Shown here: piece after piece, positions 1-64,000 of the stretch
Numbering within the stretch: the stretch's first letter is position 1
Layout of the letters: each line of letters starts with the position of its first letter
DNA from: Lachnospiraceae bacterium
GTDB lineage: Bacteria; Bacillota; Clostridia; Lachnospirales; Lachnospiraceae
Length of the DNA: 64,000 bases
NCBI GenBank assembly: GCA_017479935.1
Contig: JAFVBO010000124.1
Coordinates: 2,922 to 66,921 of the forward strand
Direction: 5' to 3'
The notes under the pieces: model-generated
Told to the model about the DNA's origin: nothing
The model's database searches: none
What the model saw: only the letters and a program-made list of their open reading frames with translations
Made by a program: the position numbers and the translations under genes

Positions 1-173
1 GGGAAACCGATATGCAGGATCGAGACCTGCTGCCTGCGCTCAACTGACGCAAACCAGAAAAAAACGACAGACACCAACCACGGCAATGTGGGCTTATGCT
101 GTTACAGCATATCTGCTCAAGTCGGAGGAGGCAACCATGAAAGCATTTGCTGGCCGGCCTCCTCTTTGCTATG

Positions 174-1862
174 CTACACCTCTTCTGTCAGAACCGAATG
201 CAACTTCACTTTAGCCTGTTTCTGGAAGAACGCGACCCCATAACATAATACCTGCTCATATCCATATAAGCCCCGAGCATATTGATTGATATCAATTTGA
301 TCAAATGCTTTAGCGCATTCCTTGTCCAATTCTGCGGCTGAGTCTGCCTTTTTTGCTTCAATGAGAATAGCCCGCCTTCCGTCATGGTCTTTCAAAACAA
401 TATCCGGCCTTCCAAGCCCACGTTCCTTATTGGTTTCCACTTCGTAGCCCATCCCGACAAAAATGCCTGCTAAGAACGCATGGTAATAGTCTTCCTTGTA
501 GTCAAAGTAACTGATAGTGCGCCACAGAAAGTCTGAAATGATCCTTGTAGCTGTAGCACTGTCACGATCCCAAAGTGCTCGCATTAGGTCTTTCTGTTTG
601 CTGGTATCGATCGTATCACGAAAATACTGGACTACCGTATCCTCGAAAATTGTTGCGATTTCCTTGTTCGGGATTTTGAGTCTTGTCATCTCGCCCGAGT
701 CATCCGGATCAATCTTGGTAACATAGCCGGTCATAAGCAATACGCTCCACAGATTGTCTTCAGAAGCGTGTAAGGTATCGTATGTTAATTCTTCTGTGAT
801 AGTCTGCTCAACGAAACCGCCATTCATCAACGCTTCAAATTTGCCTTTGACCTGGAAATCGGTCCGCTTAACGAAAGTCATCAGCACACCATTATGGCTG
901 GTGTTTTTCCAGTAGTTTTGTGGTCTGGCATCACCTGCATTATTAAGCGTGGAAACGTAGTTAATGACATCCCACGGACAATATATGTGACTATGGCCAA
1001 AGACATACCCGTCATACCAATCCTTAATGATCTGTGCGCTGGAACTTCTTCCTGCAGCTTGCAACAATGCCTGTACCTCTTCCTCTGTAAAACCGAAATA
1101 CTCGGAAAACAGGTCATCCGTCACCGAATATGCTGCGAAGTTGTTGCTGCCCGTAAATATGCTTTCTTTGGCTATGCGGAGGCATCCTGTCACAACTGCA
1201 AACCGCACATCTGTGTTGTCTTTAAGTGCGGCCTTGATCAATCCTCGGATGACATCCAGCATTTTTTCGTAGTATTGGTTTCCTGCGGTATTCTTCTCGC
1301 TGGCAATGGCTAAAGGTACATCGTATTCGTCTATAAGGACGATCACCTTCTCTCCATACACAGCTCGCATCATTCGAATGACAGTATTCATAGCATACTG
1401 TAAGTCAGAACGACTGACAGTCTGAGCTTGTAGTCGTAGAAACAGTTCTCGATCGTACGGATTAATCTTCGGACTGTCTGCCAGATCGGAATACTTTTTG
1501 CAAACATTCGCAATAGTAGCCTTCAGTTTGTCATAAGCTGTTTCAAAATCGTCTGACTCAACATCCTTAAACGATATTGAGAAAACCGGATACTTATTCA
1601 TCCACTCTTGACAAAAATCGCTATGCTTGCACACGTTAAGCCCGGCAAAAAGGCTCGCGCTGTTTTTGCGGACATCGAAAAAGTTCTCCAGTACGCTCAT
1701 CATCAGAGTCTTGCCAAAACGTCGAGGCCTCGTAATCCAGGTCACCTTATTGTTCGCACGTCTGACAATATCATATATGAACTCAGTTTTGTCGACATAG
1801 TATGCCTTCTCCGCCATCAGATCTTCAAAATCTGATTCTCCTATTCCCACCACAAACGACAT
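174..1862 (-). CDS. AAA-ATPase-like protein with C-terminal PD-(D/E)XK nuclease-like domain
   Basis: 562-aa ORF. The N-terminus has 'YYVDKTEFI...RPRRFGKTL' (P-loop-like, AAA-ATPase_like type). The C-terminus has 'RPDIVL...AILIEAKK' (D...E.K nuclease-type motif). Family recalled from memory, not searched. Confidence 0.8.
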   Translation of the reverse strand: MSFVVGIGESDFEDLMAEKAYYVDKTEFIYDIVRRANNKVTWITRPRRFGKTLMMSVLENFFDVRKNSASLFAGLNVCKHSDFCQEWMNKYPVFSISFKDVESDDFETAYDKLKATIANVCKKYSDLADSPKINPYDRELFLRLQAQTVSRSDLQYAMNTVIRMMRAVYGEKVIVLIDEYDVPLAIASEKNTAGNQYYEKMLDVIRGLIKAALKDNTDVRFAVVTGCLRIAKESIFTGSNNFAAYSVTDDLFSEYFGFTEEEVQALLQAAGRSSSAQIIKDWYDGYVFGHSHIYCPWDVINYVSTLNNAGDARPQNYWKNTSHNGVLMTFVKRTDFQVKGKFEALMNGGFVEQTITEELTYDTLHASEDNLWSVLLMTGYVTKIDPDDSGEMTRLKIPNKEIATIFEDTVVQYFRDTIDTSKQKDLMRALWDRDSATATRIISDFLWRTISYFDYKEDYYHAFLAGIFVGMGYEVETNKERGLGRPDIVLKDHDGRRAILIEAKKADSAAELDKECAKAFDQIDINQYARGLYGYEQVLCYGVAFFQKQAKVKLHSVLTEEV

Positions 1863-2016
1863 AAGTGCCCTCCTTTCTGGCTCTCGAATGTTTTATGGCC
1901 GACTGCCTTGCGTGATCATTATAGCTCATCAGCGGGCTATTCTGCAATTCTTTTGCGGAAAGTCTGCTCTTGGCTCTTTCTCTCCAATATTCTCTCAAAT
2001 TATACTACCGGTATAC

Positions 2017-2045
2017 TGGACATCCCCACCTGCCTGTGCTACAAT
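2017..2045 (+). promoter_or_regulatory. candidate sigma-70 promoter (TGGACA-N17-TACAAT)
   Basis: -35-like TGGACA at 2017-2022, a 17-nt spacer, and -10 TACAAT at 2040-2045. It points toward the terminator at 2295-2324 and the HTH/tRNA block. Confidence 0.35.
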
Positions 2046-2294
2046 ATGAACAGAAATAAACAGAACCACCCGGTTCGGAAAGAAAAGGCAATGTCGCAGA
2101 GATCATATTCGCAAAACCTCCATAGCTTATATCGTCTGCCCGAGCAGAAAAATCAGCCGTTGACCATATGTGTCGAATGGTTTGTTTCTGTGCGCTTTTC
2201 TAACCCCGGACCAAGTGGGATTCCGAATGCAGGTGTACCGTCAGAGACACCTGTGTAACCGAATCAAATTCTAAGCATATACCAGGCTCAGAGT

Positions 2295-2324
2295 ACCGCT
2301 TGTCCGTAGGGCAGGCGGTTTTTT
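2295..2324 (+). terminator. rho-independent terminator-like hairpin
   Basis: ACCGCTTG / CAGGCGGT stem (one G-U pair) with an 8-9 nt loop, followed by TTTTTT. Confidence 0.5.
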
Positions 2325-2350
2325 AGTACCATTTTGTCAGGAGAATTCAC

Positions 2351-2467
2351 ATGGAAAGTTCGATAACAGGCAACTATCCGCTTCCACTTCTGCCATTGTC
2401 GCAGAGAGAACGATTACGAAGTGAGAAGAAGGAAAGAAACACGAAAAACAGAATACAGATGGCGTAA
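2351..2467 (+). CDS. possible 38-aa small ORF upstream of HTH gene 1
   Basis: AGGAGA lies 6 nt upstream of the ATG. It translates to MESSITGNYPLPLLPLSQRERLRSEKKERNTKNRIQMA. It is below the ORF-track cutoff and I recognise no homology. Confidence 0.2.
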   Translation: MESSITGNYPLPLLPLSQRERLRSEKKERNTKNRIQMA

Positions 2468-2517
2468 CCGATTTCATCTTCTGTGTATCGGTGCGCCGAT
2501 ATAGGAGGAATGAAACG

Positions 2518-2766
2518 ATGGAGATTCCGTTTATTGATTTCGCCGCCACTGGGCAGAACATCGATACTCTGAGAAAGGCAGCCGGACTGTCTGTCAAGGA
2601 CATGCAGAAGGTGTTCGGTTTTGGCACTCCGCAGGCAATCTACAAGTGGATCCATGGGGATTCCATGCCGACCATTGACAACCTGGTTGTGCTGGCAGCA
2701 ATCCTGGGAGTTACGATGGATGAGATTGTTGTAGTAGGCAAGCGTTTCATCAGCAAGTGCGGATGA
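2518..2766 (+). CDS. XRE-family helix-turn-helix protein (copy 1)
   Basis: AGGAGG RBS then ATG at 2518 (internal Met of ORF 2491..2766). The 'AIYKWIHGDSMPTIDNLVVLAAILGVTMDEI' region is a typical HTH_XRE C-terminal half. It is colinear with, and about 35-40% identical by eye to, the 3580..3804 product. Confidence 0.8.
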   Translation: MEIPFIDFAATGQNIDTLRKAAGLSVKDMQKVFGFGTPQAIYKWIHGDSMPTIDNLVVLAAILGVTMDEIVVVGKRFISKCG

Positions 2767-2829
2767 ACGAGAACATAGAGAAAGCGGGTCGGAACGAGCC
2801 GACCCGCAGATGGCAAGATAAGTATTTTT

Positions 2830-2898
2830 GAGGATGTGGTGTAAAGGTAGCACGCTGCGCTTGGGACGCAGGGGCGCGGTTCGAATCCGACATCTTCA
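2830..2898 (+). tRNA. tRNA-Pro(TGG)-like, possibly degenerate
   Basis: Acceptor GAGGATG/CATCTTC and anticodon arm CTGCG-CTTGGGA-CGCAG. The T-loop is TTCGAAT, but the T stem has two mismatches and the gene is only 69 nt. Confidence 0.4.
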
Positions 2899-2903
2899 AC
2901 TAT

Positions 2904-2975
2904 GGGAGCATAGCTCAATGGTAGAGCATCCGGCTGTTAACCGGAGGGTTGCAGGTTCGAGCCCTGCTGCTCCCG
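2904..2975 (+). tRNA. tRNA-Asn(GTT)
   Basis: Fully canonical cloverleaf: acceptor GGGAGCA/TGCTCCC, D arm GCTC-AATGGTA-GAGC, anticodon loop CTGTTAA, T arm GCAGG-TTCGAGC-CCTGC. Confidence 0.9.
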
Positions 2976-2982
2976 CTCTTTC

Positions 2983-3055
2983 TGGGACTTAGCTCAGGTG
3001 GTGAGAGCGCTGGCCTTATAAGCCAGTGATGCGGGTTCGATTCCCGCAGTCCCGA
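2983..3055 (+). tRNA. tRNA-Ile(TAT)
   Basis: Acceptor TGGGACT/AGTCCCG (U1-G72), D arm GCTC-AGGTGGTGA-GAGC, anticodon arm CTGGC-CTTATAA-GCCAG, T arm GCGGG-TTCGATT-CCCGC. Confidence 0.7.
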
Positions 3056-3057
3056 TT

Positions 3058-3132
3058 TGCGGGCGAGTGGAACGGAGTACCATCGCCGGTCTCATAAGCC
3101 GGAAATAACAGGTTCGACTCCTGTGCCCGCTA
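3058..3132 (+). tRNA. tRNA with CAT anticodon (Met or lysidine-Ile2 type), non-canonical
   Basis: Anticodon arm CCGGT-CTCATAA-GCCGG and T arm ACAGG-TTCGACT-CCTGT. Positions 1-72 mismatch, and there is an extra nucleotide between the D and anticodon stems. Confidence 0.45.
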
Positions 3133-3160
3133 CTTAAGGTGCAATAATGCCGACCATCAT

Positions 3161-3229
3161 TTATTCAGCGGCGAACGCCAAATTGAACGCCTCACCGCTG
3201 AATAAAAAATAGTGTCCTACGCGGACACT
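3161..3229 (+). terminator. two consecutive hairpins after tRNA block 1
   Basis: TTATTCAGCGG...CCGCTGAATAA (3161-3205) and AGTGTCC-TACGC-GGACACT (3211-3229). There is no clean T-run, so a terminator role is uncertain. Confidence 0.3.
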
Positions 3230-3317
3230 TCCCACCACGCTTCGCCTGTGCTATAGTACAGACAACAGCGAAAGAAAAACGACTGCAAAAACAAGAACGA
3301 AAAGGAGAAAGAAGACA

Positions 3318-3470
3318 ATGCTTTACGCCGCAACCATGATCTTTAGACAGCATGAGCAAGAAAAAGAACGCTGCTGGCATCGCCAGGAACGTCAATTTGT
3401 CGTGCCCATGTCTGGAAAACGGATCATGACGGGAAAAGCAGAGGAAAGCCTTACACGAATACTGAGCTAA
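3318..3470 (+). CDS. possible 50-aa small ORF upstream of HTH gene 2
   Basis: AAAGGAGAAAG RBS 7 nt upstream of the ATG. It translates to MLYAATMIFRQHEQEKERCWHRQERQFVVPMSGKRIMTGKAEESLTRILS. The terminator at 3520-3555 follows it. It is below the ORF-track cutoff. Confidence 0.3.
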   Translation: MLYAATMIFRQHEQEKERCWHRQERQFVVPMSGKRIMTGKAEESLTRILS

Positions 3471-3519
3471 TGCGTTACCCAGTACGTGCGCTCTCCCACT
3501 CTTTCTTTATCGTATGACA

Positions 3520-3555
3520 ATACCGCTTTCCTGACCGGGGAAGCGGTATTTTTTG
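3520..3555 (+). terminator. rho-independent terminator
   Basis: ATACCGCTT / AAGCGGTAT 9-bp stem, 12-nt loop, followed by TTTTTT. Confidence 0.6.
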
Positions 3556-3579
3556 TGCGAAAAAAGAAGGAGAAGGAAG

Positions 3580-3804
3580 ATGAACTATCCTGTGATTGAT
3601 CCCGTGGGAACTGGAATGAATATGAAGTCGCTGATCAAGAATAGCGGGAATACAGTGGCCGGTGTTGTGCGACTGCTTGGACTAGCAGATCGAAGCACGA
3701 TGTACAAGTGGCTGCGGGGCGAGGCTCTACCTGGGATTGACAACCTGCTCGCCCTCAGTAATCTGCTCGGCGTTTCGATCAATGACATACTGGTGACGCG
3801 GTAG
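3580..3804 (+). CDS. XRE-family helix-turn-helix protein (copy 2)
   Basis: AAGGAGAAGG RBS then ATG at 3580 (internal Met of ORF 3553..3804). Carries 'TMYKWLRGEALPGIDNLLALSNLLGVSINDI'. It is a paralog of 2518..2766. Its stop codon lies 14 nt before the next tRNA. Confidence 0.8.
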   Translation: MNYPVIDPVGTGMNMKSLIKNSGNTVAGVVRLLGLADRSTMYKWLRGEALPGIDNLLALSNLLGVSINDILVTR

Positions 3805-3818
3805 CTGTCACCGCATGA

Positions 3819-3891
3819 AGGTTTGTGGTGCAAACGGAAAGCACATTGGTCTCCAAAACCGAAGATTTCGGATCATACCCGAACGAACCTG
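3819..3891 (+). tRNA. tRNA-Trp(CCA), non-canonical T-loop
   Basis: Acceptor AGGTTTG/CGAACCT, D arm GTGC-AAACGGAAA-GCAC, anticodon arm TTGGT-CTCCAAA-ACCGA. The T arm is TTCGG-ATCATAC-CCGAA and has no TTC in the T-loop. Confidence 0.6.
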
Positions 3892-3896
3892 CGCTT

Positions 3897-3968
3897 AGCT
3901 CTCTGGTGCAATTGGCAACACGCCGGATTCTGACTTCGGAATTGTAGGTTCAAGTCCTGCGGGGGCTG
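3897..3968 (+). tRNA. tRNA-Gln(CTG)
   Basis: Acceptor AGCTCTC/GGGGGCT (G-U rich), anticodon arm CCGGA-TTCTGAC-TTCGG, T arm GTAGG-TTCAAGT-CCTGC. Confidence 0.7.
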
Positions 3969-4032
3969 CTCTTCTATCTTTCTTTTCCGTCTGAACCGTC
4001 TTGTATTCAGACAGGTTGTTCTGCTTTACTTC

Positions 4033-4104
4033 GGGTCATTAGTTTAATGGCAGAACAGCGGCCTTTTAAGCCGCACGATCAGGGTTCGAGTCCCCGATGG
4101 CCCA
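4033..4104 (+). tRNA. tRNA-Lys(TTT)
   Basis: Acceptor GGGTCAT/ATGGCCC, D arm GTTT-AATGGCA-GAAC, anticodon arm GCGGC-CTTTTAA-GCCGC, T-loop TTCGAGT. The T stem has one mismatch. Confidence 0.75.
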
Positions 4105-4113
4105 CTTATATAT

Positions 4114-4187
4114 GGCTCCGTCGTCTAGTCGGGAAGGACGCTACCCATTCAAGGTGGAAATGTCGGGTTCGAATCCCGTCGGAGCTA
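4114..4187 (+). tRNA. tRNA-Glu(TTC), A at position 33
   Basis: Acceptor GGCTCCG/CGGAGCT, D arm GTCT-AGTCGGGAA-GGAC. The anticodon arm CTACC-CATTCAA-GGTGG has A33 instead of U33. T-loop is TTCGAAT. Confidence 0.6.
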
Positions 4188-4191
4188 CTTA

Positions 4192-4265
4192 CGCCCCATC
4201 CACTAATCGGCTCAGGTGGCCGCCCTCTCAAGGCGGCAATGCGGGTTCGAATCCCGCTGGGGTGA
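4192..4265 (+). tRNA. tRNA-Glu(CTC)
   Basis: Acceptor CGCCCCA/TGGGGTG, D arm CACT-AATCGGCTCA-GGTG, anticodon arm CCGCC-CTCTCAA-GGCGG, T arm GCGGG-TTCGAAT-CCCGC. Confidence 0.7.
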
Positions 4266-4272
4266 GCTCCTT

Positions 4273-4345
4273 GGACAGTTAGCTGACACGGTTGTAGCGA
4301 CGGCCTGAAAAGCCGTAGAAGTCCGTTCGACCCGGACACTGTCCA
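4273..4345 (+). tRNA. tRNA-Phe(GAA)
   Basis: Acceptor GGACAGT/ACTGTCC, D arm GCTG-...-TAGC, anticodon arm ACGGC-CTGAAAA-GCCGT, T arm GTCCG-TTCGACC-CGGAC. Confidence 0.85.
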
Positions 4346-4351
4346 CTCTTC

Positions 4352-4420
4352 GTGCGTATGATCCGGTGGTCAGATCGGTCTGCAAAATCGATCGGGGTGG
4401 TTCAGCTCCACCTGCGCACT
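4352..4420 (+). tRNA. tRNA-Cys(GCA), reduced D arm
   Basis: Acceptor GTGCGTA/TGCGCAC, anticodon loop CTGCAAA on a stem extendable to 7 bp, T arm GGTGG-TTCAGCT-CCACC. It is only 69 nt and has a poorly formed D arm. Confidence 0.6.
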
Positions 4421-4493
4421 TGCGGTCTGGTGCAATAGGTTAGCACACGGGTCTTTGACACCCGCAATGTCGGTTCAATCCCGACGACCGCCG
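4421..4493 (+). tRNA. tRNA-Gln(TTG)
   Basis: It starts directly after the Cys gene. D arm GTGC-AATAGGTTA-GCAC, anticodon arm CGGGT-CTTTGAC-ACCCG, T arm GTCGG-TTCAATC-CCGAC. Positions 1-72 are a T/C mismatch. Confidence 0.75.
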
Positions 4494-4494
4494 C

Positions 4495-4566
4495 GTCTCA
4501 TTCGTCTAAGGGAAAGGACAGGCGCCTTCTAAGCGTCCAATGCAGGTTCAAGTCCTGCATGAGATA
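4495..4566 (+). tRNA. tRNA-Arg(TCT)
   Basis: Acceptor GTCTCAT/ATGAGAT, D arm GTCT-AAGGGAAA-GGAC, anticodon arm GGCGC-CTTCTAA-GCGTC, T arm GCAGG-TTCAAGT-CCTGC. Confidence 0.8.
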
Positions 4567-4569
4567 TAT

Positions 4570-4641
4570 GTCCCCGTAGGCTAACGGATATACCGGATGG
4601 CTACGAACCATCAAATGCACGTTCGATTCGTGCCGGGGACA
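4570..4641 (+). tRNA. tRNA-Arg(ACG)
   Basis: Acceptor GTCCCCG/CGGGGAC, anticodon arm GATGG-CTACGAA-CCATC, T arm GCACG-TTCGATT-CGTGC. The D stem is weak. Confidence 0.75.
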
Positions 4642-4643
4642 CT

Positions 4644-4716
4644 GTGGCCGTGGCAGACTTGGCAATGCAGCGGACTGTGACTCCGCCCTATACGGGTTCA
4701 AATCCCGTCGGTCACC
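4644..4716 (+). tRNA. tRNA-His(GTG)
   Basis: Acceptor GTGGCCG/CGGTCAC, anticodon arm GCGGA-CTGTGAC-TCCGC, T arm ACGGG-TTCAAAT-CCCGT. No G-1 is encoded. Confidence 0.75.
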
Positions 4717-4730
4717 GCTTTTGAGCGAAA

Positions 4731-4779
4731 AGAGCAACGAGGAGCGTACCAAACTTCCGTTGCTCTATTTCATTTTTTT
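4731..4779 (+). terminator. rho-independent terminator closing the tRNA array
   Basis: AGAGCAACG ... CGTTGCTCT 9-bp stem followed by ATTTCATTTTTTT. Confidence 0.7.
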
Positions 4780-4888
4780 GTCGTGTCTGTATCTGTTCTT
4801 CTTTCTCTTTCTATGTGTACTCTGCCTCATACAAGGCATCATATAATCTGTCCATTCTTTTTCTCCATCAATTCATCATTTCCACACC

Positions 4889-5134
4889 TTACCCGGAGTA
4901 TTTCTCAAAACACCATTTCGCAATCTTTTTGATCAGCTCCTCCGGTAAAGGCTGATCATAGGGAAGCCGTATCGTGCCCTTACTTACGTCAAATTCTGCA
5001 AGATCCTCTTCAAAAGCCGCCGTCGCTTCATCACCCGGATAAATGCCCAGATGTTTCTTTGAAGCAGCAAAATGGATGATGTTCCTGCCTTTCCAGTAAG
5101 TAGGCATGGACCAGGAGATCCGGGTCCTTTGCAT
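4889..5134 (-). CDS. DUF1801 (YdhG-like) domain protein, interrupted by an in-frame TAA
   Basis: 'ISWSMPTYWKGRNIIHFAASKKHLGIYPG' matches the YdhG/DUF1801 core. The reading frame continues upstream through a single TAA (5135-5137) to an ATG at 5188 (MSELRDASYLQWLQQVR*MQRTR...). Confidence 0.6.
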   Translation of the reverse strand: MQRTRISWSMPTYWKGRNIIHFAASKKHLGIYPGDEATAAFEEDLAEFDVSKGTIRLPYDQPLPEELIKKIAKWCFEKYSG

Positions 5135-5530
5135 TTACCGCACCTGCTGCAGCCATTGCAGGTAAGACGCATCCCGCAATTCAGACATCTTGGGCCAAAA
5201 TATTTTACCGAGCAGAAAGGAGCTGCAGAGTTCCATGCCTACTTCTATCGCACGGAAGTGAAGCAGGAAGAAAAGGATATCCCAATGCGTCCGGCGGCGC
5301 TGACCAACATGCCGCTGATCGATGAGAAACTGGGAAATATCGCTGTGAACTTCTGGGATCTGACATGGAATGACGAAAACAGATATTTACCCTATGAGAC
5401 CCGGCTTCTTCTCTCTCTGACCAATTCCGCTTTTCCTAGACACGGGCGCTTTGCGTATTTCTCGCAAAGCGCCGCATCTCTTCGTTGCCATACGACACAC
5501 CTTCCGTTGCGATGCGCCGCGCCTCTACAC

Positions 5531-8047
5531 TTACTCCTTCAGCCAGTCCAGCGCATCGGTATATTCATACGGGAGCCCGTTCGCCTTGGCATACCCGGCG
5601 GCATAGCTGCCGCGGTTGACAATCAAGGATACATGGGGGCTGTCCGAGAAGACACCTTTTTCGATGGTGGTAACGCTGTCCGGCACGAAAACTTCTGTCA
5701 GTTGACTACAATTTTGGAAGGCGCCATAGCCGATCTGAACCACTTCGTCCGGCAGTCTTACCATCTTCAGGCTGTCGCATAAATCAAAAGCAAATTTCCC
5801 GATCACACGGACGCTAGACGGAATGTCCACCTTCCAAAGCTTCCTGCATCCTGAAAAGAGAGAATCGGAAAGGACCTCGACCCCATCCGGCAAAGATATG
5901 CTTTCCAGCTGCGTGCAGTAATGAAAGGCGCCTTTCTCCAGCGTGTTCACCGTTTTCGGAATCTGAATTTCCTTCAGGTTCTTACAGAAAGAAAACGCGT
6001 CTTCCCCAACGATCCGAATCCCATGCGGAATGGAATAGCCCTCCACGGGATTGGCGCGGGGATACAGCAGCAGGCGCTTATCCGGTTTGGAAAAGAGAAC
6101 CCCGCTGATCGAAGCAAACGTAGGATTGTCCGGCGAAACCCGAATTCTTGCCAGGCTATCGCAACGGTCAAATACATCTTCGCCGAGCGTTTTCAGATGT
6201 TCGGGAAGCGTGATGTCCTGCAGATCATCGCAGGACATAAACGCCTGATCCCCAAGCACTTCCAGGCTATCCGGCAGCGCAAGCTTTGTCAGCCTTCCGC
6301 AATAATCGAATGCATGAGCGCCAATCTCTTTTAGCGCGGCCGGCAGCGTGATCTTCCTGAGGTTGTTGCAGCGTTCAAAAGCAAACGGCCCAATCTTTTC
6401 GATGCTGTCGGGAAGACGCAGCTCTCGCAGATCCTCGCAGTGCGAGAACATTTTTTCGGAGAGAACCGCCAATCCGGCCGGAAGGTCCACCTTTGTCAGA
6501 TGGATACATCTGGCGAAAGCGGAGTCGCCAATCGCAGAAACGCTGTCCGGAAGATGAACACCGGTCAACCCGCTACAGCTCGAAAAGGCAGCGGATCCGA
6601 TGCTTTCCGTTTGGGTAGGCAGGGTGATTTCCGAAAGCCCGATGCAGTGCGTAAACGCCAATGCCCCGATCTCCCGGAGCTTTTCCGGAAAATGGATTTC
6701 CTCCAGGCTGCGGCAATGGGAAAAGGCCTCTTTTCCGATGACGGTCAGGTCGTCCGGCATGACGCAAATGCTTAAGTGATCACACCCCAAAAACAGGCGG
6801 TTCGGGAGTTCGCTCATGCCGTCCGGAATGCGGATTTCGGAAAGATTTTCGCACCCGTAAAAGACGCCCTCCTCCATGCCTGCCAGCTTTTCGGGCAGCG
6901 GCATCGCAACCAGGCTTTTGCATTTTCTGAAGACATATTTCCCGATCCTGGTAAGACCGGTTGGCATGCGAACGATCCGCAGACTCGAGCAAAAAGAAAA
7001 CAGGTAGTCGGAAAGCGCCGTCACCGCCTCCGGCAGATCGATTTCCAAAAGCCTTCTGCAATACGAGAAGGCGGACGGCCCGATCATCCGAACGCTCTCC
7101 GGGAGAACGATCCTTTTCAGATGACTGCAGCGCGAAAAGGCCAGTTCGCCGATCTCTGTCACACTGACCGGCAGCCGGATTTCCTTTAGGTCGCTGCACC
7201 CAAAAAAGGTGGATTTTTCAATCCGTTTCACACCCTCCGGGAGCTCAATCCGAGTAAGACCGGAGCAGGAAAACGCCGATTCGCCGATTTCTTCCACGCT
7301 GGTGGGAATTTCAAGCCCGGTCAAACGTGTGCAGTAAGAAAACGCCGAATTTCCGATCTTTTGCAGCCGGTCGGTCAGCTTCACACAGCACAGGTTCTTG
7401 CAGTCATAAAAAGCCGAGGCGCCAATCTGCTCCGTAAACTTCGGGATCTCGTACTCTTCCGCCGTAAAAGCGCACGGATACGCGATCAGCCTCCTGTCCT
7501 GGCGGGAGAAAAGGACCCCCTCCCACATCTCAAAGAACGGATTCTCCCAGACCACCTGGATATCCGTCAGATTGATGCAGCTTGCGAACGGATTCTCCCC
7601 CATCTTCCTCACGTGCTCGGGGATCGTGATTTCCGTCAGCTTTTCGCAGGCCGAAAAGGCATAATCCCCGATCTCCGTCACACCGGCCGGGATCACGACC
7701 TCCGCGAGATTCCGGCAGTTAAAGAACGCAGAGGCGCCGATGCGTTTCAGCCCATCCGGCAGATGAACGGCCGACAGCTTGCTGCACCAGTAAAAGGCGC
7801 GGTCGCTGATCTCTGCAACGCTATCGGGGATCGCAACCTCCACGAGGGCGCTGTTCTCGATGAAAGCAGCGGAAAACGCTTCCTCTCCGATTTTTGTCAC
7901 TTTCCTGCCGGCGATTTCCTCCGGGATTGTTAAAATCTTTTCCTTGCCATGATACTTTTTTAACTCAATTGTTCCGTCGCCCAGAATCTCGTATTCATAG
8001 TCCTGCCAGACATTTCCGATTTTCTCAGCTACCGTATTTTCCCCCAT
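5531..8047 (-). CDS. BspA-type leucine-rich repeat (LRR_5) protein, no signal peptide
   Basis: 838 aa made almost entirely of about 23-aa repeats of the form 'L..I.IP..V..IG..AF..C..L'. The N-terminus is not hydrophobic. Confidence 0.85.
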   Translation of the reverse strand: MGENTVAEKIGNVWQDYEYEILGDGTIELKKYHGKEKILTIPEEIAGRKVTKIGEEAFSAAFIENSALVEVAIPDSVAEISDRAFYWCSKLSAVHLPDGLKRIGASAFFNCRNLAEVVIPAGVTEIGDYAFSACEKLTEITIPEHVRKMGENPFASCINLTDIQVVWENPFFEMWEGVLFSRQDRRLIAYPCAFTAEEYEIPKFTEQIGASAFYDCKNLCCVKLTDRLQKIGNSAFSYCTRLTGLEIPTSVEEIGESAFSCSGLTRIELPEGVKRIEKSTFFGCSDLKEIRLPVSVTEIGELAFSRCSHLKRIVLPESVRMIGPSAFSYCRRLLEIDLPEAVTALSDYLFSFCSSLRIVRMPTGLTRIGKYVFRKCKSLVAMPLPEKLAGMEEGVFYGCENLSEIRIPDGMSELPNRLFLGCDHLSICVMPDDLTVIGKEAFSHCRSLEEIHFPEKLREIGALAFTHCIGLSEITLPTQTESIGSAAFSSCSGLTGVHLPDSVSAIGDSAFARCIHLTKVDLPAGLAVLSEKMFSHCEDLRELRLPDSIEKIGPFAFERCNNLRKITLPAALKEIGAHAFDYCGRLTKLALPDSLEVLGDQAFMSCDDLQDITLPEHLKTLGEDVFDRCDSLARIRVSPDNPTFASISGVLFSKPDKRLLLYPRANPVEGYSIPHGIRIVGEDAFSFCKNLKEIQIPKTVNTLEKGAFHYCTQLESISLPDGVEVLSDSLFSGCRKLWKVDIPSSVRVIGKFAFDLCDSLKMVRLPDEVVQIGYGAFQNCSQLTEVFVPDSVTTIEKGVFSDSPHVSLIVNRGSYAAGYAKANGLPYEYTDALDWLKE

Positions 8048-8121
8048 TTCGTTGTCATCTCCTTTCCGTCCTTCTGCTTTGTCAGCAGCCTTTTGATTTA
8101 CAAAATCTGTTTCGCCAGGTT

Positions 8122-8316
8122 TTATCCTAACGCCACATCCAGCACCATCATCAGCACAAAGCTCAGCGCGAAGGCGATTGTGCCGACATTGGAGTGTTCC
8201 CCTTCCGACATCTCGGGGATCAATTCTTCCACAACGACATAAAACATGGCGCCTGCCGCAAATGCCAGCATGTATGGCAAAATCGCCGTTACCATGCCGG
8301 CGGCCGCAAGCAGGCT
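8122..8316 (-). pseudogene. 3'-terminal remnant of a ZIP-family (ZupT-like) metal transporter gene
   Basis: The minus-strand frame reads ...LLAAAGMVTAILPYMLAFAAGAMFYVVVEELIPEMSEGEHSNVGTIAFALSFVLMMVLDVALG*, which is the conserved C-terminal TM pair of ZupT. The frame is closed by a TAA at 8317-8319, so about 200 codons are missing. Confidence 0.55.
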
Positions 8317-8346
8317 TTACTCTTTATGTTGCCTGGCTTCTTTTCG

Positions 8347-9357
8347 TTATGGCTCATTCTGCTTAACGATCACGTTAAACCGCCCCAGATAACGCACCTC
8401 GGGAATGGCTTCCAGTTCCGCAACGCGCGCATCCGTCATCCCCTTCTGGTCCTCTACCTCGATGATGTAGTTGTATGTTCCCAGCTGACTTCCCTCCGGC
8501 CGGTCATGAATTGTCACCAGCTCCACGCCGCTTTCATGTATGGCAACTATGATATCATCAATCCGATTGGCCTCGCACGTTGCCACAAAGACCGCGTTCG
8601 TCAGCAGCCCCTGTTCCAGTCCGGCAGCCGAAAGCACATAGAAGCGCGTCTTATTCGCATCCGTGATTTGCACATTTTCCGCCAACACGGACAGCCCGTA
8701 CAACTCTGCTGCCCCCGGCGCGGCAATCGCGGCGATGGTCTTGTCACCGCTCTCCGAAACGTAGCTTGCTGCCGCCGCCGTGCTCGCCATTTCCTGCGCG
8801 AGAGCATCCGGCAGATGCTCTTTTCTCCACACCTCGCTCTGCGCGATCCCCTGCGCATGGGAACACACCGTCCGGATATCCGCAAGCGAAGCGCCCGGCA
8901 GCCCCATCAGCGTCTGATTGATCGGAAGGATCACTTCTCCTATCACGTAGATGTTTTCTTCCTTGATCAGCGCGTCTATATAGTTTGTTACGGCACCGCC
9001 CAGCGTATTTTCCTGCGGGATCACCGCATAATCCGCCTCCCCGCTTTTGATGTCCGCGATCGCATCCGGAACCGATGCCTTCGGCTGAAAGCTTCCGCTC
9101 TCGAAAAAGAACTTGGCGGCTTCCTCAGTGTAGGTGCCCTCTGGTCCAAGGTAGCTGATCCTGGCGTTCTCGATCAGCTGCACGGGTGTGGCTGCGAGAT
9201 CGGTAGGGGTGGCCGGGGCAATTTGGTTTTCTGAGTCTGCTTGGCTTTCTGATTCAACTTGACTTTCCGGGGCAACCGGGCTGCTTCCGCAGGCTGCCAG
9301 CATAAGTCCTGTGAGCAGGAATGGCAGCAGCGCCGTGTATATTTTCTTTTTTCTCAT
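8347..9357 (-). CDS. prephenate dehydratase-like protein (PDT + ACT domains) with lipoprotein signal peptide
   Basis: AGGAAG RBS plus ATG at 9357. The N-terminus is MRKKKIYTALLPFLLTGLMLAAC|GSS (lipobox LAAC). This is followed by 'ISYLGPEGTYTEEAA...AVIPQENTLGGAV...TRFYVLS' (PDT domain) and an ACT-like C-terminus. Confidence 0.75.
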   Translation of the reverse strand: MRKKKIYTALLPFLLTGLMLAACGSSPVAPESQVESESQADSENQIAPATPTDLAATPVQLIENARISYLGPEGTYTEEAAKFFFESGSFQPKASVPDAIADIKSGEADYAVIPQENTLGGAVTNYIDALIKEENIYVIGEVILPINQTLMGLPGASLADIRTVCSHAQGIAQSEVWRKEHLPDALAQEMASTAAAASYVSESGDKTIAAIAAPGAAELYGLSVLAENVQITDANKTRFYVLSAAGLEQGLLTNAVFVATCEANRIDDIIVAIHESGVELVTIHDRPEGSQLGTYNYIIEVEDQKGMTDARVAELEAIPEVRYLGRFNVIVKQNEP

Positions 9358-9691
9358 AACATGATCTTCCTTTCGCAAAGCGCTTTCCATCTTGAACGCT
9401 TTCATATTTTTGTAGCAGCATGTCCGTAAGCCCGCGCCCGACTTTTCTGGCATGTGCAGCCGCGTTCCAAAGCCCCATGGGTTCTTTGATGTCTTAGGGC
9501 CAGACACTTTGCAATTGATATTCCAAAGCGCCCGGCCCTATAATTGTGCTGGTTTGCATCCATCCAGATATGAATTATTATAGAGCATAGCCCAAATCCC
9601 GTCAATCAATTGTGTCTCAAACGGGGAATTTCTTCTATTCTTGCTTTTTTTCCCGCATGCCGGCTTGGAAAACCTTCAAAAGAGACTTCAT

Positions 9692-9747
9692 GCAAATGGG
9701 GGCGGGCCTTTTCTGCAAGACTGCGAAAAAGGCCCGCCCCCATTTGC
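9692..9747. terminator. long perfect hairpin (bidirectional terminator-like)
   Basis: GCAAATGGGGGCGGGCCTTTT ... AAAAGGCCCGCCCCCATTTGC forms a 21-bp stem just 3' of the 9759..11141 gene. The GGGGCGGGCC core resembles the GGGGACGGGCC core of the repeat family listed below. Confidence 0.55.
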
Positions 9748-9758
9748 TATAGCTGCCA

Positions 9759-11141
9759 TCATTGGCCGATGCTTTTGGATAGCGCATTCTGTACCGCTAA
9801 AACCAAGGCTTCCGAAGTGGTAGTGGCTGTGCTCACAGCGTCCGCTTCCGGTTGGTTGTTTTCCAGGATGGCCGCAAACACTCCTTTGACGGCCCGGCTG
9901 ACATACGGTTCATCTTCCACATGGCTTTTCAAAGTGAGATCAGTGATACGTCCGTCTTCCACGGTAACGGAAACCTTCAACTTTCCATTATAGCCCAACG
10001 CAGAACCCTGGTAGGTGCCATCCTGCCACGCAGGGGTGGCAGATGTACCGCCCGCCGGGGAAGAAGCTTGTGCAGAACTCTCCTTCTCAGAAGAGCCTTG
10101 CCCGAGACCATCTTTCTCAGAAGACCCCTGCACAGAACCCTCTTTTCCAGAAGAACCCTGCACAAAACCATCTTTCTCAGAAGACCCCTGCGCAGAACCC
10201 TCCTTCTCAGAAGAACCTTCTTGCTCAAAAGAGCCCTGCATGCCACTTTCCTCCGCAGAAAGCCCCGCCTCCGCCTCACCAGGCACATCGAGTGCTCCCT
10301 CTTCCTTTTCAGCGGAAACATCCGCTGCAACACTTCCCTGCGTCTGGCCTTGCTTACCCTGAGATGCGCTGCTGACACTACAGACGCAATACCCGGTAAC
10401 CAGGGCGACCAGGCAGATGGTAATCAGCTGCACAGGAAGAAGCAGATACTCCTTTTGCGTCCGAACCGCCATGCGGTTCAGGCGCAGTGCCCCGTACAGG
10501 CAAAACAGGATCGTGTATAGAATGATGGAGATGGCCGCGTCCCGCTGCCCGGTCTGCACCGCATGAAAGCGGAAAAGCAGAATATGAAGATAAATCAGGG
10601 CATAAAACACATAGGCTGCACGCTGGATGTTCTTCCAGGTTTTGGGGTTCATCTTCCTGCGTATAAACAGGAAGGAAGTGACCCACAAAGGCATGAGCAG
10701 GCAAAGAAGAAGCAGGGAACACAGGCAGGCCCAAAAAACGGACAGTCTGAGCTCTTCCATTCCTTCTAAGAGGAGCGGAAAGTACCGATATCCATACCCA
10801 AATCCATGGCCCATCGCCAGAAATCCGGCGAGGATGGAGAGCTGTTTCCGACACGGGATCACCTTTTTGCGGAGAGCATCTCTATCCGGCAAGGCGCCGG
10901 CCAACATGACTACATAGAACAGCGCTCCGCACAAGGTTCCCTTGGTAAACACCGATAAAACCTGGTCGATGAAAGCCGGCAGGCCATAGGCCTCAGCGGA
11001 AAAACGGAAGGCTGTCAGAAAAAAGGTCACGAGCGAAAGCGCTCCGGTTATGACATAAAACCGTTTTTCCCGTTGCCGTAAGGATGCGGGAAACCAGATG
11101 ACCAGTATGAGAACCAATACCAGGGAGATAATCAGCGTCAT
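9759..11141 (-). CDS. membrane protein: ferric-reductase-like TM domain + low-complexity linker + extracytosolic FMN-binding domain
   Basis: 460 aa with an N-terminal polytopic TM region. The C-terminus 'GTYQGSALGYNGKLKVSVTVEDGRITDL...EADAVSTATTTSEAL' matches the FMN_bind pattern, with DAVSTAT in place of D..SGAT. Confidence 0.75.
   Translation of the reverse strand: MTLIISLVLVLILVIWFPASLRQREKRFYVITGALSLVTFFLTAFRFSAEAYGLPAFIDQVLSVFTKGTLCGALFYVVMLAGALPDRDALRKKVIPCRKQLSILAGFLAMGHGFGYGYRYFPLLLEGMEELRLSVFWACLCSLLLLCLLMPLWVTSFLFIRRKMNPKTWKNIQRAAYVFYALIYLHILLFRFHAVQTGQRDAAISIILYTILFCLYGALRLNRMAVRTQKEYLLLPVQLITICLVALVTGYCVCSVSSASQGKQGQTQGSVAADVSAEKEEGALDVPGEAEAGLSAEESGMQGSFEQEGSSEKEGSAQGSSEKDGFVQGSSGKEGSVQGSSEKDGLGQGSSEKESSAQASSPAGGTSATPAWQDGTYQGSALGYNGKLKVSVTVEDGRITDLTLKSHVEDEPYVSRAVKGVFAAILENNQPEADAVSTATTTSEALVLAVQNALSKSIGQ
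10075..10230. repeat. 30-bp in-frame tandem repeats (GSSEKDG/EGS.Q linker)
   Basis: About 5 copies of TC(C/T)TTCTCAGAAGA(A/G)CC(C/T)TGC.CAGAACC, encoding (Q)GSSEK(E/D)G..., inside CDS 9759..11141. Confidence 0.8.
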
Positions 11142-11154
11142 ATCGTTTTGCTAT

Positions 11155-12450
11155 TTATTTCACCGTCACGGTAAAGGTCAGGGGCGTTTCGTAACCGGTT
11201 GCCTCGACAGTCAGCGTGTACTCGCCACTCTCGCCGAAGATAGGGGTGCTGACAGCATTGGCACCGCGGCCCTGCACGGAAGCAGCTTCCAGATCAACAA
11301 CGCCATCTACATCAATGATGGCAACCGCACCTCTGCCGGAAGCCGCATACTTGGTCTCATTGACGGTGACGGAAGCCAGATTGGAGATGTACGCCGCCAG
11401 CTGCTCCTCCGAGAACCCTTCCGCAGCGACCAGCGCATTCTTTTCTGCATCGTAAGCTGCCGGCAGCTCATCCGTCGAAAGGATGAAGGTGGCCAGCAAG
11501 TCCGCATACTTGCCCATGATATCGCGAACCGTCAAGGTATAAGAACCCGCCAGGGCATTTTCCCAGGTCAGACCGCTTACCTTCAGTCCGTTGCTGACGG
11601 AGAAGGCAGGGAAGAAATCATCCGGAACATCGGTAAAGGTGATCGCCGCTTTTCCGTCCTTGGCCGGTACGCTCTCGATCTCCGCTCCGCCCACAAACTT
11701 AACCGGGACATACAGTTCGGTCTCCAGTACATGGTAGCCGTCGTTCGTAATGTAGGTGATCGCCGTGATCGTCTTGCCCATCAGGCTGACATAATTCTCG
11801 CTGCTCATCACGTTTCCGTGGGGCTCGACGGTGACAACACCGCTGGACCAGCTCAGCTCATCCATCCAGATGTTCTCCAGCTGGCGCATCGCATAAACCT
11901 CGCCATCGGAAGTGGTCAGCAGAACGCCAATAATCGGGCCGATATCAGAAGTGCCATCGTGGTTATTGATCGCGTTGACATCGATCTCATAGTCGCCCCA
12001 GCGGGTATTGGTGGTCAGGACAGCAGTGGCTTTCAAAGGAGTGGTGGCACCCTGTACCGCGGAGAAAGATGCCTTGCCCTCTTCCACCGTCACCTGCTTG
12101 TAGGCGGCGGGCTTTTCTTCCAGCGCCGTGAAGCCATAGTTATTCTCTCCTAACAGGTCCAGGTTTTCTTTGGAAATGCTGACGGGATATACGACACCCA
12201 GAATATCACCGCCATTGTCTTCTTCATGCTTCACGCTATATCCGCCCGTGGCAAGGGTTTCGCTGAACCATTTGGAAGAGGTTGCGGAAGACACGGCATC
12301 CACTTCGTACGCCGGACCTTCCTCGGCATAGAACTCAGCGTAAGGGATCTGCATGGTACCATACAGCATCTCCTCTTCAGCGGCGGCAGCAGGGCTGGCA
12401 GCCATGACAGACATAACACCGGCAATCAGCATAAGTCTCAGTTTCTTCAT
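11155..12450 (-). CDS. secreted protein of unknown function with N-terminal DAVSSAT motif
   Basis: AAAGGAG RBS plus ATG at 12450. Signal peptide is MKKLRLMLIAGVMSVMAASPAAAA. The mature N-terminus contains 'YEVDAVSSATSSKW', which resembles a flavinylation/FMN_bind motif. The gene lies 13 nt upstream of the FMN-binding membrane protein. Confidence 0.6.
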   Translation of the reverse strand: MKKLRLMLIAGVMSVMAASPAAAAEEEMLYGTMQIPYAEFYAEEGPAYEVDAVSSATSSKWFSETLATGGYSVKHEEDNGGDILGVVYPVSISKENLDLLGENNYGFTALEEKPAAYKQVTVEEGKASFSAVQGATTPLKATAVLTTNTRWGDYEIDVNAINNHDGTSDIGPIIGVLLTTSDGEVYAMRQLENIWMDELSWSSGVVTVEPHGNVMSSENYVSLMGKTITAITYITNDGYHVLETELYVPVKFVGGAEIESVPAKDGKAAITFTDVPDDFFPAFSVSNGLKVSGLTWENALAGSYTLTVRDIMGKYADLLATFILSTDELPAAYDAEKNALVAAEGFSEEQLAAYISNLASVTVNETKYAASGRGAVAIIDVDGVVDLEAASVQGRGANAVSTPIFGESGEYTLTVEATGYETPLTFTVTVK

Positions 12451-12563
12451 GAATGATCTCCTTTCAGATGCGGTCGAGCATTTGTATTCGGATGCCAGGT
12501 CCGACAACCTTGCTGGCGGCATAGCGCTCCGGATGCTCGTGTGGATTAGTTTGCGCTAACTGA

Positions 12564-13235
12564 TCAAGGAAAAGAAAAACGATCCGCAGATCGGTTAGCG
12601 TTGACTAATTTAGCACAGGTTTTTGCATTTTGCAAGAAGAATTTTTCAAAATTTGCTTTACGGTTCTGAAAACTTCGGTCTTTTCCGGCACGGTACCAAT
12701 AGGTGGAACCTGTTCCTTCATATTCATATCCAGCTTCATCAAAATACACTGTATTCAATACCGGATACTCGTGGTCACCCCTTATAGGGTCAAAGCTGCC
12801 CTCCCCATAGTATTCCTGTATCCTCACTCCTGTGCTTTCTGCAAATGGGCCTTTGTATTCGTGGTATTCCACGTATGTATCGTGAAATCCAATCACGTGT
12901 GCTACGTATTTGTTGCCATCCCGTTCGACAACATACTCTTCATCTGCAAACGCAAATAGCACAAACGGTGCCGCTGCCCTCCCTGCCATGACCGTAATCG
13001 CAACAAACCCACAGATCAGAAGGATACGCAGAACTTTCCATTTGATCTTTAGAAGCATTTGGATGACTCCGGCAAAAGTTCCCACTAATGCCAGAACCAG
13101 GAAGACGATCAACACCCATTTTCGGAAAGCAAGCCCGAAAGCATTGACTAGAACGGAAGCCAGGGCATATAATAGAATTAACATCGAAACATCCAATAGA
13201 ATAATACGTGGAATGTATCGCTTGATTATACTCAT
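12564..13235 (-). CDS. membrane protein, unknown function
   Basis: 223 aa with three N-terminal TM helices followed by a soluble domain. Its start overlaps the stop of the upstream gene (ATGA). Confidence 0.6.
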   Translation of the reverse strand: MSIIKRYIPRIILLDVSMLILLYALASVLVNAFGLAFRKWVLIVFLVLALVGTFAGVIQMLLKIKWKVLRILLICGFVAITVMAGRAAAPFVLFAFADEEYVVERDGNKYVAHVIGFHDTYVEYHEYKGPFAESTGVRIQEYYGEGSFDPIRGDHEYPVLNTVYFDEAGYEYEGTGSTYWYRAGKDRSFQNRKANFEKFFLQNAKTCAKLVNANRSADRFSFP

Positions 13236-13663
13236 ATTTTCCTCGCTTGATCCTTTAAAATCTGTAGCGTTTTCTCATCCGGTTTTCCACCGAAATACTT
13301 GTCCAGAACCTCCCGGAAAATGCCACATTCAGGGTCAGCCTCCTGAAACAGTGTCATGCAGGACCGTAATTTCAAGTCATCCGGGTACCCCATAACATAT
13401 CCGGCATCATTGGTCTCCAGCGACAACAGGGCCTCACACAGCTCGCACAAATGTGTACGCAGAACCTCATTGGCCAGGTATTCCTTTGCTTCGCCCAGAT
13501 CTTGAATCGCAAACTTTCTTGACATATACGTACTGCCAAGGCCTATGATCTGGGGGATCTCCCACCATGACCAGTGTGAGGATTTAAATCCACTCTTAAA
13601 CTCACGCAAGGCTTGGTCATGCGTGCGCTCCTGTGCCTGAATAAATCTTGCAAGATCGTACAT
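13232..13663 (-). CDS. DUF1810 family protein
   Basis: 'LARFIQAQE...AL.E...G.K.SHW.WWIFPQ'-type N-terminus (here SHWSWWEIPQIIGLG), characteristic of DUF1810. Confidence 0.7.
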   Translation of the reverse strand: MYDLARFIQAQERTHDQALREFKSGFKSSHWSWWEIPQIIGLGSTYMSRKFAIQDLGEAKEYLANEVLRTHLCELCEALLSLETNDAGYVMGYPDDLKLRSCMTLFQEADPECGIFREVLDKYFGGKPDEKTLQILKDQARKI

Positions 13664-13675
13664 TTGCTTGTCTCC

Positions 13676-14284
13676 TCATGGAAGTGGAATGGAAAATAAT
13701 TCCCGATAATCCGCTTTCAGCTTTTTCAGTTCTCCCTTCGATAGCAACTCAGTATAATCGGCCAACAGTTTATTGTACACCGACCATAGATCCCACGAGG
13801 AAACAACCTCCAGCAGCTCATCAACGCTTTCTCTGGAGTAAGGCATCTTCTCAAGATAATCATCAAGAAAAGTATCAAAGTCAGGATAATCCATGTATTC
13901 CATGATATATTTCAATGCCCCTGGCTTGTACTCTTTCGTTTTCTCTTCCAGTAAATCCTGATCATACTCTCCAGGAAGCGGAATGGAAAAGAGTTCCCTA
14001 TAATTCGCTTTCAGCTTTTCCAGTTCCTCCTGCGTTAGAAGCTTGGCATAATCAGTCAACAAGGCATTGTACACCGGCCACAGCTCCCAAGAGGAAATAA
14101 CCTCCAACATCTCATCAACACTCTCTCTGGAGTAAGGCATCTTCTCAAGATAGTCGTCAAGAATCGTATCAAAGTCAGGATCTCCCAGTAATTCGATTAC
14201 ATCTTCCAGTGCTTCGATACCGTCCAGATCTTTGAAAAGTTCATCGTTTTGCGCCTTCAATTTTGCCCCCTCCTTCTTATTCAA
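13676..14284 (-). CDS. hypothetical protein built from two ~95-aa internal repeats
   Basis: 'PDFDT.LDDYLEKMPYSRESVDE.LEV.SSW.LW.VYN.LL.DY..LL...EL.KLKA.YRELFSIPLP' occurs twice. Confidence 0.65.
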   Translation of the reverse strand: MNKKEGAKLKAQNDELFKDLDGIEALEDVIELLGDPDFDTILDDYLEKMPYSRESVDEMLEVISSWELWPVYNALLTDYAKLLTQEELEKLKANYRELFSIPLPGEYDQDLLEEKTKEYKPGALKYIMEYMDYPDFDTFLDDYLEKMPYSRESVDELLEVVSSWDLWSVYNKLLADYTELLSKGELKKLKADYRELFSIPLP

Positions 14285-14294
14285 AAGTCAGCAT

Positions 14295-15020
14295 TTAAAA
14301 CGACCAGGGCAAATATGCCGCGATGACCGCCAGTACAAGCGACGGAAGCATGTTCGCTACACGGAGCGTCTTCCCCCAGACAAGGTTTAGCCCAACACAG
14401 AAAATCAATATGGACCCGATAAGGGAAAGGTACGCGATCGCACTCTCTGTCATGATCGGGGCGACAAGTCTGGCAAGCACGGTGATCATGCCTTCAATGG
14501 CAAAAACCGGGATGGCAGAAAACGCGCAGCCTTTTCCGAGGGAGGAAGTCATGACAGCGATGATGATAAAGTCCAACACCGATTTGACGGCCAACGTTGA
14601 ATAGTCGCCCATGATTCCGTCCTGGATCGCTCCTACAATGGTCATCGCGCCGATGCACACGGTCAGTGAAGCGGTGACAAAGGCACCCACAAATTGCTTA
14701 TCGCCGCCATTTCCCGTCTTCATTTTCAGCCATTCTCCGAAGCGTTCAAATCCATCTTCGATCCCGATCAGTTCCCCCACAATCGTGCCGATCGCAATAC
14801 ATAGCACGACCAACATGGATTTGCCGCTGACAAGCGCATCGCCGTCAATCTTCATCATTCCCTGCATCGCACCGGCTATCGCAATAAATAGAACGCTGAT
14901 ACCACACGCTTTATTGATCGCTGTCTGTTGATCCTGCCTGAACAGTTTCCCCGTAAAATGGCCAATGACCCCTCCGAGGACAATGGCGACTGTGTTTATG
15001 ATTGTTCCTAAACCTATCAT
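14295..15020 (-). CDS. DUF554 family membrane protein
   Basis: AGGAG RBS plus ATG at 15020. 'MIGLGTIINTVAIVLGGVIG' is a typical DUF554 (YdfK/YqgA-like) N-terminus, and the protein is polytopic. Confidence 0.75.
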   Translation of the reverse strand: MIGLGTIINTVAIVLGGVIGHFTGKLFRQDQQTAINKACGISVLFIAIAGAMQGMMKIDGDALVSGKSMLVVLCIAIGTIVGELIGIEDGFERFGEWLKMKTGNGGDKQFVGAFVTASLTVCIGAMTIVGAIQDGIMGDYSTLAVKSVLDFIIIAVMTSSLGKGCAFSAIPVFAIEGMITVLARLVAPIMTESAIAYLSLIGSILIFCVGLNLVWGKTLRVANMLPSLVLAVIAAYLPWSF

Positions 15021-15107
15021 GTTGCTCCTATACAATTTTATATTTTTTAGAGCCAGACGTTTTATCCGTTTCAACACTATGGTTGATGTCTATATTTTCT
15101 GATGTAT

Positions 15108-15620
15108 CTATTTTAACACTGGGTTTCCCACCCCATATAAAGGGTGCTCTGTGCCTGATGGTTTCACTTGAAATTTCAGTTGACCCACACCAGTAATATC
15201 AAGCGAAACATGCTTTGGTGCCATATCGGGAGCTAATTCTATTTCTTCTTTCAGCACTCCGTCATAAAATACTTGAAGAGCGTTTTTCTCACCTACATCA
15301 GTCCCATCAACATGACAAACTGTAAATTCTAATTTTTTGTATTCACTGTTTAAATAGTACACAGCCCAACACAAATCGGCAAACACATTTACGTCGGCAT
15401 CAAATGTCATGCCGTTATAATACTTTTCCCCTCCCATAGTGAAATAGCTACTATATCCGCTATTTATTGCTGAGTACTCTGTATAAGGGTTTCCTCCGCT
15501 TTGGTAGGCAGGGAAGACATCCGTTAAATACGTTTTTGTATCACCGCTTTTATTGGAATTACTATCTACCGTCTCTGAGAAATATACTATAGGATCCCCC
15601 CAGTCCATATAACGGATCAA
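15108..15620 (-). CDS. NPCBM-like domain protein (3' half of a frameshifted two-domain gene)
   Basis: 'DVFPAYQSGGNPYTEYSAI.SGYS..FTM.G.KYYNGMTF.ADVNVF...CWAVYYLN...LEFT.CHVDGTD.GE.N.LQVFYDGVLKEEIE' is a paralog of the C-terminal domain of 15562..16464. It has only an alternative (TTG) start inside the upstream ORF. Confidence 0.55.
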   Translation of the reverse strand: MIRYMDWGDPIVYFSETVDSNSNKSGDTKTYLTDVFPAYQSGGNPYTEYSAINSGYSSYFTMGGEKYYNGMTFDADVNVFADLCWAVYYLNSEYKKLEFTVCHVDGTDVGEKNALQVFYDGVLKEEIELAPDMAPKHVSLDITGVGQLKFQVKPSGTEHPLYGVGNPVLK

Positions 15621-16464
15621 ACGTGCCAGAAGGTCTCACCTGAAATTTAAGCTGTGTAACACCGATCACATCAAGCGTAACATGCTTCGGTGCCATATCA
15701 GCAGACATTTCAATTTCTTCTTTCAATACTCCATCATAAAACACCTGAAGGACATTATTTTCACCCGCATCAGTCCCGTCAACATGGCAAAGCGTAAATT
15801 CTATTTTTCTACAATTGCGATTTAAGTAGTATACTGCCCAGCATGTATCAGTAAATACATTCACGTCAGCACTAAACGTCATGCCATTGTAATACTTTTT
15901 TCCTGCCATTGTGAAAAAGTTGCTATACCCACTTTTAATTGCTGAGTATTCTGTGTAAGGATTCCCACCGCTTTGATAAGCCGGGAATACATCCGTCATA
16001 TTATATGGCATCGTAAAATCAATTTTTGTTTCTGCTTCAGTCTCATTGTATATTTGTGTGTCTGTTTCTCTTTGATTATCATCCGACGGTGCATCTGATT
16101 TTTCATCAGAAGCGGTCGACATGGAAGAACCAGAACTTGTATCTGGAACTTGCGAGTTGCATGACTGTATCACAGAAGGAATCCCGCCAAACACAGCGCA
16201 CCCAAGAATAAATGCGCCTAAAAGAGGAATCCACGGAATGGATGTCTTATGTTCATCTCTCTCATCCGTAATTTCTTTGCCTATTGAGGTTTGTGTATTT
16301 CCTTCATACTCATCTGTCTTATCCTTAGCCTTTTGAGATAACAAATAAGACGCGATCACCGGAATGAGTGCAAAAATAAAGCCTCCTAAAAACGTATGCG
16401 GTCCCAAAAAATTGTTCAAGTAATCCAGTAGTTCCTTCATAAATGTCTCCTTTTGATACTCCAC
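15562..16464 (-). CDS. membrane-anchored NPCBM-like domain protein (5' part)
   Basis: 300 aa with two TM segments, a Ser/Asp-rich linker and one NPCBM-like domain. It ends 13 codons after a G6 run (plus-strand C6 at 15596-15601). Confidence 0.65.
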   Translation of the reverse strand: MEYQKETFMKELLDYLNNFLGPHTFLGGFIFALIPVIASYLLSQKAKDKTDEYEGNTQTSIGKEITDERDEHKTSIPWIPLLGAFILGCAVFGGIPSVIQSCNSQVPDTSSGSSMSTASDEKSDAPSDDNQRETDTQIYNETEAETKIDFTMPYNMTDVFPAYQSGGNPYTEYSAIKSGYSNFFTMAGKKYYNGMTFSADVNVFTDTCWAVYYLNRNCRKIEFTLCHVDGTDAGENNVLQVFYDGVLKEEIEMSADMAPKHVTLDVIGVTQLKFQVRPSGTFDPLYGLGGSYSIFLRDGR

Positions 16465-16768
16465 CTTTAGGTGTTCTCATTCTTTTAATGGTATTCTCAT
16501 GGAAGTGGAATGGAGAATATTTTCCCGTATTTATTAAGTATACTGTCAGGAAAAGAGCTTGTCAATGCCACCGCTATAGGAAATCATACATCCCAAGATC
16601 TAGAATTCTCCTCCCTTTCCCCTCACCGCCACGCCAGTTCCGCAGAATGCGATTGATTCTCCAGTAAAACGCAAAAGAGCCTGGATCCTAATACCTGTGA
16701 TCCAGACTCTTTGATTATTCACCTAAGCAATAGAAAAGCAGCTCAAATGACTGATATCCTACAAACCG

Positions 16769-18397
16769 TCAGATTTCTCCTGTTGCTGCCTGACGACCGC
16801 AGGAACGGCCAAAGGTAATCGCCGTGCCATGGGACGTAGCTACCACAGGCGCCACCGGGTACTGGCAGGCATATCGTCCACCGGCAACATTCCCGCAGGC
16901 CCACAGGTGAGGAATAGGATCATAATTCTCATCCAGCACTTTCAGGTTTTCGTCTACTACAACACCGGCGGTCATAACGCCTGTTCCAATCATGCTGCGG
17001 GTGGCAAAGAACGGCGGTGTTTCAATGGGGTACATACGGTCCATGCGCTTGCCGAAGTCCTCATCCTTTCCGCTGTGACACAATTCGTTATACCGCTTGA
17101 CGCTTGCAACCGCGGTATCCACAGGCAACCCCATAATCTCGAACAATTCCTCCAACGTGTTAGCACCTGCCAGAGACTGGGTCGGCTTTTCGACTGCCTT
17201 ATCAAAATTGGCCTGCATCTTTTCGAAATCAAGCTGAGGCGGGAACGGCATGCCATGGCTGATCGCCTGATGGTAAAGCATATCCTTCCAGTTGCTGTCG
17301 AAGACCTGGATGCCAACCCGGCCCGGCTGACGGCCAATCTGGTTTGTAAAGCTCTGACCATCACAGTCCTCGTTCATGTAACGCTTACCTTTCAGGTTCA
17401 GGTTCAGCGTAGCGGAATTCTTCACACCACGCATGCCGGCAAAGCTGTGATCCATGTGAGCATGAGGACCCGGTTCCATCATTGCACCGGCCCAGATAGC
17501 CATGCGATGTCCATAACCGGTGGACGTCTGGATATTATGTCCCTTGCCGCCGCAGTTCATATAGAATTCCGGACACAAAGCCTTAACCATCTCGACATTG
17601 TACCCGTAGTCACCGGTTGCCAGAATGACACCATTTTCTGCCATAACCTTCACCAGGGTGCCATCTTCTTTTTCCGCGTACACGCCTGTAATTACGCCAT
17701 CCTCCTTAATCAGCTTCTTGGCGGTCGTGTTAAAATGATATTCCGCTCCTTGCTCAACCGATTTTTCATACTGTTTGGTGATAGGCGCTACCCAATCTAC
17801 AAATTCGATACCAGTGCAGTACTGCTTTCGGAGTTCCGTGGAATTGTCATAGGCCTCCGGATTCGGCCAGAATTCCAGGAAATGCGTATCGCTTTCATCC
17901 AGTATGGATTCAAACCAATCAAAGGCGTCACCACTCTCATCCGCCCACTTCTTCCAGAGAAGTGCGTTCACACGGTTCCCCATGCTCACACAGATCTCGT
18001 TCACTACTTCCTGCGGGTCATACTCACAACCCAGTTTTTTCTGGAAAGTAGAATTCAGGCAGCCAAAGGTGTGACCGCGCATAGTGATGCTGTCAGTAGC
18101 TTCCAGGACACACACGCCTTCTTTCATGGTTTCCGTGGCAGAACGGGCAGCGGAAATGCCAGCTACACCTGCGCCAATGATGACCACTTTGACATTCCAG
18201 GTTTCACCAACCATATCATCCGTGATATCAGGTGCTTTTCCAAGCCAGGCAGGAACTTCCTCTGCTTCTTCCGGCGTCTTTTCTCCTTCTGCAAGGGCTA
18301 CTCCACCACCTGTACCTACCATGCTGACCGCACCAAGCGCTGCCGTTCCTTTTAAAAATGTACGCCGGGAAATACCACTGTTTGCCAGTTTCTTCAT
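16769..18397 (-). CDS. Tat-exported FAD-dependent oxidoreductase (fumarate reductase/flavocytochrome flavoprotein-like)
   Basis: Twin-arginine signal 'ISRRTFLKGTAALGA', dinucleotide-binding 'VVIIGAGVAGISAA', and a FAD_binding_2-type C-terminus 'LWACGNVAGG'. Confidence 0.8.
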   Translation of the reverse strand: MKKLANSGISRRTFLKGTAALGAVSMVGTGGGVALAEGEKTPEEAEEVPAWLGKAPDITDDMVGETWNVKVVIIGAGVAGISAARSATETMKEGVCVLEATDSITMRGHTFGCLNSTFQKKLGCEYDPQEVVNEICVSMGNRVNALLWKKWADESGDAFDWFESILDESDTHFLEFWPNPEAYDNSTELRKQYCTGIEFVDWVAPITKQYEKSVEQGAEYHFNTTAKKLIKEDGVITGVYAEKEDGTLVKVMAENGVILATGDYGYNVEMVKALCPEFYMNCGGKGHNIQTSTGYGHRMAIWAGAMMEPGPHAHMDHSFAGMRGVKNSATLNLNLKGKRYMNEDCDGQSFTNQIGRQPGRVGIQVFDSNWKDMLYHQAISHGMPFPPQLDFEKMQANFDKAVEKPTQSLAGANTLEELFEIMGLPVDTAVASVKRYNELCHSGKDEDFGKRMDRMYPIETPPFFATRSMIGTGVMTAGVVVDENLKVLDENYDPIPHLWACGNVAGGRYACQYPVAPVVATSHGTAITFGRSCGRQAATGEI

Positions 18398-18749
18398 CTG
18401 TTATATCCCCCTTTCTTATTGCAACCCTTTTCGATTAAAAATGGATTGCCTCTTCACGCTTTCCACGATGAAGGATGCTTTGATTATAATCCAAATCATT
18501 GTGCATGTCCACTATTGAAATCATCTTTTTTCGAGTTTTTTTGTCTATATATCCTTATGTGGTTTTATTTTGAAATATATCTTTCTACACTTATCTCCAG
18601 TTTTCACGCAATTATTTTGTCTAAGAAATCCTTGCTAAAAAACAGCGCTCCGGAGACTCATATGTCCCCAGAGCACTGTCATCTTTATGTGATCTTCACA
18701 ATCTAATCCATTTAACTCCATGCGCTACTGCTCTTCGGAGAAAAACTCT

Positions 18750-19343
18750 TTACTCCGCCCCGGAATATCCATACAGAACCGGCACCTCCCACGCCTCTCC
18801 CGGCACCACATTTGCCCTGTACACCGCACAGTTGCCAATGTATTTCGACCAGTAGCTGCCGTGGGAGTCCGGCGTCAGGTACTCTAATGCCCCTTTCATG
18901 GCAATGGCGTGCGTGGAAATCAGGATGTTCCCGCGCTCGGCCTCCGGGCGTACTTCCTGAAGAAATGCGCCGAGCCTTGCGACGATATCCTGCAACGGCT
19001 CCATTCCTTCCGGTGCGGAGTTGTGAACAAAATCCTGGAAAAACTCAAGCACCTCCGGCGCGGGATTGTTCAGGTCCATTCCCTCATACGGGCCATAATC
19101 CATCTCGATCAGCCGATCATCGACCACCAGCGGCACATCTTCCGCGATCATTTCCGCGGTCATAATAGCACGGATCAGCGGGCTTGTATAGACTTTATCA
19201 AAGTGAATTCCTTCCGCCGCAAACCTGTCCCGCACCTCGATTGCCTGCTGACGGCCGGTGTCGTTTAACGGAATGTCGCTTCTGCCCTGCAGAACGTGGG
19301 CTTTGTTTTTCGCTGTTTCTCCGTGGCGAATGATATAAAGCAT
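18750..19343 (-). CDS. histidine phosphatase family protein (phosphoglycerate mutase-like)
   Basis: N-terminal 'LYIIRHGET..N......G..D.PL...G..QA' RHG motif. Confidence 0.85.
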   Translation of the reverse strand: MLYIIRHGETAKNKAHVLQGRSDIPLNDTGRQQAIEVRDRFAAEGIHFDKVYTSPLIRAIMTAEMIAEDVPLVVDDRLIEMDYGPYEGMDLNNPAPEVLEFFQDFVHNSAPEGMEPLQDIVARLGAFLQEVRPEAERGNILISTHAIAMKGALEYLTPDSHGSYWSKYIGNCAVYRANVVPGEAWEVPVLYGYSGAE

Positions 19344-19360
19344 GGTATCTTCTCCTACTA

Positions 19361-19798
19361 TAAAATGGGCTTGCTTACGCTCACCGGATCGAGTATGATC
19401 TCATCGCGTGGGATTATGCCGGCCGCCTGGAAAAGATTGCGAGTCGGCTCGGAAGTGATCACTATGTATGGCGCCAGGCGCTTTTAGACGTTCTCATTTT
19501 CTATCAGAACGATAAAGAGTATCTGGCTAACCTTCTCCGGCACACAAGCGGCCACGATTCCTTTATCCAGTACATGACAGACATAAATATAGCGGCCCTG
19601 ACCGCCCACATCCGGGACGTATCAGGTGCCGCTGCATTCGATCAGAAAATGGAGCTTTTGATCCGATTTTACTGCATAGCTACAGTAAACTTAAGCTGTG
19701 AATGGATCTTGGGAAAGGTCGACATAAACGCAGAGGAACTCGCGCATATTTTTGAGGATGCTCTGCCCCTCCCGCTCAGGCCTTTGCTCCTGCCCTGA
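19361..19798 (+). pseudogene. TetR-family regulator remnant (C-terminal ligand domain only)
   Basis: The open frame runs from the stop at 19358-19360 to 19798 and has no start codon before Met 19574. '...DVLIFYQNDKEYLANLL...ELLIRFYCIATVNLSCEWILGK' looks like a TetR_C (DhaS/DhaR-type) domain. The N-terminal HTH is absent. Confidence 0.45.
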
Positions 19799-19812
19799 TG
19801 CCGCGACCAGGA

Positions 19813-19974
19813 TCAGTTGTCGCGTCTGTTCTCTTTGGATACCCAGAAGTGCCACTTCGGTGCCTTCGGCATGGGCTCATGATTGATCAGCGCCTTGATC
19901 ACTCTGCGGTGGGTGAAAAGGCAGCAGGCAATGAGAACTACCACAATGATTAATGCTATTGTACCAGGATTCAT
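19813..19974 (-). CDS. possible 53-aa single-TM protein
   Basis: GAGGTG RBS plus ATG. It translates to MNPGTIALIIVVVLIACCLFTHRRVIKALINHEPMPKAPKWHFWVSKENRRDN. It lies 16 nt downstream of the YegP-like gene on the same strand. It is below the ORF-track cutoff. Confidence 0.45.
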   Translation of the reverse strand: MNPGTIALIIVVVLIACCLFTHRRVIKALINHEPMPKAPKWHFWVSKENRRDN

Positions 19975-19990
19975 GTTTGTATCACCTCTT

Positions 19991-20476
19991 CTATTCGGTC
20001 ATAGCCTTGACAGGCCCTTTGCCGCCTTTAGGCGCATCCGCAGCATCTGCAGCATCTGCCACTTCTCCTTTTTTAGCAGCAGCCGCCGGCTTTTCTACCT
20101 TTGCCAGGAGGCTTACGATCGTCGCTTCCGGGGCGTTGTTCTTGACGGATTCAACGCCGCCAATGCAGCTCTTCATCGTCGTGTACGCCTGGCTGACCGC
20201 AACAATCTGGCCGTTTTTCGCTTTCAGGCGGAAGCGGAACTTCTCGGCGCTGTCCTGATAAATCTCAAACTTCGGATGCGTCAGAACCTCATAGCCTTCG
20301 ACCGTCTGATCCTCAACACCTGCCGTTGCAGCGATATTCCGAACAGACGCGATTCCTTCGCGACACGTCTTTTCACTCTTATAAATCTGAGAGGAGCAAA
20401 TAACCTGTCCGTTCGTCGCCAGTAAGTCAAACTTAGGCCCTGTCTTTGCATCCTTGATTACAAATTTTCCCATCAT
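19991..20476 (-). CDS. YegP (DUF1508) family protein, two repeats
   Basis: 'KF.L.A.NGQVI..SQ.Y.S...C..GI.SV' occurs twice, followed by an Ala/Lys-rich tail. Confidence 0.8.
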   Translation of the reverse strand: MMGKFVIKDAKTGPKFDLLATNGQVICSSQIYKSEKTCREGIASVRNIAATAGVEDQTVEGYEVLTHPKFEIYQDSAEKFRFRLKAKNGQIVAVSQAYTTMKSCIGGVESVKNNAPEATIVSLLAKVEKPAAAAKKGEVADAADAADAPKGGKGPVKAMTE

Positions 20477-20666
20477 ACACCTCCTGCTGTTTTATTTTGT
20501 GAGGAATCGCAATACCTCTGTCAATATAGTATAGTTCCTATGAGTCTCCGTCAAGAGATATTTTTGCAAAATGGTCCACACGCAAACAGGATTTGCGTAT
20601 TTAAGATGATGTAGATTGCACATGGCAGGGACGCTGTTATACCAGTTCGTGTATATCTCTTCTGAG

Positions 20667-20783
20667 GTGACAGGGGACGGGCCTGTGTCACATTGAAAAT
20701 GTGACACAGGCCCGTCCCCTGTCACCTCCCAGGCCCATCCTCTGTCACCTTCGAAATTGTGACATAGGCCCGTCCCCTGTCAC
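20667..20783. repeat. palindromic repeat cluster A (inverted pair + 1.5 further units)
   Basis: GTGACAGGGGACGGGCCTGTGTCAC (20667-20691) and its reverse complement (20701-25) form a stem of about 28 bp. A half unit at 20730-50 and a further unit at 20756-83 follow. The cluster ends 8 nt from the Rrf2 stop codon. Confidence 0.9.
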
Positions 20784-20790
20784 CTTTCCG

Positions 20791-21195
20791 TCACCCCTTC
20801 TTCAGCAAATCAACCAGCCGCTTTCCATAGAAGAAATCATGCGTCAGCTTGTTATATTCAGCCCAGAGCGGCAGGGTCTCGCAGGCCGCTGCTCTGGGGC
20901 AGGGGGCCGCCCCGTTCTCCAGGCAGGCGACCGTTGCCATCGTCCCTTCCATCAGCTCGATTATTTCTCCCACCGAATAGTCCTCCGGTTTCCGGCAGAG
21001 TTTGTAGCCGCCGCCTTTGCCGCTGGCACCGACAAGCAGTCCGCCGGCGACCATGTCTTTTACAATGATCTCCAGATATTTTTTGGAAATCTCCTGCCTG
21101 GCGGCAATATCCTTCAGCGGAATATAGCTGCCGGTATCGTTCTCGGCCAGATCGATCATGACGCGGATCGCATATCGTCCTCTCGTAGAAATCAT
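20791..21195 (-). CDS. Rrf2 family transcriptional regulator (IscR/CymR-like)
   Basis: AAGGAG RBS plus ATG at 21195. 'MISTRGRYAIRVMIDLA' is an Rrf2 HTH, and the protein carries a C-terminal Cys cluster (C..C....C). Confidence 0.85.
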   Translation of the reverse strand: MISTRGRYAIRVMIDLAENDTGSYIPLKDIAARQEISKKYLEIIVKDMVAGGLLVGASGKGGGYKLCRKPEDYSVGEIIELMEGTMATVACLENGAAPCPRAAACETLPLWAEYNKLTHDFFYGKRLVDLLKKG

Positions 21196-21370
21196 AGGAA
21201 ACTCCTTTCCTGGCATACGCCGTATCTGTTCAGGCGCCGCGCAGTTATATTGGTCCTATTATACAGTAGGCGAGTAGGCAAATCAAGAGTTTATTTTTCA
21301 ATTACCTATTGACATAGTATGCGAATGGGATTATAATGGGCCCACCAAACAGAGAAAGGAGCTTAACGCT

Positions 21371-22555
21371 TTGATATACGCGGATAACGCCGCAACTACA
21401 AAGATGAGCGATAAAGCCATACAGACGATGGCCTGTCTGCTTCAGGAAGCGTGGGGCAACCCGTCCAGCCTGTATGTACACGGGCAAAAAGCAAAGGAAG
21501 TCCTTGAACAGGCGCGGGAAGATATTGCTTCCGTCATCGGGGCGTCCGCTCAGGAAATTCTTTTTACCTCCGGTGGCAGCGAAGCCGATAACCAGGCGCT
21601 CCGGACAGCGGCAGAACTCGGGAAAAAGAAGGGAAAACGGCATATCATCTCCACGACTTTTGAGCATCATGCCATATTACATACACTGGAAACTTTAAAA
21701 AAGGATGGATTTGACATCACGCTTCTGGATGTTCACGAAAACGGCATCGTAATCCCTGCCGAGGTGGAAGCGGCCATCCGCGAGGACACCTGTCTGGTAA
21801 GCATCATGTATGCCAACAATGAGATCGGAACGATCCAGCCGATCCGGGAGATCGGGGCGATCTGTCGCCGGAAGGGCGTGCTGTTCCATGTCGATGCGGT
21901 GCAGGCCGTGGGTCATATCCCGGTCAACGTCGTGGATGACAACATCGACATGCTCTCCTCTTCCGCGCACAAGTTCCACGGCCCGAAGGGCGTCGGTTTC
22001 CTGTATGCGAAAAAAGGCATCCGCCTTACCAATCTGATCGAGGGCGGCGCGCAGGAGCACGGAAAGCGGACCGGTACAGAGAATGTGCCGGGGATCGCGG
22101 CCATGGCGGAAGCCTTAAAGGAAGCGGACGCGAACATGGCTGCCTATGCGGAACATCTCATAAAAATGAGAAACCGTCTCATCCAGGGCCTACAGGAAAT
22201 CCCGCATTCCGCCTTAAACGGCGACGCCACGCAGCGGCTTCCCGGCAATGTGAACTTCTGCTTTGAGGGGATCGAAGGCGAATCCCTGCTGCTGCTTTTG
22301 GATGACAAGGGCATCTGTGCCTCTTCGGGTTCTGCGTGTACCTCCGGTTCGCTCGATCCGAGTCATGTTCTGCTCGCCATTGGCCGAATTCACGATGTAG
22401 CCCACGGTTCCCTTCGCTTAAGTATCGGGGAGGATATCACCGAAGAGGAAGTGGATTACATCATTCAGTCGACCAAGGAGGTTGTCGCATATCTGCGCAG
22501 TTTCTCCCCGGTCTGGCGCGATCTGATGGCAGGCAAGAAGGAATTTATTCTATAA
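21371..22555 (+). CDS. nifS: cysteine desulfurase (NifS/IscS class)
   Basis: 'IYADNAATT', a 'SSAHKFHGPKG' PLP-lysine motif and a 'SSGSACTS' active-site Cys loop. The start is TTG. Confidence 0.9.
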   Translation: MIYADNAATTKMSDKAIQTMACLLQEAWGNPSSLYVHGQKAKEVLEQAREDIASVIGASAQEILFTSGGSEADNQALRTAAELGKKKGKRHIISTTFEHHAILHTLETLKKDGFDITLLDVHENGIVIPAEVEAAIREDTCLVSIMYANNEIGTIQPIREIGAICRRKGVLFHVDAVQAVGHIPVNVVDDNIDMLSSSAHKFHGPKGVGFLYAKKGIRLTNLIEGGAQEHGKRTGTENVPGIAAMAEALKEADANMAAYAEHLIKMRNRLIQGLQEIPHSALNGDATQRLPGNVNFCFEGIEGESLLLLLDDKGICASSGSACTSGSLDPSHVLLAIGRIHDVAHGSLRLSIGEDITEEEVDYIIQSTKEVVAYLRSFSPVWRDLMAGKKEFIL

Positions 22556-22569
22556 GGGGGGGTTAGGTC

Positions 22570-22965
22570 ATGGCTTTATACAGTGAAAAGGTGATGGATC
22601 ATTTCCGCAATCCTCGCAATGTCGGCGTAATTGACAACGCAGACGGTGTCGGTGAGGTCGGAAATGCCAAGTGCGGCGACATCATGAAGATGTACCTGAA
22701 AATTGATGACGACGTGGTGAGCGACGTGAAATTTGAAACGTTCGGCTGCGGCAGCGCCATCGCGTCCAGCTCCATGGCGACGGAGCTGATCAAGGGCAAG
22801 CCCCTTTCCGAAGTGAAACAACTGACAAACAAGGCGGTTTCGGAGGCGCTTGACGGCCTGCCCGCTTACAAAATGCATTGCAGCGTCCTCGCAGAGGAAG
22901 CCATTCATTCAGCTTTAGACGACTATTACAGCAAACATCCGGAGAAGAAACCAGAGGAGGAATAA
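22570..22965 (+). CDS. nifU: Fe-S cluster assembly scaffold (NifU N-terminal/IscU type)
   Basis: 'YSEKVMDHFRNPRNVG...GNAKCGD.M......FETFGCGSAIASSS'. Confidence 0.9.
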   Translation: MALYSEKVMDHFRNPRNVGVIDNADGVGEVGNAKCGDIMKMYLKIDDDVVSDVKFETFGCGSAIASSSMATELIKGKPLSEVKQLTNKAVSEALDGLPAYKMHCSVLAEEAIHSALDDYYSKHPEKKPEEE

Positions 22966-22970
22966 GACTT

Positions 22971-24260
22971 ATGGCAAACTATCAGTTCGAAACATTACAG
23001 CTTCATGTAGGACAGGAAAATCCCGACCCGGCCAGCGATGCGCGTGCGGTGCCGATTTACGCGACCACCAGCTATGTGTTCCACAATTCCGAGCACGCGG
23101 CGGCCCGCTTTGGCCTTGCCGACCCCGGCAACATCTATGGGCGACTGACGAACTCCACGCAGGGCGTGTTTGAAACGCGAATCGCAGCCTTGGAGGGCGG
23201 CGTCGCAGGGCTTGCCGTGGCCTCCGGTGCCGCGGCGATCACCTACACCATCCAGGCGCTGGCCGCCAAGGGCGAGCACATCGTCAGCCAGAAGACGGTT
23301 TACGGCGGTTCCGCGAACCTGTTGGCGCACACCCTGCCTCTGTACGGGATCGACACGACCTTTGTCGATATTCATAAACTCGACGAGGTGGAGGCAGCCA
23401 TTTTACCTAACACGAAAGCGATCTATATTGAAACGCTCGGCAACCCGAACAGCGATATTCCCGACATCGAAGCGGTCGCTGCCATCGCGCACGCGCACGG
23501 CATTCCGCTGGTCATCGACAACACCTTCGGAACGCCTTACCTCATCCGTCCGCTGGAGCACGGGGCAGATATCGTCGTCCACAGCGCCACCAAATTTATC
23601 GGTGGCCACGGTACAACCCTGGGCGGTGTGATCGTCGACGGCGGATCGTTCGACTGGGCGGCCTCCGGCAGATATCCCTGGATCAGCGAGAAAAATCCCA
23701 GCTACCACGGGGTGAAGTTCACGGAGGCGGCGGGCAAGGCCGCGTTTGCCACCTACATTCGCGCCATCCTGCTGCGCGACACCGGCGCCTGCATCTCTCC
23801 TTTTGCCGCGTTCCTGTTGCTGCAGGGCACGGAAACGCTGTCCTTAAGGATTGAGCGTCACGCGGAGAATACCAAGAAGGTGGTCGACTATCTGGCCAAT
23901 CACCCGCTGGTGGAAAAGGTCAACCACCCGTCTCTGCCTGACCATCCCGATCACGCGCTCTACGAGAAGTATTTCCCGAACGGCGGCGCATCGATCTTCA
24001 CCTTCGACATCAAGGGCGGGCAGAAGGAAGCGTTCGCTTTCATCGACGGCCTGGAGCTGTTCTCTCTGCTGGCGAACGTTGCCGATGTCAAGAGCCTCGT
24101 CATTCACCCGGCAACGACCACGCATTCCCAGCTCACCACCGAGGAGCTGGAGGCATCGGATATTCACCCGAACACCATCCGCCTCTCCATTGGCACAGAG
24201 CATATCGATGACATCATTGCGGATCTGGAGAAGGGATTTACGGCTGTTGGCAAGGGCTGA
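22971..24260 (+). CDS. metY: O-acetylhomoserine/O-acetylserine sulfhydrylase (MetY-type, PLP-dependent)
   Basis: ATG at 22971 after GGAGG. 'FETLQLHVGQE.PDP...ARAVPIY.TTSYVF' and 'HSATKFIGGHG' (PLP Lys). Confidence 0.85.
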   Translation: MANYQFETLQLHVGQENPDPASDARAVPIYATTSYVFHNSEHAAARFGLADPGNIYGRLTNSTQGVFETRIAALEGGVAGLAVASGAAAITYTIQALAAKGEHIVSQKTVYGGSANLLAHTLPLYGIDTTFVDIHKLDEVEAAILPNTKAIYIETLGNPNSDIPDIEAVAAIAHAHGIPLVIDNTFGTPYLIRPLEHGADIVVHSATKFIGGHGTTLGGVIVDGGSFDWAASGRYPWISEKNPSYHGVKFTEAAGKAAFATYIRAILLRDTGACISPFAAFLLLQGTETLSLRIERHAENTKKVVDYLANHPLVEKVNHPSLPDHPDHALYEKYFPNGGASIFTFDIKGGQKEAFAFIDGLELFSLLANVADVKSLVIHPATTTHSQLTTEELEASDIHPNTIRLSIGTEHIDDIIADLEKGFTAVGKG

Positions 24261-24266
24261 TGAAAA

Positions 24267-24323
24267 GCTGACAGGGGACGGTTCTGTGTCAGAAATTCTG
24301 ACACAGAACCGTCCCCTGTCAGC
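24267..24323. repeat. palindromic repeat cluster B (perfect inverted pair)
   Basis: GCTGACAGGGGACGGTTCTGTGTCAGAA-A-TTCTGACACAGAACCGTCCCCTGTCAGC forms a 28-bp perfect stem. It sits between the convergent stops of metY (24260) and the PrsW-like gene (24329). Confidence 0.9.
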
Positions 24324-24328
24324 TTTCG

Positions 24329-24967
24329 TCAGCTTTTTGTCATCCTCATCCATCCAAAGCGCATCCACAGCTGCAACAGGCTCAGAAGAGCCGGAAGGAC
24401 AAAGGCCCATACCCGCAGGTGCGATTGAATCAAGGTATTAAAAATCGCATGATACGTGATTGCCGTAATCAGCAAAGAAAACGTACCACAATAAAACAGT
24501 TTCCGGCGCTTTCGCACATAGCTGATGCCCAGACCGACAAGCGAGGTGCAGGTGCTGTGCATCAGCGCCGCCCCCATTCCCCGGGCAAACGCCCAGGCGA
24601 TACTGACGGTACTGATGTTCCTTGTCAAGATCACCAGATTCTCCAGCAAGGCAAACCCGAGGCCCATGGCAAAGGAATTCGCCAGAATCATGTTCCTGTC
24701 ATCCGACACGGCCTCCGCATAAAAGAGGATGGGGATCGCCTTTAAGATCTCTTCGGAAACAGGCGTGATGTTGGTCGTGACGTACAGCAGGTCATTTCCG
24801 AATGCGGCAAGAAGCAGGTCGTTTACCTCCGAGGAGATCAGGCACACCGTCGTTCCGCCCAGAAGAAACCCCAGAAACTGCCGCGACTTCTGATCCGGCA
24901 AAAGGAAAATGACCGGTAAGATTGGTATGGACACGCATAAAAACAGAATAATCGTCAGGTTCTCCAT
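24329..24967 (-). CDS. PrsW-family intramembrane protease-like protein
   Basis: Polytopic, with 'SEEILKAIP', 'GLGFALLENL' and 'HS.C...VG...YHAIFN' motifs in PrsW order. Confidence 0.65.
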   Translation of the reverse strand: MENLTIILFLCVSIPILPVIFLLPDQKSRQFLGFLLGGTTVCLISSEVNDLLLAAFGNDLLYVTTNITPVSEEILKAIPILFYAEAVSDDRNMILANSFAMGLGFALLENLVILTRNISTVSIAWAFARGMGAALMHSTCTSLVGLGISYVRKRRKLFYCGTFSLLITAITYHAIFNTLIQSHLRVWAFVLPALLSLLQLWMRFGWMRMTKS

Positions 24968-25620
24968 GCTTTCACCCCGCGATCCATCACCGGTACAACC
25001 GCTGCCGCAAGGGCAGTGATCACCATTCGCACAGCCAGCAGAAGCAGCTTGTTTCCATATGCGTCCGCCGCCATTTCCACCATCAAAAAGCCCCCCAACG
25101 CAAGCGCCAACGCGTTAAAATGCCTCAGGCAACGCACCACCCCATAGTCCACATCCGGGATCAGCAGGTGCTTAACATGGAAGTAAAAAGCAGCCGCCAG
25201 AAAAACAGTCAACACGGCCTGCGAAGCCTTGCTTCCCACGCTTTGCGGGCCAAAGGCCAGCGGCAGATACAGCAGAATAGCCAATAGCGGTCCCAACAGC
25301 GCTATCCTTCGATAGCGCCGAAAAGCCGGGCCGCCATCGTCAACCAGCGAATCAATCTGGCTATAATTGGAAGAAAAGAAAAAGGAAGACGCTCCCGCCA
25401 CTCCCAGCATGCCAATCTGAAAGCCATCCGTTTCGGGAAACCCGGCGGCAATCCTGACACATTGGTATAGCCGTCCCAGCATCAGAGACGTTATTCCGAG
25501 CACAATCATGGACGCATATAGCGGTTTTTTCGGCTGTAAATACCGCGGTCCTCCATACAGGAACCCGCTGAGCGCCCCCAGCATAACCGCCAGGTTTCCC
25601 CAAAATTGTTCCATATCCAT
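24955..25620 (-). CDS. polytopic membrane protein, unknown function
   Basis: 221 aa with about 6 hydrophobic segments. It overlaps the downstream gene by 13 nt. Confidence 0.6.
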   Translation of the reverse strand: MDMEQFWGNLAVMLGALSGFLYGGPRYLQPKKPLYASMIVLGITSLMLGRLYQCVRIAAGFPETDGFQIGMLGVAGASSFFFSSNYSQIDSLVDDGGPAFRRYRRIALLGPLLAILLYLPLAFGPQSVGSKASQAVLTVFLAAAFYFHVKHLLIPDVDYGVVRCLRHFNALALALGGFLMVEMAADAYGNKLLLLAVRMVITALAAAVVPVMDRGVKAWRT

Positions 25621-25656
25621 CCTTTTCTCCTAAGTGTTAACCGTGTGTGACTGGGA

Positions 25657-25685
25657 GTGTGACAGAGGCCCGTCCCCTGTCACAC
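25657..25685. repeat. palindromic repeat, single unit C
   Basis: GTGTGACAGAGGCCCGTCCCCTGTCACAC. The TCA at 25680-82 inside the unit is the TGA stop of the 1305-aa gene. Confidence 0.85.
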
Positions 25686-28600
25686 TTTCCGTTTTCCAAA
25701 CAGGTAACCTGCGCCAAAGCCCAGCGCTGCGGCAAGCAAAGCTACCACCACGAGAAGTCCTCCCTGGCCCATTCCGCCAAAGACACTGGCCGTTTCGCTG
25801 GGATCCTCGGAAGCCTCTGGCGTTTCCTCCGCAGGCGCAGTTTCTTCCGCTCCGCCAAACGAGCCCACTTCCTCCGGCAATTCCAGCTCTTCCGGCGCCT
25901 CTGTGGCTTCCGTTTCGGGAGCCTCCGTCTCAGGCACTTCCATTTCCGGTTCTACCACAGTTTCCGTTTCCGAAACCTCCGTCTCTGGAGTCTCCGTCTC
26001 AGGCACTTCCGTTTCCAGTTCTACCACAGCTTCCGTTTCCGAAACCTCCGTCTCAGGTACCTCCGTCTCAGGCACTTCCGTTTCCGGTTCTACCACAGTT
26101 TCCGGTTCCGAAACCTCCGTCTCTGGAGCCTCCGTCTCCAGAACTTCCGTTTCCGGTACCTCCGTCTCTGGCACTTCCGTTTCCGGTTCTACCACAGCTT
26201 CGGTTTCTGAAACCTCCGTCTCTGACACTTCCGTCTCCAGAACTTCCGTTTCCGGCACCTCCGTCTCTGGCACTTCTGTCTCTGGCACTTCTGTCTCAGA
26301 AACTTCCGGCTCCGGCACTGGCTCAGCGTGATAAACGGCCGTGTAAACAGCGGGGCCGCTCACATCCACAATCTCCGGACTCCAACCCTCGAAGGTATAG
26401 AAGAATTCAGCCGTCTGTTCCTTCATGGGTGCGGCCGGCACCGTGATCTGATCCGCCTTTGTGCCGTAGGCAAGGCTTGACTCCTGAAGAATGGTCTGCC
26501 CGTCCTCCGTCACGAACGTGACAGGATACTTGCGAACGGTCTTCCGATAGGCAGCCTTGAAGGTGAGGTCTGTCCAGACATCAATGACTCTTCGGCTCCA
26601 GCCGATGAAGGAGTTCTCATACTGGGCGTCGATGGGCTTGGCGGGCATTTCCGGGATCTCGATTTCTGAGCCGCTGGTGCCATATGGATATCTCTTCTGC
26701 AGCAGCACCGTATCATCCGAATCCAGGAACGTAACGGTGCACCAGTTCTCCGATGTCTTGCGGGTCAGCGTGCATAACAGGTTTACTTCTTCCGGAATAG
26801 GCGCATCCCCCTGCCATTCATTCTGATAGAATGCGGAACCCGCATAGATCCAGGATCCATCTGCATCGTAATGGTCCGGCTCCTGATAGCGAAGTTCCCC
26901 GCCAAACGGATCAATGGTAATGTCTCCCTTCGCATCCCAGGTGATCGGGCTGTATCCCGTCTCCGAAAATTCTCCCTCTAAGATCGAACCTTCCAGAATG
27001 TAGTCGTACTCAAAGCTTCGCGGCCGCAGGTCGGTTGAATCATAGATCAGAATCTTCAGCGTCTGATAAAGCAGACGCGGCATTCCGTACCAGTCTTCCG
27101 TCCAGTAGAACAGATCGATGCTTTGAGTCTGGCCGTTCACCAGGTTGATGTCTTCTGAAGTATAATCATTATAGTTCCGATCCTGTGTATGATACGAATC
27201 CACCTGATAGGTTTGCATATCTACAATCGCCGGAAATACCTTTTCATCTGCCCCGCCGGTCGAATCCTCGACCTGGTAGGTGATATTCACCGTGAGCTTT
27301 TTCGCGACCGGTAGCCACTTGGCATACAGAGTCGTGTTCTCAAAGACAGGCGTTTCAAAATCAAAGGGATCGCCATCCAGCCAGCGGTTCGTGTACCAGC
27401 CGCCAAAGGAGGCTCCGGTTCTCTCTGGCGTTTCCGGCTCAGGGATGCAGCTTCCCTCTTCGATCTCCAGCGGCTCCATCGGATTGCCGCCCTTCACCTC
27501 AAACTCCACGCGATAGGTGGGAAGAGGTTCCACCGGTTCGGGTGCCGGCGTCAGGGACACGTAAGCCTCGTTCCCGTCCGGAACCAGGTAGTACCCTTCA
27601 TCGCTGACAAAGCTGGACAAAGCCGCTTCATCCACAAGTCCGTTCAGGAACAGAATCGATACATCTTCTTTCGGCTTCTCATCCGTGGTAACGCCAATCT
27701 GCGACTCTTCCGATAAGTGATCCCCTACCGTAATGACACAGGGCATATACTTGGAACTGACAATGTACACGTTGTTCTCGGTTCCATCCGCCAGGGTGTT
27801 TCCGGTAATGATCGTCTTTCCGGCGATCGTCAACGTGCTGGGGCCTTCCGATCCCACGCCCGTGATGTAGATACCGGCGCCGCGCCCCTTGGCCGTGTTC
27901 CCCGTAATCGTCACATCCGTCAGGGACAGATGGCCGACCGGTGATACCCGGATACCGGCTCCGTAATCGTCGTTGCCGCCGGTGATGAGGCCGGGGCCTG
28001 TCACGTTCAAGGTACCATGAACAAAGAGAACCGGGGCCATCTTGCTCTCCCCTGCTCCTTGCAGGTGCCGGTCCAGCGTGTGTCCGTTCAGGTTCAGGTT
28101 CACCGTCGCGCCACGCGGCACTATCATAATATACGAGTTTTCATTGGCTACAATATCATCCGGCAAGGTGATATCCAGTGTGTCCCCCGCCTCTGCCCTG
28201 CTGATCAGCCTCTGCAGGCTGTACCATGTCATTTTGAAAACCGCGCGCAGGGTGGTGTCTTCCTCAAGGATCATCTTTTCTCCGGGCTGAAGCAGGTTTT
28301 CCTCATCCTCTCCCACTTGCCAGCCTAAAAACTCCATGCCTTCCGGTTCCAGGTAAAAGCGCTGCTTTACCGTAATCTCGGTTCCTCTTAACGCCAGGAT
28401 CGGCCAGTCTTCACCAGGATATTCATCCGCTGTATAGGTGATGGTGCAGAAGTCCAGCTCGGCCGGGAAATTGCTTCTCCAGATCAACCTGGACATATAA
28501 TCCGTCATGAAATCGGAATACACCCACCCATAAAAGTACTCCGGAGTCCCAAAGAAGGGCTGTAAACCATTGTACAGAACCGGATTGGCTACTTCCGCCA

Positions 28601-29597
28601 CTTCTGTCGGATTATCGCCGGTGGGAGACTTGCTGGCGCTGGTATACACCAGGCGGCCGGTTGTCAGGTGCGTGTTGGTATCCTGAGGAAGGGTATTCTC
28701 TCCCGTTTCCTCGTAAGCAGTCGAATACCGATTTTTGACACAGTCAATCTTGTTCTTTCCGTTTTCCTTCCATGAATTCTCATAATAGAAGGTAACGCCT
28801 CCAAGGTCGGCGGTCCCGCTGCCCGGATCGCTGAAATGAATGCTCATTCCGCCGCCTAAGTAGCCATGGTCATCGTCCGTCAGGATGACAGCCTTCCCTC
28901 TGACTTCCTTCAGCTGCGGCATCCGGTCTTCCATGTAGATAAAGTTATAGTTCGCCAGCTTTTTCTGTGCGGTCTTGTACAGCGTTTCTCTCCCGTTCTT
29001 GCCGCTTTTGTCTGTGTCGTCGTACTCCGCCTTGATGTTGATGATCACCGTTTCCGACGGGTTTGCCCTCAGGAAATTTTCGATGTCATACATAAAGTTT
29101 TCAAAGGAGATGATATAACCATCATCATCCTCGCAAAAATACAAAAAGTCCAGAATCTCTGCTCCGCTGGCGCCGCGGTACGCGCCATGGCACAGATACA
29201 AAGAATCTGCACTCGAATTCGTGATATGCCCATGGGAATTGGTCAAGCGCATATCAAACAAACGTATGCCGGCGTTCAGCTGTTCCGCCAGCGTCAGGTA
29301 CTGTGTGATTGCGTCCTCACTATACCAGCTCGTGTAAATATGAGATGCCCACACGCTCTTGCAACAGGTATCATGGGTGCCGGGGATATTGATCTCGTTC
29401 AGATATTTCTCTCCTGAAATGCTTGCCATCCAATTTTGACCGCTGAACCCAAACATCTCGGTTTCCCCCTGAGCAGCCTGCGCAGAGACAGGCTGTACGG
29501 CACCAAATACCATACAGATAAGGGCAAATGCAAGAAAAAGACTTGTAAAGCGTCTGCCCAGCAAAACAAATCGGTTTTCTGAATAGTTCCGGTTCAT
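25680..29597 (-). CDS. large surface protein: PI-PLC X-like domain + beta-helix + Listeria/Bacteroides-type repeats + ETEVP repeats + C-terminal TM anchor
   Basis: Signal peptide (..VQPVSAQAAQ). 'INIPGTHDTC...FDMRL' is PI-PLC X-like. 'GAGIRVS..LSLTDVTITGNTAKGRGAGIYITG' is beta-helix-like. 'FGGWYT....PFDF.TPV..NTTLYAKW' and 'F.GWS' repeats follow, then a Glu/Thr-rich region. The tail 'LLVVVALLAAALGFGAGYLFGKRKV' has no LPXTG. Confidence 0.8.
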   Translation of the reverse strand: MNRNYSENRFVLLGRRFTSLFLAFALICMVFGAVQPVSAQAAQGETEMFGFSGQNWMASISGEKYLNEINIPGTHDTCCKSVWASHIYTSWYSEDAITQYLTLAEQLNAGIRLFDMRLTNSHGHITNSSADSLYLCHGAYRGASGAEILDFLYFCEDDDGYIISFENFMYDIENFLRANPSETVIINIKAEYDDTDKSGKNGRETLYKTAQKKLANYNFIYMEDRMPQLKEVRGKAVILTDDDHGYLGGGMSIHFSDPGSGTADLGGVTFYYENSWKENGKNKIDCVKNRYSTAYEETGENTLPQDTNTHLTTGRLVYTSASKSPTGDNPTEVAEVANPVLYNGLQPFFGTPEYFYGWVYSDFMTDYMSRLIWRSNFPAELDFCTITYTADEYPGEDWPILALRGTEITVKQRFYLEPEGMEFLGWQVGEDEENLLQPGEKMILEEDTTLRAVFKMTWYSLQRLISRAEAGDTLDITLPDDIVANENSYIMIVPRGATVNLNLNGHTLDRHLQGAGESKMAPVLFVHGTLNVTGPGLITGGNDDYGAGIRVSPVGHLSLTDVTITGNTAKGRGAGIYITGVGSEGPSTLTIAGKTIITGNTLADGTENNVYIVSSKYMPCVITVGDHLSEESQIGVTTDEKPKEDVSILFLNGLVDEAALSSFVSDEGYYLVPDGNEAYVSLTPAPEPVEPLPTYRVEFEVKGGNPMEPLEIEEGSCIPEPETPERTGASFGGWYTNRWLDGDPFDFETPVFENTTLYAKWLPVAKKLTVNITYQVEDSTGGADEKVFPAIVDMQTYQVDSYHTQDRNYNDYTSEDINLVNGQTQSIDLFYWTEDWYGMPRLLYQTLKILIYDSTDLRPRSFEYDYILEGSILEGEFSETGYSPITWDAKGDITIDPFGGELRYQEPDHYDADGSWIYAGSAFYQNEWQGDAPIPEEVNLLCTLTRKTSENWCTVTFLDSDDTVLLQKRYPYGTSGSEIEIPEMPAKPIDAQYENSFIGWSRRVIDVWTDLTFKAAYRKTVRKYPVTFVTEDGQTILQESSLAYGTKADQITVPAAPMKEQTAEFFYTFEGWSPEIVDVSGPAVYTAVYHAEPVPEPEVSETEVPETEVPETEVPETEVLETEVSETEVSETEAVVEPETEVPETEVPETEVLETEAPETEVSEPETVVEPETEVPETEVPETEVSETEAVVELETEVPETETPETEVSETETVVEPEMEVPETEAPETEATEAPEELELPEEVGSFGGAEETAPAEETPEASEDPSETASVFGGMGQGGLLVVVALLAAALGFGAGYLFGKRKV
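25900..26325. repeat. in-frame tandem repeats encoding (P/S)ETEV units
   Basis: 15-bp periodicity nested in blocks of about 90 bp (..VVEPETEVPETEVPETEVSETEA..) inside CDS 25680..29597. Confidence 0.85.
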
Positions 29598-29670
29598 ATT
29601 CTACCTCCTTCATATTATTGATGAAGATAGTCTAAACCAAGCTTTCCTGAAAGTCAATAAGGCTGAGAAA

Positions 29671-29777
29671 GGAAGGGGACGGACCTGTGTCACATTTTCA
29701 ATGTGACACAGGTCCGTCCCCTGTCACCTCCAGGCCCGTCCCCCATCACCTTTTCTGACACAGAACCGTCCCCTTCC
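29671..29777. repeat. palindromic repeat cluster D (four units, nested)
   Basis: GGAAGGGGACGGACCTGTGTCACAT / ATGTGACACAGGTCCGTCCCCTGTCACC is an inverted pair. AGGCCCGTCCCCCATCACC and TCTGACACAGAACCGTCCCCTTCC follow. The outer GGAAGGGGACGG and CCGTCCCCTTCC are also mutually complementary. Confidence 0.9.
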
Positions 29778-29882
29778 AAAACCATTTGCGCTCCGCCTAA
29801 GGACATGATATAGTTAAGCTGAGTCCACAAAGGACGAGACGATACAGCGCACATGCGCACAGGAAAAGAAGGAGGAGCCGGT

Positions 29883-30638
29883 ATGTATAAACTTTGGAAA
29901 ACACTGGAAGAAGCAAAGAAACTGAAGTGGGTGGAACTGTCCCACGAGCTGACCAATGAAAGCCCTTACTGGAGCGGTATTCCGGAAGGCAGTGTGGAAC
30001 TTGGCAAGGTAGTTTACGACTGGGGAAATCCCATGCTGGAATGCGTGATTCAGACGTTTAAGTTTCCGGGCCAGTTCGGCACGCATATCGATTTCCCCGG
30101 ACACTTTGTGAAGGAAGGCGTGCGTTCTTCGGCGTTTGGTGTCAAGGATGGCGTATTCCCTCTTTGCGTGGTGGATATCACGGAGAAAGTCGCGAAAGAT
30201 CCTCATTATGCGGTGAAAGCAAAGGACATCGAGGAATACGAAGAAAAGTACGGTCCGATTCCGGACGGCGCGTTTGTGGCGCTGCGCACGGACTGGTCGA
30301 AAAACTGGCCGGATATGAACGCCCTCTCCGGCATTGCGGAGGATGGCAGTGAGAACTTCCCCGGATGGTCGTTGGAGGCGTTACAGTACATTTACGAAGT
30401 AAGACATGCGGCGGCCAACGGTCACGAAACCCTGGACACGGATGCCTCTGCGGAAGCCGCGAAAGCCGGGGATCTGGCCTGCGAGCGGTATGTACTGGAG
30501 CGGGGGAAACTCCAGGTGGAAGTCCTGTGCAACCTGGATCAGGTGCCTGCAGCCGGCGCGGTTGTCTTTGTCGCCTGGCCGCGGATCGCCGACGCCGTGG
30601 GGCTGCCGGTGCGGGTTTGGGCTGTAACGGAGGAGTAA
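29883..30638 (+). CDS. cyclase family protein (kynurenine formamidase-like)
   Basis: AAGGAGG RBS plus ATG at 29883, and a 'GQFGTHIDFPGHF' (H.GTH.D.P.H) motif. Confidence 0.8.
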   Translation: MYKLWKTLEEAKKLKWVELSHELTNESPYWSGIPEGSVELGKVVYDWGNPMLECVIQTFKFPGQFGTHIDFPGHFVKEGVRSSAFGVKDGVFPLCVVDITEKVAKDPHYAVKAKDIEEYEEKYGPIPDGAFVALRTDWSKNWPDMNALSGIAEDGSENFPGWSLEALQYIYEVRHAAANGHETLDTDASAEAAKAGDLACERYVLERGKLQVEVLCNLDQVPAAGAVVFVAWPRIADAVGLPVRVWAVTEE

Positions 30639-30798
30639 GCTGACAGGGGACAGATCTGTGTCACAAAAGATGATAGCGGGACGGGTCTGGATGACAGGGG
30701 ACGGGCCTGTGTCACAAAAGCGATCCGCTTTTGTGACACAGACCCGTCCCCTGTCATCCAGACCCGTCCCCTGTCATCTTTCAGGCTCGTCCCCTTCC
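30639..30798. repeat. palindromic repeat cluster E (compound, 45-bp stem)
   Basis: It starts at the base after the cyclase TAA and ends at the base before the acetyltransferase stop. The arms 30678-30722 and 30726-30770 are complementary with one mismatch. Extra units lie at 30639-68 and 30778-98. Confidence 0.9.
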
Positions 30799-31443
30799 TC
30801 ACTGCCAGAACAGATCCTCATCCGCCTCAGCTGTGATCTTCTGCCAGACTTCCTCGTCGATCTCCTCATCCTTGAACAGTTTTCTTCTGTCTGCTTCCGT
30901 AATCTTCCGGATCACGCGGCAGGGATTACCGGCTGCGATCACCCCGTCCGGGATGTCCTTCGTAACCACGCTGCCCGCTCCGATCACAGTGTCGTTCCCG
31001 ATATGCACCCCGGGGACAATCACAACGCTGCCGCCGATCCAGACGCGATCGCCGATGGACACGCTCTTGCCGTACTCATATCCGCTCGCCCTCGTCTTCG
31101 GGTGCACCGGATGTCCCGCGGTATAAATGGAAACATTCGGCCCGAATAAGCAGTCGTCGCCGATGGTGATGGGCGCTACGTCGATCAAAACGCAGCCATA
31201 ATTTGCGAAAAAATTCTTTCCGATCCGGATATGCGTGCCATATTCACAGTAAAACGGCGGAATGATAAACAGTTCCTCCGAATTGGGAAGCACTTCCTTC
31301 GCGGCAGCGTTCACCTGCTCATAGTCCCACGCATCCAGTGAATTTAATATCTTTAACTTTTTCTTGCACTCTGCCATTTCGGCGAACACGTCCGCGTCGC
31401 CAAAATAGGCCAATCCCAGATCTCGTCTCTCTCCGTTGGTCAT
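30799..31443 (-). CDS. sugar O-acetyltransferase (maltose/galactoside acetyltransferase family)
   Basis: N-terminal Mac-like helix region followed by hexapeptide repeats: 'IGDDCLFGPNVSIYTAGHP...IGDRVWIGGSVVIVPGVHIGNDTVIGAGSVV'. Confidence 0.85.
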   Translation of the reverse strand: MTNGERRDLGLAYFGDADVFAEMAECKKKLKILNSLDAWDYEQVNAAAKEVLPNSEELFIIPPFYCEYGTHIRIGKNFFANYGCVLIDVAPITIGDDCLFGPNVSIYTAGHPVHPKTRASGYEYGKSVSIGDRVWIGGSVVIVPGVHIGNDTVIGAGSVVTKDIPDGVIAAGNPCRVIRKITEADRRKLFKDEEIDEEVWQKITAEADEDLFWQ

Positions 31444-31571
31444 GGAATAATTTCCTCTTTTCCTCTTTTTTCGTTGGACCTTGCTCTTTCTTACCTCCCG
31501 CGTATGAACCTGGACCTTGCTCTTCTCCCCTTCAGCGTATGATCGTTCCCTTGCTCCTCAGCTCCTCCGGT

Positions 31572-32645
31572 TCATCGCTCCACCAGTTCCAATATTCGCT
31601 CCGTCTCTTTCTCGGCGTAATTCCGCGCGTCCACCTCGATGGGCTGGCTTCTATACGATTCAAAACCATATTGCTCTGCGCTTTTGTATAAATCGTAATT
31701 CTCCTGCCATACGCGGAGTTCCTTGAAATACTCCGACTGAAAGATCGAATTATCCCAATCGATGGCGTTTATTGCCCACCACTGAAAGGAATGTCTTACC
31801 TCGTGACAGATTGTATTGATGACCTCTTCGACCGGGTCGTTGCTGATATGTTCCACGTTCAATCTTATCACATTTCTTTTATCGCTGTATCCTCCGTATG
31901 TATATGGGCTGATCAGGCTGGCGCCGATGTCGATATGCGGGATGTTCAGAACCATTGTCTCATAATTGGTCAGCTGTTGCAATACATTAATTTTCCCCTG
32001 CAGTGGCAAAGTCTTCCACGTATTTTCCTGCAGGGACTGCCACAGGTGATCTTCCTCATTCAGCTCGCCCGCCACTTCGCCTGTCATTTCTTCGGATGGG
32101 TCCCCGGCAATTTCCGCATCCGAAATAATCTCCTGCCATAAATCCTGTGCCGCGTAGTAGTCCGGCGAGACGACGCCGTTTTTAAAGGCATAATATATAC
32201 TGGGACCCACACACCAGAGTACGCCAATAACAATCATTCCTCTGATGCGCAGCTTCTTAAACTCCCGCTCTTCTTTGGGGGAGTCACAGCGCTGTACTTT
32301 TGCTTTTTCCAGTCTCCAGAGAAAAAGAACCTCCAACACCGCCAGGAGGAGGCATAACACCACGAAAAGCGGGAAATTCCATTGCCCCAGATTCAAAAGC
32401 AAAACCAGAATCGTCGGGGTCAGATGATACGCCACCTCAGACCAGGTTCCATTGCAGCACATTTCCTTAAACGGTATGCTCAGCCAGAAGACGGTCATCA
32501 TAACAATTATGATCCGGACTCCAGACGGATAGAGAAAAAGATGCAGTTCCGGAATGGATAAGGACATGCCTTCTAAAAAAGCAAACCGCATCAACTGTAA
32601 GTGAAAAATAGCCGTAGCCTTGCAAAAACACCATCTCAAATTCAT
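31572..32645 (-). CDS. membrane protein with C-terminal HExxH metallopeptidase-like domain
   Basis: AGGAGG RBS plus ATG at 32645 (Met12 of ORF 31572..32678). About 5 TM segments, then 'ICHEVRHSFQ......QPIEVDARNYAE'. Confidence 0.6.
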   Translation of the reverse strand: MNLRWCFCKATAIFHLQLMRFAFLEGMSLSIPELHLFLYPSGVRIIIVMMTVFWLSIPFKEMCCNGTWSEVAYHLTPTILVLLLNLGQWNFPLFVVLCLLLAVLEVLFLWRLEKAKVQRCDSPKEEREFKKLRIRGMIVIGVLWCVGPSIYYAFKNGVVSPDYYAAQDLWQEIISDAEIAGDPSEEMTGEVAGELNEEDHLWQSLQENTWKTLPLQGKINVLQQLTNYETMVLNIPHIDIGASLISPYTYGGYSDKRNVIRLNVEHISNDPVEEVINTICHEVRHSFQWWAINAIDWDNSIFQSEYFKELRVWQENYDLYKSAEQYGFESYRSQPIEVDARNYAEKETERILELVER

Positions 32646-32781
32646 GTGCGCTCCTCCTGATGTACCCGTGCCCATCATGGTCTTCCATTAGAATCAGATT
32701 AAGCTTAACACGGGGAAAGGGAGGAGGCAATCAACGCGTAGTTGAAAGTCAGGGTTGTTTCATGAACGCTGCGATATCAAA

Positions 32782-33036
32782 GGCCTAAGACGCCGGAGAG
32801 ATTTCCGTCAGCTACGGAAGCTTCGGGGAGTACCACTAATGGCAACGGAGCGCCGCACAGACGCCGGGGCACATTTCGGAACCCCGTCTGATGACGGTGT
32901 TCCTCCGGTACCCCTGAAATCGCGGTATGGGTAATACCGCGATTTCGCGTCAATGCAGCCCTTCGCTGCCATAAGTGGTACTTTTCCCTTGCTCCCATGT
33001 AGCTGCCTTGGAAATTCTCCTCCGCCGTCTTTGGCC
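32782..33036. promoter_or_regulatory. candidate structured RNA / leader (nested long-range helices)
   Basis: Outer helix 32782-98 / 33020-36 (15 of 17 bp). Second helix 32830-44 / 32967-81 (14 of 15 bp). A 13-bp hairpin lies at 32916-46, with several smaller hairpins. On the minus strand, CUCCUCC (about 32720-28) can pair with the GGAGGAG SD of gene 31572..32645. Confidence 0.4.
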
Positions 33037-33485
33037 TTGCTTTACCTAACACCTGCTGTTCTTAGCGTATTCTGAACGTTTTTCGTTTCTTCTTTCTCAG
33101 GAAATAAAGCAGATCCACGATCCAGTCTGAATGATTTTCAATTCTAAGCCAGCTCGTCCAGACGCTTAAGATCATGATGACAAAGTAGATGGCATTCTGC
33201 AGGGCATAGCCAGAGGTGGCTGTCATCACAGCACGGCTTCGGCGCAAAAATGCTGTAGTCTGCTGTAAATCTGCTGTAACTCGTAAATTCCTGATAAATA
33301 GAGGCGGGCAGCCGCGGCAGACAGCTCAGACTTCTACAAAGCGCAAAATACTCTTCCCTGTATTCATCCGACCTCATATAATCATTGATGGAAGCAAAGG
33401 AAATCCGGGTGAGACAAAAGGACTTTGCATACGACCAAGAAATGAAAGGGATCCCACATGTCTCTTGTCAGAAAGGAGAAGGAGC

Positions 33486-34079
33486 ATGGATAACGGTGCA
33501 AGTAGCTACCGCCGTTTCCGTGAAGGTGACGATGAAGGCATCGTGCAAATTGTGCGAGATTACAAAGACGGACTGATTCTCTATCTGCGCGAATATGTTG
33601 CGTCCATTCATACGGCGGAGGAGCTAGCGGAAGACACGTTCTTCCGGCTCATGATCAAAAAGCCGAATTTTTCCGGAAAAAGCTCGTTCAAATCCTGGCT
33701 CTACGCCATCGGCCGGCATATTGCGATCGACTACGTGCGAAAAAATGCCCGGCAGGTACAGGTATCGCCGGAGGAACAGGATGCCGGCCTGCGCCGGAAC
33801 GCTGGGTCGGAACCGGCTTATCCGGAAGAGGAAGCGGATCTGGAGCGAACCTATCTGAAAAAAGAGCAAAAGCTCCAGCTTCATGAAGCCATGAAAAAGC
33901 TGTCGCCTGATTACAGGCAAATTCTTTGGCTCAGCTATTTCGAAGAGCTTTCGAACGAGGAAATCGCCGTAGTGATGAAAAAGAATTCCCGTCAGATCAG
34001 AAATCTCCTGTATCGCGCGAAAATGTCTCTCAGATCGGTTCTGGAAAAGGAGGGTTTTGATTATGAAGACTTCGGATGA
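33486..34079 (+). CDS. ECF-type RNA polymerase sigma-70 family factor
   Basis: AAGGAG RBS plus ATG at 33486. Region 2 is 'SFKSWLYAIGRHIAIDYVRK' and region 4 is 'LSPDYRQILWLSYFEELSNEEIAVVMK'. Confidence 0.85.
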   Translation: MDNGASSYRRFREGDDEGIVQIVRDYKDGLILYLREYVASIHTAEELAEDTFFRLMIKKPNFSGKSSFKSWLYAIGRHIAIDYVRKNARQVQVSPEEQDAGLRRNAGSEPAYPEEEADLERTYLKKEQKLQLHEAMKKLSPDYRQILWLSYFEELSNEEIAVVMKKNSRQIRNLLYRAKMSLRSVLEKEGFDYEDFG

Positions 34080-35631
34080 AATGGTACAGAGTTTATTAGA
34101 GCGAAGAGAAAAATATCTGCACGAGCAGGCGGAAACACGCCTGCGCCGCATGAGAATCCTAAAGCCGGTCGCCACTCTTGGCCTGGCGGTGCTCGTTTTC
34201 TTCGGATGTTGGAAGGGGGGAATCATACGCTTCGGAGAGGATGCTCCCGATACGCTCTATGTCCCGAAAGAGTATATCACGGGTGGAGAAGGTAGTTTCA
34301 TAACTACAGGAGGAGAAGCAGGTTTCGCAACCACAGGCGGGGAAGGTGGTTTCACAACCGCTGGGGGTTCGGAGTCGGGAAGCCTCCTGACAGGCGGGAT
34401 CCCAATTCTTTCCCTGTCGGGATGCATACCGAGGCCTGCCGGGAATACGGGCGAACAGGAGCCTGCGCTTTCAAATGAGGCGCCAATAGAGCCGGAAGCC
34501 TTGACAGAGGTGGCCGACCGGGACGGAAAGCACCTGGGGCAGATCGACAGCCGCGCCAATTGCACGGCCGTGGAAAATGGGATTTTTTACAGTGTCCTGG
34601 CACTGACGGATTATTCCATGTCAGGAACGGCCCAGTTTCACTTCTTCCGGCCGGACGACGGAACGGATACACTGCTTGGAACGCTTCCCGACATGAACTA
34701 TGAAGCATCCTATGCCCGCAGAGAGTTTAACGGTGTCGTCTATACGCTGGCGGTTACCGGAAATCTGTTTGACGCGGAAGCGGATCCTTTGTGGCTGCTC
34801 GCTTTTGACTGCAAAAAAGGAACTATGAAAAAGTTACTTGTCACCGATAGCGGGTTTCCGTACACAGCCATGGCGGTCGTGAACGGGAAGCTTCTGATCA
34901 TGAGCCATGATATGCCCAAAACGGGCCCTGGCAAACAGGAACCGCAGACAGATAGGGTCTATGCGTTTGACCCCGTCTCCGGAGAGATCCACGCAATCCT
35001 GTCCTTCCCGGTGGAGGATCCCGGTTCCCCCGCGAAGCGGAAAGAAAGCGACAGTCTGCGAAGCCTTTGCGCAGACGGCGATGGCTTTTGTCTGCTCCGC
35101 CTGCACATTTACGAGGACCAGCACACGGAACTGTTTCTGGACCGCTATGGGCGCGATTGCCGGAAGCTTTCCGAGGAATCTTTAAAGGACCCGCTTTACA
35201 AAGCCGCGGCAAATGAACTTCTCCCGGAAGATGTGGAAGACGACCTGGCGACGCACACGGGCGTCTTCGCCCTGGCGAGCGGGCGGTATCTGTTCTATGA
35301 AAGCTTTGGCATCACCCGCGCGCTTGTGGATCTGGAAACGAAAGAAATCCTGTTTGACAAGGGCGGCGATTACGCCCTCTCCGTTGGAAGCGGAATCCCG
35401 GCCATTTATCGGATCGATTACGGCGATCCAGACGTAAACCAAACGCCTTCCGGGGCTTTCATTTTAAGGGACGGCGCACTGGAACTTCTTCCGTTTTCTT
35501 TCCTGGACAGCGGCTCCATGGTTCGAAGCGTTTCCCGTTCCGCCACCGGAACATGGGTGTTGCGCACAGCGGAGGCGCGTGTCGACGGCAGCGCGCCGGA
35601 TGTTGTTTATTGGTGGACAGAAGAAGAATAG
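34063..35631 (+). CDS. membrane-anchored protein downstream of the ECF sigma (putative anti-sigma / sensor)
   Basis: It overlaps the sigma gene's 3' end. It has a short cytoplasmic N-terminus, one TM (LGLAVLVFFGCW), GGE(G/A)GF repeats and a large external domain. Confidence 0.6.
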   Translation: MKTSDEMVQSLLERREKYLHEQAETRLRRMRILKPVATLGLAVLVFFGCWKGGIIRFGEDAPDTLYVPKEYITGGEGSFITTGGEAGFATTGGEGGFTTAGGSESGSLLTGGIPILSLSGCIPRPAGNTGEQEPALSNEAPIEPEALTEVADRDGKHLGQIDSRANCTAVENGIFYSVLALTDYSMSGTAQFHFFRPDDGTDTLLGTLPDMNYEASYARREFNGVVYTLAVTGNLFDAEADPLWLLAFDCKKGTMKKLLVTDSGFPYTAMAVVNGKLLIMSHDMPKTGPGKQEPQTDRVYAFDPVSGEIHAILSFPVEDPGSPAKRKESDSLRSLCADGDGFCLLRLHIYEDQHTELFLDRYGRDCRKLSEESLKDPLYKAAANELLPEDVEDDLATHTGVFALASGRYLFYESFGITRALVDLETKEILFDKGGDYALSVGSGIPAIYRIDYGDPDVNQTPSGAFILRDGALELLPFSFLDSGSMVRSVSRSATGTWVLRTAEARVDGSAPDVVYWWTEEE

Positions 35632-35648
35632 ATTTTCTGAAGGGGAAA

Positions 35649-35745
35649 GGTGACAGGGGACGGGTCTGTGTCACAATTACTGACAGATGTCAGAAATTGT
35701 GACACAGGCCCGTCCCCTGTCATCTCAGACCCGTCCCCTGTCAGC
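35649..35745. repeat. palindromic repeat cluster F
   Basis: GGTGACAGGGGACGGGTCTGTGTCACAATT is followed by the mini-palindrome CTGACAGATGTCAG, then AATTGTGACACAGGCCCGTCCCCTGTCAT and CTCAGACCCGTCCCCTGTCAGC + TTTTTT. The final TCA is the stop of gene 35741..36139. Confidence 0.9.
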
Positions 35746-36139
35746 TTTTTTCATTCAGTTCCTTCTCTATCTTCCCCAAGGTTCTAAAAAACCTATAGGT
35801 AGCAACCGCAGGGCCCATCAGAAGCAAGCCAAACACATTCCAGCCGAACATATGCCACCAGGATGTATGCGGCCCTGGGATGCCCATTGCTTCCGCTTTC
35901 ACTTTCAATTCTTCGGAAATGCGTGCCATCCACACGAGCGTATAGATGAACAAGGTTGGAATGCCAAGAAGGTACGCTTTCCAGTACGGCATTACCTTGT
36001 GCCCCAGGACCGACTCAATCTCGTCCTGTAAACCACGGCGCATATAAACGAGAAAGAACAAGCCCGCCGTGAAAAAATCGATAAGCCCCAGCAAAAAGCC
36101 AGGGCGATTGGTGTTTTTATACTTCATGTTTTCCATCAT
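35741..36139 (-). CDS. small membrane protein (DUF4234-like)
   Basis: 132 aa with 3-4 TM segments and 'LIDFFTAGLFFLVYMRR'. The family assignment is tentative. Confidence 0.5.
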   Translation of the reverse strand: MMENMKYKNTNRPGFLLGLIDFFTAGLFFLVYMRRGLQDEIESVLGHKVMPYWKAYLLGIPTLFIYTLVWMARISEELKVKAEAMGIPGPHTSWWHMFGWNVFGLLLMGPAVATYRFFRTLGKIEKELNEKS

Positions 36140-36160
36140 TCCATTGCTTTCGAAATTGAA

Positions 36161-36187
36161 GCTGACAAGGGTCGGTTCTCTGTCAGC
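36161..36187. repeat. degenerate palindromic repeat unit H
   Basis: GCTGACAAGGGTCGGTTCTCTGTCAGC keeps the GCTGACA/TGTCAGC termini. Compared with cluster B the loop has 3 substitutions. Confidence 0.6.
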
Positions 36188-36193
36188 TCCCTC

Positions 36194-36610
36194 TTATCCC
36201 AGCACCATCAGCAGCGTCCCCGCTCCAATCATGATGCAACCAATCAGGCTCTTCACTGAAAAATCCTCATGAAGGAACACAAAGGCCAATACCAGCGTGA
36301 TAATCACACTCAGCTTGTCAATCGGCACCACCTTAGAGGCATCTCCCATCTGGAGCGCCTTATAGTAACAAAGCCAGGAGGCTCCTGTCGCCAATCCGGA
36401 CAGAATCAGGAAAATCCAGCTTTTGGGGCTGATATCTTTCAAGCCGTTCTGTGCGTTTGTCAAAAATACCATGCCCCAGGCCATGGCTACCACAACCATG
36501 GTACGGATTGCGGTCGCCAGATTGGAATTCACGCCCTCAATGCCAATCTTGGCGAGAATAGATGTCAAGGCTGCGAACACCGCGGACCCTAACGCAAACC
36601 AGAACCACAT
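36194..36610 (-). CDS. EamA-like (DMT superfamily) small transporter
   Basis: ATG at 36610, then 'MWFWFALGSAVFAALTSILAKIG', 4-5 TM segments, and a single EamA domain length. Confidence 0.7.
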   Translation of the reverse strand: MWFWFALGSAVFAALTSILAKIGIEGVNSNLATAIRTMVVVAMAWGMVFLTNAQNGLKDISPKSWIFLILSGLATGASWLCYYKALQMGDASKVVPIDKLSVIITLVLAFVFLHEDFSVKSLIGCIMIGAGTLLMVLG

Positions 36611-36921
36611 ACTGCGCCTCCTCAAGTTTCCTTTGATAAAAATATTGTTTTTGTCAACTGATAAACTTCATCAAAATAATCATCAATTAAGTTCAGTCAA
36701 ATCAAGGATATTATACTACCCACTCCGCTCAGCGTCAACCTTCACATCCCTATTTGATGCGGCCTTTGTCATCCATTCGCAAATAAATATTTACTTTTGA
36801 ATATTATCGTGCTAAAATGTATAAAAATACACAGTCATTCCGTGCAGAATTCCACGCACCGGCATGAATCGTTACGCACATTTCACTTTGGGCACAATGC
36901 TTACTCAGAAAGGAGGCACCT

Positions 36922-39015
36922 ATGGTTGGCTTTACAGCAATCCTATTCACTGGTATCGGCGCGCTTCTCGCCCTTGCCTTTTCACTTTGGAAATATTTCA
37001 GCGTTCAAAAACAGCCGGAGGGCACCCCGGAAATGGCCCGGATTTCGCGGTCCATTTCCGAGGGTGCAAATGCCTATCTGAAGAGGCAGTACGGAGGCGT
37101 CGGTCTTTTTATGGCTGTCGTCTTTCTCCTCATGGCTTTTCTGGCTGTTGGGGGAATGCTCACCTGGTTCACGCCGTTTGCCTTCATTACCGGCGCGTTC
37201 TTTTCAGGCCTGTCCGGATTTATTGGGATGAAAACCGCCACCATGGCAAACTGCCGCACGGCCAATGCCGCTTCGAAGAGTCTGAACGGAGGGCTGCGGG
37301 TTGCGTTCGATGCCGGTTCCGTCATGGGGTTCACCGTTGTCGGGCTCGGACTTCTGGATCTGACGCTATGGTATTTTCTTTTGAATAATGTCTTTCACCT
37401 GGAGCTAAATGAAATCACCGCTAATATGCTTACCTTCGGGATGGGCGCTTCCTCCATGGCTCTGTTTGCCCGCGTGGGCGGTGGGATCTTCACAAAAGCG
37501 GCCGATGTGGGAGCCGATCTTGTTGGTAAAGTCGAAGCCGGCATCCCGGAAGATGATCCCCGCAATCCAGCGGTTATCGCCGATAACGTAGGGGATAACG
37601 TGGGTGATGTAGCCGGTATGGGAGCCGATCTGTACGAATCGTACGTCGGTTCCATTATATCCACCGCCGCCTTAGGGGTAGCCGCCGGCTACGGTGAAAA
37701 CGGCGTCGCCCTTCCGCTTCTTCTGGCCGCCCTGGGCGTGGTGGCCTCCATCGCTGGCACCTTTTTCGTCAAAACAAAAGAAAGCGCTTCCCAGAAGAAT
37801 CTTCTGAAAGCGCTGCGCACCGGAACCTATATTTCCGCTGGTCTGGTTCTTCTCATTGCCTTGATCGCCGTACGATTGCTTTTGCCATCCCACTCAGGAA
37901 TTTACTGGTCTATCCTCTCCGGTCTGATTGCGGGTGTTCTGATCGGTGCCATTACTGAATACTATACTTCAGACAGCTATAAACCCACACAACATCTGGC
38001 GGACTCCTCGCAGACAGGCGCGTCCACCATCGTGATCAACGGCCTGTCGCTGGGAATGCTCTCCACGCTGGGGCCTGTCATCGTTGTCTGTGCGGCAGTT
38101 CTCATCGCCTTTTACTGCGCCCGCGGCGCTGATGGCAACTTCTATCAGGGATTGTATGGCATCGGGATCTCCGCGGTAGGTATGCTTTCTACACTTGGCA
38201 TTACACTGGCAACGGACGCCTATGGTCCGATCGCCGATAATGCGGGCGGCATTGCGGAGATGACCGGTCTGCCGCCGGAAGTGCGCGAACGGACCGACGC
38301 CTTGGATTCCCTTGGCAATACCACCGCCGCCACGGGAAAGGGCTTTGCCATCGGTTCCGCGGCGCTGACAGCGCTGGCCTTAATGGTTTCTTACATCAAC
38401 AAGGTGGAGACCATCTCCGCTGCCAGCCAAAGCACTTTTGTGTTCAACCTGTCCCTCACCAACCCTTCTGTACTGGTCGGATTGTTCATCGGAGGCGTGC
38501 TTCCGTTTCTGTTCGCCGCCCTCACAATGTCTGCCGTCGGCAAAGCCGCCCAGGCCATCGTCATGGAAGTGCGCCGCCAGTTCCATGAAATCACGGGCCT
38601 CCTGGAAGGCCAGGCGGAACCGGATTACCGCACCTGCGTGGACATGTGCACCAGATCCGCCCAGAAGCTGATGATCGCGCCTACGCTGATCGCCATGATC
38701 ATTCCGGTTCTTGTCGGCCTGATCCTTGGGCCCGACGCGGTGGTGGCCCTCCTTGCCGGCAATACGGTCACCGGCTTTGTGCTCGCCATCATGATGAGCA
38801 ACGCCGGCGGCGCCTGGGACAATGCCAAGAAATATATCGAAGCCGGTCATTTAGGCGGCAAAGGTTCGGACAATCATAAAGCTGCCGTCGTGGGTGATAC
38901 CGTCGGTGATCCTTTTAAGGACACCTCCGGGCCGTCCATCAACATCCTGATTAAGCTCTGTTCAACGGTTTCCATTGTATTTGCCGGGTTGACTGTGGCG
39001 ATACATATTTTGTGA
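36922..39015 (+). CDS. hppA: membrane-bound proton/sodium-translocating pyrophosphatase
   Basis: 697 aa with the hallmark H+-PPase motifs 'GGGIFTKAADVGADLVGKVE', 'DNVGDNVGD' and 'GDTVGDPFKDTSGPS'. Confidence 0.95.
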   Translation: MVGFTAILFTGIGALLALAFSLWKYFSVQKQPEGTPEMARISRSISEGANAYLKRQYGGVGLFMAVVFLLMAFLAVGGMLTWFTPFAFITGAFFSGLSGFIGMKTATMANCRTANAASKSLNGGLRVAFDAGSVMGFTVVGLGLLDLTLWYFLLNNVFHLELNEITANMLTFGMGASSMALFARVGGGIFTKAADVGADLVGKVEAGIPEDDPRNPAVIADNVGDNVGDVAGMGADLYESYVGSIISTAALGVAAGYGENGVALPLLLAALGVVASIAGTFFVKTKESASQKNLLKALRTGTYISAGLVLLIALIAVRLLLPSHSGIYWSILSGLIAGVLIGAITEYYTSDSYKPTQHLADSSQTGASTIVINGLSLGMLSTLGPVIVVCAAVLIAFYCARGADGNFYQGLYGIGISAVGMLSTLGITLATDAYGPIADNAGGIAEMTGLPPEVRERTDALDSLGNTTAATGKGFAIGSAALTALALMVSYINKVETISAASQSTFVFNLSLTNPSVLVGLFIGGVLPFLFAALTMSAVGKAAQAIVMEVRRQFHEITGLLEGQAEPDYRTCVDMCTRSAQKLMIAPTLIAMIIPVLVGLILGPDAVVALLAGNTVTGFVLAIMMSNAGGAWDNAKKYIEAGHLGGKGSDNHKAAVVGDTVGDPFKDTSGPSINILIKLCSTVSIVFAGLTVAIHIL

Positions 39016-39033
39016 TACAAATATAAAAAAGTT

Positions 39034-39056
39034 GAAGGGGACGGTTCTGTGTCAGC
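39034..39056. repeat. palindromic repeat, partial single unit G
   Basis: GAAGGGGACGGTTCTGTGTCAGC + TTTTTT lies between the hppA stop and the P-type ATPase stop. Confidence 0.75.
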
Positions 39057-39060
39057 TTTT

Positions 39061-41145
39061 TTATGTCTGCGGCAGCAGCGGCGTCAGGCAGTCCATGCTT
39101 AAGAGAAGCGTAGAGCCGTTGTGCAGAAGAGCGGACATTGCCGGCGACAACAGTCCGAAAGCGCCGAGGGCGATCAGGCTTCCGTTGAAGCCCATCACAA
39201 AGCGGTAATTCCTGTCGATACGCTTCATCAGTCTCTCGGATAGTCTCCGCAGCAGCACCAGCTCCCGCAGATCCTCCGCGGCGATCGTGATGTCCGCCAC
39301 CTCACGGGCAACGCTGGCTCCGCTTCCGATCGCGATTCCCACATCCGCCAACGACAGGGCAGGCGCGTCGTTGATGCCATCACCGATCATGGCGATAGTC
39401 TGTCCCCGTCCTTGTGCCTCGCGAATGAAAGCAGCCTTGTCTTCGGGCAGTACCTCCGCACAAAACTCATCGATCCCGAGCTCTCTCGCGATGGCGGCCG
39501 CCGTATTACGGTTGTCCCCGGTGAGCATGACGATATGGCCGACGCCGGCCTCATGCAGAAGCTCCACCATCTCCTTCGCCTCCGGGCGCAGCGGATCATA
39601 GATTCCAATGGCTGCTGAGAGGACGCCACCGATCGCCAGATAAAGCCATGAGCGGTCCGATGTCAGCGCATCGAATGCCCTCTTATCTTCGGGCAGTACG
39701 GTCGCCCCTTCATCCTCAAAGACAAAATGACGGCTGCCGATGACAACGCGCTCCTCCCCGATCCGTGAGGCGATCCCATGAGCCACCACGTACTCCACTT
39801 CCCGGTGCATCTCCTGGTGATCAAGGCCCCGTTCCTTCGCAGCCCTGACCACGGCATTCGCCACGGAATGGGGAAAATGTTCCTCCAGGCAGGCGGCGAC
39901 CCGCAGCATCTCCCTCTCGTTCTGGCCGTGGAAGGCCACCACATCACACACCGTAGGGCAGGCGTTCGTAAGCGTACCCGTCTTATCAAAAACAACCGTA
40001 TCCGTCTGGCTTAAGATCTCCATGTACTTGCCGCCCTTGACCGTGATCCTGTGTCTGCCGGCTTCCCGCATGGCGGACAGAACGCTTAAGGGCATGGAAA
40101 GCTTCAGCGCGCAGGAAAAGTCCACCATCAACACCGAAACCGCCCTTGACGCATTACCGGTCAGGAGCCAGGTAAGAAGGCTTCCGCCAAGACACCAGGG
40201 AACCAGTTTGTCCGCCAGCGTGTACGCGTGTCTCTCGGTGCCGGACTTCAGGCGTTCCGATTCCTCAATCATCCGTACAATGCGGTCATAGCGGTTTTCA
40301 CCGGCGGCATGCGTCACGCGAACCACACAGTTTCCCTCCTCCACGACCGAGCCTGCGAAAACAGCCGAGCCCGTGCGCTTCGCAACCGGAACGGATTCGC
40401 CGGTAAGGGAGGCCTGATTGACCATCACCTCACCCTGATCCAGGATCCCATCCAACGGCAGCACGTGCCCGGTATGAACCACAATCCTGTCTCCGGCCTC
40501 AATGCTTGTAAGCGGTACCAGTGCCTGCTTCCCGTCTTCCTCAAGCCGCCAGACCTGATCCACATGCAGGGACATGCTCTTCGCCAGATCGTCCACCGAC
40601 TTCTTGTGTGTCCACTCATCCAGCGTATCGCCGAGTCCTAAAAGAAAGCGCACCGATCCGGCGGTCGAATAGTCGCCGGTCAGGAGAGAGGCGCCAAGGG
40701 CAACACCGTCCAGAACCTCCACGGTAAGCTTCCTCTGCGCCAATGTTTTCGCAGCCAGCCACAGGCGGGGAATAGCGCGCAGAGTATTGATCATCCTGCG
40801 CACCGGCACAGGAAGAAACAGCCTCTTTGCGCAGTGCCCCAGCACCTGGAAAACCATTTTTTCCTTATACTCCCGGTTGATACGGCGACTGTTTACGCTA
40901 AGCACATGCGCCTCTTTCCTTGCTTCCTCATAGGAAAAGCGCGACAGCTGTCGATAAAGGGAAGCCCGGTCCCCGTGAAACAGAATGATCAGGTTTCCCA
41001 GCCTCTCGTGTACGGTCACCTGATCAACACCGGGAAGGGCCAGGATCCAGGCCTCAAGAAGATCCGCCTGTTCCATGCTTATGGAACGCTGTGCTGCTTT
41101 CAGGCGCACCCGCCCTGTGCTTTCATGAAGAATCTGAAACCTCAT
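39061..41145 (-). CDS. P1B-type (heavy-metal-like) P-type ATPase with SCA transmembrane motif
   Basis: 'DKTGTLT', 'TGDN' and 'GDGINDAP' are present. TM6 reads 'FSCALKLS' instead of CPC. The N-terminal domain lacks CxxC. Confidence 0.85.
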   Translation of the reverse strand: MRFQILHESTGRVRLKAAQRSISMEQADLLEAWILALPGVDQVTVHERLGNLIILFHGDRASLYRQLSRFSYEEARKEAHVLSVNSRRINREYKEKMVFQVLGHCAKRLFLPVPVRRMINTLRAIPRLWLAAKTLAQRKLTVEVLDGVALGASLLTGDYSTAGSVRFLLGLGDTLDEWTHKKSVDDLAKSMSLHVDQVWRLEEDGKQALVPLTSIEAGDRIVVHTGHVLPLDGILDQGEVMVNQASLTGESVPVAKRTGSAVFAGSVVEEGNCVVRVTHAAGENRYDRIVRMIEESERLKSGTERHAYTLADKLVPWCLGGSLLTWLLTGNASRAVSVLMVDFSCALKLSMPLSVLSAMREAGRHRITVKGGKYMEILSQTDTVVFDKTGTLTNACPTVCDVVAFHGQNEREMLRVAACLEEHFPHSVANAVVRAAKERGLDHQEMHREVEYVVAHGIASRIGEERVVIGSRHFVFEDEGATVLPEDKRAFDALTSDRSWLYLAIGGVLSAAIGIYDPLRPEAKEMVELLHEAGVGHIVMLTGDNRNTAAAIARELGIDEFCAEVLPEDKAAFIREAQGRGQTIAMIGDGINDAPALSLADVGIAIGSGASVAREVADITIAAEDLRELVLLRRLSERLMKRIDRNYRFVMGFNGSLIALGAFGLLSPAMSALLHNGSTLLLSMDCLTPLLPQT

Positions 41146-41414
41146 GCCTGTTCGCCATCTTCGATAAACGCAGCCTCTTCTTCCGCTTTCTTTGCGGTCC
41201 TTGCTTCGTTGATCGCCTTTGCGTCAGCCAGAATGTCCGAGCAGTTCTCCTGTACATTCTCTACATCTCGCATGATCTCGTCCTTGCAGCGAAGCACAGC
41301 CGCCGTGACATGCGTATAAACCTTGCGTGCGTCCTCACTGCCGAGCAGTTTAAGGCCAGCAGAGCCAAAAAGTGTTCCTCCGACAAATAATGCAATCTTT
41401 CCTACTGGAATCAT
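41142..41414 (-). CDS. small protein (DUF6110-like), translationally coupled to the ATPase
   Basis: GGAGGACAGGAAGG RBS plus ATG at 41414. It has one N-terminal hydrophobic segment and an acidic C-terminus. Its stop overlaps the ATPase ATG (ATGA). Confidence 0.6.
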   Translation of the reverse strand: MIPVGKIALFVGGTLFGSAGLKLLGSEDARKVYTHVTAAVLRCKDEIMRDVENVQENCSDILADAKAINEARTAKKAEEEAAFIEDGEQA

Positions 41415-41620
41415 CCTTCCTGTCCTCCTTTTTCCCGGCTTATGCCGGATTGATTTTCTTCCCGTTCTTCCTCGGGGATCGTCTTCACGCGAAAAACGAA
41501 ATAAAAAAAGTGACAGACCCATACGATGGCCAGGATCATGCAGGGAATCCAGATTCCTTTCCGTGCCATCATGAAGAAACCAAAGCCCATCAGAAGCGTG
41601 ACAGTGGCAATGATCGACAT
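41411..41620 (-). CDS. small 2-TM membrane protein
   Basis: 69 aa (MSIIATVTLLMGFGFFMMARKGIWIPCMILAIVWVCHFFYF...). Its stop overlaps the next start (ATGA). Confidence 0.5.
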   Translation of the reverse strand: MSIIATVTLLMGFGFFMMARKGIWIPCMILAIVWVCHFFYFVFRVKTIPEEEREENQSGISREKGGQEG

Positions 41621-41745
41621 CTTCGTCTGTTTGCCACTATTTGTTAGAATAAGCTAACCATTCAGGTAAAAAAAAGAGCCGGAATAAGTTATGCGCTTCT
41701 AACCGGCTCATATTATAGAACACTTTCCTCACAAATGCAAGAAAA

Positions 41746-41771
41746 TCTGACACCGAACCATCTCCTGTCGG
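41746..41771. repeat. degenerate palindromic repeat unit I
   Basis: TCTGACACCGAACCATCTCCTGTCGG resembles TCTGACACAGAACCGTCCCCTGTCAG with about 4 changes. It lies 3' of the STAND gene. Confidence 0.5.
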
Positions 41772-41849
41772 TTAGATCCTGGCCGGATCATACTGTGCTT
41801 CCTCAAGATTCATTTACAATCTTCCCTATCATTTTATCCACCTGTCAAC

Positions 41850-44800
41850 TTACACCTGTATGATCACCTGGTTTTTTAACATCCCCTCCTTGTGATACAG
41901 GTAGCTTGTGGTAATCAAGTCTCCTTCTGCCCCTGGCATTATCCGCGCCTGATAGGTAACAATGCCGTTTGCGTGCGGTCCATAGAGCCCGGTATTAAAA
42001 CCGTTTTTTGTTATGAAATCTTTCATGCGGAGTCCGTTGGGATTCGCTCCGTTCCACAATACGGTAGATCCTTCCACATAAGCCAGCTTCTCCGGCAGAA
42101 TATCTTTGAAAACCACACTTTCTATGTCTCGGCTTCCGGTATTTCTGAATTCTGTTCGAAAATATACGGTATCTCCAGGAGCAGCCTTTAACGGTCCATG
42201 TGTATAAACTTTTCCATCCAAAGATGCCTGTCTGTTCAGGTTGCAGCGCAGACAGGTAGTCCGCACCCGGAAAATAATATACCCTTGGTAGTCTTCGCCG
42301 GCGGGAAGGCGGCCATCCAGCTTGTTGACACCGATATAATGCCCTTTTTTGAATAAATCCGTGGACAGCTTCATCCCGTTCGTATTCCCCGCGTTATGAA
42401 TCTCGGCACTGGCGTTCACATACTTCAGGTCCAAGGGAAGTTCCTCTGTCTTACAGAGCAGGGAGGACCAGATCCATCCAGTCTGCATGCAGGAGAGTCC
42501 ACATACAATCTGTCCGCTTTTCTGAGGCCATATGTCCTGATTGGGAAGGACAGCAACGATCTTTACGTAATCTGCGATGCCCTTTCCGCTCGGGTTTGTA
42601 GCGGGATCTGCGGCGTTGTGATAATGGATCAGAACCTCGTACTCGCTCTGGTCTTTGAGGGTAATCTCCTGCTGCCAGTTTTTCTCTCCCACCAGGCGAA
42701 TGCGGGCAAAGCTGCGTTCGTCGCCCCAGCCCTTTAAGTCGCTCCTGCAGTTAAAGGCAACGGAGGGCGGGTAGGTTCCTGCCTGATAAGCCGCTCTTTC
42801 CGGTCCCCATGCCGTCTTCGGGAAGGCCTGAAATTTCAGGATGATATGGCCGGAGCCATCCGGAGGCACGATGCCATCCAGGGCATCTGTTCCGATCCGG
42901 GTTCCTCCTTTTTTAAAAAGCGATAGCGGCAAAGCAATCGGCGGCTGCCCTTTTTTCCTGTTGCTGTAAAGCATGGCAGAGCCCTGCACATACCGCAGCA
43001 TTAACGGGGTATCACTCCAGACAAACGCATTGCCCCAGACTTCTTTTGTTTCGGTGTTCTCCGCAGAAAGCAGAACGGATACTTTCTTTAACTCAAGGCG
43101 ATCCATTTCCTCCGGCAGAACGACTTGCGCCTTAGCTCCGCGGATCTCGCCGCTCTCCTTTTTTACACAGGCATTGTCAAACAAAATATATAATTCATAG
43201 GTTTCAAACGGATGCAATTTTCGAATACCTTCATACGTTTCGTGTATTCCTTCCTTGGCCACGCGTACGAATGCCCTTTCATCCCCGAAAATGTTGTTGT
43301 CCGTGATGGAATTAAACTCCGGGACGGGGGATGGGCTTTTCATGGTATAGGTAGGACGCACCGGACCCCAGCCGCCTCCTCTGATACCCTTCACCCGATC
43401 GTAGAATTCCTGATTTTTCCGCTCGGTTTCCTCCAGGATTTCCTTGCCTGAACTATCCTGCTTCCTTAAGTCCTCCAGGTCCTTTCTGACCCGCAGAACT
43501 TCACTCAGACCGGCATTCTTCGGGAGCGTGTACATCCTTGCCTGCACTTCTCGCACCTTCTGCACGAGATCGGCAAAACGTGCTTCCCGGGAATACGCAA
43601 GGATGACCTCCCGCACGCTTTGGTGGATGTAATAGCGTTCCTCCTTGTCCTTTCGAATGATGGTATGCTGCAGAAATTCCTGGTAATCACTGATCCGGAA
43701 GTGATTTCCCAGCACCTCCGGGAGGATCGTTTCCGCATCCTTTTTTGACCATTTATCCAGCAGCGCCAGCACGACGGCGATCTCCTGATCGTCCTTTCCC
43801 ATGTAGCGGACAAAGCGGCCAATCACATCACCCGGATTTAAGCCGATCTCTTCCGGTCTTATGATCTTCCCATCCGTTGCCTGTTCATAGTAGGTGTCCA
43901 CGCAAAGATCCAGGAAAAGCGGAACGCCGCCGGAGACCTGAATGATATGGCTTCGAAGAGCAACCGGTATGCCCGCTTTTTCCAGGAAAAAGGCGGCATC
44001 TTCCGCGGAAAACTCCTCCAGGCTGCACTCCTCCATCTCCTGATACGCTTCGTCGCTCTCTTTCCAGCCCAGCTTTTCCCGGCCGCTGATGACCCAGAAA
44101 ACTCCCGGGATACGCTTGATGATATCGCTCTTCAGCCATTCCTCCTCTGACGGGGTGTAGCCGGTATCCGCATAGCGGTTCGTGCAGCTTTCGAACGTGT
44201 CCAGGAAAATCACCAACGGGCAGGCGATTCCCATCTTTTTCAGATTCTGCGCACTCCGGCACAGGTCCTGTCGGAAGTATTCAGGCATAAACTGGCGGAT
44301 CCGCTCCGGGTCCGACTCCGCCCAGATCCGGGTCAGTTCTTTTTCTAATTCCTTCTTCTCCGGATCCCAGAGAGCGCGCAGTTTTTCCTTATAATCCAAA
44401 AGCGTCTGCCAAACCATCTTCCCGGTTCTTAAGGTACTGACCACCGCATCCGCCGCCGGGAGGATCGTCGATAAAATGTCCAGTACCGGATGGTCTAACA
44501 CATCCTGCTCTCCCATCTCCTGAAAGACCGGAAATCCACTCTTTTCCCGATAAGCCAGCTCCGCAGCCGATGTCAGCGGAAACAGCAGGCCCTTTTTTTC
44601 AAGCTGCCGGTATAAGCGAGTAATCACCTGATAAAAGTCTGCAGAATTGTTCTCATAGTCATAGGTAGCATAGATATACTTTTTCTGACTGTCCGCCTCC
44701 AGAATGGATTTGCACTCCTGCAGCAGGCGGGATTTTCCGCTCCCCGCGATGCCGTAGACAGACATCGCAAAGAATTCATCCGGCGCCTGCTGCGCCTGAT

Positions 44801-44897
44801 CCAGAATCTGTTGAAACAAAGCGCGTTCCTTGCGCCGGTCTGTAAAGGTTTTCCGATCCGCGACGGATACCTTCCTCTCTATCTGCATAACTTTCAT
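41850..44897 (-). CDS. STAND-class (NB-ARC/AAA_16-like) NTPase with C-terminal triple beta-sandwich-like region
   Basis: Walker A 'GIAGSGKS', Walker B 'LVIFLDTFE' and an NB-ARC-like 'SGGVPLFLDL' motif. The C-terminal 500 aa contain two paralogous repeats of about 185 aa ('WGP.R..Y....P....FN......GDER.F.R...') and a DUF11-like domain. Confidence 0.8.
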   Translation of the reverse strand: MKVMQIERKVSVADRKTFTDRRKERALFQQILDQAQQAPDEFFAMSVYGIAGSGKSRLLQECKSILEADSQKKYIYATYDYENNSADFYQVITRLYRQLEKKGLLFPLTSAAELAYREKSGFPVFQEMGEQDVLDHPVLDILSTILPAADAVVSTLRTGKMVWQTLLDYKEKLRALWDPEKKELEKELTRIWAESDPERIRQFMPEYFRQDLCRSAQNLKKMGIACPLVIFLDTFESCTNRYADTGYTPSEEEWLKSDIIKRIPGVFWVISGREKLGWKESDEAYQEMEECSLEEFSAEDAAFFLEKAGIPVALRSHIIQVSGGVPLFLDLCVDTYYEQATDGKIIRPEEIGLNPGDVIGRFVRYMGKDDQEIAVVLALLDKWSKKDAETILPEVLGNHFRISDYQEFLQHTIIRKDKEERYYIHQSVREVILAYSREARFADLVQKVREVQARMYTLPKNAGLSEVLRVRKDLEDLRKQDSSGKEILEETERKNQEFYDRVKGIRGGGWGPVRPTYTMKSPSPVPEFNSITDNNIFGDERAFVRVAKEGIHETYEGIRKLHPFETYELYILFDNACVKKESGEIRGAKAQVVLPEEMDRLELKKVSVLLSAENTETKEVWGNAFVWSDTPLMLRYVQGSAMLYSNRKKGQPPIALPLSLFKKGGTRIGTDALDGIVPPDGSGHIILKFQAFPKTAWGPERAAYQAGTYPPSVAFNCRSDLKGWGDERSFARIRLVGEKNWQQEITLKDQSEYEVLIHYHNAADPATNPSGKGIADYVKIVAVLPNQDIWPQKSGQIVCGLSCMQTGWIWSSLLCKTEELPLDLKYVNASAEIHNAGNTNGMKLSTDLFKKGHYIGVNKLDGRLPAGEDYQGYIIFRVRTTCLRCNLNRQASLDGKVYTHGPLKAAPGDTVYFRTEFRNTGSRDIESVVFKDILPEKLAYVEGSTVLWNGANPNGLRMKDFITKNGFNTGLYGPHANGIVTYQARIMPGAEGDLITTSYLYHKEGMLKNQVIIQV

Positions 44898-45008
44898 GAT
44901 GTCACTCCTTCCGCATTGGTGCCTGTCTCCATGAAGAGAAAATGAAAGTCATGCATTTGTTCTGGCTTCATGGTTTTTCATCTCTCTCCTTCCATTGACC
45001 CATTCATA

Positions 45009-45230
45009 TCACTTGGTACTCATCTTCTGCTCAAATGCTGTCTCTGTGATACCTGCGCGTTTGGCTGCATCCTTAACAGAAAAGGATGCCATCCTTGACC
45101 AGTGAAATAAGTGTATCTATGATACCCTCGGCACGTCCTTCTCTTCTCCCATCTTCTGAAAAAGAGTACCACAAAACGGCTACCCTTTCAACCACCTTCA
45201 TGCGGAAAAAATCCCCCTGGTTCTAGCCGG
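45009..45230 (-). pseudogene. internally deleted copy of the Rpn-family gene (5' leader fused to 3' end)
   Basis: 45009-45150 aligns with 56696-56846, the 3' end of the intact gene. 45150-45230 aligns with 57586-57660, its upstream leader. The junction is at the shared CATCTTCT. There is also a 1-nt indel in the coding remnant. Confidence 0.75.
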
Positions 45231-45338
45231 ATCAGCAACACTCGAATAAAAACACCAGTCACGCTAAACAGCATTTTCCCAGATTTTTAACCTTGTGCCA
45301 GCGGTTGCCCCGTAAAAACGCCGGGGCTTCTCCTTTTT

Positions 45339-45998
45339 TCATTCTGCAAAATAGCGAAATACGACCTCATAATCCGGCGCGCTCGCATTGCAGTCTGAAT
45401 AAGAGCGCATTTCAACAACATTCCCGTTTTCGTCCTTGACAAGCTCATTGCGATACATATAGTTGGGGTTCGTCTGACAGCCCGCCACGACCAGTTCCGA
45501 ATCCGGATCATATATAGCGATGCTCATACTCTCAAAGTTCTCGCCATTCGGATCGCTTTCTACTCTTTCCATAATGAGACGGTGTTCTGAATCATACAGC
45601 CTGTAATATTTCTTCTTCAGCTCATCCCCTTTGTAAAATAAGACAATATCCGCATTGTCTTTTTCGTTATGCGTGTACTTGCGATATCCCGTCATTTCAC
45701 CATTCGTAAAGTTGCGGACCATCTTCAGCTTGCCTTGGTCATCGTACTCGTACAGGCTGTATCGTTTAGTCTCGCCTTCCGCATCCGTTTCTGTCACGTC
45801 AATTCTTAACACTTTTCCTGCATCATCTCTTATATACAGATCTTCGCTTTTATAAGGATATACACCTCTCATATCCGTCCACTGACGTACAATTTGCCCT
45901 CGCTCATTATACTCTGATATGATATAAAACCCCTCTTTCTTGGCAGCAAAACCCTTCTGCATTTCTTCCACACGCTTATAGCCACCTTTGACCCTCAT
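45339..45998 (-). CDS. hypothetical cytoplasmic protein with YD/MORN-like repeats
   Basis: 219 aa with the repeated pattern 'Y.YD..G.L...' (YNERGQIVRQW, YEYDDQGKLKMV, YDSEHRLIMERV, KDENGNVVEMRSY). It resembles YwqK-type immunity/antitoxin proteins. No signal peptide. Confidence 0.5.
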   Translation of the reverse strand: MRVKGGYKRVEEMQKGFAAKKEGFYIISEYNERGQIVRQWTDMRGVYPYKSEDLYIRDDAGKVLRIDVTETDAEGETKRYSLYEYDDQGKLKMVRNFTNGEMTGYRKYTHNEKDNADIVLFYKGDELKKKYYRLYDSEHRLIMERVESDPNGENFESMSIAIYDPDSELVVAGCQTNPNYMYRNELVKDENGNVVEMRSYSDCNASAPDYEVVFRYFAE

Positions 45999-46107
45999 GC
46001 CAATTCCTCCTCAATCAAAATGTTTGTCTTTTAGGAAAAAACTGATGCGTTCATTATAGCAGGTCGTGTATAAAAAGGAATCAACCATTAGTTAAAAGCT
46101 TACTATG

Positions 46108-46196
46108 TCATTTGATACTCATCTGCTGCTCAAATGCCGTCTATGTGATACCTGCACGTTTTGCTGCATCCTTAATAGAGAGGATTCCATCCTTGT
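46108..46196 (-). pseudogene. 3'-end remnant of an Rpn-family gene
   Basis: About 90 nt are roughly 85% identical by eye to 56696-56785, encoding ..GILSIKDAAKRAGIT... Confidence 0.7.
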
Positions 46197-46303
46197 GACT
46201 CCGTATTCTTCCTCTTTCCTGGCAAATGCTGGATGAAAGCAAAAGATAAAAAGAAGCGAAACCACACGAGGGCGATGCCTGGCTACAGAGTAGATAGGCA
46301 GTG

Positions 46304-46336
46304 AAAAAAGCAGAGCGTTTCCGCTCTGCTCTTTCC
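46304..46336. terminator. bidirectional terminator (shared 28-nt sequence with 59374..59404)
   Basis: AAAAAAGCAGAGCGTTTCCGCTCTGCT has an 8-bp stem, an A-run upstream and a T-rich stretch downstream. It lies 3' of the last gene of the GH3 operon. Confidence 0.7.
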
Positions 46337-46388
46337 TTTCCACTATTGGTATCGTGAAGCATTCACATCCACATGCTTCATCATTGTT

Positions 46389-46775
46389 CTAGCGCACTTT
46401 CTTCAATATCGCTGTGATCAACGCAAATACGAGCGCGGCGCTGAAAAGAACCATGTCGATATAAAAGTAGATGTTGATGTCGGACAGGTTTACCTGCATC
46501 AGGTTGATGGATTCCAATCTTCCGATCAGATAATAACCGAAGCAGAATGCCGTCAACGCTGCCCCGATAATGACATCGAAGCCTTTCAAATTGAACAGAA
46601 TACCCAGCAAATAGACAGCGATGGCAATTCCACCCAGGACCGGAACCAACGACGAGTAATTCCGAAGTATAGCGGGCGCATAAAAAAGCAATGCCAACGC
46701 CAGGAGAACAGCCGTCAGACCGGCCAGAAAGCTTCCCGTACGATCCATCTTGATCGTTTCTGCAGGTGATTTCAT
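46389..46775 (-). CDS. small 4-TM membrane protein (GH3-associated family)
   Basis: AAAGGAGGTG RBS plus ATG at 46775, overlapping the upstream stop (ATGA). It is similar in length, topology and the 'GYYL' motif to 60617..61009. Confidence 0.65.
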   Translation of the reverse strand: MKSPAETIKMDRTGSFLAGLTAVLLALALLFYAPAILRNYSSLVPVLGGIAIAVYLLGILFNLKGFDVIIGAALTAFCFGYYLIGRLESINLMQVNLSDINIYFYIDMVLFSAALVFALITAILKKVR

Positions 46776-47173
46776 GATTCCACCTCCTTTGTATCTCCGA
46801 AGCACGCAATCACCGATGAGATCCCCATCAGGCATCCAAGCGTCAGGTAAAGGCACACGGAGCGGTAATCGCCGTTTCGGAAGTTTAAGTCATTGTAGTG
46901 ATCGGCCACAATAGGGGCCGCATGCATAAAGATAAAACCAAGACCCACTGCGAAAATGATTGCCGTGACAAGTGGCATCAGTTTGCTATTCGTGAAGAAC
47001 GTGATCAGCTGAGCTACAATGCCAACCACCAGGATCACGATAATCTCCGTCGCGAAGGTGCGGTCCGCAAACCCCTTCGTCATGGGGCCAACGATAACGA
47101 TGACCAGTGCCAGGATGGCGGCCAGACAGCCAAAATAGGCTGGAAATGTTTTTTTCTTCGAATTTGCTTTCAT
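46772..47173 (-). CDS. small 4-TM membrane protein (GH3-associated family)
   Basis: 133 aa, 16 nt downstream of GH3-1, with four hydrophobic segments. Confidence 0.65.
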   Translation of the reverse strand: MKANSKKKTFPAYFGCLAAILALVIVIVGPMTKGFADRTFATEIIVILVVGIVAQLITFFTNSKLMPLVTAIIFAVGLGFIFMHAAPIVADHYNDLNFRNGDYRSVCLYLTLGCLMGISSVIACFGDTKEVES

Positions 47174-47189
47174 GGATCCGCTCCTCCTT

Positions 47190-50117
47190 CTATTTATTCT
47201 TCTTATCGGACAGATTCTTGCAGAACAGGATAAGCGCTGCGGCAGTCAACAGTCCGATCACCGCATCCAGTGCGATAATAGCAGTCTTCCACCAAGGCGT
47301 TTCATCGCTTACCACGATGGTTTCCTCTGAAATCAGCCCGTTGATCAGCGTGGAGTTGACGTAATTATAGTAATAGCGATGGTTCACCTCGCGGAGCACC
47401 TCATACAGATACGTATCGTTGTTGTCCACCACCAGGCTGTTCATGGTGTTGGTTCTTCTGGCCAGGCAGAACATGCTGGTTCCGGCGATCAGCGAATCCG
47501 CTGTGGGGGTTCTGTCATTCTCCGCGCCCGACGAGTCGGTGATCAGGACGCCATTAAAGCCCCATTCTCCCATCATGATACCGCGGATCAGTGTCTGCGC
47601 CACCGGGCTCATCTTCACACCGATACGGTTCATGGCCAGCATCGAACCACGAGCGCCGCCTTCGGTAAACGCAAGTTCAAAAGCCTTTAATCCGCTTTCG
47701 CGAGCTGTCTGTTCTGTCATGAACGTGCATACACCGGAACGATTCTGTTCCTGATCATTCGCAAAGAAATGCTTCGGCCCTGCGATAACGCCTTTCGCGT
47801 TCATACCTGCCACTTCTGCCGCATTCATGATACCAGTAAACAAGCCATCTTCGGAAGAATACTCAAAGTTACGGCCACCGTAAGGCGTACGGTGAATATC
47901 CAGGCCGGGAGCAAACGCCATCTGACCTCTCGCATAAATGCAATCCTCACCGTAGAAGGATCCCAGCGTGCTCATCACGTCCGTGCTCCAGCTGCTTGCC
48001 GCCAGGTTCTGGATACAATAACAGGTAGGAGAATCCTGTTCCCCATAGCGATATGCCATACCATAACCGTCCGGGCCATCCGCGTTCTTGTTGGCTGGCT
48101 TTGCCACTGTCTGGATCGCACCCTGGCCTAAGGTATCGGAGATGATTGTGGACATATCCATTACGGAAAGCTGATCAAGGAAAGAATCCCACTTTTCATC
48201 ATCATATTCCACACCGTACATATCGGCAAAGGTAATCAACTCATCTCCGACCACACCGTTTATCTGCGCATCCGTCAGGCTGTCCGTGTTGGATTGAACG
48301 TAAATGCGGCTGACCTGCGCCTTCTTGATGGCGTCGTTCATTTCCAGCGCGGCTCCCTGCGGATAAGTGCCTTCCCAGTCGGAGCGGGACAGGTACGTCA
48401 CCACGTCATTCTCATAGAAATCATTTACGTTGATGGCATAATCGCCGGTAAACTGATTGGTCACCGCGTTTCCTGTCACGGCGGAGGATGCGTAGCTGGT
48501 TGTATCCAGCGCAGCCACCTCATACACGCCAACCTTTTCGGCGTCTCCGACTACGGCTGTTCCGTCGATATCAAACAAACCGGTTGCGCCTTTCTTCGCG
48601 AGAATGTTGTTTAACGCGTCGTGCGCATTGTCGCCTAAACCAAAGTAATAGGTTCCGGCATCCAGGATGTAAGTTTTCGCGTTCTTCCAGTCATAAGAAG
48701 CCGTGTAATAACGGTTGATCCGGATTTCCAGCGTTTCGGAGGCACCAGGAGCCAAAAGACCGGTCTTTCCAAATCCGACGATCTGTACGGCTGCCTTCTC
48801 AATGCTGTTTTCCTTATCGTACTCGGTGTAAGGGCTCTGCAGATAGATCTGCGCGACCGACTTGCCGGAGTAGGTATCGCCGGTATTGGTCACCGTCACC
48901 TTCGCCACGAATTCATCAGCATCCGCGTCATAGGTAAAGCTGTCAAGCGTCTGCGAGAAGGTGGTATAGCTTAAGCCGTAACCAAACGGATAGCTGATCT
49001 CTTCCGCATAGTTCCAGTTTCCGGAAGATGCGTAGGTGCCGGCCTTTCCGTTCGCGTTGCCCTGGCCTAAAATGCAGTCTTCATAACGGGTTTCGTAGTA
49101 CTTATATCCTACATAAATGCCTTCCTGGTAAACCAGGTAGGTGTTGCTCGCGGCGCCTTCGGTATCACCGGAGAAGGTGAAACCACCCCAGTTTGCCATG
49201 GCGGGGGAGGAAAGAGAATTGACCGCGTACGTGTCCACCAGATGACCAGAAGGAGACGCCGTGCCCTTTAACAGGTTGGCCACACCGGTAAAGCCATAAC
49301 GACCGGGCTCACCGATCCACATGCAGGCGTTTACGCCGTACTCTTCTTCCTCGATCCAAGAGAGCTCCATCGCGTTGCCGGAGTTGATCAGAACGATCAC
49401 CTTGGTAAAACCTTCCTCCTGAATCATCTTCAAAAGGTCCTTCTCTTCCTGATGCAGTGCCAGTTGCGGAAGTCCATCGGCATCCTCGGTATCAAAATCC
49501 TGGCCTTCGCCGGAATCGCGCGAGAGCAACACGATCGCCGCGTCCTTATAGCCGTCAAAGCTGGCCTTTAAGGCGTCGGTATAGAAAGCAGCATTTTCCT
49601 CGCCGATTTTGGATTTGACCGTCGTCTGGTTTCCTTTTACGCGTGCCGTGGAGCTGGACGCATAAGCATTATACAGGGTTTCGTTGATGGAATAGCCCGC
49701 TTCTTCCAGGGCCGCCTTCAGGCTGACCGCCGTTTCGGCCGATACGATACCGCCGCCGGCATGGGACTTGTAGATGGGGTCCGCGCTGGCCCGGCCAAAC
49801 AGGGTGATGTTCTTCACATCTGCCGAAAGGGGCAAAGTGCCGTCGTTCTTAAACAGCACCGAGCCTTCTTCCATTTCACGAATGGCAAAAGCGATTTCAT
49901 CCGCTACCAGTTTTGCCAGATTTTCATCCGAAAGGGGACCGTACGCGCTCTCGTATACCATTTCCTCCGACATACCGCTAACCGAGCCGGATTCAATCCC
50001 TAAAACCGCGTTGATGGAACCGTCATTTTCAAAGGCGACGGAGCTCATAAACAAAAGCAGGGTCAGAACTAGCGCCAGACCAGCCGTTATGCCGCGCCAG
50101 AATACCGATTTTTTCAT
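47190..50117 (-). CDS. glycoside hydrolase family 3 protein, domain-permuted, N-terminal signal anchor and C-terminal TM anchor (GH3-1)
   Basis: The GH3 C-terminal/Fn3-like signatures come first ('VLFKNDGTLPL', 'SVAQIYLQSPY...VGFGKT.LLAPGASETLEI'). The TIM-barrel signatures come last ('GPKHFFANDQEQNR', 'WGFNGVLITDS'). The tail is 'WWKTAIIALDAVIGLLTAAALILF'. ATG at 50117 after GGAGG. Confidence 0.85.
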   Translation of the reverse strand: MKKSVFWRGITAGLALVLTLLLFMSSVAFENDGSINAVLGIESGSVSGMSEEMVYESAYGPLSDENLAKLVADEIAFAIREMEEGSVLFKNDGTLPLSADVKNITLFGRASADPIYKSHAGGGIVSAETAVSLKAALEEAGYSINETLYNAYASSSTARVKGNQTTVKSKIGEENAAFYTDALKASFDGYKDAAIVLLSRDSGEGQDFDTEDADGLPQLALHQEEKDLLKMIQEEGFTKVIVLINSGNAMELSWIEEEEYGVNACMWIGEPGRYGFTGVANLLKGTASPSGHLVDTYAVNSLSSPAMANWGGFTFSGDTEGAASNTYLVYQEGIYVGYKYYETRYEDCILGQGNANGKAGTYASSGNWNYAEEISYPFGYGLSYTTFSQTLDSFTYDADADEFVAKVTVTNTGDTYSGKSVAQIYLQSPYTEYDKENSIEKAAVQIVGFGKTGLLAPGASETLEIRINRYYTASYDWKNAKTYILDAGTYYFGLGDNAHDALNNILAKKGATGLFDIDGTAVVGDAEKVGVYEVAALDTTSYASSAVTGNAVTNQFTGDYAINVNDFYENDVVTYLSRSDWEGTYPQGAALEMNDAIKKAQVSRIYVQSNTDSLTDAQINGVVGDELITFADMYGVEYDDEKWDSFLDQLSVMDMSTIISDTLGQGAIQTVAKPANKNADGPDGYGMAYRYGEQDSPTCYCIQNLAASSWSTDVMSTLGSFYGEDCIYARGQMAFAPGLDIHRTPYGGRNFEYSSEDGLFTGIMNAAEVAGMNAKGVIAGPKHFFANDQEQNRSGVCTFMTEQTARESGLKAFELAFTEGGARGSMLAMNRIGVKMSPVAQTLIRGIMMGEWGFNGVLITDSSGAENDRTPTADSLIAGTSMFCLARRTNTMNSLVVDNNDTYLYEVLREVNHRYYYNYVNSTLINGLISEETIVVSDETPWWKTAIIALDAVIGLLTAAALILFCKNLSDKKNK

Positions 50118-50142
50118 ATTCAATCTGCCTCCTTCCGTGATT

Positions 50143-50934
50143 TTACTGTTTCAGCGTGCCATCCGGCGCGGTGCGGTTAGAGCTGGAAAGGCTTCCGCTG
50201 GCCAGATACGCGTAGCTGGAATACTGAACTGTGTTTTCATAGTCCAGGTTGCATACAACTGATGTATTTAAGGACTGTCCCTTCTCCGTGATGTTGAAGA
50301 AGAACTGGATGACGTTGGTGAGGGAGTCCGTATAGGCGACCGGTTCTGTGGAAACCGTATACTTCTTGTACTGGATCATGTCGCCGTCAGCTGAATAGTC
50401 AAAAGAATTCTGAACATAAATCGTCAACTCTCCATCCGCTTCTTCCCAGTAACCATAGTACAGCTCTACCACTTTTGTTTTACTGTTGAACTCGTCCTCT
50501 TCCGGTGTCTCACCCGCCAGATAGTCAAACATGCTGGGGATCAGGAACGTTCCAAGCCATCCCTTGATGGAACCGTCCTCATACAGATTCATCACGTAGG
50601 CAAAGTAATTTGCCAGACCATTATTGTGGTCATCCGCCGGATAGCTGACAAACTGATAGGCCACCGGCTTTTCCGCCCAGTAATCATAGTAATCGGTCGC
50701 TTCCGGATCCAGCGTCTCCCCTTCTTTTAAGAACAAGGTGTGATAGTTCACATGATCTGCCGGTATTTCCATATCCGCATACAAAGAATGATACTCAGGA
50801 TAAATCATATCCGCCCATTCCTTCTGGTCCGTCTGCTCCTGGACTTCCGAGGAATTGCCGTCACCGCAGCCAGCTAAACTACTGATACCAAGCACCAGGG
50901 CCATCAGGCCCGCTAACAGTTTTCCTTTTCTCAT
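50143..50934 (-). CDS. lipoprotein, unknown function
   Basis: ATG at 50934 overlaps the GH3-2 stop (ATGA). The N-terminus is MRKGKLLAGLMALVLGISSLAGC|GDG (lipobox). Confidence 0.7.
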   Translation of the reverse strand: MRKGKLLAGLMALVLGISSLAGCGDGNSSEVQEQTDQKEWADMIYPEYHSLYADMEIPADHVNYHTLFLKEGETLDPEATDYYDYWAEKPVAYQFVSYPADDHNNGLANYFAYVMNLYEDGSIKGWLGTFLIPSMFDYLAGETPEEDEFNSKTKVVELYYGYWEEADGELTIYVQNSFDYSADGDMIQYKKYTVSTEPVAYTDSLTNVIQFFFNITEKGQSLNTSVVCNLDYENTVQYSSYAYLASGSLSSSNRTAPDGTLKQ

Positions 50935-53900
50935 AATTCTTTCTCCTTCCCTTCCTTCACAGTGAAATATACATACAAGAACGTCGGGATCAGAGCAGCA
51001 AGACCGATCGCAATGACGATAAACCGGATCGATTTCTCCCACCAGGCCTGTACGTGGACCAACTCCACGTTCTTGGATGTTCCATTCATGGCATTGCTGT
51101 TCACGTAGGTGTACAGGATTCGGTGCGCAGCCTGACGAAGTGCTGCGTGAAGAACCGGATCTTCTTCCAGTTTCGCTTCTTCAAAGAAACCGCCATACAG
51201 CGTCGCGTCAGTCGTATCAAAGTAATCCGTACCGGCCTTTACTGCTTCTGGCGCATGGTAATAGGTGAGAAGTGCAACCGCCATATCGGTGATGGCGCAG
51301 CCTTCAAAGCCCCATTCATTGCGGAGAATCTGCGTCATGACCGGATAAGACTCTCCCACCCAGGTGCAGCCGATACGGCTGAAGGACTCCATCACGCCCA
51401 TGGATTTCGTCTTGCCTTCTTCTTTGGCAAGAATTCCCTCAAAGGCCCGCAAAGACAGCTCTCTGGCTTCCTGCTCCGTCATAAAGATGGATCCGCCATA
51501 GCGGTTGGTCTCCTGATCGTTAAAAGCAAAGTGCTTGGTGAAAGCCACGCCGCCCTTGGAGGCGTATCCTTCGCTGACCGCCGCGCCCATGATGCAGGCA
51601 ATCATCGGCTCCTCGCCGTAATACTCTCCGTTTCGTCCGGAGAATGCGTTTCTTCCAAGATTAGCCGCGGAAATGCCCCACAAGCCCGTACGTCCCAGAA
51701 GAATGCTCTCATTTCCCATCAGCTCGCCACGCTCATACTCTAACTCTCTGTTAAACGAGGCTGCACAGACCAATGTGCCTTCGTAGCAGCGAGAAGCAAT
51801 CGCGCCTTCCGTTGTCTCGCCCTTCCAGTTGGTATAGCCCGTATAGCCGTTGTACCACTTGTCGCCGTCATACTGCAAAACAGCCGAATACCAGCCGATC
51901 GGACCATCGCCGTCCTTGGATCCGGGGTAACTGATGGACGTGCTGGCATAAGTGAAGCCGTTGCCTGCTGCCACAATCTTTGCCATATCGTCCGCGGACA
52001 TCTGGTCCAGGATCATGTCCCAGGCCTCATCATTATAATCGGCGCCCATCATCATGGACACCTGGTACTCTGTCCCAGCCCCATTCGTGATGCCAAAGGC
52101 AGCTTCCACATCCAGGCTTCCTGCCGAATAATCCTTTCCGTTCACACTTGTCTGGCCGATCATTTCCTTCAGCATTGCTTCCGTTGCTGTCAGCTTGCTG
52201 CTGGTGCGACCGTTTCCTTCGCCTTCCACGATGGTCGGGAACGTATTCCAGTCATTTCTGGTTACGTAGGTAACCTTCTCACCCTCAGACAGCCAGTAGT
52301 TGATATCGGCATCCTGAAGCTGATTGGTGATCGTCTCTCCCGTGTAGCGAGAGATGGAATAGGTTGTTTCGTCACGGGAAGACTGGTTAAACGACCACAC
52401 CTTCGCGGCATCGCCTTCCGCATCCATCTTCTCTTTGTTTACAGACACGCCGTCCTGTGCCTTCTTCGCCAGCACGTTGTTTAACGCGTCATGTGCGCCG
52501 TTTCCGAGTGCAAAATAATGTTTTCCCTCTGAAAGGATATAACCGCCTTCACCATTGTTCGCCTTGGAATCCCAACTGACAATGTCATACAAGCTCACCG
52601 TGATAGAAAGCGTCTCGCTCTCTCCGGGTGCCAGATTCTTCGTCTTTTCAAAGCCCGCCAGCTGGATCGCCGACTTCTCGCAGCCGTTTTCGATATCCGC
52701 CTGTGTATACGGCGTGGACGCATAAATCTGAACCACGTCCTTCCCGGCCACATCTCCTTTGTTTGTCACCTTTACCTGAAAGGTGTAGCTTTTCTCTTCT
52801 TCATTCCATGTAGGTTCGCCCACCAGCTCCTGGTCAAATTCGGTGTAGGAAAGGCCATAACCAAAGGTATATGCCACCTCTTCCCCATAATTCCAAAGGC
52901 CTGTGGAGGCAAATACGCCCGCTTCGGATTCCGCGTTGCCCTGACCTAAGACAACATCCTCGTACCGGGTTTCATAGTACCGATATCCTACGTAAATACT
53001 TTCCTTCTGAGAGACATACCAGATGGCCCGGAAGGGGTTTTCGCTGCCAACCGTATAGCCAGCTTCATTGGCCGCGAAATAAGCCTCCACTTCTTCCGCA
53101 TTCGCGTATGCCACACTTCCCATATCCTGTGCAGAAGGGGAAGACAGGGAATGCTCGGACCACAAATCGATCAGCTTCGCGGAAGGGTTGACCGCACCCG
53201 TCAGGACATCCACCACACCGTCAATTCCGTTGTAGCCAAGGCCGCCCACCTGGATCACCGCATCAATCTTCTCGTCGTTCTGAACGCCAGCCAGACCAAT
53301 CTGATGGTTCGTGTTCAGCATCAGGATCACTTTGCCAAACCCAGCGTTCTCGGCCATTTCAATCAGAGCCTTTTCACTCTCCGTCAATTCCAGAGAAGAT
53401 ACCCCATAAACCGCTTCGCTTGTGCCTGTCTGACCGCTTCCTGTATCATAGATCGGCTGATCCGCCTCACCAGACCAAAGGTCAAATCCTTCGCCGCAGT
53501 TCCGGCGCAGCACGATGATGGCTACATCGTTGTACTCTGCCATGGACGCCTTCGCCTCCGCAGAAATATTGTCAGGATGAACTTCGCCGATGATCAGATC
53601 GCCCACCAGGCCATAGTAACCAGCAGGGTTATTCTGGTTCACACCGCTGTTCGCATAGAAATTGTACATCGTCATGTTGACGTCAAATCCGGCTTCGGAA
53701 AGTGCCTGGTCAAAATGCTTGCAGAACGAGTTAGCATTTGCCACCTGGCCCGCTCCTGCATCCATGCCGTAGACCAGATCGGCTGATGCCTGCCCAAGAA
53801 GCGTAATCTTTGTCTTTGTTCCATCTTTTTCCGCCGCGATCGGGAGTGCTGCGTTCTCGTTCTTTAACAGCACCGTTCCCTCTCCCACCGCCTTGCGGAT

Positions 53901-54128
53901 ATGCTCAATCTTCGCCTCCATAAGCTCGGTGGTATTGGCGTAATCCGCCTTAAAGTACTGAGCGTCTGTTTCCTCGTCCAGCGACACCACTTCGGTTCCG
54001 CTTGTGTTGAAATAATCGTGAATATACGGGGAAATGCCAAAGCTGTACACGCCTATCGACATGGCAAGCGCCACGGCAAATGCGGACAGCGTAACGGCTG
54101 ACAAGGCCCGTGTTACTCGTCTCTTCAT
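50931..54128 (-). CDS. glycoside hydrolase family 3 protein, domain-permuted, doubly anchored (GH3-2)
   Basis: 1065 aa, paralog of GH3-1. Carries 'VLLKNENAALPI', 'VVQIYASTPY...LAGFEKTKNLAPGESETLSI', 'FTKHFAFNDQETNR' and 'WGFEGCAITDM'. The C-terminal TM is 'IRFIVIAIGLAALIPTFLYVYF'. Confidence 0.85.
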   Translation of the reverse strand: MKRRVTRALSAVTLSAFAVALAMSIGVYSFGISPYIHDYFNTSGTEVVSLDEETDAQYFKADYANTTELMEAKIEHIRKAVGEGTVLLKNENAALPIAAEKDGTKTKITLLGQASADLVYGMDAGAGQVANANSFCKHFDQALSEAGFDVNMTMYNFYANSGVNQNNPAGYYGLVGDLIIGEVHPDNISAEAKASMAEYNDVAIIVLRRNCGEGFDLWSGEADQPIYDTGSGQTGTSEAVYGVSSLELTESEKALIEMAENAGFGKVILMLNTNHQIGLAGVQNDEKIDAVIQVGGLGYNGIDGVVDVLTGAVNPSAKLIDLWSEHSLSSPSAQDMGSVAYANAEEVEAYFAANEAGYTVGSENPFRAIWYVSQKESIYVGYRYYETRYEDVVLGQGNAESEAGVFASTGLWNYGEEVAYTFGYGLSYTEFDQELVGEPTWNEEEKSYTFQVKVTNKGDVAGKDVVQIYASTPYTQADIENGCEKSAIQLAGFEKTKNLAPGESETLSITVSLYDIVSWDSKANNGEGGYILSEGKHYFALGNGAHDALNNVLAKKAQDGVSVNKEKMDAEGDAAKVWSFNQSSRDETTYSISRYTGETITNQLQDADINYWLSEGEKVTYVTRNDWNTFPTIVEGEGNGRTSSKLTATEAMLKEMIGQTSVNGKDYSAGSLDVEAAFGITNGAGTEYQVSMMMGADYNDEAWDMILDQMSADDMAKIVAAGNGFTYASTSISYPGSKDGDGPIGWYSAVLQYDGDKWYNGYTGYTNWKGETTEGAIASRCYEGTLVCAASFNRELEYERGELMGNESILLGRTGLWGISAANLGRNAFSGRNGEYYGEEPMIACIMGAAVSEGYASKGGVAFTKHFAFNDQETNRYGGSIFMTEQEARELSLRAFEGILAKEEGKTKSMGVMESFSRIGCTWVGESYPVMTQILRNEWGFEGCAITDMAVALLTYYHAPEAVKAGTDYFDTTDATLYGGFFEEAKLEEDPVLHAALRQAAHRILYTYVNSNAMNGTSKNVELVHVQAWWEKSIRFIVIAIGLAALIPTFLYVYFTVKEGKEKEL

Positions 54129-54309
54129 GATTCTCCTCCTTGTTCTTTCGTTTCGTCATGCCTGTAAAGGGAAAACGAATTCGTTCCGGCCGGGATCTTC
54201 CCGTATCCAGGCAACATCCGTGTCTCCAGAATAAAAAGAAGCCCCCGCAAAAGCAAGGACTCCTTCATAATTTGATTTTTGGTCGACATTTTCTGCTGGC
54301 AATTTTCTT

Positions 54310-55662
54310 TTACATGGACGGAAAAAGTATATTGACCTTAAACAATCCGTTATCCGTATCCAGCGAGAGTGATCCATCATACTGCTCTACAATACGCCGA
54401 ATACTTTTCATCCCAAACCCGTGAAAGTTAGTATCCTCCTTGCCCGTAACAGGAAGACCACCTTCCATGATAATCTTTCCTTCGTAGTAGTTCCGCACGT
54501 TCACGACCAGCATCTCATTTACCCGCTTAATATTCAAGGCAATCACGCGTTTCTCCGGGATTTCAATTTTTCTCACGGCTTCAATCGCATTGTCCAGGAT
54601 ATTCCCGAACAGAATGTACAGATCTGTGTCACGGATGAAATTCAGGCGCTCCGCTTCCGCCAGGCAGGTAAGGCGGATACCGTAGTGGGAACAGATTAAG
54701 CTCTTTTCAGTCAATATAACATCCAATGTCTCGTTTCCGGTTTTGACCACCGAATCGTAGATAGAAATTGCTTTTTCGATATCCTTCAGTTCTTGATCAT
54801 CGATGCCGCGGCCATGGCGCCAGCTTTTGACCATATGCTTTAAATCATGGCACTTCTGGTTGATGATGTCCACCGACTCCTTCGAGGCAAGGTACTGTTT
54901 TTCTTTTTCTCCCAGCAGATATGAAAATAGCAAAATCTCATCCCGCAGCTGTTCGTTTCTTAGCATGTTGAACTGTAATACCAAAGAGGTGATACAGCCA
55001 AATGCCATGAAAACCATAAAGATCACGTAGTAAACCTGGTCAAAAGCCTCCCTGCTGTGGTACACCACTACCGCGTTTAAAATGATTACCGAGATCTCTA
55101 TCAGAAAAGCATACAGGAAAAAGCTGATGTTTTGCAGATGAAGCGTTTCCTCTTTCTTCAGCCTCTCCGCAAACAATAGACCAAACACCAGATAGACGAC
55201 ACTATAGAAAGTCAGATCACTCAGAAAATAGAAAATGGAGGTGATCTGTACGGAACTGTTCCCATAACTTCCGATCAGCATATCTTTCACCGGGCTGGCA
55301 TAATCCCCTCCCCCTATGAAAAAGGAAGACGATGCAACAATCAGTTGGGAAATAGCATAGGCAATCTCTTTCACGGTGAAAGCAGCAAAACAGCAAAAGA
55401 GAACAGTCAGCCATGATTCGTCGTAGCAAAACTTCATGAACAGAACCGTGACAACAAACAAAACCAGAAATAAAAAGGATGCATAGAAGGCGTTGTATGC
55501 AAGGATGGGAAAGAAAAAAGCCACCAATATGCACACCATATACGAAAAGACCACTCGAGGCACGTAGCCTTCCTTTCTTTTCCGTGATGTCACAAACATA
55601 TGCTCCGCCACTAAAAGCTCCAGCATAAACAACATTTTATTGAGCCATAATTGCGTAAACAT
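54310..55662 (-). CDS. AgrC/HPK10-like sensor histidine kinase (GHKL)
   Basis: About 6-7 N-terminal TM segments, H-box 'CHDLKHMV', N-box 'LFGNILDNAIEA' and G-box 'GFGMKSIRRIVEQYDGSL'. Confidence 0.85.
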   Translation of the reverse strand: MFTQLWLNKMLFMLELLVAEHMFVTSRKRKEGYVPRVVFSYMVCILVAFFFPILAYNAFYASFLFLVLFVVTVLFMKFCYDESWLTVLFCCFAAFTVKEIAYAISQLIVASSSFFIGGGDYASPVKDMLIGSYGNSSVQITSIFYFLSDLTFYSVVYLVFGLLFAERLKKEETLHLQNISFFLYAFLIEISVIILNAVVVYHSREAFDQVYYVIFMVFMAFGCITSLVLQFNMLRNEQLRDEILLFSYLLGEKEKQYLASKESVDIINQKCHDLKHMVKSWRHGRGIDDQELKDIEKAISIYDSVVKTGNETLDVILTEKSLICSHYGIRLTCLAEAERLNFIRDTDLYILFGNILDNAIEAVRKIEIPEKRVIALNIKRVNEMLVVNVRNYYEGKIIMEGGLPVTGKEDTNFHGFGMKSIRRIVEQYDGSLSLDTDNGLFKVNILFPSM

Positions 55663-55663
55663 G

Positions 55664-56371
55664 TCAGGTTATCTCCCCCCAGTATTCGTTCAGTCTCTGG
55701 ATAAAATCTTTTCTCTTGGGCCGACTCATCTCTAACGTCTCCTCCCCAACCAGAACCGTATAGCCCTCTACTTTTCTGACATGACGCAGATTTACGAGAT
55801 AGCAGGCGTTGCACCGGGTAAAGGTTACCATCTTAGGATTGCTCTCCAATTGTTTTAACGATCCGTAAACTGTATACTTACATTCTCTTGTGTGGTAAAT
55901 CAGCTGATGCCCCTGCGTTTCGATATACGTGATGTCCTGCGTATTTAACCCCACAAGGCCTTTACCGGTTGTCAGAACCACTTCTACTCCCCGGCGGCTC
56001 TCAATGTACCGGCAGAGTTTATCCATCTTCATGGCGAAATCATAGTAGGAAACCGGTTTGACTACAAAATCAAAGGCATGCACCTCGTACCCTTTGATAG
56101 CCATCTGTGCCAGGTTCGTGACAAAGATTAACGGCACCTGACTGTCCAGTTCCCGCAGCTTCCGCGAAGCTTCCATTCCGTCCATGAATGGCATATCAAT
56201 GTCCATGAATACCATGTCATAGTCCGATGGATAGTTGTTCAAAAAAATCACAGCGTTTTTGTGACGGAACACCTGCAGGGGCTGATTGTTCTCTTTCTCG
56301 TACCGGTGCAGGAAATCCTCTAGTGTTCCTGCTGCATCCGCTTCGTCTTCTACAATTGCTATTTTCAGCAT
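55664..56371 (-). CDS. LytTR-family response regulator
   Basis: ATG at 56371. The receiver is 'MLKIAIVEDE...DMVFMDIDMP' and the C-terminal LytTR domain is '..ITYIETQGHQLIYHT....YTVYGSLKQLE'. Confidence 0.9.
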   Translation of the reverse strand: MLKIAIVEDEADAAGTLEDFLHRYEKENNQPLQVFRHKNAVIFLNNYPSDYDMVFMDIDMPFMDGMEASRKLRELDSQVPLIFVTNLAQMAIKGYEVHAFDFVVKPVSYYDFAMKMDKLCRYIESRRGVEVVLTTGKGLVGLNTQDITYIETQGHQLIYHTRECKYTVYGSLKQLESNPKMVTFTRCNACYLVNLRHVRKVEGYTVLVGEETLEMSRPKRKDFIQRLNEYWGEIT

Positions 56372-56502
56372 CGTTCCTGTTCTCCGTTCTGTTCTCCGTT
56401 CCAGTCCTGTAGTCCTCATTTTTCACGGCCGCTTCTCCTCATGGCACGTGAACAACCGCCCTCTTTCTTAAAGTTTTACCCTGTATGGTAAGGAAAATCA
56501 AG

Positions 56503-56534
56503 CAAAAAAAACAGGAAGCCTTATAAGGCTTCCC
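56503..56534 (-). terminator. rho-independent terminator of the Rpn-family gene
   Basis: The minus strand reads GGGAAGCCTTATAAGGCTTCCTG followed by TTTTTTTT. Confidence 0.7.
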
Positions 56535-56695
56535 GAGTACTTGATTTCCTACGGAAGATGGGACATGGACTTCATTTGGCAGGAAAAACTGATAAAGAAA
56601 GGATTCTCGGAGCCGTCAACTGCCGGGAACCCTAAAGGGAACCCCTCGATTTTCAGAAAGTGCCCCGACATTTTCCTTCAAAAACACAAAGTACA

Positions 56696-57562
56696 TTACT
56701 TGGTACTCATCTTCTGCTCAAATGCCGTCTCTGTGATACCTGCGCGTTTGGCTGCATCCTTAATAGAGAGGATTCCATCCTTGACCAGTGAAATAAGTGT
56801 GTCTATGATACCTTCGGCACGTCCTTCTCTTCTTCCATCTTCTTTGAACAGTTCCATCTGCTCAGCTTCATTATACTCAGTCAGCAACATACCCTTCACC
56901 TCCGCCCGATGTGCTTCCAGGAATGGTTTGATCAGATACTCTTTGGGCATGGTGGAAATCGCTTTGTCGATTGCGCTGCTCATTCCTTCTTCATCTTTCG
57001 TTGTATTGTTTCTGCGCACTTCTTCCACTAGCCATGCATACTCTCCAAGCGGCTTGCACGCGTTAAGCAGTTCTTTGTTCCTGCCTACGTTTACGTTCAG
57101 CATGCGAACTTTAACCTCTATATCGGGATCCGCTCCTTCCGGGAAGGATTCGCTCAGCCGTAAAATCTTCTCATCAGCTTGATCCATCGTTCCATTATAG
57201 AAAACTACCAGTTTGGGAACGGGCAATTGCAGCAATCCGCTTCCATACTTGTTCAGCTTGTTTTCTTTCACATACTTTTCATACAAATTTCCTGCATACT
57301 GGAGCAATCGTAACGGCATGTTCGGATTATACGTAGACTGCTGTTCATACAAGGCCATTTCTTCCGCAATCAAGAACGAAACGTCGTTATGCATTCCAAG
57401 ATACATGACCTCTTTGATCGTTGTGATCTGTATTGCATCCGGATCCGTATAGCTGGAGCCGTTGACTGCATTGTACAGGCTTAATGTCCATGCCTTGTTT
57501 TCTTCCGATCCAAACAGAAAGTTGAACAATCTGTCCTTATACTGCGTATTGTCGACTGCCAT
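56696..57562 (-). CDS. Rpn-family (PD-(D/E)XK, 'putative transposase'-like) recombination-promoting nuclease
   Basis: 288 aa with a 'YKDRLFNFLFG....WTLSLYNA' N-terminus, an 'IEVKVRMLNVN' core and a C-terminal '..GIIDTLISLVKDGILSIKDAAKRAGITETAFEQKM' helix bundle. Truncated copies lie at 45009, 46108 and 58075. Confidence 0.75.
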   Translation of the reverse strand: MAVDNTQYKDRLFNFLFGSEENKAWTLSLYNAVNGSSYTDPDAIQITTIKEVMYLGMHNDVSFLIAEEMALYEQQSTYNPNMPLRLLQYAGNLYEKYVKENKLNKYGSGLLQLPVPKLVVFYNGTMDQADEKILRLSESFPEGADPDIEVKVRMLNVNVGRNKELLNACKPLGEYAWLVEEVRRNNTTKDEEGMSSAIDKAISTMPKEYLIKPFLEAHRAEVKGMLLTEYNEAEQMELFKEDGRREGRAEGIIDTLISLVKDGILSIKDAAKRAGITETAFEQKMSTK

Positions 57563-57659
57563 ATCCCCTTCCTCTTTTCTTCTTCATCTTCTGAACAAAG
57601 AGTACCACAAATCGTCCATTTTTTCAACCAGGAAGCTGTCAAGTGGAAAATTCCCTCTC

Positions 57660-58140
57660 TAGCTACGCTGAGGCTTTTTGACCTGTACTGAATGTAGCGC
57701 AGGCCACTGTCCGTCATGGTCTTGATGGTGCGGTTTAGCACCTGCTCATACGAAAAGGCGCCGCTATGAATATCAATCATGGCAGCGTCTAGCGTATTCT
57801 TGTAAAATTCCTGGGTGCCCACATACGTGATCTGGGTGGATCCTTTTGACTTCGCCGCGAAGCCGGGGGTCTGGGTGATGTTTTCCAGCTGCCCGTGCGT
57901 CTGAACCTTTGTAGCCTCCACGAGCTGCTGCAGAACCGTGTTCTGCTCATATGGGATCTGCTGCATGCCCATCAGGCTATAAGCCGGCTTGTAGGTATAA
58001 TAGGCCTCGTACACGGCCGCGCTGAAGATCAGATCAAGCTGTTTATCTGATGCCTGCAGAAGTAAACTCTCTTCGTCATTTGTTGTGTTGTTCCTGCGCA
58101 CTTCTTCCACTAACCATGCATACTCTGCAAGCAGTCTTCC
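57660..58140 (-). pseudogene. chimeric remnant: phage minor-capsid-like fragment fused to an Rpn-gene fragment
   Basis: Part of ORF 57481..58233. 58075-58140 duplicates 57000-57060 of the Rpn gene (EYAWLVEEVRRNNTT). 57660-58075 encodes '...FYKNTLDAAMIDIHSGAFSYEQVLNRTIKTMTDSGLRYIQY', which resembles a phage head-morphogenesis/minor capsid protein. Both ends are truncated. Confidence 0.4.
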
Positions 58141-58192
58141 ATTGCTGCCCCCTCTGGCTCTGGCCGAATCATCCTGCAATCCCAGTATTCTC

Positions 58193-58669
58193 TTATCTAT
58201 AACACCGCATACATTCTGTTTTGCCCATTGCAATTGCCTCCTCTACAGGAACCAATATCGGGTTTTCCATATTACTGCACCTCTCATCAAGATGATACCT
58301 TTTGCTGTTTTGGGTAATCCAGACATAACCCACATGGGTCTGCGTAGGTACCGGATCCGTATTTCGAGCGATTGGTTCTTTCTGTGGAGCCGTCTCTGGT
58401 ACTGGACGTATAATCACCGCAGCAGTCGTAGGGATTTCTGTATCCGAAAGGAAATCCGCCGAAACGTATGCAATGCCGCTTAGGTATTGGATCCTTGCCC
58501 AGCCATTTTCTACAGAGCTGACATAAACAGCTTCCCCTTCCTGTAACTGACCAATGACACCAGAATCTGCCCCCGGAAGGTTCCGGACATTCAGATCGGT
58601 CTTTGAATATAACATGACCCACTGTTCTTTCGGTTCTTTTACAGGATCAGGTTCCGCATCCTGCCTCAT
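58193..58669 (-). CDS. SH3b-domain protein with C-terminal Cys/His motif (possibly 5'-truncated)
   Basis: 'LNVRNLPGADSGVIGQLQEGEAVYV..VENGWARIQY.GIAYVSADFL' is bacterial SH3-like. The C-terminus is 'YHLDERCSNM......CMRC'. No signal peptide. Confidence 0.55.
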   Translation of the reverse strand: MRQDAEPDPVKEPKEQWVMLYSKTDLNVRNLPGADSGVIGQLQEGEAVYVSSVENGWARIQYLSGIAYVSADFLSDTEIPTTAAVIIRPVPETAPQKEPIARNTDPVPTQTHVGYVWITQNSKRYHLDERCSNMENPILVPVEEAIAMGKTECMRCYR

Positions 58670-58689
58670 ATCTGCTCTCTTTGTTTCAG

Positions 58690-59364
58690 ACGTTGCCTGA
58701 TCAGGGGAAGATTTTGCATCTGCAGGCTCAAGAACCTCAGATCATTCGAGGAGGCGCAACCGAATCAGCCCTTTATTCCGTCCTCATTCCTGTTTTATAA
58801 AAATTCAGTGACGAATACCCTCACGTTAGCTTTCAAATCAAAGGTTGCTCTACTTCGGATCTAGTCCGGATGTTGGAAGACCGTAGCATCGATGTTGCCC
58901 TCGGCGTAACTCCTCTTCCTAAGGGCATTGTATTGCCGATTATTGAACTGCTTGAATTACGGGATGTGTTCTTTGCCCACAAAGACTATCCCGTTGATGA
59001 CCGTATTCCGCTTACCCCTTCATTGCTCTGTGCCATGCCGATTGTCGGAGTAGGCCCCTTAAGCAGTGCAGGCAGCCACATCGCATCCTATTTCCAAGAA
59101 CAAGGCCTTACATACAGTCCGGCGTTTACAGTAGAGACATCTACAAACGTTCTTCCTTTTGTAGAACGACGCTTGGCCATTGGCCTGGCACCCCGCTGGT
59201 GTATGAGACAAAGCCGTGCAGCGGCTGACCTGCGCGAGTTAAATACGAGTTTCTCAATTCCTACACGCAAGGTGTTTTTGGCTTCGAATGAGCGAAGAAC
59301 CCTGTCTCCCATCTGCCGAAAGTTTGTAGATGTCATTCTCGAACGCGACATGACGAATGAGTAA
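58690..59364 (+). pseudogene. LysR-family regulator remnant (substrate-binding domain only, in-frame stop)
   Basis: The frame reads ..IIRGGATESALYSVLIPVL*KFSDEYPHVSFQIKGCSTSDLVRMLEDRSIDVALGV... with a TAA at 58798-58800. The N-terminal HTH (about 65 aa) is absent. Confidence 0.55.
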
Positions 59365-59373
59365 CCTGGAATT

Positions 59374-59404
59374 AAAAAAAGCAGAGCGTTTCCGCTCTGC
59401 TTTT
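59374..59404. terminator. bidirectional terminator (shared 28-nt sequence with 46304..46336)
   Basis: AAAAAAAGCAGAGCGTTTCCGCTCTGCTTTT lies 3' of the PAP2 gene that ends the second GH3 operon. Confidence 0.7.
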
Positions 59405-59476
59405 CCGGTAATTATTAATTTTCAATCTGTAATGATTGACCGTTTGATTCTGCTTTCGTTCCTGATTAGCAGTATC

Positions 59477-60610
59477 TTAACATATGATATGCGTTCTCCA
59501 TGATTTCTCATGGTCATCCTCCTGTCTCGACCAGCTCCAAAGCTTTCGGATGCCCCATCTCGCCACCATCACAATCAGATAGGCTGCCAGGCCTCCGATC
59601 ACCACATCTGTAAGGAAGTGAGCTCCCGCCATCACTCGTCCCAGGCCCACGATCACGGTAAGGAGCGTGGGAACTAAGAAGCAGGCTGCCCTGCCGGTGC
59701 GCCTCATATCCGGAAACAGATCCGGCAAACAGAGAGCTGCATAGGAGACTGCTGCCGCATAAGTATGCCCAGAAGGAAAAGATTTGCAGGTATCCGACAG
59801 CCCAAGGAACCGTTCGGCAGCAGAAAGCGTCCCTGCTGCCAGTTCCCCGGTTCTACTGAGGACTCTGGATCCACGAAAAACATACCACGGGGTATACTCG
59901 GAAAAGTCCCCGATGACATTCATCGTTCGAAAGCGCACGCGTCCCGCCGGACCCTTGATCGCCTCGATCATCACCGTGTAGAACAGAATGGCTATCAGGA
60001 TTACCACAGCAACCTGTACCAGTCTGTCTACAACCTCTTTCCTAAGCCGGTAGAAACAAAGGATCAGCAAGACGGCCAGAAGCGCTGCCAGAACAGCCTG
60101 CAGCCACGTGGTCCCGGGAACGGACGAAACCAGTTCTTTCGTCTGGCTTGCACTTTCTATGACGTTGCCAGCCATCGGCAGGCCATTTTCTTCCATCAGC
60201 AGCGCTTCCTTCAAGAAGCGCTGTGGATAATCAAAATACTCATGCACCGTGCTGTATGCTTCATAGACGCAGCCCGCTCCGGACAACATGAGCAGCGCAC
60301 TCTTCAAAAGCTTCCAGCTCTTCCCATCCCCCGCCCGGAAGATGAACAGCCGGTCCCCCTCACGCGTCCGTGCGACAGCCACAAACAGAATGGCCGTCGC
60401 AACAGCGCCAAACAGGTAGATCAGAGAAAAACCGGACATCTCGATAAAGAGAGCGAAGCGGTTGACCGTATAATATTTTCCGGCAGGAAGCCACTTACCG
60501 GCAAGAGCCGTGGATATTTCCAGGTCATAAAACGACCCAATCGCCAGAAGCACTGCCGCCATCAGAAGGATGCTTCCTGTTATCTGATTATTTCTTTGCC
60601 CGTTTTTCAT
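59477..60610 (-). CDS. PAP2-family membrane phosphatase
   Basis: Polytopic. The C-terminal region has 'SFPSGHTYAA' and 'RVMAGAHFLTDVV' (PAP2 motifs PSGH and SR.....H...D). Confidence 0.8.
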   Translation of the reverse strand: MKNGQRNNQITGSILLMAAVLLAIGSFYDLEISTALAGKWLPAGKYYTVNRFALFIEMSGFSLIYLFGAVATAILFVAVARTREGDRLFIFRAGDGKSWKLLKSALLMLSGAGCVYEAYSTVHEYFDYPQRFLKEALLMEENGLPMAGNVIESASQTKELVSSVPGTTWLQAVLAALLAVLLILCFYRLRKEVVDRLVQVAVVILIAILFYTVMIEAIKGPAGRVRFRTMNVIGDFSEYTPWYVFRGSRVLSRTGELAAGTLSAAERFLGLSDTCKSFPSGHTYAAAVSYAALCLPDLFPDMRRTGRAACFLVPTLLTVIVGLGRVMAGAHFLTDVVIGGLAAYLIVMVARWGIRKLWSWSRQEDDHEKSWRTHIIC

Positions 60611-60616
60611 TTCTTT

Positions 60617-61009
60617 CTACTTCTCAAGACGGCAGAAGTTGGCTGCAATCAAAAGCAGGATCGATATGACAGCCGCTGCCGCGAAAAGGATAAAGGACGC
60701 CATAGTTCCCGCGTATCCCAACACTCCGGTGAAAAGATACCCCAGATAATCCGCGCTGAAGGAGAGGTAATAGCCAACAGCCGCTCCGGATGCGACGGCC
60801 GAAATCAGGATCGGGAGCCCTCCTAACGGGGCAAAGAGCGTAACCAGCTCCCCCGCAAGGGCAACACCTAACAGGATCACGACAATGGTATTGACGTTAC
60901 GGATGGCATTTCCGTTTACTGTATAAGCGATGATCGCTATCACAGTCAGAACCGCGGCAAGAAGTACCAGAACGCCGCCGGGTCCTCGTTTACTAAGCAG
61001 GTTCTTCAT
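60617..61009 (-). CDS. small 4-TM membrane protein (GH3-associated family)
   Basis: GGAGG RBS plus ATG at 61009 (Met41 of ORF 60617..61129), 5 nt after the GH3-3 stop. It is a paralog of 46389..46775. Confidence 0.65.
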   Translation of the reverse strand: MKNLLSKRGPGGVLVLLAAVLTVIAIIAYTVNGNAIRNVNTIVVILLGVALAGELVTLFAPLGGLPILISAVASGAAVGYYLSFSADYLGYLFTGVLGYAGTMASFILFAAAAVISILLLIAANFCRLEK

Positions 61010-61014
61010 ATCAC

Positions 61015-64000
61015 TTAAGCCTCCTTCTGGGATTTGTCTTTCGACAGACTTCTCACGTACAGAACGAACATCAACAGGGCAAGAGCTCCCAAAGCCGCAT
61101 CCAGGGCAAACAAGGCTGTCTTCCACCAAGGTTCGATGGTAACCACCCTCGTGTCCGCGCTGACACCGTTCATCGCCGCGCCGTTGATGAACTCATACAA
61201 CGTCTTCTTGGAAGCGACACGGCAAGCGTAGGCAAGCAGCGGATCCTTCGAAATGATCTCCGCGCTGACGGTTCCATAAAGGATCGCATCACTCTGGGCA
61301 TACTCTGTGCCCGCAAGCGGTCCGGTCAGTTCGCTGGTATATGGACCGCAGAAACCATCCGCTACGTTCGAATCCATGAATGCCGTACCTGCGAGGCAAC
61401 TCTCCGGTCCTTCCATGAAACCGGAAGCCTTGTCGGTCGATCCGCCCAGCGTATCGGTAATCGAGAAGGCATGGCTGCCCCACTCTTCTACCAACATGCC
61501 GGTCATCAGATCATATTCCGAGGAGCCGTAGGTTGTGCCGATTCGTGCAAAGGTTGTCATGGTTCCCTTGGCCTCGCCGATGGCAAACGCTCCTTCAAAT
61601 GCCCGAAGGTCATTTTCCCGGGCCTGCTGCTCATTCATGAATGTAGCCAACCCCTGTCGATTGGTCTCCTGATCATTAAACGCAAAGTGCTTCGGGCAGA
61701 GTGCGAATCCCTTGGAAGCCGCACCCGAGGTAAGGGAAGCTCCCATGTAATAATCGTGGACCGCATCCTCAGAGAGGTACTCGGTATTCCGGCCGGCGTA
61801 AGGCGTCCTCTTGTAATCCAGGCCGCAGCCCCAGGCAGCGTGACAGCCATTGTAGAAACCGTCGTTGCCGATCATCTTTCCCTGCTCCCAGGCAAGATCC
61901 TTGTTAAACGTGCAGGCCAGAAGCGTCTGCGTTCCAAACATACGGGAATTGTACTTCTGGATGGTCTCATCTTCCGCCTTCGCATAGGTCGCGTTATTTC
62001 CGGAAGGGCCGTCCAGCTGGTAAGATCCCGGATACGCGACGTTCACGCATGTGTAGGAGTGATGCTTGCCATCGCCAAAGAAATACGCCAGATCCTTATA
62101 GGTCAGCTGATCCAGGAAGTCCTCCCACAGAGGGTCGTCCCAGCTGACGCCGATCATCGTGGCAGCCGCGATGGCTGGCTTCTCGCCTTCCGCCAGGTCC
62201 TTTTCCGCCACACCAAACGCCGGCACCTTGCCGTTATCACCATAGAACGCCAGGAACTGAGCGATGGAATCGGTCGTTCCGTTCTCATATCGGAACTTGG
62301 AAAGTCCCGCGATGACAGCCGCATTGGCCGTCAGGCCTGAGTATGCCTTTGGCCAGGTGCCCTCCCAGTCGTTTCTGGAGAGGTACGTGACCGTGCCAGG
62401 CATGTAATAGTTCAGATCCGCATCATCAAACCGATTGGTGATCTCCGCACCGGTATACTCCGAGGTTGTGTATGTAACGAAGTCGGCATCCGCTTCCGTC
62501 CACGCAAAGACCTTCGAAGCATCTCCGTCATAGTCCATGCCGCCTGCGGCCGTATACCCCTTCTTCGCCAGAACATTGTTTAAGGCGTCATGGGCGCCGT
62601 TTCCAAGAGCGAAGTAATAATCGCCCGCGTCCATGAAGTAGCTTTTCGCGTTCGTATAGTCATAGCTGGCATACAAATGGCTGTCGTATTCGATCTCCAG
62701 CGTCTCCGACTCCCCGGGAGCCAGCTCTTTCGTTTTCTCAAAGGCAACCAGCGAGATGGCAGATTTCTCCACCTTGTTGTCAATGTCGTACTGTGTGTAA
62801 GGTGTCTGCACATAGAGCTGAACCACATGCTTGCCAGCCTTGTCCCCGGTATTGGTTACCTTAACCGTTGCCCGTTCGTGTTCCCGATCGACATCGATGA
62901 GTTCTTCTTTAAAGGTCGTATAGCTTAAGCCATAGCCGAAGCTGTACTCCACTTCATCCGCGTAATTCCAGGCAGTTCCACTCGTCGCTCCGTTCTTGCC
63001 CGTTGCGTTGCCACGGCCCAGAATCGTGTCCTCATAGCGGGTCTCATAATACCGATAGCCCGTGTAAATGCCTTCCGCATACACCACATAATACCCGGAC
63101 TGTGCGGCAACAACCTTGGTCTTGTCCACGATTTCATCCTGGTTAGTCCAGGCAAAGTTGCCTGCATTGATCACGGCCGGCGCAGACGCCGGATTGGCCG
63201 CGAACACTTCCTCCAGATGTCCGGAGGGTGAAATCTTTCCGGTCAGGACATCCGCCAGGCCCTGAATACCGGTATAGCCTGCGCCGGGCATGGTGATGAT
63301 GGCATCCGCATACTCCTTTAACGCACTCGTATTGCCCAGCACATAGTCGCTGTTCAGTACCACAATCACCTTCTTAAAGCCGGCTTCCTTCGCCTCCTTC
63401 GCAAGGTCCACCTCATAATCCTGGACCTGCAGATAATTGTGAATCCCATCACCGTCTCCCAAGCCTTCCGGCGTCGTGGGGATATCCGCTCCTTCCCCGG
63501 CTCTTCTTCCCAGAACGACGATGGCTGCATCCTTATAATCCTCATAGGATGCACGTACTTCCTCAGTGTACTCCGAAAGCGGAACTTCGCCAATGATGGC
63601 GGTGGGATTTCTTCTTCCTGCCGCTGCTCTGCGCAGCTCGCTCGCCTTGTAGAACTCCACCATTACGGGATTGACATTTTTCCCATTATTCGTAAGAACT
63701 TCTTCCAGCGTCAGGCAGGCGAAGTTATCCGGTTCACGCGAGGACGGAAGGCCAAAATCACCGCGGTTTAAGGAACCGCCGCCTCCCGATGTGTCGTAGG
63801 CAAAATCTACGCTGCCTCGTCCGAACAGGGAAATGTTCACTTCATTTTCCGTGAGCGGCAAGGCTCCTTCTTTATTGTAAAGAAGGACGCAGCCTTCCGA
63901 ACCTATCTGAGAAATCAAGGCTTTCTTAGCCTCCAGAAGCTCGGCAGCCGTCTGATAGTCACAACTGTAATACTGTGCATTCGTCTCATCCCCCTCCGTA
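61015..64000 (-). CDS. glycoside hydrolase family 3 protein, domain-permuted, C-terminal TM anchor (GH3-3; 5' end outside window)
   Basis: The frame stays open to the window edge (..ETNAQYYSCDYQTAAELLEAKKALISQIGSEG.. aligns with the GH3-2 N-terminal region). Carries 'CPKHFAFNDQETNR', 'WGSHAFSITDT' and the tail 'WWKTALFALDAALGALALLMFVLYV'. Confidence 0.85.
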   Translation of the reverse strand, partial: TEGDETNAQYYSCDYQTAAELLEAKKALISQIGSEGCVLLYNKEGALPLTENEVNISLFGRGSVDFAYDTSGGGGSLNRGDFGLPSSREPDNFACLTLEEVLTNNGKNVNPVMVEFYKASELRRAAAGRRNPTAIIGEVPLSEYTEEVRASYEDYKDAAIVVLGRRAGEGADIPTTPEGLGDGDGIHNYLQVQDYEVDLAKEAKEAGFKKVIVVLNSDYVLGNTSALKEYADAIITMPGAGYTGIQGLADVLTGKISPSGHLEEVFAANPASAPAVINAGNFAWTNQDEIVDKTKVVAAQSGYYVVYAEGIYTGYRYYETRYEDTILGRGNATGKNGATSGTAWNYADEVEYSFGYGLSYTTFKEELIDVDREHERATVKVTNTGDKAGKHVVQLYVQTPYTQYDIDNKVEKSAISLVAFEKTKELAPGESETLEIEYDSHLYASYDYTNAKSYFMDAGDYYFALGNGAHDALNNVLAKKGYTAAGGMDYDGDASKVFAWTEADADFVTYTTSEYTGAEITNRFDDADLNYYMPGTVTYLSRNDWEGTWPKAYSGLTANAAVIAGLSKFRYENGTTDSIAQFLAFYGDNGKVPAFGVAEKDLAEGEKPAIAAATMIGVSWDDPLWEDFLDQLTYKDLAYFFGDGKHHSYTCVNVAYPGSYQLDGPSGNNATYAKAEDETIQKYNSRMFGTQTLLACTFNKDLAWEQGKMIGNDGFYNGCHAAWGCGLDYKRTPYAGRNTEYLSEDAVHDYYMGASLTSGAASKGFALCPKHFAFNDQETNRQGLATFMNEQQARENDLRAFEGAFAIGEAKGTMTTFARIGTTYGSSEYDLMTGMLVEEWGSHAFSITDTLGGSTDKASGFMEGPESCLAGTAFMDSNVADGFCGPYTSELTGPLAGTEYAQSDAILYGTVSAEIISKDPLLAYACRVASKKTLYEFINGAAMNGVSADTRVVTIEPWWKTALFALDAALGALALLMFVLYVRSLSKDKSQKEA

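Follow-up and report, generated by a model that had tools for sequence, protein, structure and literature searches.

A stand-alone STAND-type NTPase with an adhesin-like beta-sandwich array at the position of the TPR repeats

The 64-kb window analysed here (the whole stretch of DNA, 64,000 nt) contains a gene for a 1015-aa ATPase, which raises the question of what such a protein might sense, and through what it might act, when no effector domain accompanies it. The first-pass annotation had proposed a stand-alone STAND NTPase with a C-terminus of three beta-sandwich domains and had suggested a kinship with Avs-type defence proteins. The ORF list and translation confirmed the claimed reading frame, which starts with ATG, and the following features were assigned.

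41850..44897 (-), complete gene, 1015 aa plus stop codon (ORF list and translation)
44905..44912 (-), ribosome-binding site GGAAGGAG, 7 nt 5′ of the ATG, seen in the sequence itself
43533..44897 (-), NB-ARC-like STAND NTPase module, residues 1–455 (motifs, family alignments and profiles)
44730..44753 (-), Walker A motif GIAGSGKS, residues 49–56 (G49, G52, G54 and K55 invariant)
44190..44216 (-), Walker B motif LVIFLDTFE, residues 228–236 (D233 and E236 invariant)
43911..43931 (-), GxP motif GGVPLFL, residues 323–329 (P326 invariant in alignments A2, A3 and A8; G324 in A8)
43383..43532 (-), charged linker, residues 456–505 (alignment A2; helical character predicted from composition and sequence)
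42816..43382 (-), WGP domain 1, residues 506–694, predicted beta-sandwich (paralogy; AF2 pLDDT ~95)
42243..42815 (-), WGP domain 2, residues 695–885, predicted beta-sandwich (AF2 of the domain alone, pLDDT 96.5, pTM 0.92)
41853..42242 (-), predicted DUF11/CLIPPER-type CnaA-like beta-sandwich, residues 886–1015 (TIGR01451, AF2 and column counts)
41668..41709 (-), terminator-like hairpin GAGCCGG-N20-CCGGCTC followed by T8, 141 nt past the stop codon

The gene, whose 100% cluster representative is P0001, has 10 strain variants, and its reading frame is intact in 9 full-length variants from independent samples. Intact orthologues were found at 60%, 52% and 37% identity, the first two with the full architecture in other genomic contexts. 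In comparisons with ~97%-identical variants, the dN/dS of the WGP domains was 0.1–0.3, and the gene is under purifying selection. Because it is intact in variants and orthologues and shows this dN/dS in its WGP domains, we conclude that the gene is functional. Among strains, the beta-sandwich half was ∼1.8-fold more variable than the NTPase half (P = 0.06) and was not hypervariable, and the linker showed no amino-acid variation in the 9 strain variants.

The STAND definition attributed to Leipe et al. 2004 reportedly comprises a Walker A motif (GxxxxGK[ST]), a Walker B motif (hhhhD, then a further acidic residue), a conserved Arg past the strand after Walker B (sensor 1 or RNBS-B-like), a helical domain with a GxP motif beyond the NTPase core, a winged-helix domain with a conserved His (MHD-like) that touches the nucleotide, and C-terminal superstructure-forming repeats (TPR, WD40, LRR etc.). 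Such repeats are typical of, and not obligatory for, the superfamily. Residues 1–455 are predicted to comprise an FTDR motif, a P-loop core, a helical GxP domain and a winged-helix region with His425. In the three family alignments A2, A3 and A8, the Walker A residues G49, G52, G54 and K55 and the Walker B residues D233 and E236 never vary. R273 in WVISGREKL, assigned as sensor 1 by position rather than from a structure, is invariant in A3 and A8. All 8 closest relatives have H425 (YYIHQSV); some of a wider set of 16 have Y, N, L or C instead. The 1015-aa protein therefore has the Walker motifs, the conserved Arg and the GxP motif of that definition, with three beta-sandwich domains instead of its repeats, and by its motifs it classifies as a STAND-type, NB-ARC-like NTPase.

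The definition also counts a significant profile match to a recognised STAND family (NB-ARC, NACHT etc.), and library matches to this module were weak. Pfam AAA_16 matched residues 21–236 below threshold (E = 8e-6), with further sub-threshold matches to NPHP3_N (0.079), nSTAND6 (0.092) and NACHT (0.14), and the best PDB sequence match was the plant NB-ARC protein 9h2l (E = 7e-4), in the P-loop region only. The AAA_16 match begins at residue 21 and there already corresponds to model position 5, and therefore no domain lies ahead of the NTPase. In agreement, the NTPase profile begins at residue ∼18–21, and Pfam, NCBIfam and PADLOC found no effector domain in the protein; no output domain, whether DNA-binding or enzymatic, was found in it either. 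The first-pass reading of a STAND NTPase with these Walker and GGVPLFL motifs and no effector N-terminal to the ATPase thus held, with the motif residues invariant in relatives.

The C-terminal half had been described as something other than TPR, WD40 or LRR repeats, namely two paralogous repeats followed by a DUF11-like domain, and Pfam, NCBIfam, BLASTP and AF2 bore this out in each part. WGP1 and WGP2 (∼190 aa each) share 29% identity over 188 columns (BLASTP, E = 1e-15), and AF2 models both, as well as the domain that follows, as beta-sandwiches. The third domain matched NCBIfam TIGR01451 with 38.7 bits (cutoff 24; residues 904–945) and Pfam PF01345 with 17.4 bits, under the cutoff of 24.6 that its homologues P0009–P0039 pass. 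CLIPPER domains, defined in PMC12617251, belong with DUF11 among the stalk domains of fibrillar adhesins (PMC12617251, PDB 9IFR). WGP has no Pfam model and no significant structural neighbour in PDB or in the viral BFVD, and a likeness to a nuclease, protease, pore-former or enzyme was found in neither; the array also lacks hydrophobic or amphipathic segments. Foldseek with the array returned integrin ectodomains. Because of the missing Pfam model and of the lack of significant PDB or viral structural neighbours, WGP as modelled is not a known effector fold, and the search of PDB and BFVD gave no effector match for the C-terminus.

A profile of residues 1–455 finds 4369 clusters, 907 of them at E ≤ 1e-30. 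Members of this NTPase+TPR_10/TPR_12 clade are homologous to the 1015-aa protein over the full N-terminal 450 residues, starting at residue ∼1–20, and have the FTDR, Walker A/B, GRE and GxP motifs in common with it. Among 49 sampled relatives, the Pfam NB-ARC model matched 14 (best 3e-5) and NPHP3_N matched 23. They differ at the C-terminus, where clade members end in TPR repeats whereas the 1015-aa protein ends in WGP-WGP-CLIPPER. Since TPR_12 sits in 38/49 relatives where this protein has its beta-sandwiches, the array occupies the canonical sensor position, and the TPR sensor of almost all relatives would here have been swapped for WGP-WGP-CLIPPER. The exchange is rare: WGP domains occur in only 3 of the top 150 clade representatives, which make up three 50%-identity clusters, and in the 705-aa short forms (P0004-6) WGP domain 1 is the sole C-terminal domain. 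Nearly all clade members are NTPase+TPR proteins that likewise have no N-terminal effector. The lack of an effector is a trait of the whole clade and is nothing special to this protein.

Outside the clade, WGP+CLIPPER is found in sortase-anchored surface proteins as their tip and stalk. Most of these are proteins of Candidatus Saccharibacteria; all surface copies with a named source organism come from this group, and most metagenome loci carry no assignment. The STAND and TIR fusions of WGP are carried by Firmicutes. WGP domain 2 is 35–45% identical to the N-terminal domain of the surface proteins and to the TIR fusions. Homology to the surface proteins in this identity range covers their WGP tip as well as their CLIPPER domain, and a ∼45-residue stretch (YVNASAxIHNAGxTNGMKLSTDLF...GHYIGVNKLDGRLP) is nearly identical in the 1015-aa protein and the surface proteins P0012 and P0020. 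Surface WGP-CLIPPER proteins have a signal peptide cleaved just ahead of WGP, an LPxTG motif and the isopeptide Lys/Asn pair, none of which is present in the 1015-aa protein, whose N-terminus is the NTPase. The module is also fused to TIR_2 in three cytoplasmic proteins of rumen Clostridia (P0040, P0042 and P0044) and at loci L016, L027, L029, L062, L067, L070 and L071. A (W/Y)CxxE-type Glu is visible in the sequence of the TIR domains of these fusions, and at L029 the TIR-WGP gene adjoins genes for another TIR protein and for a TPR_10/12 protein. Like the 1015-aa protein, the TIR-WGP-CLIPPER proteins (P0040, P0042, P0044, L027, L029 etc.; 31–36% identity in the module) are cytoplasmic, are encoded by stand-alone genes and lack the isopeptide Lys and Asn. 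They differ in having an N-terminal TIR and one WGP, where the 1015-aa protein has a STAND NTPase and two. WGP is a new domain family, found in three settings: adhesin tip, TIR fusion and STAND fusion.

The surface and cytoplasmic copies differ at the putative isopeptide residues, which were assigned from alignment and spacing rather than 3D geometry. The surface copies have K in the Lys column in 57/58 cases and N in the Asn column, also in 57/58; in the STAND copies the two columns hold R (5/5) and T (5/5), respectively. Both residues are replaced in 8/8 TIR copies, and all 13 cytoplasmic copies are thus without the pair; the catalytic Asp of the isopeptide domain is retained in the STAND copies. 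Some DUF11 domains are known to have no isopeptide bond (PMC12617251). This pattern suggests that the cytoplasmic copies adapted to the cytoplasm by losing the isopeptide residues, and the loss in both cytoplasmic lineages would mark the move of an extracellular module into the cytoplasm.

As to genomic context, a stand-alone, monocistronic gene had been proposed. Monocistronic transcription is plausible, with intergenic gaps of 441 nt upstream and 327 nt downstream and the hairpin with T8 beyond the stop codon; this hairpin was absent from the consensus scan output because its loop exceeds 8 nt. That the gene stands alone was borne out in four lineages, whose four genomic contexts are unrelated and contain no conserved partner gene and no conserved operon, housekeeping or regulatory. 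No conserved neighbour was found for three TPR relatives either. Other parts of the first-pass description fared less well. The supposed Rpn debris is a frameshifted remnant, which sits within a 75-nt direct repeat flanking a 219-aa gene, but no library confirmed its Rpn identity, and the 219-aa gene, described as YD/MORN-like and of immunity type, gave only a marginal RHS_repeat match. The claim of an island-like accessory context is weak, as the surrounding 30 kb contains ordinary transport, metabolic and regulatory genes. The 64-kb window contains no defence genes, integrases or prophage, and no defence genes were found at loci L001-L007 and L072-L075 (a small sample of four lineages). In two or three lineages, the sequence immediately upstream contains remnants of mobile elements. 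Because the short form keeps its position between rsmF and gatCAB in three relatives that are 72–78% identical, its synteny looks more like vertical inheritance than like a mobile defence gene.

Comparison with named systems did not support the suggested place in the Avs family. The 1015-aa protein gave only noise in PADLOC (E∼0.03), six clade relatives (P0004, P0049, P0050, P0055, P0058 and P0067) gave zero matches, and P0007 gave a single match, to a TPR model in its TPR region only (E = 7e-11). With no effector, no PADLOC match and no defence neighbours, the protein does not belong to Avs/AVAST. Like these systems, it combines a P-loop STAND switch and, where the sensor would lie, a large C-terminal region in one large cytoplasmic polypeptide, with a presumed logic of ligand-triggered oligomerisation. 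However, Avs/AVAST proteins have an N-terminal or fused cell-killing effector (nuclease, protease, SIR2 or TIR) and a TPR-like sensor, are enriched beside known defence genes and are activated by phage proteins to protect against phage, whereas this protein has no such effector, a beta-sandwich array and no defence-island context. A sensor common to two signalling chassis has been reported for Avs7 and Dsr1 (PMC13581612), and the occurrence of WGP+CLIPPER on a STAND and on a non-STAND TIR effector protein is similar. An experimental precedent is pSlfn5, a bacterial Schlafen nuclease whose C-terminal Ig-like domain, a cytoplasmic beta-sandwich with integrin-ectodomain-like matches, senses a phage protein (PMC13056530); our array likewise returned integrin ectodomains in Foldseek. 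pSlfn5 differs in having a tRNA nuclease effector and no NTPase, and the parallel drawn here with the array concerns fold and not sequence. MalT-type regulatory STANDs similarly have their NTPase at the extreme N-terminus without a preceding effector, but the C-terminus of MalT is a LuxR-type HTH, a DNA-binding output that is absent here.

We propose that the 1015-aa protein works in the cytoplasm as a STAND switch gated by a ligand, that its beta-sandwich sensor derives from adhesins, that its output may be unlinked and that it has a role in conflict or immunity, and we give this reading a probability of about 0.5. The array (residues 506–1015) is probably the ligand-recognition part, mainly because the same module is common to sortase-anchored surface proteins and TIR fusions. 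A protein or glycan ligand would bind the array and release autoinhibition, and the NTPase would then exchange nucleotide and oligomerise. The signal may pass in trans to a component encoded away from the gene, or the target may be sequestered. Because the module is fused to TIR elsewhere, a role in inter-organism conflict or immunity is most likely, and a defence function of the protein itself is plausible. In a survey of bacterial STAND/NLR-like receptors, the sensors were almost all TPR-like, with WD40 and FGE-sulfatase types in addition (PMC13581612); an Ig-like beta-sandwich sensor drawn from the surface-adhesin repertoire would, if true, be a type not mentioned there. The parent clade comprises thousands of NTPase+TPR clusters without an effector, and the STAND-WGP proteins and their TIR sisters offer a handle on its output. 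A WGP-CLIPPER ligand, once found, would be applicable to both the STAND and the TIR chassis.

A non-immune role is possible, although we consider it unlikely. Here the protein would be a MalT-like regulatory STAND that senses an endogenous cytoplasmic molecule of the class bound on cell surfaces (e.g. an envelope glycopolymer or peptidoglycan precursor) and regulates a housekeeping process through protein–protein contacts; if the module were no more than a generic binding domain in such a regulator, the finding would add modestly to domain-architecture catalogues. The absence of an effector, defence neighbours and PADLOC matches agrees with such a role, as do the stable rsmF/gatCAB position of the short form, the low strain variability, the polar WGP residues conserved between surface and cytoplasmic copies, and the survey figure of 391/589 STAND clades that are not defence-associated (PMC13581612). 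However, no DNA-binding or enzymatic output was found, the four lineages share no operon, the distribution is very patchy and mobile-element remnants recur directly upstream. Moreover, TIR, the domain used in the sister architecture, is linked overwhelmingly with immunity and NAD+ depletion. The array could alternatively be an integrated decoy: a surface module, from an adhesin or receptor, copied into the cytoplasm as bait for a foreign protein. Candidates would be a receptor-binding protein of a phage or a factor of a Saccharibacteria-type epibiont. The logic would be that of the integrated decoys of plant NLRs. Its homology to the distal domain of surface proteins, the nearly identical stretch in P0012 and P0020, the selective loss of the isopeptide lock with the rest kept, and its presence on two immune-type chassis are consistent with this. 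But the surface copies with a named source are all from Candidatus Saccharibacteria and not from the Firmicutes that carry the fusions, the 64-kb window contains no surface WGP copy, and no phage-encoded relative was found in IMG/VR, making a decoy improbable. If true, plant NLR-ID receptors would have their first counterpart in prokaryotes, and the decoy could be the first hint of cytoplasmic immunity against episymbionts.

The remaining alternatives concern the array as output and the gene as a relic. STANDs with an N-terminal NTPase, such as MalT, have a C-terminal output, and the 1015-aa protein contains no other output candidate. NTP-driven oligomerisation might then bring the Ig-like domains together as an assembly that is adhesive, aggregating or membrane-active, or as a scaffold to which further beta-sandwich proteins are recruited through homotypic contacts. 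We regard this as very improbable: relatives carry TPR_10/12, the classical STAND sensor, at the same position, TIR is the obvious output of the TIR fusions and leaves WGP-CLIPPER as input, and the array has neither a structural likeness to pore-formers or enzymes nor a hydrophobic or amphipathic segment. A functionless gene, whether decaying, chimeric, a relic or an assembly or fusion artefact, would fit the rarity of the architecture and the mobile-element debris nearby. It is effectively refuted by conservation, with the frame intact in the 9 independent full-length variants, the same architecture at 60% and 52% identity in other contexts, dN/dS below 1, catalytic motifs all intact and confident AF2 models.

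Finally, many polar residues of WGP are conserved across surface and cytoplasmic copies, and they fit a conserved ligand or structural site better than an arms-race sensor.

The gene under study encodes a 1015-aa protein (STAND-WGP) comprising an NTPase, a linker, two beta-sandwich domains of ~190 aa (WGP1 and WGP2) and a C-terminal DUF11-type domain, now called CLIPPER. The open reading frame and its NTPase motifs are as follows.

41850..44897, minus strand: STAND-WGP open reading frame, 1015 aa, ATG start, with GGAAGGAG preceding the ATG
Residues 49-56: Walker A, GIAGSGKS, key residues invariant in alignments with relatives
Residues 228-236: Walker B, LVIFLDTFE, key residues invariant in alignments with relatives
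Residues 323-329: GGVPLFL, key residues invariant in alignments with relatives

The first-pass annotation had described this reading frame and these motifs as an effector-less STAND NTPase with two paralogous repeats and a DUF11-like domain forming a triple beta-sandwich C-terminus, and our analyses agree. The sole Pfam match on the NTPase, a sub-threshold match to AAA_16, begins at residue 21 and model position 5, indicating that no domain, effector or otherwise, lies ahead of the ATPase. WGP1 (506-694) and WGP2 (695-885) are true paralogues (29% identity, E=1e-15), and a DUF11-type repeat was matched at residues 904-945 (NCBIfam; 38.7 bits vs a cutoff of 24). Residues 505-1015 were modelled by AlphaFold2 from a 46-sequence alignment as all-beta, with three sandwich domains and a mean pLDDT of 95.5. 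PADLOC gave no match to STAND-WGP.

Word-indexed searches returned very few full-length relatives, namely P0002 (1013 aa, 60% identity) and P0003 (1007 aa, 52% identity). A short form of ~705 aa (P0004-6; P0004 comes from a Solobacterium sp. MAG) carries one WGP domain without CLIPPER, and P0007 and P0008 carry TPR repeats behind the same NTPase. Exhaustive HMMER searching with a profile built on residues 1-455 defined an NTPase clade of 4369 clusters at E<=1e-3, with 907 at E<=1e-30. For nearly every one of the best 150 clusters the profile match starts by residue ~20; the few exceptions start later (up to residue ~40) or are N-terminally truncated. This indicates that the absence of an N-terminal effector, as predicted from sequence, is a trait of the whole NTPase clade and is not peculiar to STAND-WGP. 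Among 49 sampled clade members, TPR_12 was present in 38 and TPR_10 in 33, and NPHP3_N and NB-ARC were matched in 23 and 14, respectively. Only three of the best 150 representatives bear WGP domains (P0003, P0005 and P0055, the last a 902-aa NTPase+WGP+WGP protein); therefore, the WGP-bearing subclade is a rare branch whose TPR sensor has been replaced.

PDB sequence searches with NTPase profiles gave P-loop-level matches only, the best being the plant NB-ARC protein 9h2l (E=7e-4, P-loop region only, 16-sequence profile). NB-ARC-like features comprise an FTDR lead-in, an invariant Arg273 in WVISGRE, a GxP motif and His425, the predicted winged-helix His, which is conserved in close relatives but not universal in wider ones. 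The N-terminal module thus fits a putative NB-ARC-like STAND NTPase. Six of seven clade relatives had no PADLOC match, while P0007 matched only in its TPR region, to a TPR model, and no relatives came up when JGI metagenomes were scanned with an alignment of the STAND family.

WGP2 alone was modelled with high confidence (AlphaFold2; pLDDT 96.5, pTM 0.92). Foldseek of this model found nothing at E<=1e-3 in the PDB, where RhoGDI-type Ig folds were best (TM about 0.3), and nothing significant at E<=1e-3 among BFVD viral models. Since there is also no Pfam family for the domain, WGP is an undescribed beta-sandwich family. For the three-domain model the only matches were generic ones, to multi-Ig adhesin stalks (PrgB, antigen I/II, Cna) and integrin ectodomains, at TM<=0.23. 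A known effector fold (nuclease, protease, NADase or pore-former) at the C-terminus, which would have spoken against the effector-less description, was ruled out, as Foldseek against PDB and BFVD gave no significant match.

A search with residues 507-1015 revealed homologues of WGP2+CLIPPER, at 31-44% identity, in two further classes of protein, surface proteins and TIR fusions. In one-genome-per-species contigs and JGI metagenomes, with ORFs rebuilt, we identified 56 module loci: two correspond to STAND-WGP itself (96-97% identity), seven encode TIR fusions and the other ~45 encode the surface form. Surface proteins are about 430-550 aa, with a signal peptide ending just before WGPER/YGPxR, one WGP, at least one DUF11/CLIPPER, LPxTG, a transmembrane segment and a basic tail, and are sortase-anchored. 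Where named in the genome collection, their sources are mostly Candidatus Saccharibacteria. The cytoplasmic TIR form (about 456-505 aa) has an N-terminal TIR_2 domain (E down to 1e-28) followed by WGP+CLIPPER, and PADLOC matched it through the TIR domain only. Of the TIR fusions, three come from named genomes of ruminant origin, those of a Clostridia bacterium, a Bacillota bacterium and a Ruminococcaceae MAG. Scanning IMG/VR viral contigs with the C-terminal module yielded no relative and hence no phage copies, and a surface-anchored WGP paralogue sought within the window was not found.

The signal peptide of the surface proteins (L012-L070) is strikingly conserved (M-x-KQTNIKFKRRL-x-x-AGLAA...) and, as it ends just before W/Y-G-P-x-R, WGP is the predicted mature N-terminus. 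These proteins may constitute a major, uncharacterised adhesin family of rumen and gut Saccharibacteria.

TIR-WGP genes also stand alone, two of them after mnmE. The exception is RUG13477 (Ruminococcaceae; locus L029), where the TIR-WGP gene adjoins a second TIR_2 protein, a TPR_10/12 protein and a metallophosphoesterase. In this TIR-type gene cluster (L029 3598-10729), the TIR-WGP-CLIPPER protein is 472 aa, the second TIR_2 protein is 359 aa with an uncharacterised C-terminal domain, the TPR_10/12 protein is 677 aa with its upstream part broken by a scaffold gap, and the phosphoesterase is calcineurin-like; the region looks like a conflict-system island. At L010 (973-3780), the TIR-WGP-CLIPPER gene P0042 has directly upstream of it a 91-aa TIR_2 fragment and a 254-aa protein that lacks a family match, and this pair may derive from a second TIR fusion that has decayed.

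The name CLIPPER has recently replaced DUF11, and the domain was shown to be a CnaA-like stalk domain, stabilised by an isopeptide bond, in fibrillar adhesins (PMC12617251). We aligned 71 distinct CLIPPER segments, in which candidate isopeptide residues were placed by alignment and spacing, not geometry. Of the surface copies, 57/58 have K in the candidate Lys column and 57/58 have N in the candidate Asn column. All STAND copies (5/5) have R and T in these columns, respectively, and all TIR copies (8/8) have Y or R in the first and S or no residue in the second; the acidic residue is retained in all. The pattern is clean: both cytoplasmic lineages appear to have lost a putative covalent lock that extracellular copies keep.

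Compared with ~97%-identical variants, the WGP domains have a dN/dS of 0.1-0.3, and NTPase residues 301-505 show zero non-synonymous changes in L036, the comparison covering them. By these measures the STAND-WGP gene is functional. Across full-length strain variants (n=9), variable positions make up 5.5% of the C-terminal half vs 3.0% of the N-terminal half (p=0.06), consistent with a sensor half that evolves somewhat faster and is not hypervariable. Diversifying selection on the sensor was rejected, the excess variation being weak and non-significant in these nine variants.

Downstream of the STAND-WGP gene are a DUF6110/P-type ATPase operon and an H+-pyrophosphatase, and upstream are a 219-aa protein (marginal RHS-repeat match), two small membrane proteins and two GH3 glycosidases. 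Farther away lie a sigma factor, an EamA transporter, a cyclase, a LytTR two-component system and similar genes. An island-like accessory context had been proposed, but the window contains no defence genes, integrases or phage genes and is not a defence island. Strain variant L072 has the same gene order. P0002 has CoA-transferase/LUD genes on one side and a LOG gene on the other. In the P0003/P0211 lineage an HTH transposase-like gene is found upstream and a BspA-type LRR gene downstream, and three relatives (72-78% identical) carry the short form in the interval between rsmF and gatCAB. Because these contexts differ, the STAND-WGP gene is stand-alone, and a conserved housekeeping operon, which would have told against the first-pass annotation, was not found. 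The neighbourhoods of three TPR relatives shared no common neighbour. Candidate partners (the short form's 195-aa divergent gene, a 110-aa gene in L004 and the 219-aa window gene) gave no family matches and no evident resemblance to each other, their translations being compared by reading only.

The best-supported reading is that STAND-WGP is a ligand-gated STAND switch with an adhesin-derived beta-sandwich array as its sensor. We infer the sensor role because the array occupies the position where relatives carry TPR and contains no effector-like fold, because the module is common to TIR proteins, as reported for the sensor shared by Avs7 and Dsr1 (PMC13581612), and because pSlfn5 is an experimental precedent for a cytoplasmic Ig-like sensor (PMC13056530). 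The link of the module to TIR makes a role in conflict or immunity most likely and counts against a non-immune regulatory role. The latter is still a serious rival, since STAND-WGP lacks an effector, defence neighbours and defence-HMM matches, and the synteny of the short form is stable. Unlike the Avs family, STAND-WGP has no effector and should not be filed there. A less likely reading is an integrated-decoy receptor, the main weakness being that all surface copies with a named source are from Saccharibacteria rather than from carriers of the cytoplasmic fusions.

In the literature searched, the STAND NTPase + WGP-WGP-CLIPPER architecture, the WGP domain itself and its distribution over adhesin tips, TIR fusions and STAND fusions are undescribed. 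A survey of 589 STAND clades lists sensors of the TPR-like, WD40 and FGE-sulfatase types, with no mention of beta-sandwich ones (PMC13581612).

The intergenic gaps around the STAND-WGP gene (441 and 327 nt) and a hairpin + T8 located 141 nt past its stop codon fit the monocistronic gene proposed earlier. On the minus strand, a promoter-like TTGCAT-17-TATAAT element (41735-41740/41712-41717) leads straight into this hairpin, GAGCCGG-N20-CCGGCTC then T8 (window 41668-41740). This hairpin is a probable terminator for the STAND gene, and the small-ORF/DUF6110/P-type ATPase operon downstream is probably transcribed from the promoter. An Rfam scan of 36-50 kb and megablast of the locus against E. 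coli genomes gave no match, the latter indicating that the window is not of enterobacterial origin.

A 75-nt direct repeat (88% identical; 45006-45080 and 46105-46179) flanks the 219-aa RHS-repeat-like gene (45339-45998, minus strand). On the minus strand each copy codes for a tail of the form '...KDAAKRAGITETAFEQ...', part of a frameshifted gene remnant that presumably resembles the C-terminal tail of Rpn/YhgA-type proteins. Of the 'Rpn debris' annotated here, the remnant is present and the Rpn identity found no support from any library.

MAG contig CAMNLO010000135.1 (L011) is 95-97% identical to window 29704-43095. It joins the 3′ end of the STAND gene directly to window ~36659, skipping a 5.2-kb H+-PPase/P-type ATPase/DUF6110 block, lacks a second ~3-kb segment (32747-35726; sigma factor and a 524-aa gene), and contains three copies of a ~65-nt element (window 30692-30756). 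These differences reflect either strain-level rearrangement or MAG misassembly. In L035 (5269-9346), a 576-aa protein with no family match ends 1 nt before the NTPase gene of the TPR relative P0052; it is a possible operon partner, absent from other contexts.

The two GH3 genes (47190-50123 and 50931-54128, minus strand) are in tandem and encode ~1000 aa each, with a 299-aa protein lacking a Pfam match between them. Both have an inverted domain order, with Glyco_hydro_3_C and Fn3-like domains ahead of the Glyco_hydro_3 N-terminal catalytic domain. Finally, a 1305-aa protein (25680-29597, minus strand) with a weak PI-PLC X-domain match and a Listeria-Bacteroides repeat is probably secreted or surface phospholipase-like.

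Follow-up and report, generated by a model that had tools for sequence, protein, structure and literature searches.

Predicted membrane-tethered GH3 enzymes with permuted domains and their four-transmembrane neighbours in a Lachnospiraceae genome

Results

The window, by which we mean the whole 64,000-nucleotide stretch of DNA that was analysed, carries three minus-strand permuted GH3 paralogs, GH3a, GH3b and GH3c, at two loci (Table 1). At the first, the GH3b ATG is preceded by the ribosome-binding site AGGAGGAGAATC, the start of the lipoprotein gene overlaps the GH3b stop in an ATGA, gaps of 19 nt and 16 nt separate the lipoprotein from GH3a and GH3a from TM4a, and TM4a and TM4b again share an ATGA. 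At the second, GH3c is followed after 5 nt by TM4c and, after a further 6 nt, by a PAP2 gene. These junctions bear out the initial annotation, in which the genes were described as chained by ATGA overlaps or short gaps. An alternative ATG for GH3a lies at 50117 and would give a product of 975 aa. GH3c is cut by the window edge, and its complete ORF, on genome contig C26, encodes 1064 aa. Each locus ends in a terminator hairpin, and the 22 nt concerned are present genome-wide only in these two copies. A further terminator-like hairpin separates the stop codon of the kinase gene from the start of GH3b. The promoter of the GH3 operon should fall within 54129-54235. The operon looks nested, with a lipoprotein-GH3a-TM4a cassette set between GH3b and its own partner, TM4b.

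Table 1. Features of the two GH3 loci and of the regulatory genes upstream of the first
Feature	Coordinates	Strand	Description
Intrinsic terminator	46303..46330	-	9-bp stem, GAAA loop, T run; ends the GH3b-to-TM4b operon
TM4b	46389..46775	-	128-aa divergent tetraspan; cognate to GH3b; displaced to operon end
TM4a	46772..47173	-	133-aa tetraspan; GH3a partner
GH3a	47190..50123	-	977 aa; permuted GH3; N-terminal signal, C-terminal TM helix, pre-helix motif WWKT
Lipoprotein	50143..50934	-	263 aa; lipobox LAGC; rare unnamed family
GH3b	50931..54128	-	1065 aa; permuted GH3; N-terminal hydrophobic signal, C-terminal TM helix, pre-helix motif WWEK; operon gene 1
Terminator-like hairpin	54235..54266	-	between kinase stop and GH3b start
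AgrC-like histidine kinase	54310-55662	-	directly upstream of GH3 operon; Pfam HATPase_c_5
LytTR response regulator	55664-56419	-	upstream of GH3 operon beside kinase; Pfam Response_reg, LytTR
Second terminator hairpin copy	59380..59401	-	ends GH3c-TM4c-PAP2 locus; identical 22 nt
PAP2-family membrane phosphatase	59477..60610	-	final gene of second locus; Pfam PAP2, E 1e-14
TM4c	60617..61009	-	130-aa tetraspan; GH3c partner
GH3c	61015..64000 and beyond	-	permuted GH3; C-terminal TM helix, pre-helix motif WWKT

In all three enzymes Pfam finds the domains in the order Glyco_hydro_3_C, Fn3-like, Glyco_hydro_3, every match above its gathering score, and the motifs KHF..NDQE.NR and WGF.G..ITD are both present and invariant across the three. 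The reversed domain order is therefore real, but the suggestion that it marks only a few enzymes was wrong: it is already known from GlyA1 (PDB 5K6L) and characterises a described subfamily with solved structures (PMC5104943). The best PDB relatives of GH3a are the permuted GH3s 5K6L (E 1e-65) and 5WUG, and the closest characterised relatives of the GH3s are beta-glucosidases, xylosidases and arabinopyranosidases active on plant glycosides. We predict that the operon enzymes are surface sugar-cleaving GH3s of this known reversed-order type. Among the 79 GH3-family ORFs of at least 700 aa in the source genome, every one retains Lys-His, 78 have the nucleophile Asp and 74 have the acid/base Glu.

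Hydropathy places hydrophobic segments at residues 12-30 and 949-967 of GH3a, at 9-27 and 1036-1054 of GH3b, and at the C-terminus of GH3c, and in each of the three the C-terminal helix is followed by a basic tail. More generally, a conserved juxtamembrane T/V-P-W-W-Q-T/P precedes the GH3 C-terminal helix and a basic tail lies behind it, and one position of the helix is G/A at 95%. Over the 54 paralogs in the genome that have this helix, the K+R content per 15 residues is 1.09 before it and 3.70 after it, a positive-inside distribution from which it follows that the tail is cytoplasmic and the catalytic body outside. It is very probable that the enzymes are tethered at the surface, as the initial annotation had judged, and not freely secreted. 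The further proposal that they are anchored at both ends stands in part. Both terminal hydrophobic segments are real by hydropathy, but the GH3a N-terminus has a 16-residue h-region followed by S-V-A, a plausible signal-peptidase site, and because this segment could be a cleavable signal peptide, stapling at both ends is only plausible.

TM4a, TM4b and TM4c each have four hydrophobic segments, and the AlphaFold2 model of TM4a is a confident four-helix bundle (pLDDT 87, pTM 0.82). They belong to a family of about 1,200 clusters at 50% identity, undescribed so far, that is matched by no Pfam or NCBIfam model; TM4a is the genome's best match to the family profile and TM4b matches it at E 1e-15. 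In an alignment of 35 sequences no column is conserved at 90% or more. The family has no invariant residue, and conservation is highest at small residues within helices (G/A in TM2 at 91%, A/G in TM3 at 84%). Together with the small residue in the GH3 tail helix, this conservation would be a signature of helix packing. A polar residue in mid-TM2 is uncommon (E 16%, D 6%). Across the family the N-terminus, loop 2 and the C-terminus have a combined K+R count of 4.3, compared with 0.7 in loops 1 and 3, and both termini are thus predicted to be cytoplasmic; the extracellular loops are conserved, with an abundance of Asp, Asn, Trp and Phe (DRTFS; SDVWNGVNFIGGN). Searching PDB sequences with the family profile returned nothing significant, and a Foldseek search of the PDB with the TM4a model gave no match at E <= 0.001, the nearest analogues, all of them weak, including FcεRI beta, TARP and Cav gamma, with TM-scores of 0.55-0.63 and E no better than 0.04.

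The association between GH3 and 4-TM genes is conserved well beyond the window, as the initial annotation had supposed. In a sample of GH3 homologs drawn from one genome per species, examination of 84 motif-bearing GH3 ORFs recovered 33 directly adjoining 4-TM genes, spread over Clostridia, Bacilli, Bifidobacterium and Coriobacteriia. Viewed from the 4-TM gene, where close homologs of TM4a too lie directly downstream of a permuted GH3, adjacency is near-obligate: a GH3 with a C-terminal helix was fused or lay no more than 13 nt upstream in 8/8 genome matches and in 43 of 46 metagenome ORFs, and the other three, with four that had no GH3 match, stood beside a GH3 remnant, were split fragments or lay near contig ends. 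In the source genome 22 of 23 4-TM copies adjoin or are fused to a GH3. Conversely, an adjacent or fused partner accompanies 21 of the 54 GH3s with a C-terminal helix, against 0 of the 25 without one. Since the remaining 33 of the 54 have no adjacent partner detected by HMM (one to three of them have a divergent candidate), anchoring in itself does not require the partner; GH3s that have no partner also carry the WW motif.

Natural fusions join the two families in both orders. A 4TM-GH3 fusion of 1161 aa (C10:5892-9377), with a cytoplasmic linker of about 8-12 residues to the GH3 N-terminal helix, recurs in 17 or more full-length clusters, with identities as low as 40%; the reverse, GH3-4TM, is found on one metagenome contig with an 8-residue linker. 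Both orders agree with the predicted topologies. In another genome (G313), a GH3b ortholog (68.6% identity) is followed directly by a TM4b ortholog (59.8% identity), and the cognate pairing of these two is preserved across taxa. Covariation over 97 GH3/4-TM pairs (effective number 68) gave no excess coupling of the partner to the GH3 terminal helices relative to the catalytic body (p = 0.76 and 0.56).

The lipoprotein, which the initial annotation had listed among the chained genes, and the PAP2 phosphatase (a single phmmer match) occur once each in the genome and so are not general parts of the GH3/4-TM module. The lipoprotein matches no Pfam or NCBIfam model and its homologs form only 8 clusters; in LytTR/kinase modules, too, homologs that share about 40% identity immediately precede C-terminally anchored GH3s. 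Its AlphaFold2 model is mediocre (pLDDT 66, pTM 0.69), beta-rich and weakly lipocalin-like (4GZV, E 0.012).

The 3.7-Mb source genome holds 75 full-length permuted GH3 genes, an unusual number that makes up 6.5% of its DNA, alongside the 23 4-TM matches; the expansion is absent from forty relatives. These genes are old, catalytically intact paralogs, and their divergence is deep (median identity 33%). There are 43 AgrC-like kinase paralogs at E<=1e-20, most of them adjoining a LytTR regulator gene. At E<=1e-5, 31 of 46 kinase matches lie within 5 kb of a GH3, and an AgrC-like sensor kinase lies within 5 kb of 37 of the 79 GH3-family ORFs. Further GH3s adjoin CBM- or Ig-repeat surface proteins. 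A cassette of LytTR regulator, kinase, GH3 and 4-TM genes recurs in other genomes. Taken together, the paralog, kinase and surface-protein context is a nutrient-foraging pattern.

Discussion

We consider it probable that the module consists of an exported, tethered GH3 and a dedicated, non-catalytic 4-TM membrane subunit, placed under a two-component switch and served by uptake through transporters elsewhere. The GH3 would be a retaining exo-beta-glycosidase of the GlyA1-type permuted subfamily that, once exported, stays attached to the outside of the cytoplasmic membrane through its C-terminal stop-transfer helix, whose basic tail is cytoplasmic; the signal segment at its N-terminus may be retained in the membrane too. 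Its 4-TM companion, about 130 aa long, would pack against the GH3 TM helix or helices, and would most likely stabilise, position or cluster the enzyme at the membrane. With no column at or above 90% conservation and small helix residues as its best positions, it does not resemble an enzyme. Activation of the operon is probably due to the adjacent AgrC-like kinase and LytTR regulator, and the sugars freed from the presumptive substrates would be taken up through transporters encoded elsewhere.

Adjacency and fusion show functional coupling, which is compatible with a structural, transport, signalling or biogenesis role. It is unlikely that the 4-TM protein is itself a small channel or transporter, as an oligomer or with GH3 helices, that imports the released sugar or aglycone and so couples hydrolysis with uptake. 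The modules do lack transporter genes (only four GPH-like genes exist genome-wide, none near a GH3), a Roseburia/Lachnospira/Agathobacter clade within the same GH3 family has a GPH (MFS_2) transporter gene directly downstream, and the conserved extracellular loops with their Asp, Asn, Trp and Phe would suit such a function. However, homology to transporter families is lacking: searches of Pfam and NCBIfam gave nothing consistent, the PDB-sequence search nothing significant, hhalign against the GPH neighbours a probability of 0.2%, and matches to the ECF S-component fold were poor (TM-score about 0.3), while neither a conserved intramembrane polar residue nor an invariant column is present. A slightly poorer prospect, which draws on the example of dedicated partners for C-terminal sorting signals, is that the 4-TM protein may be a biogenesis or sorting factor that inserts, retains or processes the C-terminal WW-helix-basic-tail signal. 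The resemblance of that element to sorting signals and the strict tie of the partner to the C-terminal helix would fit, but in the partner no residue is invariant or looks catalytic, and it is therefore no processing enzyme of the sortase or exosortase kind, many GH3s with the helix function without an adjacent partner, and 1:1 fusion proteins suit a stable subunit better than a catalytic chaperone.

It seems quite improbable that the 4-TM protein signals to the AgrC-like kinase, within the membrane, whether the surface GH3 is substrate-bound or turning over, with the GH3 as co-sensor. AgrC-type kinases have polytopic sensor domains and lack a large ectodomain, and both the proximity of so many kinase paralogs to GH3 genes and the recurrent four-gene cassette speak for a relay; yet many kinase-linked GH3 modules (the Flg_new-lipoprotein and long Ig-tailed subfamilies) have no 4-TM gene, 8 of 21 partnered GH3s have no kinase within 8 kb (on contigs that are short), and the examined flanks of many 4-TM loci from other taxa hold none. 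Envelope remodelling, in which the GH3, 4-TM and PAP2 proteins would be directed at wall glycans or lipid-linked sugars of the cell itself instead of at nutrient acquisition, had been raised by the initial annotation and appears very improbable. The enzymes do sit at the membrane surface and a lipid-phosphate phosphatase ends the second locus, but the PAP2 and lipoprotein genes lie outside the conserved module, the nearest characterised relatives act on plant glycosides, and a family of 75 diverged, old and intact paralogs, most of which are linked to a sensor of their own or to CBM/Ig-repeat surface proteins, makes such a role unlikely.

A dedicated non-catalytic subunit has an architectural analogy, and only that, in the eukaryotic tetraspan subunits (FcεRI beta/MS4A, TARP/claudin-like, Cav gamma, sarcospan), small four-helix proteins packed against a larger partner's TM helices, with no sequence relationship or significant structural match to TM4a. 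As in gram-positive polysaccharide utilisation loci (gpPULs; Sheridan et al. 2016, PMC5320581), glycoside hydrolase genes are here combined with a dedicated regulator, in the window a LytTR two-component system. Unlike the gpPULs tabulated in that paper, each of which has a transport system, the GH3/4-TM modules have none and are centred on a single exo-glycosidase family.

The enzymes themselves match the GlyA1-type permuted subfamily (PDB 5K6L-5K6O; Ramirez-Escudero et al. 2016, PMC5104943), of which 5WUG and BrGH3A (PMC11233000) are further members. They share its order of alpha/beta sandwich, FnIII and TIM barrel and its catalytic Asp, Glu and Lys-His, and have their best sequence matches among solved structures there (E 1e-65). 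GlyA1 as described has no TM segment, the words ‘transmembrane’ and ‘signal peptide’ being absent from PMC5104943, and its C-terminus is a lectin-like domain of about 120 aa, whereas the window GH3s have an N-terminal signal, a short linker, a C-terminal TM helix and a tetraspan partner. The link between C-terminally anchored GH3s and LytTR regulators was already noted in 2010 for Butyrivibrio proteoclasticus B316, in which secreted GH3s with a C-terminal TM helix lie beside LytTR regulators (Kelly et al. 2010, PMC2914790). B316 and the window thus both pair a LytTR two-component regulator with an exported GH3 of this kind; the B316 paper devotes one sentence to three loci, giving no 4-TM partner or mechanism, whereas the genome studied here has 75 full-length permuted GH3 genes.

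Organization of the two GH3 loci

The minus-strand region from 54128 to 46389 forms a single tightly packed operon, whose junctions in gene order are an ATGA overlap, gaps of 19 nt and 16 nt, and a second ATGA overlap. It carries two GH3 enzymes of permuted domain order (GH3b and GH3a), a lipoprotein, and two small proteins with four transmembrane (TM) helices, hereafter tetraspans (TM4a and TM4b). The GH3/4-TM pairing noted to recur at 60617-64000 does so as GH3c and TM4c. Both loci end in an identical 22-nt hairpin (46309-46330 and 59380-59401), AGCAGAGCGGAAACGCTCTGCT, with a T run behind it; it occurs nowhere else in the genome, and the sequences flanking the two copies are not alike. The kinase encoded directly upstream of the operon (HATPase_c_5 by Pfam, with a polytopic N-terminus in translation) is paired with a regulator carrying Response_reg and LytTR domains, and together they constitute an AgrC/LytTR-type two-component system of the HPK10 class.

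Features of the GH3 operon and of the second GH3 locus
Feature	Position	Strand	Length or remark
GH3b	50931-54128	-	1065 aa
Lipoprotein	50143-50934	-	263 aa
GH3a	47190-50123	-	977 aa
TM4a	46772-47173	-	133 aa
TM4b	46389-46775	-	128 aa
Operon terminator (stem-loop and T run)	46330-46303	-	
Terminator-like hairpin between operon and upstream kinase gene	54266-54235	-	
GH3c	61015 to past window edge	-	1064 aa in full contig
TM4c	60617-61009	-	partner gene in second locus
PAP2 phosphatase	59477-60610	-	second locus, with GH3c and TM4c

Permuted GH3 enzymes with a hydrophobic segment at each end

Pfam matches, all above gathering thresholds, run in the order Glyco_hydro_3_C, Fn3-like and Glyco_hydro_3 (TIM barrel) along GH3a, GH3b and GH3c, which are 37-42% identical to one another. 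The KH pair and the NDQE.NR, ITD nucleophile and GEG.D motifs are common to all three, and D863 (the xxTD nucleophile), K784-H785 and E206 (GH3a numbering) are invariant across them; E206 is the putative acid/base, assigned from the GEG.D motif of TnBgl3B rather than by structural superposition. Among 79 GH3 ORFs of the genome, the nucleophile Asp is kept in 78, the Lys-His pair in 79 and the acid/base Glu in 74. By both domain content and catalytic residues, the three paralogs are members of CAZy GH3. The nearest NCBIfam equivalogs (arabinopyranosidase, beta-glucosidase and xylosidase/arabinosidase) all score far under their cut-offs.

The top two PDB matches, 5K6L (GlyA1; E 1e-65) and 5WUG (E 6e-65), are both permuted GH3s, with conventional TnBgl3B (2X40; E 1e-61) only narrowly behind and other conventional beta-glucosidases also close. 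In the genome as a whole, 75 ORFs are co-linear with the permuted profile and two conventional GH3s align out of order. Domain order and sequence closeness both point to the GlyA1-type permuted subfamily. The reversal read in the initial annotation was thus real, but its supposed restriction to a few enzymes was not: because the closest structures are permuted GH3s and the order is already published, it marks a described subfamily (PMC5104943) and is no novelty.

By hydropathy, the only predictor used here for TM segments, each enzyme has one hydrophobic segment per end, and the proposed double anchor is plausible. The N-termini are basic, and mean K+R across the 54 paralogs of this genome with a C-terminal TM helix (C-TM GH3s) is 1.09 over the 15 residues preceding that helix and 3.70 over the 15 that follow, which predicts a catalytic body outside the cell and a C-terminal tail in the cytoplasm. 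At the N-terminus, a hydrophobic h-region of about 16-24 uncharged residues leads into a semi-conserved G-x-x-(I/L)-A-(N/M), behind which stands an (I)N..LG motif. The former may be a site of signal-peptidase cleavage or an element kept next to the membrane; clear, ordinary AXA or lipobox signals open the paralogs that have no C-terminal helix. The stretch GG(V/Q)IANENAPQI(S/N)GFL is strongly conserved right behind the N-terminal hydrophobic segment in GH3 paralogs and in fusion proteins P0156-P0175 (there at residues about 135-165), and might likewise be cut by signal peptidase (V-I-A then N) or persist as a docking element next to the membrane. At the other end, one Trp is present in nearly all C-TM GH3s, and a WW motif is over-represented in the subfamily that has partners; the WW motif was rejected as a partner-specific docking signal since it occurs also in GH3s without a partner.

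A tetraspan family linked to membrane-anchored GH3s

TM4a, TM4b and TM4c share only 19-22% identity and form one family with 32 proteins whose genes directly follow those of GH3 homologs in other genomes. The family has no matching Pfam or NCBIfam model, and no significant match was obtained among PDB sequences or PDB folds. Fold searches with the tetraspan and the lipoprotein returned nothing at E <= 0.001 for either, the weak top matches of the tetraspan being eukaryotic tetraspan auxiliary subunits. Searched against 1.84 billion representatives, the family profile retrieved 1,227 clusters at E <= 1e-3 and 435 at <= 1e-10, nearly all of 125-150 aa; larger proteins with the domain are mostly gene-calling chimeras (integrase, tRNA-synthetase anticodon domain, glutamine synthetase), and three of the larger proteins carry Big_3.

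An AlphaFold2 model yields a confident four-helix bundle (pLDDT 87, pTM 0.82), with both termini predicted by the positive-inside rule to be cytoplasmic and with the semi-conserved DRTFS (loop 1) and SD(V/I)WNGVNFIGGN (end of TM3 and loop 3) facing outward. Not one column of a 35-sequence alignment is conserved at >= 90%; conservation is highest at small residues of TM2 and TM3, and one position of the GH3 tail helix is G/A at 95%. We also considered, and rejected, an acidic TM2 residue pairing with an Asp of the tail helix: the TM2 position is E in 16% and D in 6%, its proposed counterpart is Q/D/N in 56%, and the two do not covary.

The pairing of 4-TM genes with GH3s, first seen in this one stretch, extends to other genomes. 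Beside the 84 motif-bearing GH3 ORFs that were inspected, 33 immediately adjacent 4-TM genes were recovered, from Clostridia, Bacilli, Bifidobacterium and Coriobacteriia, and in three other genomes all eight 4-TM matches have a C-TM GH3 directly upstream. Within this genome, 22 of 23 tetraspan copies adjoin a GH3 (mostly downstream of it, five upstream) or are fused to one, and a partner is present for 21/54 GH3s with a C-terminal helix versus 0/25 without. Metagenomes were scanned with a 7-sequence subfamily alignment, the full alignment having no stretch conserved enough; in 40 loci, many from the same species, 43 of 46 4-TM ORFs with a GH3 in the locus either follow it within 13 nt or are fused to it. 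The remaining three, and four ORFs without a GH3 match, stand beside a GH3 remnant, are split fragments or are close to contig ends. Covariation between the two proteins (mutual information, permutation z-scores, APC) revealed no extra coupling of the terminal helices relative to body columns in 97 pairs (effective number 68), a set too small for this purpose and dominated by phylogeny.

Natural fusions join the two proteins. A 1161-aa 4TM-GH3 fusion is encoded in this genome at C10:5892-9377, and at least 17 full-length clusters, with identities as low as 40%, keep the arrangement, with only 8-12 residues between tetraspan TM4 and the GH3 N-terminal helix. The reverse order occurs on a single metagenome contig (L126:2124-5444; one 1106-aa frame, 8-residue linker), which may be either a real fusion or the product of a one-base misassembly where two genes meet in an ATGA-type junction. 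With linkers this short in both orders, tetraspan TM4 would neighbor the GH3 N-terminal helix, and TM1 the tail helix.

Genome G313 (L086-L091) is a 1.3-Mb, 99%-complete assembly from another family of the same class, with ~10 permuted GH3 genes and 6 tetraspans. Its adjacent orthologs of GH3b (68.6% identity) and TM4b (59.8%) indicate that TM4b is GH3b's own partner, and the window operon reads as a lipoprotein-GH3a-TM4a cassette placed between GH3b and TM4b. A similar cassette, with a lipoprotein ~40% identical, stands alone at another locus. At 60-69% identity, the G313 pair is far closer than paralogs inside one genome, which suggests that orthologous modules have been shared or transferred between distant gut taxa.

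Genome-wide expansion of GH3s and regulators

The 75 full-length co-linear permuted GH3 ORFs total 243 kb, or 6.5% of a 3.73-Mb, 98% complete genome; in this fragmented assembly (139 contigs, 3% estimated contamination) paralog counts could shift slightly. The window corresponds to C26:2922-66921 of this assembly. Pairwise identity has a median of 33%, a nearest-paralog median of 47% and a maximum of 76%, and the paralogs are old. Three architectures are found: (a) enzymes with a C-terminal helix and a tetraspan, (b) enzymes with a C-terminal helix and, ahead of them, a Flg_new/Big_3/He_PIG lipoprotein, and (c) proteins of 1,200-1,400 aa that have Ig-like tails but lack the C-terminal helix. 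All three are represented among the 37 GH3 ORFs that have an AgrC-like kinase within 5 kb, and most of the ~43 AgrC-like kinase paralogs adjoin a LytTR regulator gene. LytTR regulators beside secreted GH3s with a C-terminal helix were noted previously (Kelly et al., 2010; PMC2914790).

This expansion is absent in 40 relatives from the same family and order, of which only one carries a tetraspan, in a single copy, together with three to four permuted GH3s. In a class-wide sample scored for at most 10 candidates per genome, the tetraspan was detected in at least 3 of 399 genomes.

Ahead of tetraspan-less C-TM GH3s on contigs C137, C84, C124, C132, C6 and C32 (L136-L141) come 450-550-aa lipoproteins made up of Big_3, Flg_new (Listeria-Bacteroides repeat) or He_PIG Ig-like domains, apparently a second type of accessory surface protein. 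The conventional-order GH3s at C20:28256-31537 and C138:3727-6693, of which one has a CBM-like C-terminus, each immediately precede a tetraspan and permuted GH3 pair; on C131 and C110, proteins recognized by eye as Flg_new-like repeats plus CBM occupy that upstream position. Beyond the window, the ORF at C80:77495-78268 is a chimera of a LytTR-type receiver, lacking its DNA-binding domain, and the last three tetraspan helices; the simplest explanation is that a deletion collapsed a regulator-kinase-GH3-4TM module and left this remnant.

A proposed role for the tetraspan

The reading that best fits these observations is that each enzyme would be an exo-glycosidase tethered at the surface, and the tetraspan its dedicated subunit, itself non-catalytic and packed against one or both of the enzyme's TM helices. 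Perhaps the tetraspan instead relays a signal to the neighboring kinase; this idea is weakened because kinase-linked modules often have no tetraspan. Or, perhaps it is itself a transporter, as the lack of transporter genes in the modules might suggest, together with the GPH transporters that fill the same slot in a sister clade. This too is weakened, because the tetraspan has no homology to any transporter and no conserved polar residue inside the membrane. TM4a does give weak matches to MFS_2 (E 1e-3) and TIGR00792, but a fragment or relative of GPH/MFS_2 was dismissed as chance: MFS_2 matches only one of 35 members, and hhalign against the GPH neighbors returns 0.2% probability. By sequence and fold, the tetraspans would belong to none of GPH/MFS_2, SMR, SemiSWEET or ECF S-components.

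It is tempting to speculate that the tetraspan and the two terminal GH3 helices together form a six-helix unit that catches the product and passes it across the membrane beneath the active site. We regard this as a long shot. Such a unit would explain how ~75 surface glycosidase genes can occur without transporter genes, and would amount to a hydrolysis-coupled uptake device in which the tetraspan is a small sugar channel of a new class.

Gut and rumen bacteria have many permuted GH3 enzymes, which, to our knowledge, have so far been studied only as soluble, truncated proteins. If the tethered-enzyme reading is correct, many of them would be held at the membrane in the cell with a dedicated tetraspan subunit named in no database, with consequences for the way in which they are best expressed, assayed and modelled. 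The reversed GH3 order and the link between LytTR and C-TM GH3s are already known; we found no mention of the tetraspan in the literature, and an accessory membrane subunit would be an addition to surface glycosidases of which we found no description. With 75 old, intact paralogs of one exo-glycosidase family in 6.5% of 3.7 Mb, about half near their own AgrC/LytTR sensor, the genome would on this reading be a library, made by nature, of enzymes paired with sensors for dietary glycosides.

Comparison with known systems

The GH3 tail, with WW-x-x, a helix and a K-rich end, resembles the C-terminal sorting signals of sortase, exosortase and rhombosortase systems. These systems need a dedicated processing enzyme with invariant catalytic residues, whereas the tetraspan is only ~130 aa and has no column at >= 90%; it does not fit that description. 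The GH3 beta-glucuronidase SN243 also has a signal peptide and a C-terminal TM helix (bioRxiv 10.1101/2022.04.25.489410), and was set aside as a permuted relative, as its numbering (K318/H319, D415) and the cited NagZ-subgroup dyad point to a conventional GH3.

With the gram-positive PUL (Sheridan et al., 2016), the window modules share a hydrolase and a regulator. The gram-positive PUL also has a carbohydrate transporter, whereas the window operon and most GH3 modules have none, so that on gene content they would fall outside that definition. A genome screen for GPH-like genes, in which ABC and PTS systems were not covered systematically, found four, none near a GH3. In a Roseburia/Lachnospira/Agathobacter-like clade of the same membrane-anchored GH3 family, a ~515-aa GPH/MFS_2 transporter lies directly downstream of the GH3 in place of the tetraspan (L045, L047, L057, L058, L060, L074, L076, L077 and L080). 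If our reading of the GH3/sensor expansion is correct, it would parallel, in a Gram-positive, the many PULs and many sensors on which Bacteroides relies.
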